Part shown: positions 1 through 64,000 of the stretch, piece by piece
Layout: each line of letters begins with the position of its first letter
How positions within the stretch are numbered: the stretch's first letter is position 1
Assembly (NCBI RefSeq): GCF_006345805.1
Contig: NC_043016.1
Location: 2,976,001-3,040,000, forward strand
DNA length: 64,000 nucleotides
Direction: 5' to 3'
DNA from: Octopus sinensis
Lineage: Eukaryota
Position numbers and translations under genes: made by a program
The notes under the pieces: generated by a model
Told to the model about the DNA's origin: nothing
What the model saw: the letters and a program-made list of their open reading frames with translations, nothing else
The model's database searches: none

Positions 1-2479
1 TGGCGTCATAATTCTAGGGCGCTTCTGTTTGAATGTAGAATATAAATGACGAATGACATAAGGATTCATATCGTGTAATTTTACACGCGACAGCAGATAT
101 TACGTAATATGATTTAAAATGATATGTAAGATATGTAAGAGCAAATATAGAATATTTTTATGTTTGTTCGATCATGTTTGATCAATATTAATGAGATTTC
201 ACTCCTTACTTCTTGGTACTTGTTAACTGAAAATAAATTATTTATATTTTCATGTTTTTTGCTAATAGTAATTAAGAGTACATATGCAACATATAACTAT
301 GTTGAATTTTCTTCAACAAATCCGAAGTAAACGTTTTTTATTTTTCTGTAATATACTGAAATAGATCTGGAATCTTAGAATGTGATATACTCACAAGAAT
401 CCTTTTGAAGTTATTCTGCAAAATATATTCCGAAAAATCCTGAAATATATTCTGACAGAGTTAATTTACATCTTTGGTGTGCCTCGTAAATTTCCTAAAA
501 GGTAAACTAATTAGCGCATTGTATATAAGATTTCAAATAAATTCAATTTTAATCTAGACTCTTGAAATTTAATACATTAATGAAACTTCGAGAGTCGATG
601 ATTAGAATTTCATTATAGATGCCAAACACACTACATTACTGACAAAACAAGAGCTGAAAACAGCCAAACCATGGACTTGGTCTAATACTCTGTGTATGAA
701 GTTAATATGGATCGATTTAGCTGGCATATTTCAAGTCAAGTATGCCTAGCTGCCATTAAATATCACATGGTGGAACAAATCACAATAGCAGATTGTCCTC
801 GGTGTTGTTTAACACAGATATTCCTGATTCAATAGAACTATGGTCAATGTTATCATTTGCATTTTTCAACTTCCTTCTCATAGTACTACTAAAAACCTTT
901 ACGTCGCTCCCATTCCATAACAACATGGCAGAAAAGATAGGTTGTTAAGAGAAGATGCTCACGCTCGTTTTATAAGAACAAATGCGCTCTCGCAACAGTC
1001 TCACTCTCAGAAGTTTTGTTCTAGCTGGCGCACCAATCACAAGCTTATGTTTTTGTTTTCTGTGGTAAAGTTGTTGCCGCTTAGGTAGTTCACATCTTAT
1101 GCGTGTATATATCATCGATGAAAAGTGTAGCATTGTTTAGAGCACTCACATATTATAGCTTATCTGATGTGATCTACATAAACAATCCCAAATTCCATCT
1201 ATGAAACAAAACGAAACCGAGCTGACAAAAGTTTTAATAGATAACCATCATTTCAATCACTCCATGAGAATGTTTGAGTACATTCCAAAAGAAATTGATA
1301 GATAAGTATAGCCCACCAACAGAGATCACACAGTAATCAGCTAAGCAATTTTTAGTTTCTAATTAAAAGCTCAAGGTTTCCGTTTAATTTTTTTCCCCGC
1401 ACCTATTAGTCGGACTCACAAAATAGCATGCAGTATCTAGTTAAAAGCCATGAGCATTTGACTTTGAATATTGGGGTGTCAAGAGTGATCTTTCATTTCT
1501 TTTCAGTTAAATATATAGTTGATATGATCGACATAATGATACATTTATTCTCATAAATATTCTATTGTGTCTTGGCTGAAGATTACTGAGATACACTGGA
1601 AAAAAGGAAAGAAAAATGAAGATTTTCCTATGCATCAGAGTGGCATAGATGCATGTTTTGTCAATGTGATGATTTACGCCTTATATCATGATTTTTCAGG
1701 ATGTTATGCACTTTGCTCAGATACCATGATTTAATTTGTTTCTTCCAAATTGTATGATTTATCTAACTTTTCCTTTGTTTATTTCTTAGTTAATTGTAAA
1801 GAAAAGTTTGATCACACATATGACTAAATAAATAAAGATTGTGTATGTGTATATATATATATGTGTGTGTGGATGTATATATGTGCATGTGTGAATATGT
1901 GTGTATATGTGCATGCCTGTGTGTATGCATGCATGTATATGTAAATAAAACCATTTTGGACCAGCTTTCTCTCTAATATGTGTAAAAAGATAAGCTATCT
2001 AAAGAGTATAAGCAAGAAATGAATAAGAAAATAAAACAAAAGAAAAAAGACCAGAGCAAAACAAGAAAACATTAAGAAATATCATGGCTACAGCTCTATG
2101 TTATCTGATACTCAGAATATTTCGAGCTAGTAAAAAATATCTATTTAAACTAATGACTCCTAATTAGGCAAAAGTAAAACGTAAATGAACAAAGAAATGT
2201 ATGTGGAAGCAAAAGTGAAAAAGTAAGCAAGAAAATGAAACATAATCCATCGGTTTAAATAAGATTCCAAACCAATTCTATCTTCTTGGAGTGATTTGCA
2301 ATAACATGAAGTCAGGAAATTGCAGGTGTTGTTGAAAATTTAGCCGTATAATAAACATTTATTTATTTAATAGTAATGTCATATTTGTGAGTGATTATAT
2401 AATATATATATATATAATATAATAATATATATATATAATAACAATTAATAAATAAAACATATGCATACCTACATCTATA

Positions 2480-3130
2480 TGTATATATACATGCATATAT
2501 GGGTACAGGACACCACAAATAAACGTAGAACATAACGAGAAACGAAAATATAAAAACAAAACAAGGAAACGGACTTTTTTTAACAACGAATAAACAGAGT
2601 ACAAGACATACAACACAAAGAACCTTCCTCTTCTTCAGCTGCCCCTGTTTCGATTTATTGCGTGTTTCGAAGGTAAGGGTAGGACACGACTACTTTGAAA
2701 CAATCCTTCCCGCAAATCAAATTCAATAAAATTATTTTGCTTAGGGGTAAAAAGGGTGACAAGAACAGGGCAGTAAAAACAATACAAATAAAGATAAGAA
2801 CAGTACAAATAAAGATAAAAACAGTAAAAGACAGGACAAGGAGAAACAAACGATAAGGGCTTTTTCAGCCTAGACGGTGGAAAAATTCACTTGAACGTAT
2901 TCTGAAGAACGGCTTACGAGGACAGGAAATGCCGTTGTTGACTTGTTGAAGGCAGTAGACAGAAAACAAACCGATGTATTAGTATAACGCTCGGGAATAG
3001 AAAAAGTCTTTTACGTTTCGAGCCTACGCTCTTCTACAGAAAGGGGCACAGAAAAAACAAGGAGAGAAACAAGGAATAAAAAAATGTGTGTAGTGGCTAA
3101 CGATCTATAATGACGATATATATATATCGC
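2480..3130. mobile_element. Non-coding PLE-tail-like interspersed repeat
   Basis: Block GTACAGGACACCACAAATAAACGTAGAAC...CTTCAGCTGCCCCTGTTTCG recurs inverted at about 28590-28810 and direct at about 31870-32030; carries a hammerhead-like motif at 3008-3043. Confidence 0.5.
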
Positions 3131-3496
3131 GAAGACTTTTTCTATTCCTGAGTGTTATATAATACATCTGTTTGTTTTGTACACCACCTGTCTACGTCTT
3201 TTGTTTTTTTTTCGTAAACTCTCCCTATATATATATATATACATACATATATATATATTGTTATATTTCGGAATGGTCATATTGCCAGTTTAGCCAATAT
3301 ATATAGTTAATCCAAACATGGAAACACAAAGAAAAAGCACAACAAAGCGAGGACGTGGAACAAGTATAGTGTTATTGGACGCTCAGGAAGGAAGGAAAGA
3401 AGGAGGGTTTAAAGTTTCGAGCGGAAAAGGAAAGATCCAAAGAAGGGAAAACGGAGGAAAAAAATCGCCAACGGTACACACGCGGTCACATTTTGA

Positions 3497-3527
<31 letters not shown>

Positions 3528-3613
3528 TATTCGAGACAAAACCACTATTTTGCAAACAAACAAGGAAAGACTTAATCAATACATAAAATTTAAAATAAAT
3601 ATCAAAAAAACCG

Positions 3614-3656
3614 CCACTACAATCGTTTCTTGTCTTGATCGACAATCTTCAGGTGG
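3614..3656 (-). ncRNA. Minimal type-I hammerhead ribozyme (family A)
   Basis: Minus strand CCAC CTGAAGA TTGTC gatcaa GACAA GAAAC gatt GTA GTGG: canonical core, helix I CCAC/GTGG, 5-bp helix II, 1-bp helix III. Confidence 0.75.
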
Positions 3657-3899
3657 ACTTCCAATCTAAAAAATCAATATTTTAAAATATAAAATAATAA
3701 TTTTAAAATAATTAAAGTATGAATGAAAAAATATAAGTATATAATCCATATATAACCTATCTATAATCCATATATAATCAATATATAAACAATATATAAA
3801 CTAAAAAACCTATCAACAATTAAATATAAAATATAAAATATAAAATAAAAATATAAAATATAAAACAAAACAAAAAAAAATAATAATAATATAATAAAC

Positions 3900-6800
3900 T
3901 ATATATACACCACCCTACGCATATACCTATTATATATAACCAATCTACTACATACACTAAATCACACACCTATATATTATCCCTATACATACACATAAAA
4001 ATGTCTAGGCAACTATAAATAAATAAAATAGCTAAATACTTCAACACAATTCTTATTCATACTCCCACACACACACCACATACAACCCACATTCACGCTC
4101 AAGAAAACGGACATCACTCAAAACTATGAACGGAGAAATAGAATAAGTGGAATTAAAAATTATATTCACTTGGTAAAACGAACACTACTTAAAAATTATG
4201 AATGAAACAATGCAATAAAACAACAGACATCGCAAATAGACACAAATACTACAAATTCCTTATCAAACCTACCATGATAACCAAAACTCATAAAAACATA
4301 TAATGATAAAATCTCCCTTTACTAAACTCTATAACAAACCTATATAGCAATCCTCCCCCTAACCTAAACATTCACACACAATACACACACGTAAACCACA
4401 CACCCACGACATATACAAATACCCACACCACTTACACATACCAATACATACATATAACCCTCAACATATACTCCAAAAACCCACTCAACCCCACACAGAC
4501 AAATAAACACAAAATTATGAATGGATTCTTTTATAAAACTACCATGATAAGCTAAAACTCACAAACAGAAATGATAAAACCTCCCTTACTAAACACTAAA
4601 ACATACTTATATAGCAATTCCTTTAACCTATACATTCACACACAAAACCACTCGTAAACCACACACCCATAACAAATACAAACTCCCACCCCACTCACAC
4701 ACACCCACAAGTACATATAAGCCTCAACATATACACCAAACAAAATTACTTTACCAAGGACTTAACATATATATAAAAAGTATAACCGCTCTGGAAACGA
4801 ACATCTCTAAATTAATGAATGGAGAAATGGAATAAATGGAATTAAAATAAAATTCACGTAGCAAAACGAACACCACTCAACAATTATGAATGAAACATAT
4901 AATAAAACAACAACATCGAAAATAGACAAATTACTACGAATTCCCTAAAAAAACCATGATAAACCAAAACTCTTAAAAACATTAATGATAAAATCTCCCT
5001 TGCTAAACTCTATAACAAACCTATATAGTAATCCCCCTAACCTAAACATTCACACACAACACACACGTAAACACAGACCCACGACTATACACATACCTAA
5101 ACTAACTTATAACCTCCATATACACCAAAACCCACTCCCTCCCACACAGACAAATAACTCATACATCCCAAACCTAAATAACAAACCCATATACACATTC
5201 ACACACAAACACACAACACACGCAAAACACACACACAACAGATACATATACTCCCCTCATATACGCATATACATACTCACTAAACTCAATATATACAACA
5301 ATATTTACACACCCACACTCATACAGATAAATAAATTATACAACTAAAAACTCGCACACAATCTCATATACATAAACACTCCTATGAAAACAACATTAAA
5401 TACATTCGTAATTAACCAGAATATCAAAAATAACAATATGACATAAAGGTAAAAAACATACTACAATTCAGTGTCAAATTATGAAGTGAAATTAAATTCT
5501 TAGCCGTTAAAAAATCAAACCAAAATTACGTTACAATAGAAATAACTTATGTAAAAAAGACTAACAAACAACTTGCAGTAACCCAAACCCATTCTCTATG
5601 CCTACCTCACTACTACACTATTCCATTCACAATTCCAAACAACGCTAGTCCACCTCCCGGTTATTCACGTGGCAAAACGAACACCACTCAAAAATTATGA
5701 ATGAAACAATGTAATAAAACACCAACATCGAAAATAGACAAATTACCACGAATTCCCTAAAAAAACCATGATAAACCAAAACTCCTAAAACCATATAACG
5801 ATAAATCTCCCTTTGCTAAACTCTATAACAAACCTATATAGCAATCTCCCTAACCTAAACATTCACACACAAATACACACTCGTAAACCACAGACCCACG
5901 ACTTATACACATACCTATACTAACTTATAAACCTCAATATACACCAAAACCCACTCCTCCCACACAGACAAATTAACACATACATCCCAAAACCTAAATA
6001 ACAAACCCATATACACATTCACACACAAACACACACACACGCAAAACACACACACACAACAGATACATATACTCCCTCACATATACGCATATACATACTC
6101 ACTAAACTCGATATATACAACAATATTTACACACCCACACTCATACAGATAATAATTATACAACTAAAAACTCGCACACACTCATATACATAACACACCT
6201 ATGAAACCAACATTAATACATCGTAATTAACCAGAATATCAAAAATAACAATATGACATAAGGATAAATAAAATACATACTTACAATTCAGTGTCAAATT
6301 ATGAAGTGAAATTAAATTCTTAGCCGTTAAAAAGATCAAACCAAAATTACGTTACCATAGAAATAACTTATGTAAAAAAAAAAAAGAATACGCGTCATGG
6401 AAAGTAAACGTCATTTAAATTATGAATGGAGAAATAGAAAAATGGAACTAAAAACTATATCCACGTGGCAAACCAACACTACTTAAAAAAATTTATTATG
6501 AATGGATTCTTTAAAAAACTACCATGAAAAATCATAATATACATCTATGAGCTTTAGCTCACCTTAGCAGCTCTAACAAACAACTTGCAGTAACCCAAAC
6601 CCATTCTCTATGCCTACCTCACTACTACACTATTCCATTCACAATTCCAAGCAACGCTAGTCCACCACCCGTTATTCACGTGGCAAAACGAACACCACTC
6701 AAAAATTATGAATGAAACAATGTAATAAAACAACCAACACGAAAAAGAGACAATTACCACGAATTCCCTAAAATAACCATGATAACCAAAACTCATAAAA

Positions 6801-7790
6801 ACATATAACGATAAAATCTCCCTTTGCTAAACTCTATAACAAACCTATATAGTAATCCCCCTAAACCTAAACATTCACACACAAATACACCCTCGTAAAC
6901 CACAGACCCACGACTTATACACATACCTATCCTAATTTATAAACCTCAATATACACCAAAACCCACTCCCTCCCCACACAGACAAATTAGCACAAACATC
7001 CCAAAACCTAAATAACAAACCCATATACACATTCACACACAAACACACACACACACACACAAAAAAAAACACACACACACACAACAGATACATATACTCC
7101 CTCACATATACTCATATATATACTCACTAAACTCGATATATACAACAATATTTACACACCCACACTCATACAGATAAATAAAATTACAACTAAAAACTCA
7201 CACACAATCTCATATACATACACTCCTATAAAAACAACATTAAATACATCGTAATTACCAGAATATCAAAATAACAATATGACATAAGGATAAATAAAAT
7301 ACATACTACAAGTCAATTTCAAATAATGAAGTGAAATTAAATTCTTAGCCGTTAAAAAAAAACCAAACCAAAATTACGTTACCATAGAAATAACTTATGT
7401 AAAAAAAAAAAAAAAAAAAAAAAAAGAGAGAATACGCGCCATAGAAATTAAACGTCATTAAATTATGAATGGAGAAATAGAATAAATGGAACTAAAAAAC
7501 TATATCCACGTAGCAAACCAACACTACGTAAAACAATTTATAATGAATGGATTCTTTAAAAAACTACCATGAAAAATCATTATATACATTAATGAGCTTA
7601 GCTCACCCTAGCAGCTCTAACAACACCCTACAGCAACCCAACCTATTCCCGATGCCTACCTCACTACCACACTAATCAATTCCCAATTCCAAGCAACGCT
7701 AGTCCACCACCCGGTTACAATTCCCAACTCCACCCATTCATTCACAATTTCAACGACATTCGCCTCCACAACGCTACATATAAGCCTCAA
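3900..7790. repeat. Degenerate tandem array of C/A-rich, G-poor units (about 1 kb period, with shorter sub-repeats)
   Basis: Anchor CTAACAAACAACTTGCAG at 5561, 6573 and about 7617; sub-unit GATAAAATCTCCC near 4305, 4570, 4988, 5800, 6810; units end TTATGT(A)n. Confidence 0.85.
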
Positions 7791-8874
7791 CATATACACC
7801 GGAGATACACTTACACATCCGTGCGGATGGGTGAGAGTATACATTGAGTGTAGTGATGGGGCTCCCATTACTATACACATTTGTACCTGTGTGGTAGTCT
7901 CCATGTGTATATTACGCACGGGTATAAATGCAGGGGGTACACGCGCACGTCATTTGCGTGTACCCCTCACATGTACATATGCATGCTATTTGGGCTCGAT
8001 ATATGCAACAATGTAATCGCGCCCGCATACATGCATATGGGCGAATTGCACAATCAAACGCACATGTGTTGTGTGCGTTCCCTGGTTGTGCAATTCACTC
8101 ATCTGGGTGTGAGTGGGTGTAATCTTATCACTGTAGATGTCGAGCTTAATACGTATTTATATAAGTGTGTATTAGGGGGTTGTACGTATAATTGTGTGCA
8201 TGTGCTTCACGCACTTGCGTCCATATATGGATGAATATATTGGGATTACTATGTGGGTGTAAATTGGGTATGGAGGGGGGAATTTTGTCATTGTGGGTGT
8301 GGGTTTCATTTGTGATAGTGGTTAGTTGGTGATTTTTAGTATGTTCTGTATATTTGAGTTAGTTATGTATTATTCTAGTGTGTATAATTGTATACATATA
8401 ATTGGTGTGAATGGGATTACGCCCATTTTTGGGGATGTATGTGTTTATTTATCCATGTGGGGCGGGAGTGGCCGTTAGGTGTATATACCGAGGCTCACAT
8501 GCAATTCCAGGTACATCGAATGAAGTGGGCACTTATATTTGTTATGGGTGTGTGTACTTTATTATAACAGACAATACCCAATAAAATCTGTCAATTCAAC
8601 ATACCAAATAAAAACAAAAAACAAAGGGATCTTAAACATTCACACATACATACAAAACTCAATAAAAACACCACTAAATACACCCATAAACATATAAATA
8701 TATCCTCCAAATATATACATTAAAAATGAACTAATTAAAACAAAGAAATATAAATAAAGACTAAGTATAATTAAAGCCTAGACAACATAACCAAAAATAA
8801 TTATCTAAACTAATTTAAACTAAACTAAAGTAACCTAAAAGGGAACTATTATTGCTATTTATCATGAAACTTAT

Positions 8875-9985
8875 TATATAGGTAAAGTAACTTATGTCTG
8901 CATTTATTTTGCGCTCCTCGCCAGTATTAAGTAAATATCATACTTATAAATAAAATTTCTTTAAACTCATTAGAGCATAAATAACAACAATTAGCTCCTA
9001 TAGTATATGATTTAGTTTTACAAATTATTTCCCAAATTAAACTATAATTAATATTTAGTGATTTAAGACTCCAAATGTACTTACTAAGTCCGGTTGAGTT
9101 GATTAAGTTTTTATTTTTAAAAGAATTCATATGTTGTGCGATTCTTAGTTTTATTTTTGAGGAAGTAGAACCTATATAAACCGCTTTTTTGTAATTATTA
9201 TTCTTAAAGTTATTATCATGTAATGTAACTATACATTTATACACTACATCGTTAATATCACAATTATTATTTAATATACAATTAGATTTATCTCTACATG
9301 TACAATTAATATAAGTCTTATCATTATTAATATTATTATCAAATAATTTCTTTTTATAAAAATATTCAGTTTTATTTATTAAATGAAGAAATAATGTTAC
9401 CAACATTATTAGTGGTAGAGTAACCAACTCCAAAATTATTAAAAGAGAAAATGTTTCTATATTTACGATTATCTCTAATAAATAGTTCTTAACATCTAAA
9501 ATCTCTTTAATAATATTCGTTTTTACTTGATCTCCATAAGGAACTATTAACCAAATTTTATTCTTATTAACCTTATTATTATTATCATTATTATAAATAT
9601 ATTTATAATTCTTTATTTTTAAAATTATTATCAGAATTATCTATGTACAGCATTTAAGGAATTATTAATATTATTAAATTTATCAATATAATTATTATAA
9701 TTATTAAATTTATTTTTATTATATTATTCTTATTTATATATTATATTATTTTATTATTATTATTATTCTTATTTATATTTTTATCATTTTTATTATTTTT
9801 TTAAAAATATCTATTATTTTTTTTTTTTACCACTAAACCTAACAAATTATAATTATTATTAGAAGTATCTCGAAAATTAACAATTAAATCTTTATCACTA
9901 TATTATAAAATTTATTATTCCTATTATAACCTGCCCCTCTAAGGGCCTCATTATAATAATTAGCATGTTTATTAAAAATCTCTAT
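8875..9985 (-). pseudogene. PLE RT C-terminus plus GIY-YIG endonuclease remnant, very AT-rich
   Basis: CTCRDKSNC...VVYKC...YIGSTSSKIKLRIAQH...LSKYIWSLK...CYLC; upstream HANYYNEALRGAGY and KIWLIVPYGDQVKTNII align with the 33.7-34.7 kb PLE; frameshifted CRHK near 8895. Confidence 0.85.
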
Positions 9986-10920
9986 ATCATAAGAGAGTAA
10001 TGAAATAAGTATAGGTATGTGTATAAGTCGTGGGTCTGTGGTTTACGAGTGTGTATTTGTGTGTAATGTTTAGGTTAGGGAGATTGCTATATAGGTTGGT
10101 TATAGAGTTTAGCAAAGGGAGATTTATCGTTATGTTTTTAGGAGTTTTGGTTTTCATGGTTTTTTGGGAATTCGTGGTAATGTGTCTATTTTCGATGTTG
10201 GTTGTTTTATTACATTGTTTCATTCATAATTTTTGAGTGGTGTTCGTTTTGCCACGTGAATAACCGGGAGGTGGACTAGCGTTGTTTGGAATTGTGAATG
10301 GAATAGTGTAGTAGTGAGGTAGGCATAGAGAATGGGTTTGGGTCTGCAACTTGTTGTGTTAGTCTTTTTTTACATAAGTTATTTCTATTGTAACGTAATT
10401 TTGGTTTGATTTTTTAACGGCTAAAAATTTAATTTCACTTCATAATTTGACACTGAATTGTAAGTATGTATTTTATTTACCTTTATGTCATATTGTTATT
10501 TTTGATATTCTGGTTAATTACGATGTATTTAATGTTGTTTTCATAGGAGTGTTTATGTATATGAGATTGTGTGCGGGATATATATATAGGTGTGTGATTT
10601 AGTGTATGTAGTTAGATATGGTTATATATAATTAGGTATATGCGTATGGGTGTATATATAGTTTATTATTATATTATTATTTTTTTTTTGTTTTGTTTTA
10701 TATTTTATATTTTATATTTTATATTTTATATTTTATATTTTATTTTATATTTAATTGTTGATAGGTTTTTTTAGTTTATATATTGTTTATATATTGATTA
10801 TATATGGATTATAGATAGGTTATATATGGATTATATACTTATATTTTTTCATTCATACTTTAATTATTTTAAAATTATTATTTTTATATTTTAAAATATT
10901 GATTTTTTAGATTGGAAGTC

Positions 10921-10961
10921 CACCTGAAGATTGTCGATCAAGACAAGAAACGATTGTAGTG
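10921..10961 (+). ncRNA. Minimal type-I hammerhead ribozyme (family A, inverted copy)
   Basis: CAC CTGAAGA TTGTC gatcaa GACAA GAAAC gatt GTA GTG. Confidence 0.7.
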
Positions 10962-11133
10962 CGGTTTTTGGACTATTTATTAAAATTTTATGTATTGATT
11001 AAGTCTTTCCTTGTTTGTTTTGCAAAATAGTGGTTTTGTCTCGAATAATATTTTATAATATTTTACTATAAAATCGATTTAATCCTAAATCTGATTTTTT
11101 CCCTGTAAATTTGGATTTATTCCCTAATATTTA

Positions 11134-11180
<47 letters not shown>

Positions 11181-11201
11181 CTATATATATATATATATAT
11201 A

Positions 11202-11254
<53 letters not shown>

Positions 11255-11604
11255 ATATATAAGATATTGTATGTATATACATACATACAGAGAGAGAGAT
11301 GGATAGGTAGATAGATGTGTATGTGCATGCGCACGTACATGCATACGTACATACAAAGGTCAAATCGTAACTATAAGCCCGGCAATTTATGTATTTTGCT
11401 AGCCGAATCGTTAATGAGAAACTAGCTACGGCTTATTGTTTACCCAGTTCTAAAAAGATAATCATGATATGAGCTTGATGACTTCGTTCTCTATATAACT
11501 CTCTAAACGACAATCCTCAGGTTGTTCCTGTCAAGCCAGTGGTTATTATACGATATAAACTACACAATATATTCTCACATACATATTTAAACACGTACAC
11601 AGAC

Positions 11605-11640
<36 letters not shown>

Positions 11641-12078
11641 CGGACTGACAAAATTGCATGAAACTTATTGACTCTCTTTTCTTTGAGTTGAAAACTTTAA
11701 GGAACCCGATCATATTCCAACGAATTGATCAATTTTAAGATTCTGTCTGCGTGAATATGTACTTAGTGCTTGCTTTTTCTATGGGTATGAGTAAGTATTT
11801 CATTTATGTCTTACGTATTTATCGCTGACGAGAGGAAAATTCTTATGAATTAACGCCGAAATTGGGACCAATACGGTAATAACGGAATGTTTTAGAGATT
11901 TCTATCGGCATGTTTCGAGGCGCATAAATTATAACGGTTATTGAAAATTTTGTCTTTTTTTCGGCATATTTGGCATTAGAATTTTTCTCTTGCCCTTATT
12001 TTATAAGTTATTTATAAATTTAACCTTTAAAGGTATCTTTTGATATGCTGGCCATTGATAAAAAATGTTTATATATAT

Positions 12079-12121
<43 letters not shown>

Positions 12122-12139
12122 TAATATATATATATATAT

Positions 12140-12810
12140 ATCACCTGACAGGGAACCACTGAGTTGACGGCCAGAGCTTCAGACTTGAAGAGCACTGAAA
12201 TTCCTGTAGACTGTTTTGCCCTCAAGACATGTCAAATATCGGGGATTGTCTTTCAGTACACCTTTTACATCTACCTGAATAGACGTCTCCGGCCACGTTG
12301 GGCTTAGAAGCACATTTATAAAAATAGTTTTTTTCTTTTTAGTTGCTTCACCTCGACAAATATCTCTCCGGAGCATGTCCATCTTGAATAGCTCTGTTTT
12401 TGGTGTTGTTATCGTTGTTATTCGCAATATAATGATTGTTGTTAGTTCAGTTGTTTTTGTTTCTTCCGCTTTCCTAATTCTATTCGTTGGCAGAGAAAAT
12501 TGCAGTCGTGTTCGTAGACCTGTTATTTCTGGTGCAGATCAATGACTTGATATAGTCCAGTTTATCGCGAGGATTTCAACAATGTAATTTAAATTAATTC
12601 TTTGTGTTGTGATGTCGCTGGATTTGCTGCTGCTGTTCGTTGTCTTAGGGGTAATTTGGTCCGCTGAGCTTTGAACTTTGTGGATCCTAGCTCCCCTTTT
12701 ATTTGTGGATAAAAGAAGGAGGGAACTACCGCGTCTTGCCCCTGTCTATCAGAACTACCTCTTATTTCCGCTTTCATATCTTTCAGCAACACTGTCTGCG
12801 CCATGTTTGT
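12140..12810 (-). pseudogene. Degenerate ORF remnant, possibly retroelement ORF1-like
   Basis: GC-richer block with broken minus-strand frames starting AAACATGGCG; no diagnostic motif recognised. Confidence 0.25.
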
Positions 12811-13120
12811 TTATGGAATTAATTTTTTCGAAATAAAATGAATATTTTTATTTCGGATTTGAGCTCCTAAAGGGGTACAAACGGCAAGACCAGCCGAAAC
12901 CTACGCAACGTTGTGGTTCGATAACAGTTTGGTGACAAAATATCAACAAACAACATTTGGAGACAAAATCAAAGGCAAAAGACTTTTCAATAAACAAATG
13001 CGTGCATTCTCTAAGAACGAAAGAAAGACCAACAACAACAACAGCAACAACAACATCGACAACAACTATAATTATAATAATCTTTTCTACTAAAGGCAAA
13101 AGGCGTGAAATTTTGGGGCC

Positions 13121-13292
13121 GGGGACAAATCGATTACATCGACCCCAGTGCATAACTGGTGCTTATTTTATCAAGTCAGGAAGGATGAAAGGCAAAGTCG
13201 ATCTCAGCGGAATTCGAACTCAGAACGTAAAGACGAACGAATTTCGCGAAGCATTTTGCCCGGAATGCTAACGATTCTGCCAGCTCGCCGCC
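13121..13292 (-). mobile_element. tRNA-derived SINE family 1
   Basis: Head GGCGGCGAGCTGGCAGAATCG, B-box-like GAGTTCGAATTCC, body GCCTTTCATCCTTCC; many copies in window. Confidence 0.85.
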
Positions 13293-13299
13293 TTATAGT

Positions 13300-13655
<356 letters not shown>

Positions 13656-13657
13656 CT

Positions 13658-14160
13658 ATTGGAAGTGTTATCATGTACATTGTTTTCTCTTGGTATAAAA
13701 GATGGCCACAGCAAATATTCTGCTCAATACCACAGATTTGCTTGTCAGTTGTTTGACCTTAACCAGTTGAGCATGTCCCTTAGTGGCTGACGATATGTGC
13801 ATCTCTGATCACGAGCAGAAGTAGTTGGGGAGCATCATAGCCATGTTTTGAGAGGGATTCTTTGGGGTTTGAATAATTCACCTCTGGAAACATGGGTGGT
13901 TCTTTCAACATCCTTAAACAACCCTTATTCAGGGACCGTTTGAGCAGGATGGGCTACTCAAAATGAAGAAAATTCTAACTGGGCCCCACCTGCAAGGTCA
14001 TGTGCTGTTTATCTTGATATGAGATCACCATGTCGCGCACATATGGTTGTGATGCATGTGCCTGGTGTACCTTTATCAGACGGGTGGTCATGATGGGTAT
14101 ATTGGGCTTCGTATATTTTACCCCAGTGTCACTTTGATGGCATGAACTGCTCTCTCACTC
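13658..14160 (+). mobile_element. About 500-bp retroposed element in (AAT)n, copy 1
   Basis: Near-identical to 14186-14734 and to the reverse complement of 53977-54490; ends CTCTCACTC(AAT)n. Confidence 0.85.
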
Positions 14161-14185
14161 AATAATAATAATAATAATAATAATA

Positions 14186-14734
14186 GATGCAGTACCAGGC
14201 AGTGGCTCTCATGGCTTCTGATCTTAACTGATTGGAAGTGTTATCATGTACATTGTTTTGTCTTGGTATAAAAGATGGGCTACATCAAATATTATGCTCA
14301 ATACCACAGATTTGCTTGTCAGTTGTTTGACCGTAACCAGTTGAGCATGTCCCTTAGTGGCTGACGATATGTGCATCTCTGATCACGAGCAGAAGTAGTG
14401 GGGGAGCATCATAGCCATGTGTTGAAAGGGATTCTTTGGGGTTTGAATAGTTCACCTCTGGAAACATGGGTGGTTCTTTCAACATCCTTAAACAACCCTT
14501 ATTCAAGGACCGTTTGAGCGGGATGGGCTACTCAACCTGAAGAAAATTCTAACTGGGCCCCACCTGCAAGGTCATGTGCTGTTTATCTTGATATGAGATC
14601 ACCATGTCGCGCACATATGGTTGTGATGCATGTGCCTGGTGTACCTTTATCAGACGGGTAGTCATGATGGGTATATTGGGCTTCGTATATTTTACCCCAG
14701 TGTCACTTTGATGGCATGAACTGCTCTCTCACTC
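14186..14734 (+). mobile_element. About 500-bp retroposed element in (AAT)n, copy 2
   Basis: As copy 1 but with a longer 5' end. Confidence 0.85.
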
Positions 14735-14760
14735 AATAATAATAATAATAATAATAATAA

Positions 14761-16051
14761 GTTACAGCTACAATATCCTTAACTGGACACGAAATGAACT
14801 GACCAAAATAGATAGGAAAACAAGAAAAATAATGACAGGATCTAGGATGCATCACCCAAAATCTGACATAGAAAGACTATATATACAACGTATAGAAGGT
14901 GGTAGAGGCCTTATACAGCTGGAAAACTACTATAAAATAACCACCATAGGACTGCAAAAATATCTACTTCAGAAGGAAGGAAAACTGATCCAGATAGCGG
15001 CAAAATACGAGCAAAACAAAAAACTGCTCTCAGTATTTAAGGAAGCTGACAAATACAAACAAAATCATACCACCTAATAAACATGAAGAAGAAGAAGAAG
15101 AAGAAGAAGAAGAAGAAGAAGAAGAAGAAAAGAAGAAGATGAAGAAACAACAAAAGCTATAAAACAAATGAAATCCAAACTAAAATAGAACAGCAACGAA
15201 CTATGATAAAACGATGGCAAGAAAAGCCCCTTCATGGTAAATACTGGACTAAACTAAACGCAATGAAATAGACAAAGAAAAATCCCAGCAATGGTTGAGA
15301 AGCTCAGGACTTAAAGCAGAAACAGAGGGATTTTAATTGCAGCACAAGAACAAAGCCCCCACCAGAAATTACCAAAAACATGTAATGAAAAGAAATATTA
15401 CAAGTAATTACAGAATATGTGGAGATGGACAAGAAACAATAAATCATATTATCTCTAGCTGCCCAGTCCTGGCTAAGAAGGAATATTCACAGACATGACA
15501 GAGTTGGAACCTACATACATTGGAAGCTATGCCAACATTATGGAATAACAAGAAAAAAGATGGTATAGGCACACACCAGAAAACGAGAAAGCAACCATAC
15601 TCTGGGATATGCCGATACACACAGATAGAGAAATTAAGGCCAACAGACCATATAGTTGTCAGAGATCATGAGAAAAAAAATGCTTTCTAATTGATGTATC
15701 AATACCGGCAGATGACAACGTGTCACTAAAAGAAATGGAGAAACTCTCAAATACAAAACCTGGAAATAGAGGTAACTAGAATGTGGAATCTGAAAACAGA
15801 AACAATTCCTATCATAGTAGGTGCATTAGGCATGATAAAAAAATATTCAGACAAATACATAACAAAAACACCAGGACTTACAAACACATATAACATACAG
15901 AAAATTGCACTACTAGGCACTGCACACATCCTACGCACAACACTTTCCATACAATAACCATCAGAGCATCACAACAATTCACAGCACATACCCAAGGCAC
16001 ACAGAGCTGCGCTCGGTAGTGAAGTGAAAGCACGCTATAAAAATAAAACTA

Positions 16052-16054
<3 letters not shown>
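14761..16054 (+). mobile_element. 5'-truncated R4/Dong-clade non-LTR retrotransposon (RLE endonuclease)
   Basis: Frameshifted translation SSGLKAETEGFLIAAQ, ETINHIISSCPVLAKKE, RHDRVG, ILWDMPIHTDREIKANRP, LIDVSIP, KEMEKLSKY, IPIIVGALG, QKIALLGTAHILR; flanked by (AAT)n on both sides. Confidence 0.9.
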
Positions 16055-16103
<49 letters not shown>

Positions 16104-16105
16104 TC

Positions 16106-16285
16106 AAACAAGGACAGACAAAGGGATTAAGTCGTTTACATCGACCCTAGTGCGTAACTGGTACTTGATTTATCGACCCCGAAAGGATGAAAGGCAGAGT
16201 CGACCTTGGTGGAATTTGAACACAGAACGTAACAGCAAACGAAATACGACTACGCATTTCGCCCGGGTTCTGCCAGCTTACCGCC
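16106..16285 (-). mobile_element. SINE family 1
   Basis: Matches 37099-37331. Confidence 0.85.
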
Positions 16286-17544
16286 TTCAATAATAATGAT
16301 AATATAGATAGTGATAGTCAGTTGATCAGTTGTGGTTAGTTCATCGCTGTAAAAAAAGAACAAAAAAAAATAAAAACGGAAACACGGTAAGACCAGCAAA
16401 AATATCGTCGTTATGCAAATGAGAGTATGTGACGCGGTCGCACGCACGCACGCACAAACATACACGCGTATGTATGTATGTATGTATGTTTGTATGTATG
16501 TATGTATGTATGTATGTATGTATGTTTGTATGTGTGTATGCATGTATGTATGTTTGTATGTATGTATGCATGCATGCATAGCGGATAAATACACACACCC
16601 ACAGAAGGATTGACTGCACAGAGGGATCGTGCTAGTAACTAGAAAACGGATGATTGCGAAAACCATGCCAAGAGACGAATGACTACGTACAATGTAAACA
16701 CGAATAGAAACGTAGATAACGTCGATATTTCTTTTTTAAATATATAAAAATATAATCATATGAAAATATGCAAATATATAAATAAACAAGAGCGACAAAA
16801 CGATTTAGGCAGACAGACCGAAATATAGACAGAGAGAGACATTTCCGTAGAAATTGGAATTTTGTATATAAAGGGGACACGAGAAGTAAAAAGCGACAGA
16901 GGTTGACAGATATATAACTTAACAGGCGACACCAATAACATTTCAATGATAAAAATTACTTTTTAAATAAGAACAGAAAAAAACAATATGGATGCTGTTT
17001 TGTTTTTGTTGGTGTATATAATGCTGTAGTTGTGACTTGTGTCATGCTTTTTTTGTAGCATTTATTGTTTTTGTAGCATTTATTGTGGGTTATTACTTGT
17101 TTTTAAATGGTTTTTTTGCGTATGTATCAATATTTTATTTAAATGTTTTGTTTCATTCGTCGATTCATCTTTTAAAAATATTTCTAGTTCTTTTATTTAT
17201 ATACAATTTTGATTTGGCTGCTGTAGTTTTGTCTCTCTCCTTATTGTCATCGTCATCGTTATATTGTTTTTGTCTTATTTCTTTGTTGTTATTGCTTTGT
17301 TATTATTTATTGTTCGTTGCACTTGGCTGCCATAGTAGTAGTGTCTACAGTTCAACGAGGAATAAATGGTTGGTAAATAAAAATATAAACATTTCCTTTT
17401 CAAACTACATCGTTTTTCTGACAAAAATACGCTAAGTATTTGACGGCAAGATTGGGAACATGAAAAAGTAAAAGAGGGAAAACAAAAACACGCAAACAAC
17501 TAGACAGAGAGAGAGAGAGATAGAGTTAGAGAGAGAGAGAGAGG

Positions 17545-17577
<33 letters not shown>

Positions 17578-17645
17578 GTGGGTGGGAAGAGAAAAGAAAA
17601 ACAGGAAGAGGATGGTGGGGTTTTGTGGTTAAGACTCCCGGAGAG

Positions 17646-17681
17646 ATGGCGAATAACGATTCTATCTATGTTGTTACTTCT
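17646..17681 (+). CDS. Possible first coding exon (MANNDSIYVVTS)
   Basis: GAGAGATGGCG start context followed in frame by donor GTGAGT at 17682; no downstream partner exon found. Confidence 0.25.
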
Positions 17682-17955
17682 GTGAGTTTTGGTAATTTGT
17701 GTAACAGGACATAAACATATATACACACATACAAATATATATAGACATAAACATATATACACATACAAATATATATACACATAAACATATATACACATAC
17801 AAATATAACTCACACAGGCATAACTCTCCCTCCTCTTCTGGCTGCATGCTGGTCTTCATCTACCGCTCCCTCCCTCTGTATACGTACATACACAAACGCA
17901 CACACACGTGTACTATGTATCACTCTATGTAAGCTGGTATATATGCATGTATGTA

Positions 17956-17999
<44 letters not shown>

Positions 18000-18121
18000 T
18001 GTGTGTGTGTGCATATAACGTTTAAAGAAGACACGGGATGGGAGAGACACAGATAGATATAAGGTGAGAAAGATAAGAGAATAATTTCAGTGGCACACAC
18101 AGGCGAATACACACGCACACG

Positions 18122-18165
<44 letters not shown>

Positions 18166-18448
18166 ACACACACACACACACACACATACACACAGAGAGG
18201 AACGTACAACGCAGAATGTAAAAATTGGCAGGAAATTGACAAATGCATAATACATGTACAACAATACATATACACCCAGAGAGATTCACATATGAGTGTA
18301 TAACTCAATATGTGCATACGTACATATTGAGTCATACACACGTTCACACAAGTATACACAAGATTGTTCGTATATATATACATAAATACATACAGAGACG
18401 CACACACACACACATGTATATACGTATATATATATAATATAAATATAC

Positions 18449-18501
<53 letters not shown>

Positions 18502-19479
18502 GAGAGAGAAGAAAGATAAATGAATATGCGTTTATGTGCTCTATGTATATGTTTGTGTAAGTGCTTAGAGACTTTTGAGGCATCAGGAAAAAAAAATGAA
18601 AGAATATTTGCAGCTGAGTAAATTCGAAATGCGAAAAAATATTCAGATGTATATATGTATGCGTGGGTGCGTGTGTACATGTACATAAATACACAAACAA
18701 AAATATATATCGACGATAAGATGCAGATATTTTAAGATGCTGAAGTAAACAAAGTAACAACAATAAAAACGGTATAAAAAGGAAATAAAGTTAACTCGAT
18801 CGAAAACTCTAAAGAAATTTACTAGAGTTATTTGTGTGTGGTATGACAAAAATAGCGGCAAATGGTTGGAATAATTGAAGGCAAATGATAATTGAAAAAT
18901 CTGATGTATTCTTGTAACGACTGGCTTTTTATTGCTATTTACATTTTTAATGTGATACTCGAAGACAGATTGTTTGGTTTGTTGTGTAAGAGGTCAACAA
19001 AACATCACCCTGCCAGATTACACTTAATTCACGTATGTTATGAGCAAAAAGGTTCAATTAAATGTCTGATGACTAGAAAACATTCACACATATTCACACA
19101 CGAAAAAGAAGAAAAAAATAACACACAAACAAACAAACAAATACTTGTGTATATGAGTAAGTATTGTGCTATGTGCAAGTATCTATATACGAGCGCGCGC
19201 GTGTGTACACGAGTGTGGAAATTCACCATTGTGCAATAGAAAAGAAATATTTCGATGCTAAATGCATAATGTCGAAATATACACGCGTCAGGAAATGAAA
19301 CTTCACATTAGTTGCTTTGAGTTATTATTCGTAATTCAGTCCGAAAATCAAAAGTGACTATTTCAATTTTCTATCCCAGACTGTATGCCTGTCTGCCTGT
19401 GGGTATGTATGTCTGTATGTGTATATATATATACGTGTGTGTATATAAATGAATGTATGTTTTATACGCGTAATTCTAT

Positions 19480-19532
19480 CTATCTATCTATCTTTCTACC
19501 TACCTATCTATCTGTCTGTCTATCTATCTATC

Positions 19533-19563
<31 letters not shown>

Positions 19564-19569
19564 CTATCA

Positions 19570-19640
<71 letters not shown>

Positions 19641-19641
19641 A

Positions 19642-19703
<62 letters not shown>

Positions 19704-19762
19704 GTATCTATCTATCTATCAATCTATCTATCTATCAATCAATCAATCTATCTATCTATCTA
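19480..19762. repeat. (TATC)n microsatellite
   Basis: Direct reading. Confidence 0.95.
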
Positions 19763-19856
19763 TACACGCAATACAAGACACACAGACATGTATATACAGG
19801 TATATACACATTCTCACACACACCTTTAACACGCCCCCCCCCCCATATATTTATCC

Positions 19857-19913
<57 letters not shown>

Positions 19914-20892
19914 GCACAATCAAACCTTAAGCAAGTATTTTATATTTCTGCATATAATGTATAGAAATACGACAGTTAAGTGTATTTTGCAATTTGGTTA
20001 TGTCCTTGCATCTTCATGATAGCATGTACTGACAAGGTTTGGAAATCTTTCTTGTTTCCATTTTTTCCCTCAACTATTGTGTTGTTTTAGAAAGGCTTTC
20101 CCTATTATATGTTTAGTGCGAGTGTTTATTTTCAAAGTGAATATTAATTTATAAATATATAAATGTATGTTAAAAAATATGAGCTACAATGATGCAAAAG
20201 AAGTCTGAAGAAAATAAATAACAAAAATAATACATTAACAGAAGACTCATAAATGTGAAATAAAGTATATTACATTTAAGCTTCATAATGGAAAAAATAT
20301 TTCTTTCCATCAAGAAAAATAAACAGATCAAAAGTTAAGTTCATTATATCTTCAAAATATTTATTGTTTGATGTCGTTGGCCCTTTTAAGAACAAGTTCT
20401 TGAAAATTTGGGTCGACAGATTTGGTTCATATTTTGAATCGCATAGTTAACGCTAAAAATACTTTCATTGATTTTTGGCTTTAAAGCATTGACCTCACAT
20501 TGTCACCCTATTTCTACGACAGTGATTCTCAGATGATCAATTTACTCCATAAATTCTTGGCCCTTTTCTCCACTCTGTCAGGTTACTGAGGTCAGCTGTC
20601 TTAATACTTCTTCTATCAACTGCCATTAATTTTGGTTTCTGGTCTCAAAAATAATTTAACCCTTTCTCGTCATTCTGTATTTGAATATGTTCAACTAAAG
20701 TAGAAACAATGTAATATAATTGATTGTGACTCGAACATAAACGAGTAACACATTGCTTCAGTGGTATTCAAATTAAATATTTTACTGTTATCTTAACTTA
20801 AGCATAGCGATATTAATATATTTATATTCGTGATATGCATTTTAGTTTTATTTATCAAACCTAGCATTAGTGAGTGTATTATTTTTTCTTAC

Positions 20893-20976
20893 CGCAGCAT
20901 TCACCTGCGCCTTGTAGTCATCCTGGAGTGGCCCTATAGTTTCGACGATTTCAAGCTTAAAACAATTCTTTTCCCC
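20893..20976 (-). CDS. Candidate internal exon, 84 nt (GEKNCFKLEIVETIGPLQDDYKAQVNAA), protein unidentified
   Basis: TTTATTGTAG acceptor, GTAAGA donor, only one open frame, GC-richer than flanks. Confidence 0.6.
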
Positions 20977-21085
20977 CTACAATAAAGGTATTTTTCTATT
21001 TGGCTGATTGTCAACTTTTATAATTTTTATTAATTGACTAATTTACTTCAGTGAAGAGATGCTATTATGCATTCATCTGGCTCAC

Positions 21086-21117
21086 AAACCAATCAGCCAT
21101 TTTTCCTCGAATGATAT
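21086..21117 (-). CDS. Candidate 32-nt exon (IIRGKMADWF) that splices in frame to 20893-20976
   Basis: TTGTAAG acceptor, GTGAGC donor, 109-nt intron, phase-0 end. Confidence 0.45.
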
Positions 21118-21839
21118 CTTACAATGTAGTATTGGAATCGACAAAAAAATTATTTGGGATTAGTGTTCCAACCAAAATAACAAACCACAAAATGTAATAT
21201 ATGGTGGAGGCTAGAATTGTTGCTTATGAACATAGACCAGCTTCATCAGAACTCACATAGAGGATATTCTTAATTTTAATGTAATACTTTCATTTTCTAA
21301 TGTATCCGCTATTTCTTGCTAAATTTCCCTTAATATTGATATTTGATTAAGAACATTTGCCAAGACAGGAGTTAACATGCTTAGTTAAAGTATCATAAAA
21401 GTATGAAGCAATAACTAGATTTATCGGTTGTGTATTGAATTGATATATGTAGATATTATTGTTATTTATTACTGACAAATATATATATATGTACTATATA
21501 CATTTCTAGCGACACACTGTCACTGATCTCGTAAAAGAGAGAGGTATCTTATATTAAATCTCTGAGCGAGATATAAACAGTAGCGGTACAGAATCGTAAT
21601 ATATATTTGCCAACTAAGTGTGGCGACCTATATAGGACAGTGCTACTGTTGTTTATAGCCTCTAGTAATTTGCGAGTGGAATGAGCTTTCATCACTAGCG
21701 AGTGATTAACACACACTGAGGATGGGTAACCACCCAGAAACTTGACTCCGTGTGTATCACGCAAGGATAGAGATGGGAGCGATGACTTTTCCTCGCATAT
21801 ACCAATCGTTCACAGACTGTGTGTCGTTAGCCAGCTGGA

Positions 21840-22030
21840 GGAGATGTCTTCCTGATGCTAACACACACACATATACGATGGACTTCTTTCAGTTTCCGTC
21901 CAGCATATCCACTCAGGAGGTTTTGGCCAATCAGAGGGTATAGTAAAAGACATTTTGCCCCACCTCTCACACAACTCTCAACCATGTGTTTGGGAGGGAA
22001 GCTCCTTCCCACACAGCTACGCCTGCACCT
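21840..22030 (-). mobile_element. Degenerate SINE family 2 (CORE-like)
   Basis: Matches the reverse complement of the 26565 head. Confidence 0.7.
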
Positions 22031-22438
22031 TAACCATACTACTATTATATATGCTTAAGCGAAATATTCATAATTGTTTTAAGAATCAGCTTAAGTAATA
22101 TGGTAGTAACTGATTCCAATACTGTACCCCAAATGAGGAATTATTCACGTAGTAGAAAAAAAGAGCAATCCTTTTATAGTTTATAATAATATCAATGACA
22201 ATGAGAATTTTGTGTGCAATTAATGTGGCACTAATGAAGAAATTCTCTGCACAGAGACTTGGCCACTGCATCCATATCTTGTACAATACCAGTTAGCATT
22301 GTTTAACTAATAAGAAATCTGTATCTATAACAATACAATCTCTACTGAATTAGGACAAACACTGTATGTATTATTTTAGGACAAACATAGTATTTGGCTA
22401 CAATAGATTAATCCCAAATGGAAACAGATGCTACATAC

Positions 22439-22576
22439 ATCCCACTTTGAACTATTTCATATCTCGATGTTGCAAGCAGACACAACTTTTTCTCTAATTG
22501 TAAACGTTGAAATTTGACAGGCAGGCGTGGTGAAGTGGACAAAGAGTAGCTCGAGGCAGTCGTTTCAACAGCTAGC
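22439..22576 (-). CDS. Candidate 138-nt exon (LAVETTASSYSLSTSPRLPVKFQRLQLEKKLCLLATSRYEIVQSG)
   Basis: TATTAG acceptor, GTATGT donor, one open frame, symmetric phase 2. Confidence 0.4.
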
Positions 22577-22701
22577 CTAATATTTATGTGTGTATATGTG
22601 TTCATGGAAAGAGACTCGAGCCTGCACACATATGCATATATTCACAGACAAAGATATATATATGCACACACATACACACACTTGCATACATATATCCATG
22701 T

Positions 22702-22734
<33 letters not shown>

Positions 22735-23049
22735 GCATGTACATACACGCACACACATATACATACATACGTACATATATATATATGCATAATATATTAA
22801 TATATATATATTATACACACACAAAATGAGAGAGACGGAAGATGAAAGATGCAAGAAACTTTATTTATTGATCAGTATAATCGTTTCAACGCATCTACCA
22901 TCGGGCCATCGCGGATAGGATATTGTAGAATTGGTTTAGATGCATCCCCCGGTGAACGTGCTTTACCAGCAAACTACCAGGTGTATACTATACGATTTAT
23001 TAGGAATTAAGTAAAAATGTGTGTGTATGTGTGTGTGTGTGTGTGTATA

Positions 23050-23376
23050 ATCTTTTATTCTTTTACCTGTTTCAGTCATTTCACTGCGGCCATGCTGGAG
23101 AACCGCCTTTAGTGGAACAAATTGACCTCAGGACTTATTCTTTGTAATCTTAGTACTTATTCTATTGGTCTCTTTTTGCCGAACCGCTATTTGACGGGGA
23201 CGTAAACGCACCAACATCGGTTGTCAAGCGATGGTAGAGAGACAAACACAGACACAAATAACAATGCATACAAACATATATATATACATACATATATGCA
23301 TACATATATACGATGGGCTTCTTTCAGTTTCCGTCTACCAAATCCACTCACAAGGCTTTGGTCGGCCCGAGGGTAT
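23050..23376 (-). mobile_element. SINE family 2, 5'-truncated
   Basis: Matches the reverse complement of 26690-26970. Confidence 0.85.
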
Positions 23377-23386
23377 AGTAATAGTG

Positions 23387-23465
<79 letters not shown>

Positions 23466-23678
23466 TAATAATAATAATATCAGGGTAATAAAGATTTTAG
23501 AAATTCTTACTACCAATCGCCTAGCGTATAGATAAAATACAGTGTACATTTAAACTTTAGCTGTTCATTGTAACGTAAAGGATTCCTATGATGGAAACCT
23601 CTTAATGTGTGTTAAATGTACACTATATTATATATAATATATATACATATAAGTATATATATTATGTATATATATATG

Positions 23679-23718
<40 letters not shown>

Positions 23719-23782
23719 CATATAAATATATATATATATGTATATATATATGTATATATATATATATAATATATTATATGTA

Positions 23783-23864
<82 letters not shown>

Positions 23865-23905
23865 ATGTATACCATGGGATTTATTATTATTATAAAATAT
23901 TTATT

Positions 23906-26185
23906 AGGTGCAGGTATGGTTGTGTGGTAAGTAGCTTGTTTACGTTTGTCCCCCTCTATGTTTAGCCCCTTGTGGGCAATAAAGAAATAAGTAGCTTCCT
24001 TACGCATGCGCGTTTGTCACTTGCTTATTGGATTGAACACTGTCAAAACGTGCTTTGGTGGTCGTCTTGATTTGAAGAACTGTTGAAGAGGCGTGACTGC
24101 AAGGTAGTCACCTATTTTTTTAAGGGACTTAGTGGGGAATTTGTTGTATGACATTGTTTTTCCTTTTTTCGTATAAGAAATCCCCACTGTGCCTCGAACA
24201 CTTGTCTGCTGCAGTGGCGCTGAATAACTCACTTAGCGGTGAGAATTGTATTGTTTTGGTGGATGTGTCTCGCTACCAAAATTTGTAAAAGTGTTTAAAA
24301 ATTAGACCCGTTCGTGGAGGAATTTTGTTGCTGCTACGCTGAACAGGAGTACCTGTTTAAAGTAATAATCTGGAGGATTACCTGAAGATCCGGATTGCCT
24401 AAGTGGCGGAATTGTGTTTCCGTGCTGGAACTATCTTCCTTCATTCTTTTCTCTGCTCTGTCTTTCTTTTCTTTCTTTGTGTTTCTTTGGACTTTTAGTT
24501 GAATATTTTGAAGTTTTTTTGAACATTTTCCTGTGTTTTTATTTTTTTGCAAAGCATGGCAAAAAATAAAAACACTGTCTTGGAGTGAGAAATTGCGCCC
24601 CCACCCCCACAAGCAGTGGGTAAAGGACCTTAATGAGAGAACGGTGGTGTTGAGAACATATTCCAAGTCCCTAGACACCATTACTGTATTCCCTCAAGTA
24701 GATATTGAGAAGGAGTTGGCAGAATACCTGCCAACCGTCAAGTTTATTGCAAGGGGCGTCAAATATGCAACAGTATGGTCACTATTTGATATCCCTGAGG
24801 AGGCTAGCATTTTTGCGAGCCAGTCCCTGGAAAGGGGGAAAATTCTGTTTCTGCTCACATATCTTGGGAGGAAATTGATAAGAGCTTGGGTGTGTGGACT
24901 GCCATCCGGAATAGAGCCCGAGTGGATAGAGGACACTATCCGCCGGGATCTGGGTGGCACCGGAGCCAAGCTCTTGAATGTTAGAATGATGCCTGCGGCT
25001 TATTGGGTGGGGTCAAAAGCAGTTTTGACCCTGTAGACCCAATCAACCGATGAACTGGTGTTCCAAGATTGTTTGAGGATGGCCGGGTCCAAGTATCCGG
25101 AGATTCTTGAGGGACGCCGCCCCAAATGTCATAGTGACTGGAGCCTGGCCATATTAAGAAAAACTGTCCCAAGGACCAGAACAGTGGCCTGGAGCAGTTA
25201 GTTTTGGAAGAAACCCCTCCCCCTTCTCCGGAAGGAGAGATGGAAGAAGAGAGAGTGACCTCCCCGACAAAAGGGGAGAAAAAGGAAGAAGGGGAGCAAC
25301 AATTGTTGCTCTCTGAGGGATCCCGGGGTTGCGGGAGGAAGCGAGGTTCCTGCAGTTATAGCGAAGGAGCCAATCCCTCCCGCACCAAAGAGAAAAAAGA
25401 AAAAGAGAAAAACGAATGGGACAGTGCCGGAGGTATGCAGTGTACTACCGGCATGTCCCGAGGCCTCTTCGGTGGGAATCGTGTCACCGACAGAGGAAAA
25501 TGTAACCTCGTCGGTTTTGCCACCGGCAGAGGAAGAGACACCGTTGGCGGGAATTGTGCCACCAACGGTAGAATTGACTACCTCGACCCCGGAGGAAGAC
25601 AAATTATTGATCTTCTTCTACAGAGGTGGAGAGGTAGAAAAGGTGGTGGAAAAATACTATAAGGGAATACCTTTAACTTTCATACGGGAACACGAATAGG
25701 CTGGAGTGACTCAAAGAGGAATATCGCTTGTGGCCGGGTGACGCCGACTCGGAGCCCGACTTGGTTTTAAGGGCACAAGAGGTTGAAAACCCTCAGTGTT
25801 ATAATGTTTAAGTGTGTAAGAGGCTCAGTGCCTCAATTTGTAAAAGGACTATTAAGTCCAATAATTGTAAAACGGAAGTAAGAGGTTCAATACCTCAGTT
25901 TTCTTTTTGTGTAAAAAAATAATGTTTTAGAGAAGCAAAAATTCGGTGGGCATTTTTTGTCTTCTTCCATTAATATCATTTTATTTCATAACTCATCTCA
26001 TCAAGCCCGCAAGCTACTCTGTATCATGCCTTTATGGCAAAATTTTTGGAAATAAAGTGGCTTGCTTATCAACAACATGGTTCCAGGTTCAATCCCACTG
26101 CGTGGGCAAGTGTCTTCTGCCATAGCCTCGGCCGACCAAAGTCTTGCGAGTGGATCGGGGAAGTGGAAGCTGAAAGAATCCCGGC

Positions 26186-26247
<62 letters not shown>

Positions 26248-26440
26248 TATATCTGTGTGCGTGTGTGTATATGTTTGTGTGTCTGTGTTTACGTCCCCGT
26301 AAATTAGCGGTTCGGGATAAGATACTGATAGGATAAGTACTAGGCTGACAAAAAATAAGTCCGGGGTCGAATTGTTCGTCTAAAAGGCGCTACTCCAGCA
26401 TGGGCGCAGTCCAATTAGTGAAACAAATAAAAGAAAGAAT
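23906..26440 (+). mobile_element. SINE family 2 split by nested insertions (head 23906-23943, body 26055-26440)
   Basis: Head GGTGCAGGTATGGTTGTGTGGTAAGTAGCTTG resumes at AAGTGGCTTGCTTATCAACAACATGGTTCC. Confidence 0.75.
24004..26054 (+). mobile_element. Tx1/L1-like element with ORF1 only (zinc knuckle), no ORF2
   Basis: Frameshifted ORF from about 24556 (KIKTLSWSEKLR...ERTVVLR...WVCGLPSGIEPEWI), then EGRRPKCHS and GHIKKNCP around 25110-25170, then an acidic/Pro-rich tail to about 25699; bounded by 15-bp imperfect repeats. Confidence 0.7.
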
Positions 26441-26564
26441 AAAGAAACAATAAGGAGGCATGTTAAAACTACTTGTTATTTGAACCTCTTGATACGTCAC
26501 GTCTTTTCTTATCACACTAGCATCTGTGAGTATAAACATTTAAAAGATTTAGATAAAAGATTTA

Positions 26565-26972
26565 GGCGCAGGAGTGGCTGTGTGGTAAGTAGCTTGCTAA
26601 CCAACCACGTGGTTCCGGGTTCAGTTCCACTGCGTGGCACCTTGGGCAAGTGTCTTCTGCTATAGCCCCAGGCCGACCAAAGCCTTGTGAGTGGATTTGG
26701 TAGACGGAAACTGAAAGAAGCCTGTCGTATATATGTATATATATATATATGTATGTGTGTGTTTGTGTGTCTGTGTATGCCCCCCTAGCATTGCTTGACA
26801 ACCGATGCTGGTGTGTTTATGTCCCCGTCACTTAGCGGTTCGGCAAAAGAGACGGATAGAATAAGTACTGGGCTTACAAAGAATAAGTGCCGGGGTCGAT
26901 CTGCTCGACCAAAGGCGGTGCTCCAGCATGGCCGCAGTCAAATGACTGAAACAAGTAAAAGAGTAAAAGAGC
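26565..26972 (+). mobile_element. Full-length SINE family 2 (tRNA head, CORE-like TGCGTGGCACCTTGGGCAAGTGTCTT, internal microsatellite)
   Basis: A-box-like TGGCTGTGTGG, B-box-like GGGTTCAGTTCC, tail AAAAGAGTAAAAGAG. Confidence 0.9.
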
Positions 26973-27513
26973 AAAAGAATATTGATATAAAATATTAAAA
27001 GGTAAAGATGTATTTTATGGTTTTCTGCAAACGTAACTGTATCATTGTGGTTTGCTATAATTCGAATACGTACGTTTCTTATGAATATGTAGTTGATATA
27101 ACACAAGTTATTAAATCAAGGTAGATGTAAAACTCATTGATTTTATAAAACTTATAACTTTAGTGATTTTAGTTTTTATTTATAAAATTTTATCAATTGT
27201 ATTTGGTAGCATTTAAGTTTTCCATTCTTTACATAGTTGTATTGACCGTAACTGTTGCACACAAATATGGATGACACAACACTATAATATGATAATTAAT
27301 TAGCAGTTTGTGACTCGTCGTACTTTTTGTTGGCTTCCATATTTTAACAAAAGCACGCACAGTTGCATGAGGAAACTTACCGCTCTCTCTCTTCCGCACT
27401 GTCTATCTGTCTCTCTCTATTTATTTCCCTTTCTCTCTCTCACCTACTCACACACACTCTCTCACTCACTCACACACACACACACTCTCTCTCCCTCTCT
27501 CCCTCTCTCTCTG

Positions 27514-27544
<31 letters not shown>

Positions 27545-27646
27545 CCGGAGTAAACACATAATGTGAAACAAGGTGGAAAAAAGAGTACTCAAAACCAGTG
27601 GTAGAGTAATATGCTTTATTTAAAGCAGCAGAAAATTCAACAAAAC

Positions 27647-27684
27647 CTGTTACTCTGAGTTTCCCGTTGCCGTTCATCGGACAG
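27647..27684 (-). ncRNA. Hammerhead family B (U4C core)
   Basis: CTGT CCGATGA ACG gcaa CGG GAAAC tcaga GTA ACAG. Confidence 0.55.
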
Positions 27685-27700
27685 TTTTTGCTAGAATAAA

Positions 27701-27738
27701 CTGTCCGATGAACGGCAACGTGAAACTCAGAGTAACAG
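27701..27738 (+). ncRNA. Hammerhead family B (U4C core)
   Basis: CTGT CCGATGA ACG gcaa CGT GAAAC tcaga GTA ACAG. Confidence 0.6.
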
Positions 27739-27789
27739 GCTTTGTTGAATTTTCTGCTGCTTTAAAAAGTATATATAGATATATATATA

Positions 27790-27835
<46 letters not shown>

Positions 27836-27916
27836 CAATTGCAGCGTGAAAGGTGTTTATAAGCCATTTAAGAAACACAAAAAAACCGTTAGATTCACTT
27901 CAACATATAAATTTAA

Positions 27917-27966
27917 TTTGTCAAATATTTTCGTCGCTTTCAGACCGCGACCTCTTCACTGACAAA
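27917..27966 (-). ncRNA. Hammerhead family C (G3/G8 variant)
   Basis: TTTGTCA GTGAAGA G GTCGC ggtctgaaa GCGAC GAAA ATATT TGACAAA. Confidence 0.4.
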
Positions 27967-29262
27967 ACTTCGTGCTGCATCTGAGAAAGTAACAGTTAGT
28001 TCATGATATATATGTACGTATGTATGTGTGTGTGTATGTAGTATGTATGTATGTATGTATGTATGTATGTATGGTATGTATGTATGTATGTATGTATGTA
28101 TTTATATATGTATGTATGTATGTATGTGCGTATGTATGCATGTATGTATGTATTTATGTGCGTATGTATGTATGTGTGTATGTATGTATGTGCGTATGTA
28201 TGTATGCATGTATGTATGTATGTATGTGTGTAAGTATGTATGCATGTATGTATGTATGTATGTATGTGCGTATATATGTATGTGTGTACATGTATGTGCG
28301 CATGCATGTGTGCATGCCTATACGCATGTATGTATGTACTTATGTACTTACATATGTATGTGAGTATTTAGGAGAGTGTGTAGACGTGTCTGTGTGTGTG
28401 TACGTGTGTATGTACATGTGAACGTATGTTTATGTACTGATATGTGTCAGTTCAAGTTGTATACATGACAGTTACCTTGTTGAAAGTTGTATATATACAC
28501 ACATATACGCTCATCCATCTCTACATACATATATACATATACATAGACACGCACATACATACATTTCTATATATATATATATCGTGTCTCGCCTTTACCT
28601 TCGAAACACGGAGTAGACGAAACAGAGGCAACTGAAGAAGGGGAATTTTCCTTGTGTTGTATGTCTTGTACTCTGATTTTTCGTTGTATAGAAAAATGTC
28701 CGTTTCCTTGGTTTTGTTTTATGTCTTCGTTTCTCATTGTGTTCGACGTTTCTTTTTGGTGTCCTGTACCCATATATGTGTGTATATATACATATAGATG
28801 TAGGTACGTACATATATGTATGTTATATGCATATGTTTTACTTTGTTATTATATATATACAATATATATATATATATATATAAGAATATATATATATATA
28901 TACATATATATAATACATATATATGACACTCTTTTCAAGGAAACGGTTAAAATTCAACTTGCTTTATTTTATTGTTTATCCTTTTTTTATTTAATATTTT
29001 TTTACATGCATACCTATATAAGACATATATATATTTACACATACTCATATGTGCATGCATGTACATACTTATACACTAACATACACAACACACAACGCAT
29101 ACACACACGTATACACACATATACATCTACACATACGTATATACATATCAATCAATGTACACTCGTACGGTTATATATAGCTGCATATATGTATTTTAGT
29201 ACCATGCATTTCAACATGTATGCATGGATTACTACATGTAAATGAGAGAGAGAGAGGGGTGG

Positions 29263-30360
29263 TTATAGAATGGTACTCCCGGGTGGAATCTGGATGTTAC
29301 CCCATTCGGATTTTCGGTTGAGAGTGGGTTTGTATTCTTGTATACAGACAGCTTCCGTGACCTGTCTCAGCATTGCATCAGTGGGATGTGTGGATAAGAT
29401 GTTTAGCTCAAGTCTCCCTAAGGAGCCCTTGTGGCAGTCTACAGCATGCTGATAGAAGATGGAGTTTGGTTTCTTTTCGATGTAGTTGTCCAGGTGTTCT
29501 TTGACCCTATCATTGATACTCCTAGAAGTCTCACCTATGTATGACTCTGGGTTAGTCGCGCAAGCTCCTTCTTGGCACTTAATTTGGTATACAGTGCTCT
29601 TGGTTTTGCAGTTCACATGTGGCTTTGTAGAACATACTGCACAATTATTTTGACATGTGAATCTATCAAATGGATATGATCTACATAATATAGATTTGAT
29701 AGTCCTACCTGTCTTTTCTACAACCTTGATCTTAAGGCCAGTTGTGTGCAGGATTTTCTTGAATGCCTTACATAATTCGTTCTTAGGTGTGGCGTCAACA
29801 AACATTACACAGTGAATTTTCTTGTTATCATACCAAGTATTGGTTTTATTTCTCTTGTTGGTGTCTCTCTCTAACCTATTCCAGAACTTGTTGCGGTACA
29901 GGGGGGCATATACCGTTTTCGTCATCTCTTAGAATGCGTTCGAATCTTGTTTTCGCTCCTTTGTACACTCTGATTCTGTAATATTGTGTGTATCCGGAGC
30001 GTTGCATTCGGAATATGAACTGGATGTGTTGTTGTCGTTCTTGTGGTTGGCATAGTGGAGATACATTCCTCATTACTCTACTAAGTCTGCCACCATGATT
30101 TGAGCTTGGTGTACTCGACATCGCTGAGTCACTACGGATTACCAGTGGATTAGCCATAGGTTTACAATAGTGTGAATGGAGTATACAGGGTTTAACATTC
30201 CGTTAACCATAGTATTTCCATCCACAGCTCAGTATCTAGGACAGGTAATCTATTACTGGGGTGTTTAGAGGGGTAGTCCACGGTAACTTTTATACTGCTA
30301 TGAATAGAGTCAGCTATGTGTTGTATAGCTGTCATCACCTGTTCTTCATTTAGTAGAGAG
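29263..30360 (-). pseudogene. PLE RT C-terminus plus GIY-YIG endonuclease
   Basis: IHSSIKVTVDYPSKHPSNRLPVLDTELW, KPMANPLVI, VMFVDATPKNEL, VYQIKC...YIGETSRSINDRVKEH, LRQVTEAVCIQEYKPTLNRKSEWG; several 1-nt frameshifts. Confidence 0.9.
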
Positions 30361-30509
30361 TTATATATAACCGTACGAGTGTACATTGTTTGATACGTAT
30401 GTACGTATATGTAGATGTATATGTGTGTATACGAGTGTGTATGTGTTGTGTGTTGTGTATGTTAGTGTATAAGTATGTACATGCATGCACATATGAGTAT
30501 GTGTGAATA

Positions 30510-30560
<51 letters not shown>

Positions 30561-30685
30561 GATGTGCATTAAAAAAAGAATAAATAGAATAAAATAAAGC
30601 AAGTTTGAATTTTAACCGTTGTCCTTGAAAAGAGTGTCATATATATGTATATGTATGTATATAGTATATATATGTATATATGTAT

Positions 30686-30737
<52 letters not shown>

Positions 30738-31566
30738 GCAGTGTGGAAGGTGTTTTATAATCCATATATATATATGTGTATGTATGCATATATGTATGTA
30801 TGTATGCATGTGTATATGTATATGTATATATGTATGTAGAGATGGATGAACGTATGTGTGTGTATACTTTAAGATTATACGTATATTTGTATGTGTAAGT
30901 ATCTATATGATTGTATCTACTTGTATATATGTATAAGTAAGGTTATATGTGCATATATGTATCTAAGACGTTGTATCCATTCACCGGTAGACGGTGGTGA
31001 GAGGGACAAACGCACACACACACACATATATAAATGTGAGTGTGTCTATATAAATATATAAGTGTGTATATATACAACCTTCAACAAGGTAACAGAATGT
31101 ATACAACTTGAACTGACACATATCATTACATAAACATACGTTCACACGTACATACACATGTACACACACACAGACACGTCTACACACTCTCCTAAATACT
31201 CACATACATACGTAAGTACATAAGTACATACATACATGCGTGTAGCCATGCACACATGCATGCGCACATACATGTACACACATACATAAGCACATACATA
31301 CATACATACGCACATACATACATACATACATACGTAAGTACGTAAGTACATACATACATACATACAAACATACATACATACATACATGTATGCATACATA
31401 CATACATACCATGCATACATACATACAAACACACACACATACATACATACATACATACATACATACATACATACATACATACATACATACATACACTACA
31501 CACACATACATACGTACATATATATATCATGAACTAACTGTTACTTTCTCAGATGCAGCACGAAGT

Positions 31567-31617
31567 TTTGTCAGTGAAGAGGTCGCGGTCTGAAAGCGAC
31601 GAAAATATTTTGACAAA
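31567..31617 (+). ncRNA. Hammerhead family C (G3/G8 variant)
   Basis: TTTGTCA GTGAAGA G GTCGC ggtctgaaa GCGAC GAAA ATATTT TGACAAA. Confidence 0.4.
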
Positions 31618-31794
31618 TTAAATTTAAATGTTGAAGTGAATCTAACGATTTTGTGTGTTTCTTAAATGGCTTATAAACACCTTCCACGCTGCAATTGTTT
31701 TCGTTCCGCACACGGTCTCAGATCAGTCCTCGCTATGCAAGAACATCTCTCTCTATCTCTCTCTCTCTTATATGTATATATATAGTATATATAT

Positions 31795-31838
<44 letters not shown>

Positions 31839-32379
31839 GAGATAAATAAAATATATGCATAATACACATATATGTACGTACCTACATCTACATGTATATA
31901 AATGCATATATAAATAATTATACCGGAGTACAGGACAACACTAAGACGTAGAAACGAAAAACCAAAACAAGAAACGGAAAACGAAAAAAACAAAACGAAA
32001 AACAAAAAACTGACGAGCTACACAAGGACCAAAACCCCCGTCATCAGCTGTCGCTAGAGGAGTCAGCATGTTTCGAAGGCATAACAGACACTAATCCAAT
32101 AGGCCTTCCTGCGAGAGAATTAAAATAAATTCCAAGCAGCGGGCAAAATGAGTACGAACACAAACAAGACGTAACAATAAGACTGCAAAATTAAATACAT
32201 GTACAAAAACAAACACACAAGAGGACGAACGAAAAAGCCTTTTTTCTGGCATAGACAAACAATAAAACTGCAAAAAATAAAAATACATGTACAAAAAATA
32301 CAATTAGTTACAAAACGAGATACATGTACAAAAACAAACACACAAGAGGACGAACGAATGTATATATATATATATATAA

Positions 32380-34735
32380 AACCTGTTACTCTGAGTTTCA
32401 CGTTCCCGTTCATCGGACAGTTTTGTTAAAATAGAACCGATATGACAATTCGATCAAGACTAGTATAAACGTTACACCTTTAAAAATGGATTTGTTTTAT
32501 TGGTCTTTTCGAATAACGGTCATATGCGAGCGATAAAGAAAAATTAAACAAAACAAATACATGAGTTCAATATAAAATATAAAATTATAAAAATCGAGGA
32601 AAAACCTTAAATCGAAGCTTTGGTTCAAATACATATTGTCATTAATGATACAGAAAATATAATTCGATTAATATAAATAATACATAAAAATTGAAATTAT
32701 AATATATTAAAATATATTAAAATATTTCACAACAGTACATACTCATACTAAACCATTAACATACATGTATAAATCAAAATACACAGATAGATGTGCGCAG
32801 ACCACATACATATACAAACATATAAATGCAAAACGAAAATATACACACAGCTGCATGTATACATATGTATACGCAATCTTGCTCGCATGCAAAAATCACT
32901 TGTTGTATACATATAGACTAGGAGTAAAATTCATTGAGGTGGGGCAGGGGAACGATCTTGTAAGCAACAGAAAGCTAAAGACGTGAGTAAGGGAGGGGGC
33001 GTAAAGTTACAGGACTCTATACAAGTAACGAATAGGAAGAGAAAAAATAATGAAAGAAAGGAAGAAAGAAAAAAAGGAAAAAAGAAAAATAATAAAATTC
33101 TGACTATACGCGTCGAATGTTTGTATACAGATTATGTAAGCAGTAAATACACATATACGAACACATATATAGAGACAAGTACGCAAACACACAAGTCCAA
33201 GTGGATACATGCATACACATACATTCATGTATGTATGTGCATAAGTACAAACATACGCATATACATAGACGCATGCTTACAAATACATATGTATGCCAAT
33301 ACACATATTCACATAAAAATGCCAAGGATCTGACAACATTATTTTTTAAAAATTGCTGACTGCATAATAATAAAACAAATTAAGTACTGGGCTTACAAAG
33401 AATAAGTCCCAGGGTCGAGTTGCTCGACTAAAGGCGGTGCTCCAGCATGGCCGCAGTCAGCTGACTGAAACAAATAAAAGAGTAAAAGAGAAAAGAGAAA
33501 GAGTATAACACCCTATACTGGATTATGAATTAAATTACCAAAGTGAGCCTATACAATATAATAAAATGAAATAAACTAAGTCGAAGGTTTTTCTCAAGGA
33601 ATATGTCGAAATATAAACAAAAATGTACAGTACTTTGCTATGCGGAATGAAACTTGCATAGTGCGAAACAAATCCATCGGTGTGATTAAAAACTAGTCCA
33701 AGAATAAAAAAATCAAAAAGACAAAATATACGCTATCCATATGGGATATTTATGTTCGACATTTTGAATTTGGTTGCGTACCTGCATGAGTTCGAAAGTT
33801 CGCTTCTTTGATTCAAAAATTATTGCCTTTGAATAAAATGAAATATTTCTCTAACAAACAGAGATCGCTTTAAAAATTTTTCCTGTGTGCCCCGTGCCTG
33901 TATGGTGCCGCTCTATCTAGAATGCTCCATGACACGTTGAAAGGTCGGGCTTCTTTTTCTTTTAGTTTCCAGACATATTTCGCCAGGCTGGTCTTCGTCT
34001 TATTTTCTTGGTATCGAAAGGAATTTTTGTGCGAATAAAATCGTGTTTTAAAAGAATTTTCCGAAGCCCCTGTATAAGTCTTATATTCAGATGAGCCTTC
34101 TATTTGTACCTTGGCTCTATAAACGACTCTTTTTACCAAATATTTTCCTTCCAACAAACAGGAGGATTCATCTTTACAATTACATTTTTTAAGAGGATCG
34201 GCACCATGCTTAATATCAATTACATTCTTGTTGTGCTGGCTAACGTAAGAGGCGAAACTCCTGCAACAAGAATAGCTAATCCTAAGGGTTCTTCTATTAA
34301 ATATACCATAACATTTATGATCCTGTTTAAAATGCCTAGAGACTAATTTCAAGAATTCCCTACCTATGTTTGTTTTTACGGCCAAATTGAAAGCTGGGTT
34401 GAACCACAAAACTTTCCTGGTCCTAGTTCTACGCGTAGCATTACTACTAGCATTACGTTGGTTATACTGGATCTTCTCAGAGAATCCACTATTCCTTAAT
34501 GCGCTATCGTAATAAGGTGCAGCATTACGGAATGCTGCCTCATCCGAAGAAATTGACGATATTCGTCTACCTACATTGCTGACTAAGTTCCTAAGAATAA
34601 CTGGCAGAGGATTTGATTCTTTGCTAATATACGATAGCTTGTCATTAGGCTTACGGTAAGGTTTAAATCTATCCGACCGTAACTTCAAATTTACATCTAA
34701 AAAATCCACACTTTTCAGGTTAGCATAAATCGCTA
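32380..34735 (-). mobile_element. 5'-truncated PLE (RT C-terminus plus GIY-YIG at about 33733-34735, tail with hammerhead), same family as 42.5-46.4 kb
   Basis: VDFLDVNL, YRKPND, VLWFNPAF, CNCKDESSC, YTGASENSFKTRFYSH; SINE2 3' fragment inserted at about 33381-33500. Confidence 0.9.
32383..32420 (-). ncRNA. Hammerhead family B
   Basis: CTGT CCGATGA ACG ggaa CGT GAAAC tcaga GTA ACAG. Confidence 0.6.
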
Positions 34736-35504
34736 TTGGCAGAATTGTTGTTTTGTACAGATAAATCTTCAGCTCTATACTCATGTTATTTCTATACCAA
34801 AGTGTTATCAGTCTTCTAAATACTGCTGCTGCCTTGCCAATTCTGCAGCTTACATCTGTCTCTGCATCGCCCTTGCTTGTCACTATGCTTCCCAGATATG
34901 TGAAACTTGTAACTACTTCAACTGGTTCTTGTCCGAATTTCACTGGCTCAGTTTCTAAGACTATTGCCAACGCCAGGAAAAGTGCTGTGCTCAGTGTTGC
35001 TCTTCCGGCTGAAGTTTGCGCCAGATGTAAAGCTGAGAGAACAACAGGCCGGATGTCAAGCCAACAGATGGTGCTACGAGCGAATATTCACACTGCCTAA
35101 CACCGTAGAACAATGCAGGGAACACCTAAGCCCACTGACAATAAACTTCATTGACTTCAAAAAGGTGTTTGACTGTGCATAGAGAAACACTCTGGAAGAT
35201 TGCAAGAGTATATGGAATACCAGACGATTACATCAATTGCTTAAAACAACTCAAGCTATTGCATTTGAACAGAGTATGAATTCACTGGTTTTCTTAAGAT
35301 CATCACTGGGGCCGTTTCTTGCCACCAATGTTATTTCTGATGGCCATCGATTTTGCTATGCAAAGAACAATGGTGGGACCAGCTTTAGGTATACAATGGA
35401 CGGCGAAGGAATGGCTAACAGACTTGGATTTTGCCGATGACATTGACCTATTGGTTGAGAATCAGCCAGCATTACACGAAATGACAACAAAAATGGAAAG
35501 CAGG
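34736..35504. mobile_element. RTE-clade LINE RT fragment with internal inversion
   Basis: Plus strand: PGKVLC...LREQQAG...INFIDFKKVFD...LDFADDIDLL. Minus strand 34736-34970: VEVVTSFTYLGSIV...RIGKAAAVF. Confidence 0.9.
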
Positions 35505-35976
35505 CACATATATATATCCATACATATGTATTTATGTATATATGTATGTGTCTACGTAAGTACGCATGTATGTATGTATATATGCTTGTGTATACATGAA
35601 TGCATATATGTGCGTGGGTGTGCACGCGTATGCATATATGTAAATATAAGTAATACTTTCAAATTTACATTAATACCTTGTAATATACCGCTTAAAGCCT
35701 GCTCACTGTATTTGGTTACCTCATGTCATGAACAGTGTGGGGCTAAATAGCACTGGATTTAATTCAGGAATTACTTCATGTCCGTAGACTTTATAAAACA
35801 GGAATTCACGAGACTGTTTATTATTCGATACGTTCATTTCGACTCCCGTTGCATCGGTGCCTCGTGGATATGATGCTTTACCAAATAGGTGTGGTGCATC
35901 ATTTGGGCAGATATGTCAGGGTCCCTCATTTTATAATCTCTTTTTCGCATATGTGGTCAGAATATGTTTTGGTAGT

Positions 35977-36040
35977 TGCAGTTCGCTACTTGTCTACACG
36001 AGGAACTGTAGCTTCTCGTGTAGTCAAGTAGAGAAGTGTA
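35977..36040 (+). ncRNA. Candidate pre-miRNA hairpin
   Basis: 25 of 28 stem positions paired, only 1x1 mismatches, 8-nt loop ACTGTAGC. Confidence 0.55.
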
Positions 36041-36479
36041 TATTTCTATGCAACCTTGGCAGGCTCGTATCACGTACAAATATGTGAAATGCTATAGACT
36101 AGCGCTCATTGAATGAAGTTGAGGAATAGCACTTATGGAAAAATTCGAATTATATTATATTTGTGTTGAATATCTTATTTAATGAGTAAATACTGACTTG
36201 CGGAAGAACTTATTCTGATTCGAGGCTTCAACACATTGTTTTTATACCTAATAGGCATGAAGGTATTAAAGTTGAAATTTTTCTTATATCTAAGCTGCTT
36301 ACAACATATGTGCCAGACAAACACGCCTAAATTTAATAAATATTCGCCATAATTAATCGTTGAATCATTATGTAATTATTGTTTGAACATTTCAGCCAAT
36401 CATCATCATCGTCGTCCTCTTTGTTTTTGTTGTTTTTATCATTATTATTAATGCATTAATCTAGTGATCTGGTTAAAAC

Positions 36480-36681
36480 CTTAGCATGCCAGACAAAATG
36501 CTTCTGGCTTTACGTTTCGAGTTCAAACTTTACCTAGGTCCACTTTACTCTTTCTGTTTCCGTTGCCGATGAAATAAGTACCAGTCAGAAACTGGGGGAT
36601 TTAATTTATTTAAACACTCCCATTGAAATTGCTGGTCTTGTGCTAAAATTTGAAACATTATTATTATCCCCATCATCATCC

Positions 36682-36745
<64 letters not shown>

Positions 36746-36935
36746 TATCATTCTACTTGTTGTTGCATCATTAATGCAGTGACTTGGCAGAAACGAATAA
36801 GATGCTTAGCGGCATTTCTTCTGGTTTTACGTTTTGAATTCAAATTCCACCGCGCTCGACTTTACTTTTTAACTTTCCGGGGTCGATAAAATAAGTACCA
36901 GTCGAGTAGTATGCTCGATATAGTCGACTATCCTT
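36480..36935 (+). mobile_element. Two degenerate SINE family 1 copies around a (CAT)n microsatellite
   Basis: GAGTTCAAAC and TGAATTCAAATTCC B-box-like motifs; GGTCGATAAAATAAGTACCAG. Confidence 0.7.
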
Positions 36936-36959
36936 CATAGAAGCTGACAAATATAGATC

Positions 36960-37800
36960 AGAGTTACACATAACAAAAATGGAAAACACTAGCGAAGCTG
37001 ACTAAATTCCAAGAAAAGGCTGCCAAAAAGAATTGGATAAAAAGAAATACAGAAACTTAAAGTTTTGGAAGACAGCTAACAGTAAATACCTCACCATATA
37101 TTTCTTTACTACCTACAAGGGGCTATACACAGAGGGGACAAACAAGGACAGACAAAGGGATTAAGTCGGTTACATCGACTCCAGTACGTAACTGGTACTT
37201 ATTTAATTGACCCCGAAAGGATGAAAGGCAAAGTCGACCTCGGCGGAATTTGAACTCAGAACATAACGGCAGACGATATACGGCTATGCATTTCGCCCGG
37301 CGTGCTATCGATTCTGCCAGCTCACCGCCTCGTAAAAACCTCACCATAGTCAAGAAACGGAAGTAGACCAATCAAAAACTCCTCAGTGACCCTGGAATTT
37401 AGAATTGAAGGCAGGAACGGAGGAATTCTTTCTTATTGCCCAGGATCAGAGAATATGCGCAAAGACATAAATAAATAACAAGCCAAGTCCCTCAAGAAAG
37501 AGCAGGCTCCAAGTGCAAAGTCTTTGATGCTTATGGCGAAACAACTGACCGTTTGATATGCGGATGCGTCGTTTTGGCTCCAACAAAATGCAACGCTTGG
37601 CACAACAAAGTTGGTCATTTTAATCACTGTAAAGCCTTCTTTAGAACATAACATACTAATAGCATAATTCATGACAACCACCCAGATGATATTGTTAAAG
37701 GCACTAAAAATAAGACTGATTTACTCAGATGTAAATATACTATTGAGCAAAAAAATGTAACTGCCAACTCGCTAATCATAAAAGCATAGAAACTGAAATA
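36960..37800 (+). pseudogene. Degenerate R4/Dong LINE 3' region interrupted by a SINE
   Basis: SKCKVFDAYGETTDRLICGCVVLAPTKCNAWHNKVGHF (decayed RLE zinc finger). Confidence 0.6.
37099..37331 (-). mobile_element. Full-length SINE family 1 with 17-bp TSD
   Basis: GTAAATACCTCACCATA (37082-37098) and GTAAAAACCTCACCATA (37332-37348). Confidence 0.92.
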
Positions 37801-37859
37801 AGTAAGATGTGCCAAATGATGACAGGACCAGTGTTAGATGTGACAGGATGACTAGGGGT

Positions 37860-38640
37860 AATAAAGCAAACAATGATATCACTGAAGAATCCTGGAGAAT
37901 CTAGCTTACAAATCTAGAAAATACCACTAACCAATACAGATCACGCTATATAAGTTCTTCTATTTGTAATATATTCTGGAAACGTTTTTCTTCTACTCTC
38001 TGTTAAAATTTGTGCCAAGAATGAAAAGCCTACGGGACCGGAACTCGTGTTAAATAATAAAATGGCAATACAATGCCTGCTGTAGGTTGCTGGTCGACGT
38101 TCAGATAAGGCTACAGTGGGTATCGAACAGAAAGAAGACGAACATTAACAATAGCAACAACTCCAAAAATAACAAATCAGATGACAATAACAATAGTATC
38201 ATTCAATAAGACGCCGTTGAACCTTCGGAATATGGAAGCAAATCGTACTGTAGGTGAAACAGCAAAAGTAAACCATGACATGTTATATATAGAAACTGAT
38301 GCTATCGCCAACCAACGGCCTCGGAAATTTAATCAACACTGCAGGTTTTCTGGTTGGTAAGCTAACAGGCATTAAGCAAATAGAAAATGAGAAATGCAAG
38401 GAATTCTGGTGGAAGAGAAGAATGGAAGGTGATATTACTCAGCTCAGAAGAGACGCACCGAATTCTGAAAAATTCACACAGTTGTAGCAAAATTTACGAA
38501 GGATGGAAAAGGGCTTAAGAAAGATGTGAATTGAAGTTGAGGATGAGTTATCTGATGAAACAAAACAGAAATGTCAAAGAATAACACAGAAAAACAATAA
38601 AAGCAAGTTAAATTCAAAACCAAATCTACTGGGCAGGATG
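37860..38640 (+). pseudogene. Degenerate R4-like LINE N-terminal region
   Basis: KEFWWKRRMEGDITQLRRD resembles the R4/Dong N-terminal motif (recalled, not searched). Confidence 0.5.
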
Positions 38641-38849
38641 AGATCCAAGGATCCTTATGAATTTTTTTTTAAAATGCTCATTCAAGGCTACAGCAGCACT
38701 TCAATGATTCTGTAGTACGAGAGGGATTCCAGAGATAGATAATTAAAGAAAGGCAACTTTGATAAATAAATGTAAAAATAAGGCCTATTGCTTGCTTGAA
38801 TTTGGTTTGGTAGCTGTTGACAGGCACAACTTGCTGCAAAAATATATGG

Positions 38850-39105
38850 TCACTTACATCTAACATCCTTGATTTCTGTAGTATTTGATATTACTACATT
38901 AATATCGTCCACATACGCTAACACTACTCTTGCAAGTCCTAGCTGGAGTGGAACAGCCATCAATAATCTAAATTTTCTTACTAGTGGGTCGAAAGTCTGT
39001 ACATACAGAAGAGAAGAATGAAACATCTTGAAAAACTGATCCCGGCCAGTGTCCACTTTGTGACCCCTGAATTTACTCCACTTTACATAGAAGGGATTCA
39101 AGCCC
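38850..39105 (-). pseudogene. Tx1/L1 RT fragment
   Basis: LLYVQTFDPLVRKF...LAYVDDINVVIS. Confidence 0.7.
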
Positions 39106-40008
39106 TTGGGACGGACTGAAACCAGATGCCTTGAACATTAGCAACAAGTAGAAATGGGAAGCACGTATCGAAATTTTTCATTTGATCCAAACTAATCAGA
39201 GCCCCCCCCCCCAGTTAGATCTACAACCTACCAATTCTACTATACACGACATGCCGTGGATAAATCGGTTTGGATTGTCCAATCGGACAAGCATTTAAAA
39301 TTGAGTAGCATTCTGCTCATCTTGCTCATCCTGCTCATCCATCAAAGACCGAAATGGGACTTTGATATTACGCTGCGCCTCAGCCATCCATGCTCATCAA
39401 ATGGAAGTGCTGGCTCTAATACCGACCCCAAGAGACCCACGTTTTTTAATATTTTATTCTGCTATTTGCCATGATGATCAGAAAACAGGTGAGGGGAAGG
39501 TCAGTACATGATTGTTATACCAAATAAGCATACAGTTGTTCAAGATAAACTATTCAATGTGTTGCTACAAAATACATACGTATTTGTATATATGTTTGTG
39601 TGTGAGTCTTATCAGGGTCTGCCGAAACAAGTAGACAAAAAAAAAAGAGTTGAAAATAAAAGAGTAATAAAAATATACGTAGACATTTCTATTTATGTGT
39701 TGCCCTATGTAAGACTAATATTTGTACGAATCAATATATATATTTTATTACTACTTAGCATATTAAACATCATTCAAAGCATAATTTTCATATATGTCCC
39801 TTGAACAGATCAGAGTAGAAGTTATTTTCAAAAGTTTCATTCACTAAACTATAGTCTATAAAATTTATATATATACACCCATTCACAAATATATGGTGCG
39901 TGTATGTGTGTTTATATATATATATATATATATATACATATATATATGTGTGTGTATGTATATATATATATTATATATATATATATATAATATACATATA
40001 TATATATA

Positions 40009-40053
<45 letters not shown>

Positions 40054-40061
40054 TATATATA

Positions 40062-40092
<31 letters not shown>

Positions 40093-40517
40093 GTATGCAA
40101 AAAAGTGTGCGCGCATGTACATATAGGTATGCATGCGCATAAACATTTGAGATATGTGTGGTGGGTACGAGTGTCTCTGTGAGCACGTGCATTGTTGTAC
40201 GTATTTACTAGAGAGTGGTCGCGGAGGGGTGAAATATGCACACAATAAACGAGAAAAAACTATCAAAAACAAAAGAAAACACAAAGGAAATAAATCCTGT
40301 GACAAAATTAAGAAATATAAAAGAAAATTTGAAAAATATTAAATATTTTAAGATCTTTCTAGTATAGAGTTGACTTATCTCGAGTGAGGAGTCTCGCGTA
40401 GATAAAAAAGAGAGAAAAATCTCAGTCGAATGCAAAGATGAAAAAAAAAAGAAACATGCAAATTATATATTTCCCATTTCTGAAACATACACATATGCAC
40501 ACACATACACACAAACT

Positions 40518-40584
<67 letters not shown>

Positions 40585-41728
40585 ACACGCACAAAAACAC
40601 ACGCGTGCACACACATACATACATATGCATAAAATATGAAATATATAAATACAGATGAAATGATTGTGGGAGGGAAAGAAAGAGAAGCGGTGTATTATAT
40701 ACGAGTAAAATTATTCATGTGAAACCATCATTGGAGGCACAGGTCAAATTTGATTAAGGAAAGTTTTGTGGTGGTTGAATAATAAAATCATTGTAGCAGA
40801 AACATTTGGTAAATCAAACATTGTATATTAGAGGAGGATTGTTTATGCTGTGATGAATATTCTGATTCCAGAAAGATTGGGACGGGGAGGTGGGCAGAGT
40901 GTATAACAAAATAGAATTCTCGCAAATGTTAGTTGCTATAGGAATCGGAGGGGGGGGAGATAGAATGAAATTGGAAGAAATGAAAAGAAATAAATTGAAC
41001 GATAAGAAGAGAAAGACAGAATGACAGAAAGACTATGGGTGAAAGAGAATAAATAAAAGAGAGGAAGTTGAAAGAAGAGACTGATGGAAAAGTAAAACTA
41101 TTCCAATAGCTGGCAAGAGAGAATAGGAGGAGGAAGAGGAGGAAGGAGAGAAGAGGATGAGAAACACTCAAAGGAAGAGAAGAAAATTCTAAGAAAGTAT
41201 TTAAATAAATAAATGAAGAAAAGGAGCGATGAATAACACAAGACGTTGTGGGTGAAATAGATAGATAGATTGATAGAGAGAGGGGGATGGGAGAGAAAAT
41301 GAGAGAAAATGAGAGAGAAAGAGAGTTAGATAATGAGAGACGGAGAAAGTCACATATAATTTGAGAGGTGAAGGTGGGGCCTATAAAGAAGAGCAACGTT
41401 CAAGAGAAAGCATTTAAATACGTAATATAGGTGACTATATCTACGTATTCATGATCGCAGATGAATTTGCGCGCACATGCTCCGGTTGTCATGGTAAATC
41501 GTAAATTTTCGAGAAGCACACGACCGCGCGAGCGCGCACACACACACACACGCTTAGTTATATATAATATATAATACACATACATACACTCAAAATGTTA
41601 CAAACACACATAACTATATAAGAAAATGCATAAAAGCAAAGAAACTGCAATCCATAAATATTGATACGTCAGTCTTTCTTCCCCCTTACAATCTCAACCG
41701 CTCTTTCTCCCTCTCTCTCATCCTCCCT

Positions 41729-41791
<63 letters not shown>

Positions 41792-42422
41792 CACACACAC
41801 ATACACACACTCAGACAGAATAATGCATAGATGCATATAATTATATATTGTACAGGTTTTCTATAATTATGTATCTCGCTTAGAATATGTTCATAATTAT
41901 ATAAATGCATATAATAATTACAGCCCTATTTGTATAACCACATAGTGTGTTGTTCCAATGCTACACTTTACAACACGAAAAATCTTACTGACTTTTAAGT
42001 AACGCTGTATGTATAGACATATATACGGACCTTATCTTTATGCGCAATATAATTTTGGACGAAGCAAAGAAAAGGAAAGAAAGAGAGTCGGCTGCAAAAC
42101 TTTCAAAGTCTGCAGAGATTTCGTCAGAGACTGATCACTCTTTTTATATGTCTCGGCGATCCTATTAGTTTGGGTTTATATAAAGTGTAGATACAAATTT
42201 GCATATTTAACACATCGTTGCCAGCTAGCTTGATAAATAAGCTGTGCGATAAAATAGGTGTTCTACATAATAAATTTAAACATATAAACCCAATAAAAGA
42301 GAATATCGTTTGACGCTAAACTCCTAAAGTAGAAATTTATCTGTCTGATCTCCTTTTTTGTATCCATTACTTTTAAAAAATTCTTCTACAACTGTTTCTA
42401 CATCATGATGTATATTCATTTA

Positions 42423-42467
<45 letters not shown>

Positions 42468-42570
42468 CGGAGTAAACACATAAATGTGAAACAAGGTGGA
42501 AAAAAGAGTACTCAAATACCAGTGGTAGAGTAATATGCTTTATTTTAAGCAGCAGAAAATTCAACAAAAT

Positions 42571-42608
42571 CTGTTACTCTGAGTTTCTCGTTGCCGTTCA
42601 TCAGACAG
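42571..42608 (-). ncRNA. Hammerhead family B, canonical core
   Basis: CTGT CTGATGA ACG gcaa CGA GAAAC tcaga GTA ACAG. Confidence 0.7.
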
Positions 42609-45600
42609 TTTTTGCTAGAATGGAACATATATATAAATTCAATCTATACTCTTACAAACGCTACACCTTTAAAAAGAAATGGACTTGTTTGATTGGCCCT
42701 TTAGAAAAAACGGTCAATCTTCGAGCGATAAACAAAAAGGTCAAAAATATATGTATATATATATAAAAAAAACTTATAAAAATTATAAAATCCGAGGAAA
42801 AACCGAGGAAAAAACCTATTGCCGTTAATGAAGACAGTACAAATTAATGCATAGAAATTAAACCTGTTATAAATACTGCAATACATATTTATATTAAAAT
42901 CCACATATATATATCAACATACACAAAAGGATGCGCGTAAACGCCATACATACATATACAGACGTATGAATATGAATCTAAATTATACACATAAAAGCAT
43001 GTGTACATATATCCACGCAAACCGTCTCGCACGCAAGCTAAAATCATCTATGTAGCAATTCTCATATACTGAGCAAGGAGGGGGAACGAAAGAAAGGGAA
43101 AGAGAGAAAAAGGAACGAAGGAGGGGTAGGGAAAAAACTTGTAGCGATATTATTGGCATCTATAGAGGCCAGTATAATACACAAGTTTGAATTGATACAT
43201 ATACATACCGTCGTGTGTATGCGTGCTTAAGCACAAGCATACTTTCACTAACACATACACAGATACGCATGCTTACAAATACATATGCTTTGCTATACAC
43301 AAACTTATATAAACATTCTAAATTTGACAACATTGCTTTTTAAAAAAAAACATTGCTTTAAAAAATGGGTGCATTAATAAAAATATATACGAAAGACATA
43401 TAAAATAAAATATAACATCCTATTTTGGGTCATTATAAATAATCAAGGTAATATAAATAATCAAGGTAATCTTATGCAATACAATAACATGAAAACAAAG
43501 TTTGTAGGTTTTTCCTAATATATATGTAGAAACAATAAGACTTTGCTATAGATCCGTCGTAGCGCTCAAGAGTCAAAATCAAAATCAAAATCAAAATACA
43601 AAATATATACTCTATCCATATGGTATATTTATATTCGACATTTTAAATTTAGCCGCGTGCCTACATAAGTTCATTAACTCACTTCTTTGATTCAAAGAAT
43701 TATTGTCTTTGAATAATATGTGCATTTTCTCTAATAAGCAAAGCTTGCACTTGAAATTATATTTGTAAGCTCCATGCCTGTATGGTGCCGCCCTGTCCAG
43801 AATGATCCATGTCACGTTGAAAGGTGGGGCTTCCTTTTCTTTTAGTTCCCAGACATATTTTGCTAGGCTGGTTTTCTTCCTATTCTCTGGGTATTTAAAA
43901 GAATTCTTATGAGAATAAAATCTTGTTTTAAATGAATTTTCTGAAGCCCCTGTGTATGTCTTGTATTCCGATGAGCCTTCCACTTGCACCTTGGCTCTAT
44001 AAACTACTCCTTTCACTAGACATTTCCCTTCTAACGGACAGGAGCTTTCGTTTTTGAAATTACATTTCTTAATGGGCTCGGCACCATGTCTAATCTCAAT
44101 TAGCTTCCTATTATGTTGGCTAATGTAAGAGGCGAAATTTCTGCAACAAGAATAGCTAACCTTCAGGGTTCTTCTATTAAATATTCTGACCCTGCTTAAA
44201 ATGCTTAGAGACTAATCTCAAAAATTCCTTACCTATATTAGTCTTTACGGCCAAATTGAAAGCCGGGTTGAACCACAAAACTTTCCTGGTCCTAGTTCTT
44301 CGTGCAGCATTATTATTAGCATTAAGCTGGTTGAACTGGATCTTCTCCGAGAATCCACTATTCTTTAATGCGCTATCGTAATAAGGTGCAGCATTATGGA
44401 ATGCTGCCTCGTCCGAAGAAATTGAAGATATTCTCTACCTACATTGCTGACTAAGTTGCTAAGGATAACTGGTGGATGGTTCGAATCTTTGCTAATATAC
44501 GATAGCTTTTCATTGGGCTTACGGAAAGGTTTAAATCTATCCGATCTTACATTAAAATTTACGTCTAAAAAATCTACACTATTCAGGTTAGTATCTATCG
44601 TAATCCGTAAGCCCATCCTTTGAAAGAAAGCTATAAGGTCCTTCCTAAGTCTATCTGATTCATGGCCGTTTAGATTTGCACGAAGAACTAGGACCAGGAA
44701 AGTTTTGTGGTTCAACCCGGCTTTCAATTTGGCCGTAAAGACTAATATAGGTAAGGAATTTTGAGATTAGTCTCTAAGCATTTTAAGCAGGGTCAGAATA
44801 TTTAATAGAAGAACCCTGAAGGTTAGCTATTCTTGTTGCAGAAATTTCGCCTCTTACATTAGCCACATAATAGGAAGCTAATTGAGATTAGACATGGTGC
44901 CGAGCCCATTAAGAAATGTAATTTCAAAAACGAAAGCTCCTGTCCGTTAGAAGGGAAATGTCTAGTGAAAGGAGTAGTTATAGAGCCAAGGTGCAAGTGG
45001 AAGGCTCATCGGAATACAAGACATACACAGGGGCTTCAGAAAATTCATTTAAAACAAGATTTTATTCTCATAAGAATTCTTTTAAATACCCAGAGAATAG
45101 GAAGAAAACCAGCCTAGCAAAATATGTCTGGGAACTAAAAGAAAAGGAAGCCCCACCTTTCAACGTGACATGGATCATTCTGGACAGGGCGGCACCATAC
45201 AGGCATGGAGCTTACAAATATATTTCAAGTGCAAGCTTTGCTTATTAGAGAAAATGCACATATTATTCAAAGACAATAATTCTTTGAATCAAAGAAGTGA
45301 GTTAATGAACTTATGTAGGCACGCGGCTAAATTTAAAATGTCGAATATAAATATACCATATGGATAGAGTATATATTTTGTATTTTGATTTTTGATTTTT
45401 GATTTTGACTCTTGAGCGCTACGACGGATCTATAGCAAAGTCTTATTGTTTCTACATATATATTAGGAAAAACCTACAAACTTTGTTTTCATGTTATTGT
45501 ATTGCATAAGATTACCTTGATTATTTATATTACCTTGATTATTTATAAATGACCCAAAATAGGATGTTATATTTTATTTTATATGTCTTTCGTATATTTT

Positions 45601-46370
45601 TTATTAATGCACCCATTTTTTAAAAAGCAATGTTTTTTTTTAAAAAGCAATGTTGTCAATTTAGAATGTTTATATAAGTTTGTGTATAGCAAAGCATATG
45701 TATTTGTAAGCATGCGTATCTGTGTATGTGTAAGTGAAAGTATGCTTGTGCTTAAGCACGCATACACACGACGGTATGTATATGTATCAATTCAAACTTG
45801 TGTATGTATACTGGCCTCTATAGATGCCAATAATATCGCTACAAGTTTTTTCCCTACCCCTCCTTCGTTCCTTTTTCTCTCTTTCCTTTCTTCGTTCCCC
45901 CTCCTTGCTCAGTATATGAGAATTGCTACATAGATGAATTTTAGCTTGCGTGCGAGACGGTTTGCGTGGATATATGTACACATGCTTTTATGTGTATAAT
46001 TTAGATTCATATTCATACGTCTGTATATATTATGTATGGCGTTACGCGCATCCTTTGTGTATGTTGATATATATATGTGGATTTTAATATAAATATGTAT
46101 TGCAGTATTTATAACAGGTTTAATTCTATGCATTAATTTGTACTGTCTTCATTAACGGCAATAGGTTTTTTCCTCGGTTTTTTCCTCGGATTTTATAATT
46201 TTTATAAGTTTTTTTTATATATATATACATATATTTTTGACCTTTTTGTTTATCGCTCGAAGATTGACCGTTTTTTCTAAAGGCCAATCAAACAAGTCCA
46301 TTTCTTTTAAAGGTGTAGCGTTTGTAAGAGTATAGATTGAATTTATATATATGTTCCATTCTAGCAAAAA

Positions 46371-46408
46371 CTGTCTGATGAACGGCAACGAGAAACTCAG
46401 AGTAACAG
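46371..46408 (+). ncRNA. Hammerhead family B, canonical core
   Basis: Identical to the reverse complement of 42571-42608. Confidence 0.7.
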
Positions 46409-46448
46409 ATTTTGTTGAATTTTCTGCTGCTTAAAAAAATAGTATATA

Positions 46449-46489
<41 letters not shown>

Positions 46490-46496
46490 TATATAC

Positions 46497-46568
<72 letters not shown>

Positions 46569-46620
46569 ATTATATATATATATATATATATAAATATTAT
46601 ATATATGTATGTATGTATAT

Positions 46621-46848
46621 TTCTTTACTACCCACAAGGAGCTAAACACAGAGGGGACAAACAAGGACAGACAAAGGGATTAAGTCGATTATATCGACCC
46701 CAGTGCGTAACTGGTACTTCATTTATCGCCCCCGAAAGGATGAAAGGCAAAGTCGGCCTCGGTGGAATTTGAACTCAGAACGTAACGACAGACAAAATAC
46801 GGCTACGCATTTCGTCCGGCGTGCTAAAGTTTCTGCCAGCTCCCCGCC
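46621..46848 (-). mobile_element. SINE family 1, full length
   Basis: Matches 37099-37331. Confidence 0.9.
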
Positions 46849-46908
<60 letters not shown>

Positions 46909-47027
46909 ATAATATATATATATATATATATTCTTACATCTTTACTTTTTATTATATTTTATAATTATTGGGGAGATGTACTCGCATAGCAAGTGATTTG
47001 ATCTGAGATCATGTGATGGAACGAAAA

Positions 47028-47311
47028 CAATTGCAGCGTGGAAGGTGTTTATAAGCCATTTAAGAAACACACAAAAACCGTTAGATTCATTCAACATTTA
47101 AGTTTAATTTGTCAAAATATTTTCGTCGATAAAATCCGCGACCTGTTCACTGACAAAATTCCGTGATGCATCACGGATTTTTGTCAATGAACAGGTCGCG
47201 GTCTGAAAGCGAGGAAAATATTTTGACAAATCAAATTTAAATGTTGAAGTGAATCTAACGGTTTTTGTGTGTTTCTTAAATGGCTTACAAACACCTTCCA
47301 CGCTGCAATTG
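47028..47311. repeat. Foldback (inverted-repeat) element centred on CCGTGATGCATCACGG
   Basis: CAATTGCAGCGTGGAAGGTG... mirrored by ...CACCTTCCACGCTGCAATTG. Confidence 0.9.
47108..47157 (-). ncRNA. Hammerhead family C, G3:C8 core
   Basis: TTTGTCA GTGAACA G GTCG cggattttat CGAC GAAA ATATTT TGACAAA. Confidence 0.6.
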
Positions 47312-47629
47312 TTTATATTTATTATTATCCTTTATAATTATGTTTACATTTATATATATTTTCTTTTTTGTGATCCCAACTTCATTAAAGTTTCATCCCC
47401 TTCCCCTCCTTTCCTCTTTCTCTCAACATCCAATTCCTTCCCCTAATATGAAGTAACCTACCCAGTATTCATTCTATATCGAGTGTAAAAACGGTATGGA
47501 CGATTTGTTTTGGAGTCTAATAATACCATGTACGCCTATGAAGATTTACAAACGTACTTTCCCAATGAAACTCGGTTTTTTCTCAAACCTTTTATTATGT
47601 GATACAAGTCTTTGGTGTAGCAATTGTAC

Positions 47630-47721
47630 GCGGCTGAAGAAGGTTTTTGATCTATTTATTATATCAACTATGCATTGATGTAAGAATAAGTTGTTCTATG
47701 AACCCGAAACATATGTACCGC
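47630..47721 (+). ncRNA. Hammerhead family D, extended helix II
   Basis: GCGG CTGAAGA AGGTT...AACCC GAAAC atat GTA CCGC; palindromic ACATATGT helix III. Confidence 0.7.
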
Positions 47722-48493
47722 AAAATCCTTTGCATCCTGTTTTTCATTTATTTCCTTTGATACATATATACATATATATAATGTGAGATAGGGGTTATGA
47801 GTGTAACCCACAATGGGATATCAGTTATCCAATATACTGCTGGTGAAGCACCCAAATGGCAAATACATAAATGGTTATAATTGCAATGCAATTGATTCAT
47901 TTATTGTATTAGATGGGCGAAGGTAAAATATTTTACCTAAAGTTCATAATACAAATAAGAAAATAGAGGAACAAATTCATTTCAATCATCAACTTACGGA
48001 TATTACCAATTCATATTATTTATTAACTACATAAATAGGAACATCCAAATAAGGATAAAATCTCTTTATATACATTGGTGGATGTATGTATATGCATATG
48101 AATGTGTTTGTTACCTGTGTGTATATATATGTATGCAGAATAAGATTGAAGTTGCGATTTTGACTGTATGATATAATGAATATAATGACATTATTTGTTG
48201 AATTAATGTGCTTACATCTTTCATAGGCATCTGTCTATATATTATATTATACTATATTATATATGTGATATATAATATTTTATATTATACTATATTATAT
48301 TATACTATACTATATTTTATGTGGTATTTTCCATCTACTATGTATTGTGAATAGCAGAATGCACATAATCTAATATTGGTATTAATAATAATAATAATAA
48401 TAACATTAATAGTTTTGGTAATGTAATGAACTTTGTATATGTACCCACAAAACACACAAAAGCCGTTCGATTCACTTCAACATTTAAGTTTAA

Positions 48494-48543
48494 TTTGTCA
48501 AAATATTTTCGTCGCTAAAATCCGCGACCTGTTCACTGACAAA
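48494..48543 (-). ncRNA. Hammerhead family C, G3:C8 core
   Basis: TTTGTCA GTGAACA G GTCGC ggatttta GCGAC GAAA ATATTT TGACAAA. Confidence 0.65.
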
Positions 48544-48651
48544 AATCCACGCTGGAATGTTTTCGTTTCAGCACACGATCTCAGATCAAATCACTTGCTA
48601 TGCGAGTACATCTCCGTAATATATATATATTATATATAATATATATATAAT

Positions 48652-48704
<53 letters not shown>

Positions 48705-48894
48705 GCATGTGTGTGTATGTAATTGAATATGCCAAATTTAATACACATTGAGTGAAGTAAGAAGAGAGTGGTAGATAAATAGATGTTTGTAAGAGAGATA
48801 CAAAAAAATAAAAAACAACACCAATCGTATGTGTATGAGTGAGTGTGTGTGCGTGTGTGTGTGTATCTGTATGTAGGTGGTGTTGTGTGTGTGT

Positions 48895-48955
<61 letters not shown>

Positions 48956-49361
48956 ATTTAGATATTTTAATATTTCATTCTGTAAGTTACTGCACATGCG
49001 CAACAATACCAAAACATTGCAACTTCATAAAAGTGTATAGCTTCTAACGAAACACTAACAATCCGCTGAGAAACATTTGAACATTTTGAAACATTTGAAG
49101 GGCAAATGTGTTTTTACTTTAGCGCGAAATGATAAAATGATTCAAAAGAAAATTATTTTTAAAATGCGTTTCTATAATCTCATGAAACAGAAGTAGACCA
49201 ACCTTATGGGGCTTTTACAACAAAGTAATATACCATGGTTTCACTCTCGAACCTCTGAAAAGAACCTCTTCAACTACAAGCGGTCATATACATTGTTATC
49301 ACTGATACTCTCACTTTGTATATGCGTATGTATTAATATATATATCTGTCTGTTTCTCTGC

Positions 49362-49446
<85 letters not shown>

Positions 49447-49600
49447 CATCCATCCATCTATCTGTTTATCTATCTATCTCTTCATATATACATATATATA
49501 TGTATATATATATATACACTTGTATGTATGTGTATATATGTATATATATATGTGTATGTACATATATATATATATATATATATATACATATGTATGTATG

Positions 49601-49632
<32 letters not shown>

Positions 49633-49925
49633 ATTATACTAATATATATATATATATATCTTATATATATATTATATATATATATATAACAATATAGGAT
49701 GAAGTCCCTTTCTCTACAGAAAAGGATTCCATCAAAAAGCGTGGCAGTATATTAAAAGAAACCTTTACAGTTGAAGTATAATCATCTTATAATTAAGGGC
49801 TAAAGAGGGTTATTCTAAAGCCAATACACTGATTTATCCACTTATAATCCACTTGTTACAGGAAAATTGAACTGAAAGCGGGCAACTAACCTTTAGAAAA
49901 TTTAAATTCGTTATCTATATATAAA

Positions 49926-51772
49926 TCGGTACTTGGCGGTCGTCCACAGGGCGGCTGGCTTCGGTCCCGTCTTCCGCGGTTGGATCGCTGCCTTGTATAG
50001 CGGCATCCGATCGATGATTCGAGTGAACGGTCACCTGTCGAAACCGTTTGACATCACGCGTTCGGTCCGTCAGGGGTGTCCCCTGTCGGCGCTTCTGTAT
50101 GTATTGACTCTCGAGCCGCTACTGCGGAAGCTGGCGACACTGAGGGGCATCCCACGGGAACTGGGTTGCGGGACGAGCGTGTCGGCATATGCGGACGATG
50201 TCACCGTCATAGTGTCGAGCGACAAACACATCACGATGATAGTCGATACACTAAAAAAATAGGAAACAGTGACGGGGCGAAGATTAACCCGGAAAAGTCA
50301 GTGGGTTTGCTACTCGGCACCTGGAGAAGCAAGCCCATGCCGTCCGACTGCGGCTCAGTAGTAGGACGCTGGACGGACGGACCGGTTAAATTGCTCGGGT
50401 CTGGTTCAGTCCGGACCTCCAAATGGATAAGAACTGGGACGAGATCACGAGTAGAGTGGTCGCTCTCAGCCAGACATGGGCTGAGAGAAAGCTGTCTCTA
50501 AAAGGTCGGGCGGAGGTGGCGAACGCGTACATCGCATCCGTCATCGATTATCGCCTGACCGTCGTGCCTTGTCCAGACGCTACCATCACCAAACTGGAAC
50601 GCTTTCTGTGGAAGGGTGGCGTTCCGGTGGTGAGGCGATCCATTTTCAGTCAACATCCATTAAATGGAGGACTTGGCATGCCGTGGTTGATGATGCGCAG
50701 GCATGCCCTGAGACTGCGACATCTCTGGAACTTCATCGATGACGGTGAACATGTGTGGAAGCCGTTTGAGAGGCGCGCCTTCCCGCAGCTCGTCTCACTG
50801 ACCGAACTGCAAACGTGGATCAAGAAGAGACCGAAACTGGGCGATTGGCACCGAGTGTCTGCCGTCCGGGGTCAAACTTGTGCAACTTACAAATTACTAA
50901 AGCGTTCTATAGAGGACTAGTGGAGGGGAGGTCCGACGACACTCGGGGCAAACCTGGGCGTCGACGAGAAATTCCTAGCCCGCCTGTTCAGGACGACGTT
51001 CGGGCTGGGGCCTATGGATAACTTCCAGAAATCCCTGGCTTGGCAATGCTATCGAGACGCACTACCTTTTCGAGAGAAGAAGCTACAGGCACGGTTCGAA
51101 AACCATCACCGGACCGACCTGCCCGAGATGCTGTCAGAACGACGAATCCGTTCTGCAGGCACTCGTGCAGTGTCCAGATATTTCAGAGCTGTGGACCGCT
51201 TATCGGCCGAGTTTATCGTGAATATTGTTCCACCACCTTCCTTTAAACGGGAAGGGAAAACGGTTTTCGTTACGCTGATGACTATGGCGAAAGAATGTGT
51301 GTGGTGGACGCGTTTGAAAGGACTGCAAACAAACACCTTCCTCTCTGATCAGTCTCTCGTCAACTTTTTCAAGTACCACTTGAAAAGGAGGATAAGAATA
51401 GAGAGGAAGTCTTTGTCGAACAAATGTTTCGATAAAAAGTGGGTAAAAGTGGCAAAAATGGTCAGTATGAAAGACGACACCATTTTAAGCGTAAATCTGT
51501 AACCAAAAGAGACAACTTACTCAAGTGTACATTTCGAACTGTCTGAGGTGACCTTGGTCTTTTTTTTAGGTTTTTCTTTCCAAGGCTACACCTAAACTGT
51601 GAACTTTATATATATTGCTTTTTTATACACCACATAACCCACAGATCCCTATTGATCGAACGTTTTTTTCTTTGTGTGTCCCACCCATCCCACCCCGAAA
51701 ATAAAAAAACTCTACATTGTATTTCGTCCATTTTTTCTGTGTTTAGCCGCTGTGCGGCCACACAATAAAAAG
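49926..51772 (+). mobile_element. 5'-truncated Tx1/L1-clade LINE (ORF2 RT and C-terminus, 3' UTR)
   Basis: SVRQGCPLSALLYVLTLEPLLRKL, SAYADDVTVIV, INPEKSVG, GGLGMPWL; stop at 51502; AATAAA followed by (TATC)n. Confidence 0.92.
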
Positions 51773-51828
<56 letters not shown>

Positions 51829-52179
51829 TTATCTATCTATCTGTCTGTATGTCTGTCTGTCTGCCTGTCTGTCTTTCGGTTTGTCTGTCTATCTATCTAC
51901 CTATCTAACTATCTATCGATATCTATATCTATATCTATACACACACGCACACACACAGAGTCTGATGCACGCACACATACACGTACTCTAATTGTCTTTC
52001 AGCACAATACTAATATTGCTTTGGATTCTACCCAGCGGGTACAAAACAAAACTATATCATGTTTTACAGCGAGAAGTGTATCACCATCCTCCAATGAAAC
52101 ATAAACCAAACAGCCAATGGATGTCTTCTCCGAATGGAGTCTTAAAGCGTGACTTCATTGTTGTCTTTCTTATATTCTT

Positions 52180-52562
52180 TTACTTGTTACAGTCATCTTG
52201 AATGCGGCCATGCTGGAGCACCGCCTTTTAGTCGAGCAAATCGAGTCCCAGGACTTAATCTTTCTAAGCCTGGCACTTATTATATCGGTCTCTTTTGCCG
52301 AAACTTTAAGTTACGGAGACGTATCAAACCAACAGCGGTTGTGAAGCGACGGTGAAGGGACAAAAACAGACACACGAACATATACACACAAACACGCATA
52401 TATATATGTATACGACGGGCTTCTTTCAGTTTCCGTCTACCAAATTCACTCAGAAGTCTTCGGTTAACCTGAGGCGAATATACACAGATGACACATGGCC
52501 AAGGTGCCACGCAGTGGGACTGAACCCAGAACCATGTGGTTGGGAAACAAGCTTCTTACCAC
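52180..52562 (-). mobile_element. SINE family 2
   Basis: Matches the reverse complement of 26565-26972. Confidence 0.85.
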
Positions 52563-53019
52563 AAAGTAGTCTCCTCGAATGGAAATTATAGTATGCTAGA
52601 GAGTGAGGGTTTTGCTTTTTAAGACGACCTCTCTGCTCCCTAACTGCTTAACCCTGACCACGTGAACCATATTTGCCTATATTTCTTTCAAGCCTTTCTA
52701 ACGGCATGTGTATCGCTACTTTTAGGCGACTGCTGTTGGTAATGTTATCTATCGGCCTTCCTAGCAATTACTCGCTGAATTTCATTGGAGGTGTTAATGA
52801 CGTCATAATTCATACAGACAAAATAAAACAAACAAAAGTAGATAAAATATTACATGAATTATTCCCATTAGAGTACAATTCAGTAGTTTCATTCATCTGA
52901 AGATGCAATATTGACACAAATTCACAATAGTAAAGAGATTCCTGTAAACCATAAACTTGATATATTTCGGAAGCTGGCACCACGTTCATACAGTACAAAC
53001 GAAATTAGTGTTGTTTGTT

Positions 53020-53072
53020 TGTTTGTTATTGCTGTTGTTGTTGTTGTTTTTCTTCTATTTCTTCTTCTTCTT

Positions 53073-53103
<31 letters not shown>

Positions 53104-53123
53104 TTATTATTATTATTATTATT

Positions 53124-53162
<39 letters not shown>

Positions 53163-53414
53163 GCTGTTGTTGTTGTTGTTGTTATTGTTGTTGTTATTAT
53201 TATTATTATTATTATTGTCGTTGTTGTTGTTATTATTATTATTATTATTATTATTACATTATTATTATCATTATTATTATTATTATTATTGTTGTTGTTG
53301 TTATTATTATTATTATTGTTATTATTATTGTCATTATTATTATTATTGTTATTATTATTGTTGTTATTGTTATTGTTATTATTATTATATTACATTATTA
53401 TTATTATTATTATC

Positions 53415-53485
<71 letters not shown>

Positions 53486-53501
53486 ATTGATATTATTGTT
53501 A

Positions 53502-53541
<40 letters not shown>

Positions 53542-53873
53542 GATATTATTGTTATTGTTATTATTATTATTATTATTTTTTTTTTATTATTATTATTATT
53601 GATATTATTTATTATTATTATTGTTATTATTATTATTGTTATTATTATTATTATTATTATTATCATCATTATTATTATTATATTATTATTTTTATTATTA
53701 TTATTATTATTGATATTATTATTATTATTATTGTTATTATTATTATTGTTATTATTATTATTATTATTATTATCATAAGTATTATTATATTATTTTTATT
53801 ATTATTATCATTATTATTATTATTATTGTTATATTATTATTATTATTATTATCATCATTATTATTATATTATA

Positions 53874-53943
<70 letters not shown>

Positions 53944-53975
53944 CATCATTATTATTATTATATTATTTATTATAT
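53020..53975. repeat. Compound (TTG)/(TTC)/(ATT) microsatellite
   Basis: Direct reading. Confidence 0.95.
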
Positions 53976-53976
53976 T

Positions 53977-54490
53977 GAGTGAGAGAGCAGTTCATGCCAT
54001 CAAAGTGACACTGGGTAAAATATACGAAGCCCAATAACCCATCATGACTACCCGTCTGATAAAGGTACACCAGGCACATGCATCACAACCATATGTGCGC
54101 GACATGGTAATCTCATATCAAAATAAACAGCACATGACCTTGCAGGTGGGGCCCAGTTAGAATTTTCTTCAGGTTGAGTAGCCCATCCTGCTCAAAAGGT
54201 CCCTGAATAAGGGTTGCTTTAGGATGTTGAACGAAACACCTATGTTTCCAGAGGTGAATTATTCAAACTCCAAAGAATCCCTCTCAACCATGGCCATGAT
54301 GCTCCCCCACTACTTCTGCTCGTGATCAGAGATGCACGTATTGTCAGCCACTAAGGGACATGCTCAACTGGTTAAGGTCAAACAACTGACAAGCAAATTT
54401 GTGGTATTGAGCAGAATATTTGCTGTAGCCCATCTTTTATACCAAGACAAAACAATGTACATGATAACACTTCCAATCAGTTAAGATCAG
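53977..54490 (-). mobile_element. About 500-bp AAT-embedded element, copy 3
   Basis: Reverse complement of 14220-14734; (ATT)n on both sides. Confidence 0.85.
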
Positions 54491-54503
54491 ATTATTATTA
54501 TTA

Positions 54504-54534
<31 letters not shown>

Positions 54535-54560
54535 CATCATTATTATTATTATTATTATTA

Positions 54561-54594
<34 letters not shown>

Positions 54595-54599
54595 CATCA

Positions 54600-54660
<61 letters not shown>

Positions 54661-55351
54661 GCACTGGGGTTCATGTACTTGACGAGCCCCTTACCCACTT
54701 CTCAGGAATTTCAGCAATGAAGGCGCCCGCTAATGAAACAGTTCTGCAGGTTCTCGTCCCTTATCGACGCTCACTTGTTGAAAAGTAAGTGAATGCGGTG
54801 CGGATGGCTTGTGTGAATAAGTCTAATTTGAGCATGCGCCATAGGCTGGAGTGTATGAAATGTAGAGTGTTGCCTTCCCAAAGTGCGCTTGGCGAGTTGT
54901 CCGAGGCGTTTGGGGGTTCTTATAAAAATCCTCGGTGTCCTTTTTGTATCCTCATTATTGTTTTCTGCGCGGACCTTGCAGCCAATAAAGATAGAATTAT
55001 TGTAGACTATGATATTGTGTCAACGTTCACCTTGTCATCATCATAATTACATTTAAAAAGTTACTCCTAATATGTGCATGTAAACGCATACAGAAACACA
55101 CACACACACAGATTTATACATAAGCGTGTAGATACACATATACAAACGAATTCACACATAAGCTTGCACACTTACACACACGCGCGCACACATACACACA
55201 CGCACACACACACGTGTGTATAAAAGAAAAAAAGAACGAGAAAGCAGGAGACAGAGCTGCGCAGGCGCACACGAACGAGAACACGGATTCACGCATATGT
55301 CGAAAATATCACATCGTTTTGTCACATTGACATCATAAACCATATATTGTC

Positions 55352-55365
55352 GTTGCCTTGGTAAC
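55352..55365. promoter_or_regulatory. RFX X-box-like motif GTTGCCTTGGTAAC
   Basis: Fits GTNRCC-N0-3-RGYAAC; lies in a locally CpG-containing unique block. Confidence 0.3.
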
Positions 55366-55674
55366 GATTTGACTTCCATCATTTCTGTTACTCGTTTTTT
55401 AATTTTTTTTTTCATTGTATCATTAAAATTTTTTACTTTTACGTTTCTGTCTCTCATAAAAACATACAAAATGTATATATAAAAAAAATAGGTCTGGAAT
55501 ATATTCGATTTCTTCAGTAGCACTTCCGTAAAGGTCGAACCGACATATTTGGAAGACAAAAGAAAAGAAACCAACGCATGAAACTTCATCGCAAACAAAA
55601 CAAAAATAAAAGCACACCACCCACCACATTACGTGTGTGTATGTGTTTGTGTATCTAGTATATATAACATATTC

Positions 55675-55716
<42 letters not shown>

Positions 55717-56419
55717 GAGTGTGTGCATAGTTATAAATATATGTGTGTGTGCATATTTATAAATATATATGTGTATATATATATACAGAGAGAGAGAGAG
55801 AGAGAGAGAAAGAAAGAAAGAGAGAGAGAAAGAAAGAGAGAAGGAATAAGAGACGTAGATATACATACGTACATACATACATTCTTGCACACATACATAT
55901 ACATACATATATACATACATATATTCACAATGTGTGTGTGTGTGTGACTTTGTGTGTGTGTATGTGTTCCACCATTCCATTCATGTCGGCCTGTCTCATC
56001 TTGCTAAGCAAATAAATTCTCTTACTGACACGTTGTACTTTGTGTTAAACATTATGATGCATGCGAAAATGGTCGTAAGCAGCAGAGGGAGGGAGGCAGG
56101 ATAATAAAACAGCAATATAACAAAAGAAGAAACAAAAACAAAAAAAAAAAAAGAGAGCCACCACTAGAATGACGTTGAATGACGTGCATTAGTGGGTGGA
56201 GGTGAGAGTTGAAGATAGAGACGTAGAAGTGACAACTAGATGATAAAAAGAAAAATGTGACCGCTTCTGACACTTTAGTATGTCATAAAATTGATTGTCC
56301 TCCTAAAAGACAGCAAGCACACGAATATCTCAGTTCTTGTTTAGGCAAATGTTTGTAAACACGTTCGCGCGCGCACAGGCGTTCCTGTTTACACATTCAT
56401 ATAAGTGCTTGCGTTTGTG

Positions 56420-56636
56420 TTTCTCTTTCTTTTTCTTGTATCAGTCATTAGAGTGCGGCCATGCTAGGCCGCTGCCTCGAAGAATTTTAGTCGAAAGAAT
56501 CGATTCCAATACAGTTTTTAAAGCCTTGTGATTATTCTATCGGCCTCTTAAAATGCAAAGTTACGGTGACGGAAACAAAACAATGAAGGGCTGTCAAGCT
56601 GTGAACGGGGACAAACACAGGCCTAAGGACACACAC

Positions 56637-56676
<40 letters not shown>

Positions 56677-56790
56677 CTATACGTGATGGGCTTCCACTTT
56701 CTGTTAACCAAATCTACTCACAAACCTTTGGTGGGCCCATAGATATAGGTGAAGACACCTGCCCAGCAGTAGGACTGAACCCGAAACTTT
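56420..56790 (-). mobile_element. Degenerate SINE family 2
   Basis: GCGGCCATGCTAG...CCAAATCTACTCACAAACCTTTGGT. Confidence 0.75.
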
Positions 56791-57408
56791 TTATCACAAC
56801 GCCACCCAAGCACCTATGTGAGTGTATGTACGTATGGATTTATCTATGGATACACACACACACTCACACACAAACACATATGACAGTAATATCAGCGTCA
56901 AACAGTGTTTAGGCATAGGCGAACATTAGGTCAGTTAAAACATATTTGTGACATATTTCAATTTCTAAAGATAAATTCGCAGCAGTTACCATAAAGAAAG
57001 TTTCTCTTATGGTTATCAATGTGAAATACTGAAGAGAGGCAAAAGATAACGGCTGATGAGCTAGAAATGCTGCGTCTGGGAATCCGACAGATGCAACACT
57101 GAGCAGATTCGGCAGATTTCTCCACGGTAATTGCACTGAATCTGCCTTTAGAAGTTGAAATACGTCACAAACATGGTTTAACTAACCTAAAGTTCGCTTA
57201 TAACTAAACACCGCTTTGCACTGATACTGTTGAATGTCTCCCGACCCGATGTAACTCGTAATGGCGTAACACTGGTGTTTTAATGACTTTCACCATAGGA
57301 GAGGCCTTTTCACTACAATAACTGTCGTGAGTCTGCCTTTAGAGGTTGAAGTATACCCCAAACATGTCTTAACTAACCTAAAGTTTGCATAGTGTGTGTA
57401 TATATAGT

Positions 57409-57440
<32 letters not shown>

Positions 57441-57444
57441 CCCA

Positions 57445-57493
<49 letters not shown>

Positions 57494-57700
57494 GTGCATA
57501 CATGTATATATATACACAAAAATATGCGCACATATGTGTGTATAGATACGTTTCTTCCCATACATATGCATGTATATACAAGCTGCGACCTCCATTACGT
57601 TTTACATTGTCATTGATGTTTCATTAATGACGTTAAACAAATGATTATCATCAGAGGTTGGTGCATACTATGCGTTTGCTTTTGAAAAAATTATTCAGAA

Positions 57701-58210
57701 CTAGTGGTCGCCCGGCCCTCATTCCGGTCTGCACTACACTCAAATGTATTTATAAGACATCTATCGTAATGCCCATGCGTCAGATCTAGCTAAAGGTTGC
57801 AACTCTTCACGAGAAGAAGCTTTATATTCCACCCTGTATGGTCATTGCTCTGGTGTTTCCTGTTCTATGGAGTAGGCATTTCTGGCGGCGTTACTTTTAA
57901 GCTTTTCTCTTAACACCTTTTATCTTAAGCAGGCTTCTCTATCGGCTTGAGGCCCCAACCTTGGTCGTTTCTGTTATGATATCTCGTGGTTCGTCAAGCG
58001 GGATTTCTATGGGCTTGAGACTTCAATCTCCTTCGTTTCCGCTGTTTCTTATTTCTTCAAGTGGACTTCCCTTGTTATTTCACACTGAAGTTTTACTTCT
58101 TGTTGCTCTAGTGTCTCCATGTCATTTCGCTGTCTCTCAGATTGCAGACAATCCTGTCTTTCTACTTGTGTGTTCTCTGGCTATTCCACTTCTTGAGCGT
58201 CGGACTTCAG
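57701..58210 (-). mobile_element. Non-autonomous Helitron-like remnant
   Basis: Ends CCGG-N8-CCGG GCGACCA CTAG followed by T; broken frames with ETLEQ/ETPEQ repeats resembling Helitron N-terminal repeats. Confidence 0.5.
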
Positions 58211-58252
58211 ATGATTGAAAGGAATTATTTTTTCTTTTATGCATCATATTAC

Positions 58253-58303
58253 ATGTCCTCAAATAAAATAAAAAATAACAAAATAAATCCTGTAACATTT
58301 ACA
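58253..58303 (-). CDS. Candidate 51-nt exon (VNVTGFILLFFILFED)
   Basis: Strong TCTTTTTGTTTGCAG acceptor, GTAATA donor. Confidence 0.3.
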
Positions 58304-58639
58304 CTGCAAACAAAAAGAGAATGCATTTGCGAAGAACAAAGATCAAGGCAAATAATGAATCGAAGTGTTAATTAGTACATAGAAAATTCTGTTGTAATTT
58401 AAAGTACCGAGAACAACCTGTCATTTTATCAATTTAAAGATAATTGGACAAATAAGAAGAATGGGCGGTTAAATACTGGCCAAAATGAGTTTTCAAATTC
58501 AAAATAAATAATTTTAAAACTAAATAAACGCTTAGATGAACATGGTTATTCGCATGTATTTGAGATACACTATACCTTTGTATAATATATTACAAAGTTG
58601 CATAGTAACCAATGATAATATTCAGTAATACGACCTGCT

Positions 58640-59400
58640 TTCTTTTAATCAGTTCCAAAAGCCTCTTATCAAGAGGTGAGACAGGATTTTCTAGTTGCTG
58701 CATTAGAACACTATCACAAGTATCACATATTGCTCTCCAAAGTTCATCTATGCTGGAATATTGGTTACAATTCTCATAAACTTTTCCGTTAATGATGGAT
58801 CAAAAATTATTTGTTGGGTTAAGGTTAGAACTATATAGGAGCCAAGTCATTATATTGGATTCCAAGATATCATGGCCATTCAGTCACTTCATAGAATACT
58901 TTGAGGCGTGTCCTTCATGAAAATATTCAATGATATTTTCTCTGCCGATTGACTCTGATACAAAGGAAGGAAATTATCACTCAGAAATTGACAATAGTTT
59001 ACAGAATTTATTTTAACTGCTTATGCAACTCTGAGAGAACCACCTATTGTGATTCCAAGCAATCCAGTCCCCTTGTTGCCTCCTCAAACGTCGAGAGAAC
59101 CCACTGTTGCTCTACACTCGACTGTCCACATGACATCGGGAGAATTCTGTTCTATATACTTTTCTGCCCATGCCAACCTTTTCACACGTTGGTCTTTCGA
59201 AAGAGGTGTTTAAATTTCCATCTTATTGACACTACCAGTCTTTTTTAGATAAGCTTTTCTGGTGCTTTTTGGCACATTGTTGATGCCAGCTACTACAGAA
59301 ATCTTACTACTCATTGCATAAGGATTTTTCATCATGGAATACTTCAGTTTTCGTTCATCTTGGGGTCTCAGCTGACATTAACTGGATTCCTTTGCAAACA
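58640..59400 (-). pseudogene. Degenerate Tc1-like transposase
   Basis: PLSKDQRVKRLAWAEKY, DVMWTVECRAT, VKINSVNYCQFLSDNFLP, MTWLLYSSNLNPTNNF (WPPYSPDLNPIEN-like), KVYENCNQYSSIDELWRAI. Confidence 0.8.
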
Positions 59401-59841
59401 ATTTTTAGCCACCAAATAATAGGAAACATTAGACTAGTTAATATATATTATCTGAAGTAGAAACAAATATCACATTAATACTGCAGAATATTCATGAAGA
59501 ATGACTTTCAATATGGAATATTCAAATAGGGCTCAATAGGAAATTATACTTTTCAATGAAACAAAAATAAATACTTCGCAATGTTTTCTGTTCACAGTAT
59601 AATACATTTCTTTGTTTCTAAATTCACTCATATGGCTATGTTTCATCCAACGACCAAGCTTCATAAACGTCGGTCCAATATAACAATAATGCCTATTACA
59701 GACATCATCAAACTTCATTCCACGAAACGAAAATACGATTGCTGCGAAACGGCACTTTCATATTTCGATATAGAAGTAGACTATACATATATACATACAC
59801 AAATACATATACATACATACATACATACATACATACATACA

Positions 59842-59872
<31 letters not shown>

Positions 59873-60576
59873 GTATATATATTCAAATAAAGAGGGAGAT
59901 GAATTGAATATTAATTTAATTAATATCAATTTAAAACCAGTAGCCTAGCATACAAAAATCTGAAAAATCAGAGAAAATTCCAATACATGTGTATATTTAG
60001 GGCTCAAAACCACTATGTGGACAGCCATATTGCTAGAAGTAGATCACATACGATCAAACTACAAAGAAAGATTGTTCTTCAGAGAAAATTCAGCGGACAC
60101 CAGAACATAGGCGGGCAAAACAGATGAATATTATATAAAAGTCAAGAATTAATCGTATACCGGTTTCTTCTATTACCGAATAAATTACTTACGTAATCCT
60201 TCGTCCGTAGATTCATCAGTACGATCGTTCCAAAAACAATATAATTTGTAAAACTAACCACCAGTTTTCTGTATAAAACCAGACACGTACTTAGTTCTAC
60301 CGATTATATTGGGGTTAATTTCAAATGTCTGAGTTCTTGCGCGCTAAATTCCGGAAACAAATTCTGCAGCAAATAATGTACAGCAGTTAATGCTGCCTAT
60401 TGGAGAACATAATTATCTTAACATTTAAATAACGAGGGAGATAAATTGAATATTAATTTAATTAATATCAAATTAAAACCAGTTGCCTAGCATATAAAAA
60501 TCTGAAAAATCAGAGAAAATTCTAATACATGTGAATCTTCGGACGAAGGATTACGTAAGTAATTTATTCGGTGATA

Positions 60577-60705
60577 GACGAACCAGACAAAAATTGCTGC
60601 AGCTCGGCTGGAATGTGTTACCTCACCATCCATATTCACCAAATATTGCTCCATCGGATTTCCACTTATTCAGGTCTCTGCGGAATAGTCTTAATGGTAA
60701 AAATT
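60577..60705 (+). pseudogene. Mariner transposase fragment
   Basis: TRQKLLQLGWNVLPHHPYSPNIAPSDFHLFRSLRNSLNGK. Confidence 0.9.
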
Positions 60706-60914
60706 TGAAGATATATATGTACATATAGATAAATATTTTTTAATAATTTTATTTATAACTTATAAATGTATATTTTATTCTTTTTATCAACTATAAATTT
60801 ACCTTATTTATATTTCTCTTTATCTCAATCATCTCTATTTTTTACTGAATTTATTATTCTACATCTTATTTATTTTACTTTATCGCTAGTCATATTCTAA
60901 TCAATCTGTAAAAC

Positions 60915-61021
60915 CTTCAGCCGATCATATAATAACACAAATCTTAAACGGCAATATTTAGTCTTCTGAAATGAACGGATAGGTTCACATATAACATCCT
61001 GTGGTACATTTTTTAAAAACT
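60915..61021 (-). CDS. Candidate 107-nt exon (FLKNVPQDVICEPIRSFQKTKYCRLRFVLLYDRLK)
   Basis: TTTCATCAG acceptor; phase compatible with 63438-63507; donor AAG|GTTTTA is weak. Confidence 0.3.
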
Positions 61022-61345
61022 CTGATGAAATGATAATCTTGTCACATAATTGCAAAATTAATGTACAAATTTGCAATTAAATTATTGAGTAATTGAAACG
61101 GCTGTTAGAAGCGAAGATGACCAATTTGTTTAATAATAAATAATTGTTAACTTCCTTAACTCTATTTCTTCTTTTAACTGGATATACATATATATATATA
61201 TATATATGTATGTATATATATATATACATATACACACACACACAGACATATATATATATACATATATATATATTTATATGTATGCACACACACACACATA
61301 CCTATATACATACATATATATACACACGCATACACACACACATAA

Positions 61346-62026
61346 TGTCAGGACGCTCTCGAGCGCTATTGGTAATACAATACAACCTGTTGCGTTGTCT
61401 GGTCGTCGGCGATTAAATTGTCTCAACCCCACCGAGCTTACTTGTCAAGGAGGTTGTTTGTTGGAACGTTGCGGTACAAAAGACAAAACCCGTCAAAGGG
61501 CAAATGAACTCATGAGTAGTCAACGGTCATCTAATAAAAATGCCTTGAGTGTCTAAAGATACAAGGCTACAGGAGCACACCTTGAACGAAAAAGTAACCA
61601 ATAGCCTTCTCGCATAACCAACGGGGTGGCGTCAACTTATGGCTAAAATGGCATTAAGAAATTAGACTCAGTACCCTGTGCGTGATTCGCGACGCTCCAT
61701 AACGGCGGGGCATATTCTGGGTGACGAGAATCTGCTGGGAGTCTCAGATTGCAAGAAGCCGCCAAGAAAACTGATCAACCTTACCATATGCACCTACAAC
61801 TGTAAGTCTTTGGCTGGGACACTTGTACCACCCGATTGTGGACTGTTTCGAGAAGTTCCTGCGCAAACGGAAGAGACCACTCGGAAGTCTACCAGTCAGG
61901 TGGGAAGAAGATTTAAGAAAGATGTTTGGAACAACGAGAAGGAGAATGGCGAGAGCACGAGGAGAATGGAACAAATACTGAGGCTAGAGGAACGAAATAC
62001 TGTGGCCGATCTAGGTGACCCAGGTC
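61346..62026 (+). mobile_element. Internally deleted RTE-clade LINE
   Basis: APE start LTICTYNCKSLA joined at about 61812 to the RT C-terminal WLGHL...KRPLGSLPVRWEEDLRKMFG...GEW; followed by (AT)n; 5' boundary uncertain. Confidence 0.75.
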
Positions 62027-63437
62027 ATATATATATACATAGGAGAAAGGAAATATATATAAGTATATATACGATATTTTTATGCATAGAAATATGTTTA
62101 TTTGTAATTATATATGTGTATGTACATACATGTGTATGTGTATGGAGGTTTCTATAAGTGAATAAGTACACCGCAGTAAACTGTTTTCAATCCTGTTTCG
62201 CAATGAGAATAGCACTTTTTGATCTAATACTGCCTCTATTGCAAGTAATGGGACAATATCCAGCCAACGTCTTTCAGCAGTTCCAACGAATCTATATTCA
62301 TTATATCCCTATATATACCGGAGTCGTTATATGTACTCTAAGCATGTGGTTGCCTGTGAGTACGCGCCACTGACAAACAGGAACGCTGGTGAAATGCATT
62401 TGGTGTTCTCGCAAACCGCTTCAGTGCAATTGTCGTTCCGATTCATACGCACATAGATGCATACATACATACATACATACATACATACATACATACATAC
62501 ATACATACATACATACATACATACAAACATACATACATACATACATACATACATACATACATACATACATACATACATACACACATGCATACATACATGT
62601 ATATGTATGTACATGTATATAGACATACATACATGTACCCACACACATATGTATACACTTAACGTATTTTCATTAGGTATGATAGAAAGAAAGCTATATT
62701 TATTCAATGGGCCCAACCCACCAATCACTTGAGAGGATTTGCTAGATGGAAATTGAAATTTCTCAATCCTTTAACCATAACAAACAAATTGATTTAGATT
62801 CCAATGCATCTAATCGGAGTAAGATCTGAAATACAATATAAATTCCGTCAGCGTATGTTTAGTTTAAAATAACCCTTCATTTTAAATGTTCCCTCAACTA
62901 TAGCTCGTAAAGCTTTAGATAAATACATCTTTAAGTACAGTCCGTATCATAAAATCTTCAATAGCTACACGTTTATACTGCCTTATTCTACCATGCTTGA
63001 TAACATTGACGAATATATTGAATATTTAACCGTAGTAAATTAAATTGTACAACTAATAACACTATAACTACTGTCGGCCTCTCTAATACTCATCCAAATA
63101 ACTGCAATACCAGATCTAATTCAAATTATCTGTATACTGATGCGTTTCATTTTTATCATAAAGTTGTTAATACCATTCGACCAGGACCCATTATACCAAC
63201 CAATAATCAAACTAAACTTGGTCTATGTAACAGTTCTAATAAAGCAAACCTCACTGGAATAATCATAAATCTACATTTAAACATAAAGTTTAGGCTAATA
63301 GTAAACCTCTAACTAAATTCTCTCACTGATAATAACACTAAATATAAGACTATTACGGCTATTGTATGTAATATATACCATATAAAGGAGGTGGCGGTTG
63401 TGTGTGGTCTGTGTACCTGAGGCGTTAATAACATTAC

Positions 63438-63507
63438 CTGAGACATAATAACATAAAAATCGAATATTATTGATGAAAGTGATGAATTCATTATCAGCTG
63501 CCTGCAC
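63438..63507 (-). CDS. Candidate 70-nt exon (VQAADNEFITFINNIRFLCYYVS, or the alternative frame CRQLIMNSS...)
   Basis: TTTGTTTCTCAG acceptor and CAG|GTAATG donor, both strong. Confidence 0.5.
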
Positions 63508-64000
63508 CTGAGAAACAAATCGTTGCTAAATGCTAACTATACCTAACCTTACTCTAAATTATTAGACCTACATTGATAAAGTTTAGGACTTTGATTCATG
63601 CAACTGAATAATTTCTTAAACATGGGTGACCATAATTTCATCTCGCCTTTTTAATAGATAATGTATCAGAACATATTCCGACCGTTTGCTGTTTATAAAA
63701 ATAATTAATATCTAGCACTCAATTATATCATATCCATATTCCATGCCCTAATTATTTTTATTTATTACTGAAGTTGTTACTCTTTGAAGACCACAATGAT
63801 AATTCATCTCCTCGAAACTAATCTATAACATAATATTTTTTTATATAATTATTATATTTGATTCATTTAAATTACATTTATAATCCCATTAGTAGATACA
63901 GTCTAATAGAAGTGTTCATTCTTTAGCATATATTTACATACATATGCACGTATATGAGCTTTGATAAATAATATATATATATATATTATATATATATATA

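What the first reader, a model, noticed from the sequence alone, without database searches (positions are those of the whole stretch)
35977..36054. Pre-miRNA-like hairpin with Microprocessor motifs
Arms CTACTTGTCTACACGAGGA and TTCTCGTGTAGTCAAGTAG pair at 18 of 19 positions (one G-U), and the basal extension gives 25 of 28, all with symmetric mismatches. Apical UGU at 36007-36009; CAAC (CNNC) at 36051, about 17 nt past the predicted 3' cut. It lies in unique sequence and folds better on the plus strand. I do not recognise the mature sequence. Established: coleoids have a large lineage-specific miRNA expansion.
Basis: partly seen in the sequence, partly recalled or inferred. Interest (0 to 1): 0.75.

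Follow-up and report, generated by a model that had tools for sequence, protein, structure and literature searches.

The report
MicroRNA-like hairpin, function unproven
A short RNA hairpin in repeat-rich octopus-like DNA has the shape and sequence marks of a microRNA precursor, but it is more likely an accidental hairpin than a working gene, and if it is a gene it is probably one already catalogued.

Summary
Bases 35977-36040 (+) fold into a stem with 25 of 28 positions paired and an 8-nt loop (-35.7 kcal/mol, z -6.2). The minus strand folds less well (-28.6). With flanks, the stem reaches about 35 positions (35970-36004), with UG at the base, UGU in the loop and CNNC downstream. It is single-copy in the window and matches no Rfam family.

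Function could not be tested: no small-RNA reads and no second octopod genome were reachable.

One outside link turned up. A 5p arm starting at 35985 has seed CUACUUG. That is the seed of Ovu-Novel-64-v1 in Zolotarov et al. 2022 (8-mer target CAAGTAGA). A chance seed match is about 1% in that one register and about 8% over the 12 registers I tested.

Against a microRNA: chance alone should yield thousands of such hairpins per genome, against 164 curated octopus microRNA genes. The implied precursor is only 50-56 nt, at the extreme short end of curated microRNAs. The matching register starts with G.

My rough estimates are about 0.6 incidental hairpin, about 0.3 the known Novel-64 gene, and about 0.1 something else. 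Either way it is not new. One comparison with MirGeneDB would settle it.

The parts
35965..36052 (+). Whole pri-miRNA-like stem-loop. It consists of weak basal helices (35965-67/36050-52, 35970-72/36046-48, 35974-76/36042-44, with a bulged U at 36041) plus the core hairpin.
   Evidence: MFE of 35960-36060 is -38.5 kcal/mol. Pair probabilities are 0.3-0.7 for the basal helices and >0.9 for the core. The 141-nt fold gives -50.6, z -4.9.
35977..36040 (+). Core hairpin: 25 of 28 positions paired, three symmetric 1x1 mismatches, two G-U pairs.
   Evidence: inverted repeat I2.
35985..36006 (+). Its seed, nt 2-8, is CUACUUG. Structure-based alternatives start at 35982-35984; a start at 35983 gives UCGCUACUUGUCUACACGAGGA.
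   Evidence: Seed table. The 8-mer CAAGTAGA is listed for Ovu-Novel-64-v1. None of the other 11 registers tested as 8-mers matched, and six of them also failed as 7-mers.
36005..36012 (+). Apical loop ACUGUAGC (8 nt unpaired).
36013..36034 (+). Candidate 3p arm paired to the 35985 register with 2-nt overhangs (UUCUCGUGUAGUCAAGUAGAGA). For a 5p start at 35983 it would be 36015-36036.
   Evidence: Geometry derived from the pairs. No seed match was found for any 3p register.
35970..35971 (+). Basal UG at the single- to double-strand junction (-15/-14 from 35985; -13/-12 from 35983).
   Evidence: The chance rate of UG within +/-1 is 0.18-0.20.
36007..36009 (+). Apical UGU (UGUA, not the full UGUG).
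   Evidence: The chance rate is 0.09-0.11.
36051..36054 (+). CNNC (CAAC), 17 nt past a 3' cut at 36034 and 15 nt past a cut at 36036. Its first C is weakly paired in the basal helix.
   Evidence: The chance rate within +/-1 is 0.09.

Best explanation
This is an incidental short inverted repeat: 28 positions with an 8-nt spacer, arisen by chance or by a small palindromic duplication. It sits in a roughly 770-bp non-repeat island (35650-36420) inside DNA dense with transposon fragments and microsatellites. In a plus-strand transcript it would fold into a stable stem of about 35 positions that resembles a Microprocessor substrate. Under this reading it is not a selected gene. The UG, UGU and CNNC motifs and the 7-nt seed identity with Ovu-Novel-64-v1 are coincidences. 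Any small RNAs it yields would be rare by-products. It is the kind of raw hairpin from which new microRNAs occasionally arise. Shown here: the structure, the strand bias, single copy within the window and the motif positions. Inferred: the lack of function, which rests on base rates and on the short length.
For: Base rate:
- Shuffles of this window give about 0.1 such hairpin per strand per 64 kb.
- For a genome of about 2.7 Gb (my own knowledge of octopus genome size) that is several thousand chance hairpins.
- Only 164 curated microRNA genes are reported for O. vulgaris (PMC9699675).
- A random 64-kb window holds a curated microRNA about 0.4% of the time.

Length:
- Drosha registers 35982-35985 give precursors of 56-50 nt and inter-arm loops of 12-6 nt.
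- Across 21,176 curated microRNAs the mean precursor is 60 nt, the median loop 15-16 nt, the minimum loop 5-7 nt and the shortest precursor 49 nt, in cnidarians.

The seed-matching register:
- It starts with G, whereas curated mature microRNAs are strongly enriched for U at position 1.
- It would put the Dicer cut inside the loop.

Other points:
- The CmR and bulged-GWG motifs described are absent in every plausible register (read directly from the sequence).
- No Rfam family reaches its gathering score. The best hits are generic (mir-881 scores 20.5 bits against a cut-off of 70).
- The neighbourhood is transposon debris and microsatellites, and no host exon was recognised.
- A seed hit somewhere among the 12 registers tested has roughly an 8% chance, taking about 110 listed seeds.
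Against: - The hairpin is rarer than chance within this window (about 0.1 expected per strand), and it is the only one of its class here.
- Three Microprocessor motifs fall in mutually consistent places, at a chance rate of about 0.2% per register.
- All five wobble pairs are G-U on the plus strand, and none of the mismatches is A-C. That fits a plus-strand RNA better than a decaying DNA palindrome.
- The 13 + 22 position geometry is the textbook pri-miRNA layout.
There the chance is about 1-2%, not 8%.
Confidence: 0.58

Rival explanations
1. It is a real canonical microRNA gene, most likely the locus of the octopus family provisionally called Novel-64 (Ovu-/Obi-Novel-64, in MirGeneDB). Under this reading, a plus-strand transcript folds. 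Microprocessor, guided by the basal UG, the apical UGU and the CNNC, cuts near 35984/35985 and 36034/36035. Dicer removes the loop. The 5p arm, with seed CUACUUG, is loaded into Argonaute and represses mRNAs that carry CAAGUAG(A) sites.
For: - I checked my decoding of the table on Mir-31, Bantam, Mir-137 and Mir-1992.
- 18 of 22 arm positions are paired, against a required minimum of 16 and a curated mean of 19 +/- 1.6.
- UG, UGU and CNNC sit at about -15/-14, +23 and +17.
- Position 1 of the 5p arm is mismatched and position 9 is U, as in curated 5p-mature microRNAs.
- The plus strand is favoured.
- It is single-copy in the window.
- Octopod context.
Against: - Only 7 nt link it to Novel-64. 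The full sequence, the arm of origin and the genome position of that gene could not be retrieved.
- A 50-nt precursor with a 6-nt inter-arm loop would be almost the shortest bilaterian microRNA on record.
- It starts with 5' G.
- No v2 seed or 3p seed from this hairpin appears in the table, although the table lists only v1 forms and is truncated.
- The base rate is low.
Confidence: 0.3
2. It is a real but uncatalogued small-RNA or dsRNA element. It could be a young, species-specific microRNA processed in the structure-favoured register (5p start 35982-35984, for example UCGCUACUUGUCUACACGAGGA). It could also simply be a double-stranded segment of an intron or UTR that ADAR edits.
For: - A 5p start at 35983 gives U at positions 1 and 9, a mismatch at position 11 (the mid bulge/wobble/mismatch zone), a 3p arm starting with C, a 13-nt lower stem and a 22-nt upper stem. 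All match the curated tendencies.
- Zolotarov et al. state that their 164 genes are an underestimate, because species-specific genes were excluded.
- They also note abundant hairpin ADAR substrates in octopus introns and 3'UTRs.
Against: - No evidence of expression.
- I chose the register after seeing the sequence.
- A stem of 28-35 bp with mismatches is short for an efficient ADAR substrate (my own knowledge).
- The same base-rate problem applies.
Confidence: 0.08
3. It is part of a multi-copy mobile element (a MITE, a fold-back element or a SINE/LINE tail), so any reads from it would be repeat-derived.
For: - The window is packed with transposon fragments, and it holds two long fold-back palindromes.
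- A truncated LINE RT fragment ends about 330 bp upstream, after allowing for a microsatellite.
Against: - No second copy of either arm or of the 35650-36420 island exists in 64 kb.
- The spacer is 8 nt, so this is not a TIR pair around an element body.
- The complementarity does not extend as it does in the fold-back palindromes.
- There is no coding signal in any frame.
Confidence: 0.04

Closest known systems
Ovu-/Obi-Novel-64 (MirGeneDB provisional name; Zolotarov et al. 2022, PMC9699675)
   Same: The seed, nt 2-8, is CUACUUG if the 5p arm starts at 35985. The host lineage is probably octopod. It stands alone rather than in a cluster, as reported for all novel octopus families.
   Different: Nothing beyond the 7 nt could be compared. 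The arm that carries the seed in the real gene is unknown. The implied 50-nt precursor and 5' G would be atypical.
Canonical bilaterian pri-miRNA (35-bp stem with basal UG, apical UGU(G) and 3' CNNC; MirGeneDB 3.0, PMC11701709)
   Same: About 35 positions from the basal to the apical junction. UG, UGU and CNNC are present. There are 18 paired positions in the 22-nt duplex, and only symmetric mismatches.
   Different: The lower 8-9 positions are weak (three G-U pairs, one bulge, pair probabilities 0.3-0.5). The loop is only 8 nt. The CmR (mGHG) and bulged-GWG motifs are absent. Processing was not shown.
Long fold-back palindromes in the same window (27619-27766; 47025-47314)
   Same: They are inverted repeats that form very stable hairpins.
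   Different: Those have 74- to 145-nt arms at 92-98% complementarity, and one is built from an interspersed repeat. This hairpin is 28 positions, imperfect, and made of unique sequence.
Generic Rfam microRNA families (mir-881, mir-578, mir-4536)
   Same: Hairpin shape only.
   Different: The scores are 17-21 bits against gathering cut-offs of 70-98, so it is not a member.

Membership tests
Canonical animal microRNA (MirGeneDB criteria, PMC12539619 / PMC11701709) | Imperfect hairpin precursor with at least 16 paired nucleotides between the arms | tested here: met
   18 of 22 positions are paired for arms 35985-36006 / 36013-36034. The criterion is quoted.
Canonical animal microRNA (MirGeneDB criteria, PMC12539619 / PMC11701709) | Reads of 20-26 nt from both arms | not testable with these tools
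   No small-RNA data were reachable.
Canonical animal microRNA (MirGeneDB criteria, PMC12539619 / PMC11701709) | 5' homogeneity of the reads | not testable with these tools
   No small-RNA data were reachable.
Canonical animal microRNA (MirGeneDB criteria, PMC12539619 / PMC11701709) | 2-nt 3' offsets left by Drosha and Dicer | not testable with these tools
   The stem geometry permits such offsets in any register, but only reads can show them.
Canonical animal microRNA (MirGeneDB criteria, PMC12539619 / PMC11701709) | Arm, loop and precursor lengths within the curated range (arms 20-27 nt, loop >=5-8 nt, precursor >=49 nt, mean 60) | tested here: inconclusive
   It is inside the range but at the extreme short end: 50-56 nt precursor and 6-12 nt loop, depending on register.
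Canonical animal microRNA (MirGeneDB criteria, PMC12539619 / PMC11701709) | Conservation in a second species (required for a family name) | not testable with these tools
   No octopod genome was reachable. Exact ORF look-ups, two protein searches probing the hairpin region, and DNA pattern scans found no orthologue.
Canonical animal microRNA (MirGeneDB criteria, PMC12539619 / PMC11701709) | Unique locus, not overlapping a repeat and not high-copy | tested here: inconclusive
   It is single-copy within 64 kb. The genome-wide count is unknown.
MIR-Novel-64 of Octopus | Same seed on the mature arm | tested here: met
   CUACUUG at 35986-35992 corresponds to the listed 8-mer target CAAGTAGA. This holds only for a 5p start at 35985.
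MIR-Novel-64 of Octopus | Precursor sequence identity and orthologous genome position | not testable with these tools
   The sequence is absent from the held papers and supplements.
Any Rfam RNA family | Score at or above the family's gathering threshold | tested here: not met
   There were no matches in the whole window. The best sub-threshold hit scored 20.5 bits against a cut-off of 70.
MITE / fold-back transposon | Multiple dispersed copies, with terminal inverted repeats around an element body | tested here: not met
   There are no other copies in the window and the spacer is 8 nt. Genome-wide copy number was not tested.

The most novel reading that the evidence does not exclude
The hairpin is a genuine microRNA gene that is not in MirGeneDB. 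It would be either a young species-specific gene processed from 35982-35984, or a second paralogue that shares the Novel-64 seed.
Probability: 0.06. Interest if true: 0.3.

Novelty: already known. Interest (0 to 1): 0.2.

Why it matters
Not much, on any reading. If it is the Novel-64 locus, the scan has rediscovered one of the 90 cephalopod-lineage microRNA families from raw sequence alone. That is a useful sanity check on the first-stage reader but not a discovery. If it is incidental, it shows how closely chance hairpins can mimic the full set of Microprocessor cues, and why structure and motifs alone cannot name a microRNA. Only an uncatalogued, expressed and conserved microRNA would add anything, and even that would be one more member of a well-known kind.

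Tried and rejected
- Rfam: nothing at gathering thresholds over the whole window, and only generic sub-threshold mir hits locally.
- Literature search for the arm sequences as 12- to 18-mers in U and T forms: only unrelated primer matches.
- Search for the names 'Novel-64' and 'Ovu-Novel': no other paper.
- Supplements: those of the Science Advances paper and its preprint hold seeds only, and no precursor sequences. No MirGeneDB 3.0 supplements are held.
- Attempt to reach orthologous DNA by using spurious ORFs that span the hairpin as probes. The exact look-up found none. The word-indexed search had no candidates. The full HMMER search gave two hits, both artefacts on tandem-repeat proteins.
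- Transposon ORFs as handles: the best relatives are 43% identical. One O. bimaculoides UniRef entry is 77% identical over 78 aa but has no contig. One 722-bp contig of GCA_024449705.1 is 71% identical. None gave usable flanks.
- DNA pattern scans: the metagenome hit L001 shares only the 18-mer and is a chance match. Genome and viral collections gave nothing.
- Rejected readings:
  - Coding sequence: stop codons in all frames.
  - tRNA or tRNA-derived SINE: none found.
  - Tandem repeat: none over the hairpin.
  - Mirtron: no GU...AG at the hairpin ends (read from the sequence).
  - Part of the upstream LINE: no RT-like translation after the microsatellite.

Full report
**1. The observation**

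- RNAfold on the plus strand gives a single hairpin spanning 35977-36040. It has helices of 4, 3, 7 and 11 bp separated by three symmetric 1x1 mismatches, and an 8-nt loop (ACUGUAGC).
- Its energy is -35.7 kcal/mol, with z -6.2 against 200 dinucleotide shuffles, none of which folds as well.
- The reverse complement folds the same way but less well (-28.6, z -5.2), because the G-U pairs become C-A mismatches.

**2. The wider structure**

In 101-nt context (35960-36060) the minimum-energy structure extends the stem downward.
- The added helices are 35974-76/36042-44 (with U36041 bulged), 35970-72/36046-48 and 35965-67/36050-52. The total is -38.5 kcal/mol.
- These basal pairs are weak, with pair probabilities of 0.3-0.7.
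- From the first of them (35970) to the last pair before the loop (36004) there are 35 positions. That is 13 + 22 if the 5' cut falls before 35983.
- A UG sits exactly at that basal junction (35970-71).
- All five wobble pairs are G-U on the plus strand, and none of the mismatches is A-C. The 141-nt folds also favour the plus strand, -50.6 against -37.3.

**3. How unusual it is**

- Sliding 70-nt folds over both strands rank the locus about sixth.
- An explicit scan for ungapped stems with >=25 of 28 pairs found 29 loci on the plus strand and 37 on the minus strand. Almost all are TA, CA or TG microsatellites.
- The only complex-sequence loci are this one and two others, 27655 and 47136. Those two are the centres of long fold-back palindromes, with 74-nt arms in one and about 145-nt arms in the other.
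- Block shuffles of the window give 14.7, 2.67, 0.53 and 0.0 loci per strand at >=22, 23, 24 and 25 pairs. I extrapolate about 0.1 per strand at the level of this hairpin.
- The hairpin is therefore uncommon but not extraordinary. Over a genome of about 2.7 Gb (my own knowledge of octopus genome size), chance alone would supply several thousand.
- UG, UGU and CNNC all present in one fixed register (each +/-1) occur at 0.16-0.21% of positions in this window. The individual rates are 0.18-0.20, 0.09-0.11 and 0.09.

**4. Surroundings**

The window is AT-rich (GC 0.27-0.41) and packed with repeats.
- Upstream lie a GIY-YIG-type element ORF (33873-34700, minus strand) fused to a LINE RT tail. That tail is 77% identical over 78 aa to Octopus bimaculoides A0A0L8GF25.
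- Next come a plus-strand LINE RT fragment (about 35100-35500) and a (TATG)n-type microsatellite (35505-35650).
- Downstream lie (CAT)n arrays and SINE-like repeats (36480-36610, 36790-36930, 37164-37291), with further copies elsewhere in the window.
- The hairpin sits in a roughly 770-bp island (35650-36420). Apart from a few very weak short alignments, this island matches nothing else in the window, and it has stop codons in every frame.
- I found no tRNA, no Rfam family and no recognisable host exon.
- An octopod origin is plausible but not proven.

**5. Outside evidence**

No tool here reaches small-RNA reads or an octopod genome.
- I tried ORF probes across the hairpin, transposon ORFs as handles and DNA pattern scans. 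None produced an orthologue.
- The single metagenome hit shares only the 18-mer.
- The literature search found no paper containing the arm sequences.

One link did turn up, in Data S3 of Zolotarov et al. 2022 (PMC9699675). That table lists conserved 8-mer and 7-mer target sites for each O. vulgaris microRNA.
- I computed the 8-mer target for 5p starts at 35982-35987 and for 3p starts at 36012-36017, then searched for all 12.
- One is present: CAAGTAGA, listed 14 times for Ovu-Novel-64-v1. The 7-mer CAAGTAG is listed a further 9 times for the same microRNA.
- This corresponds to seed CUACUUG, that is, a 5p arm starting at 35985.
- My decoding of the table is right for Mir-31, Bantam, Mir-137 and Mir-1992, whose sequences I know.
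A 3' cut 17 nt before the CNNC gives 36034, and the 2-nt offset then gives 35985.
- The table lists only v1 forms and omits some families (Novel-63 and Novel-65 are absent). A sample of 74 rows held about 45 names, so I take about 110 seeds.
- A chance match is then about 0.7% per arm and register.

**6. Weighing the evidence**

For a microRNA:
- The hairpin is rare.
- Three motifs sit in consistent places.
- The plus strand is favoured.
- The geometry is 13 + 22.
- Position 1 is mismatched and position 9 is U, as in curated 5p-mature microRNAs.
- The seed matches.

Against a microRNA:
- Zolotarov et al. report 164 genes in O. vulgaris. A random 64-kb window therefore holds one about 0.4% of the time. 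Chance hairpins of this quality are expected at about 0.2 per window.
- The hairpin is short. Precursors would be 50 nt (start 35985) to 56 nt (start 35982), with inter-arm loops of 6-12 nt.
- MirGeneDB 3.0 gives a 60-nt mean precursor, a median loop of 15-16 nt and minimum loops of 5-7 nt. Its shortest precursor is 49 nt, and that is in cnidarians.
- The seed-matching register is the worst in this respect. It also starts with G and puts the Dicer cut inside the loop.
- The structure-favoured register (start 35983: U at positions 1 and 9, a mismatch at position 11, a 3p arm starting with C) has no seed in the table.
- The CmR and bulged-GWG motifs are absent.

Combining a window-level prior of about 1% with the motif, strand and seed evidence gives anywhere from about 10% to about 50% for a real microRNA. 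The answer depends mainly on whether the seed test counts as pre-specified, and on the true background rate. I settle on these estimates:
- about 0.3 that this is the Novel-64 locus;
- about 0.08 for another real small-RNA or dsRNA role;
- about 0.04 for a repeat-derived hairpin;
- about 0.58 for an incidental hairpin.

These are estimates built on stated assumptions, not measurements.

**7. Comparison with known families, and novelty**

- In shape and motifs it behaves like a canonical bilaterian pri-miRNA at the short extreme.
- Membership of the microRNA class rests on four criteria: hairpin, reads from both arms, 5' homogeneity and 2-nt offsets. Only the first could be tested, and it is met.
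- Membership of MIR-Novel-64 rests here on 7 nt.
- Nothing about the locus is new in kind. If real, it is most likely already in MirGeneDB. Supplementary text assigns Novel-58 and Novel-70 to the Octopus lineage, so Novel-64 is probably Octopus-restricted too, but that is my inference.

**8. Verdict**

Interest is low. One alignment against MirGeneDB, or one look at the published small-RNA data, would decide it.

Noticed in passing
27619-27766: A near-perfect 148-bp palindrome: 74-nt arms, 95% complementary, no spacer. Its arms are copies of an interspersed repeat that is also seen at about 32123-32425, 42476-42763 and 46291-46563. It is a far stronger dsRNA former than the hairpin under study (about -55 kcal/mol for the central 76 nt).
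   Followed up: partly
47025-47314: A fold-back palindrome of about 290 bp, made of three collinear arm blocks (65, 39 and 33 nt) at 92-98% complementarity. It resembles a fold-back element or a hairpin-RNA locus.
   Followed up: partly
8930-9640 (-), 29266-29928 (-), 33873-34700 (-), 43615-44766 (-), 44922-45245 (+): At least five copies or fragments of one element whose ORF looks by eye like a zinc-finger plus GIY-YIG nuclease domain. The closest database relatives are only 35-43% identical, and many of them carry PF26215. Pfam scans of two of the window copies gave no hit at E <= 0.01.
   Followed up: partly
49906-51499 (+): A LINE reverse-transcriptase region split over several frames. One piece is 71% identical to an ORF on a 722-bp contig of assembly GCA_024449705.1, whose organism I could not identify.
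   Followed up: partly
36480-36610, 36790-36930, 37164-37291 (-), 46683-46810, 16130-16257, 13155-13257: A SINE-like repeat family (copies 74-79% alike). The copies at 36790-36930 and 13155-13257 abut trinucleotide (CAT/ATC)n arrays, which suggests that the arrays grow from the element's tail.
   Followed up: no
19385-19930, 49206-49697, 51650-52000, 53000-54650, and many TA / CA-TG tracts: A very heavy load of microsatellites and short tandem arrays. These produce most of the 'hairpins' found by any structure scan of this window.
   Followed up: no
L001 1082-1105 (metagenome contig Ga0056114_1152245): The only external exact match to the 18-mer CTACTTGTCTACACGAGG lies in an unrelated contig, where it is part of a small local palindrome (GTGTAGCTACTTGTCTACAC). 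I judge it a chance match.
   Followed up: yes
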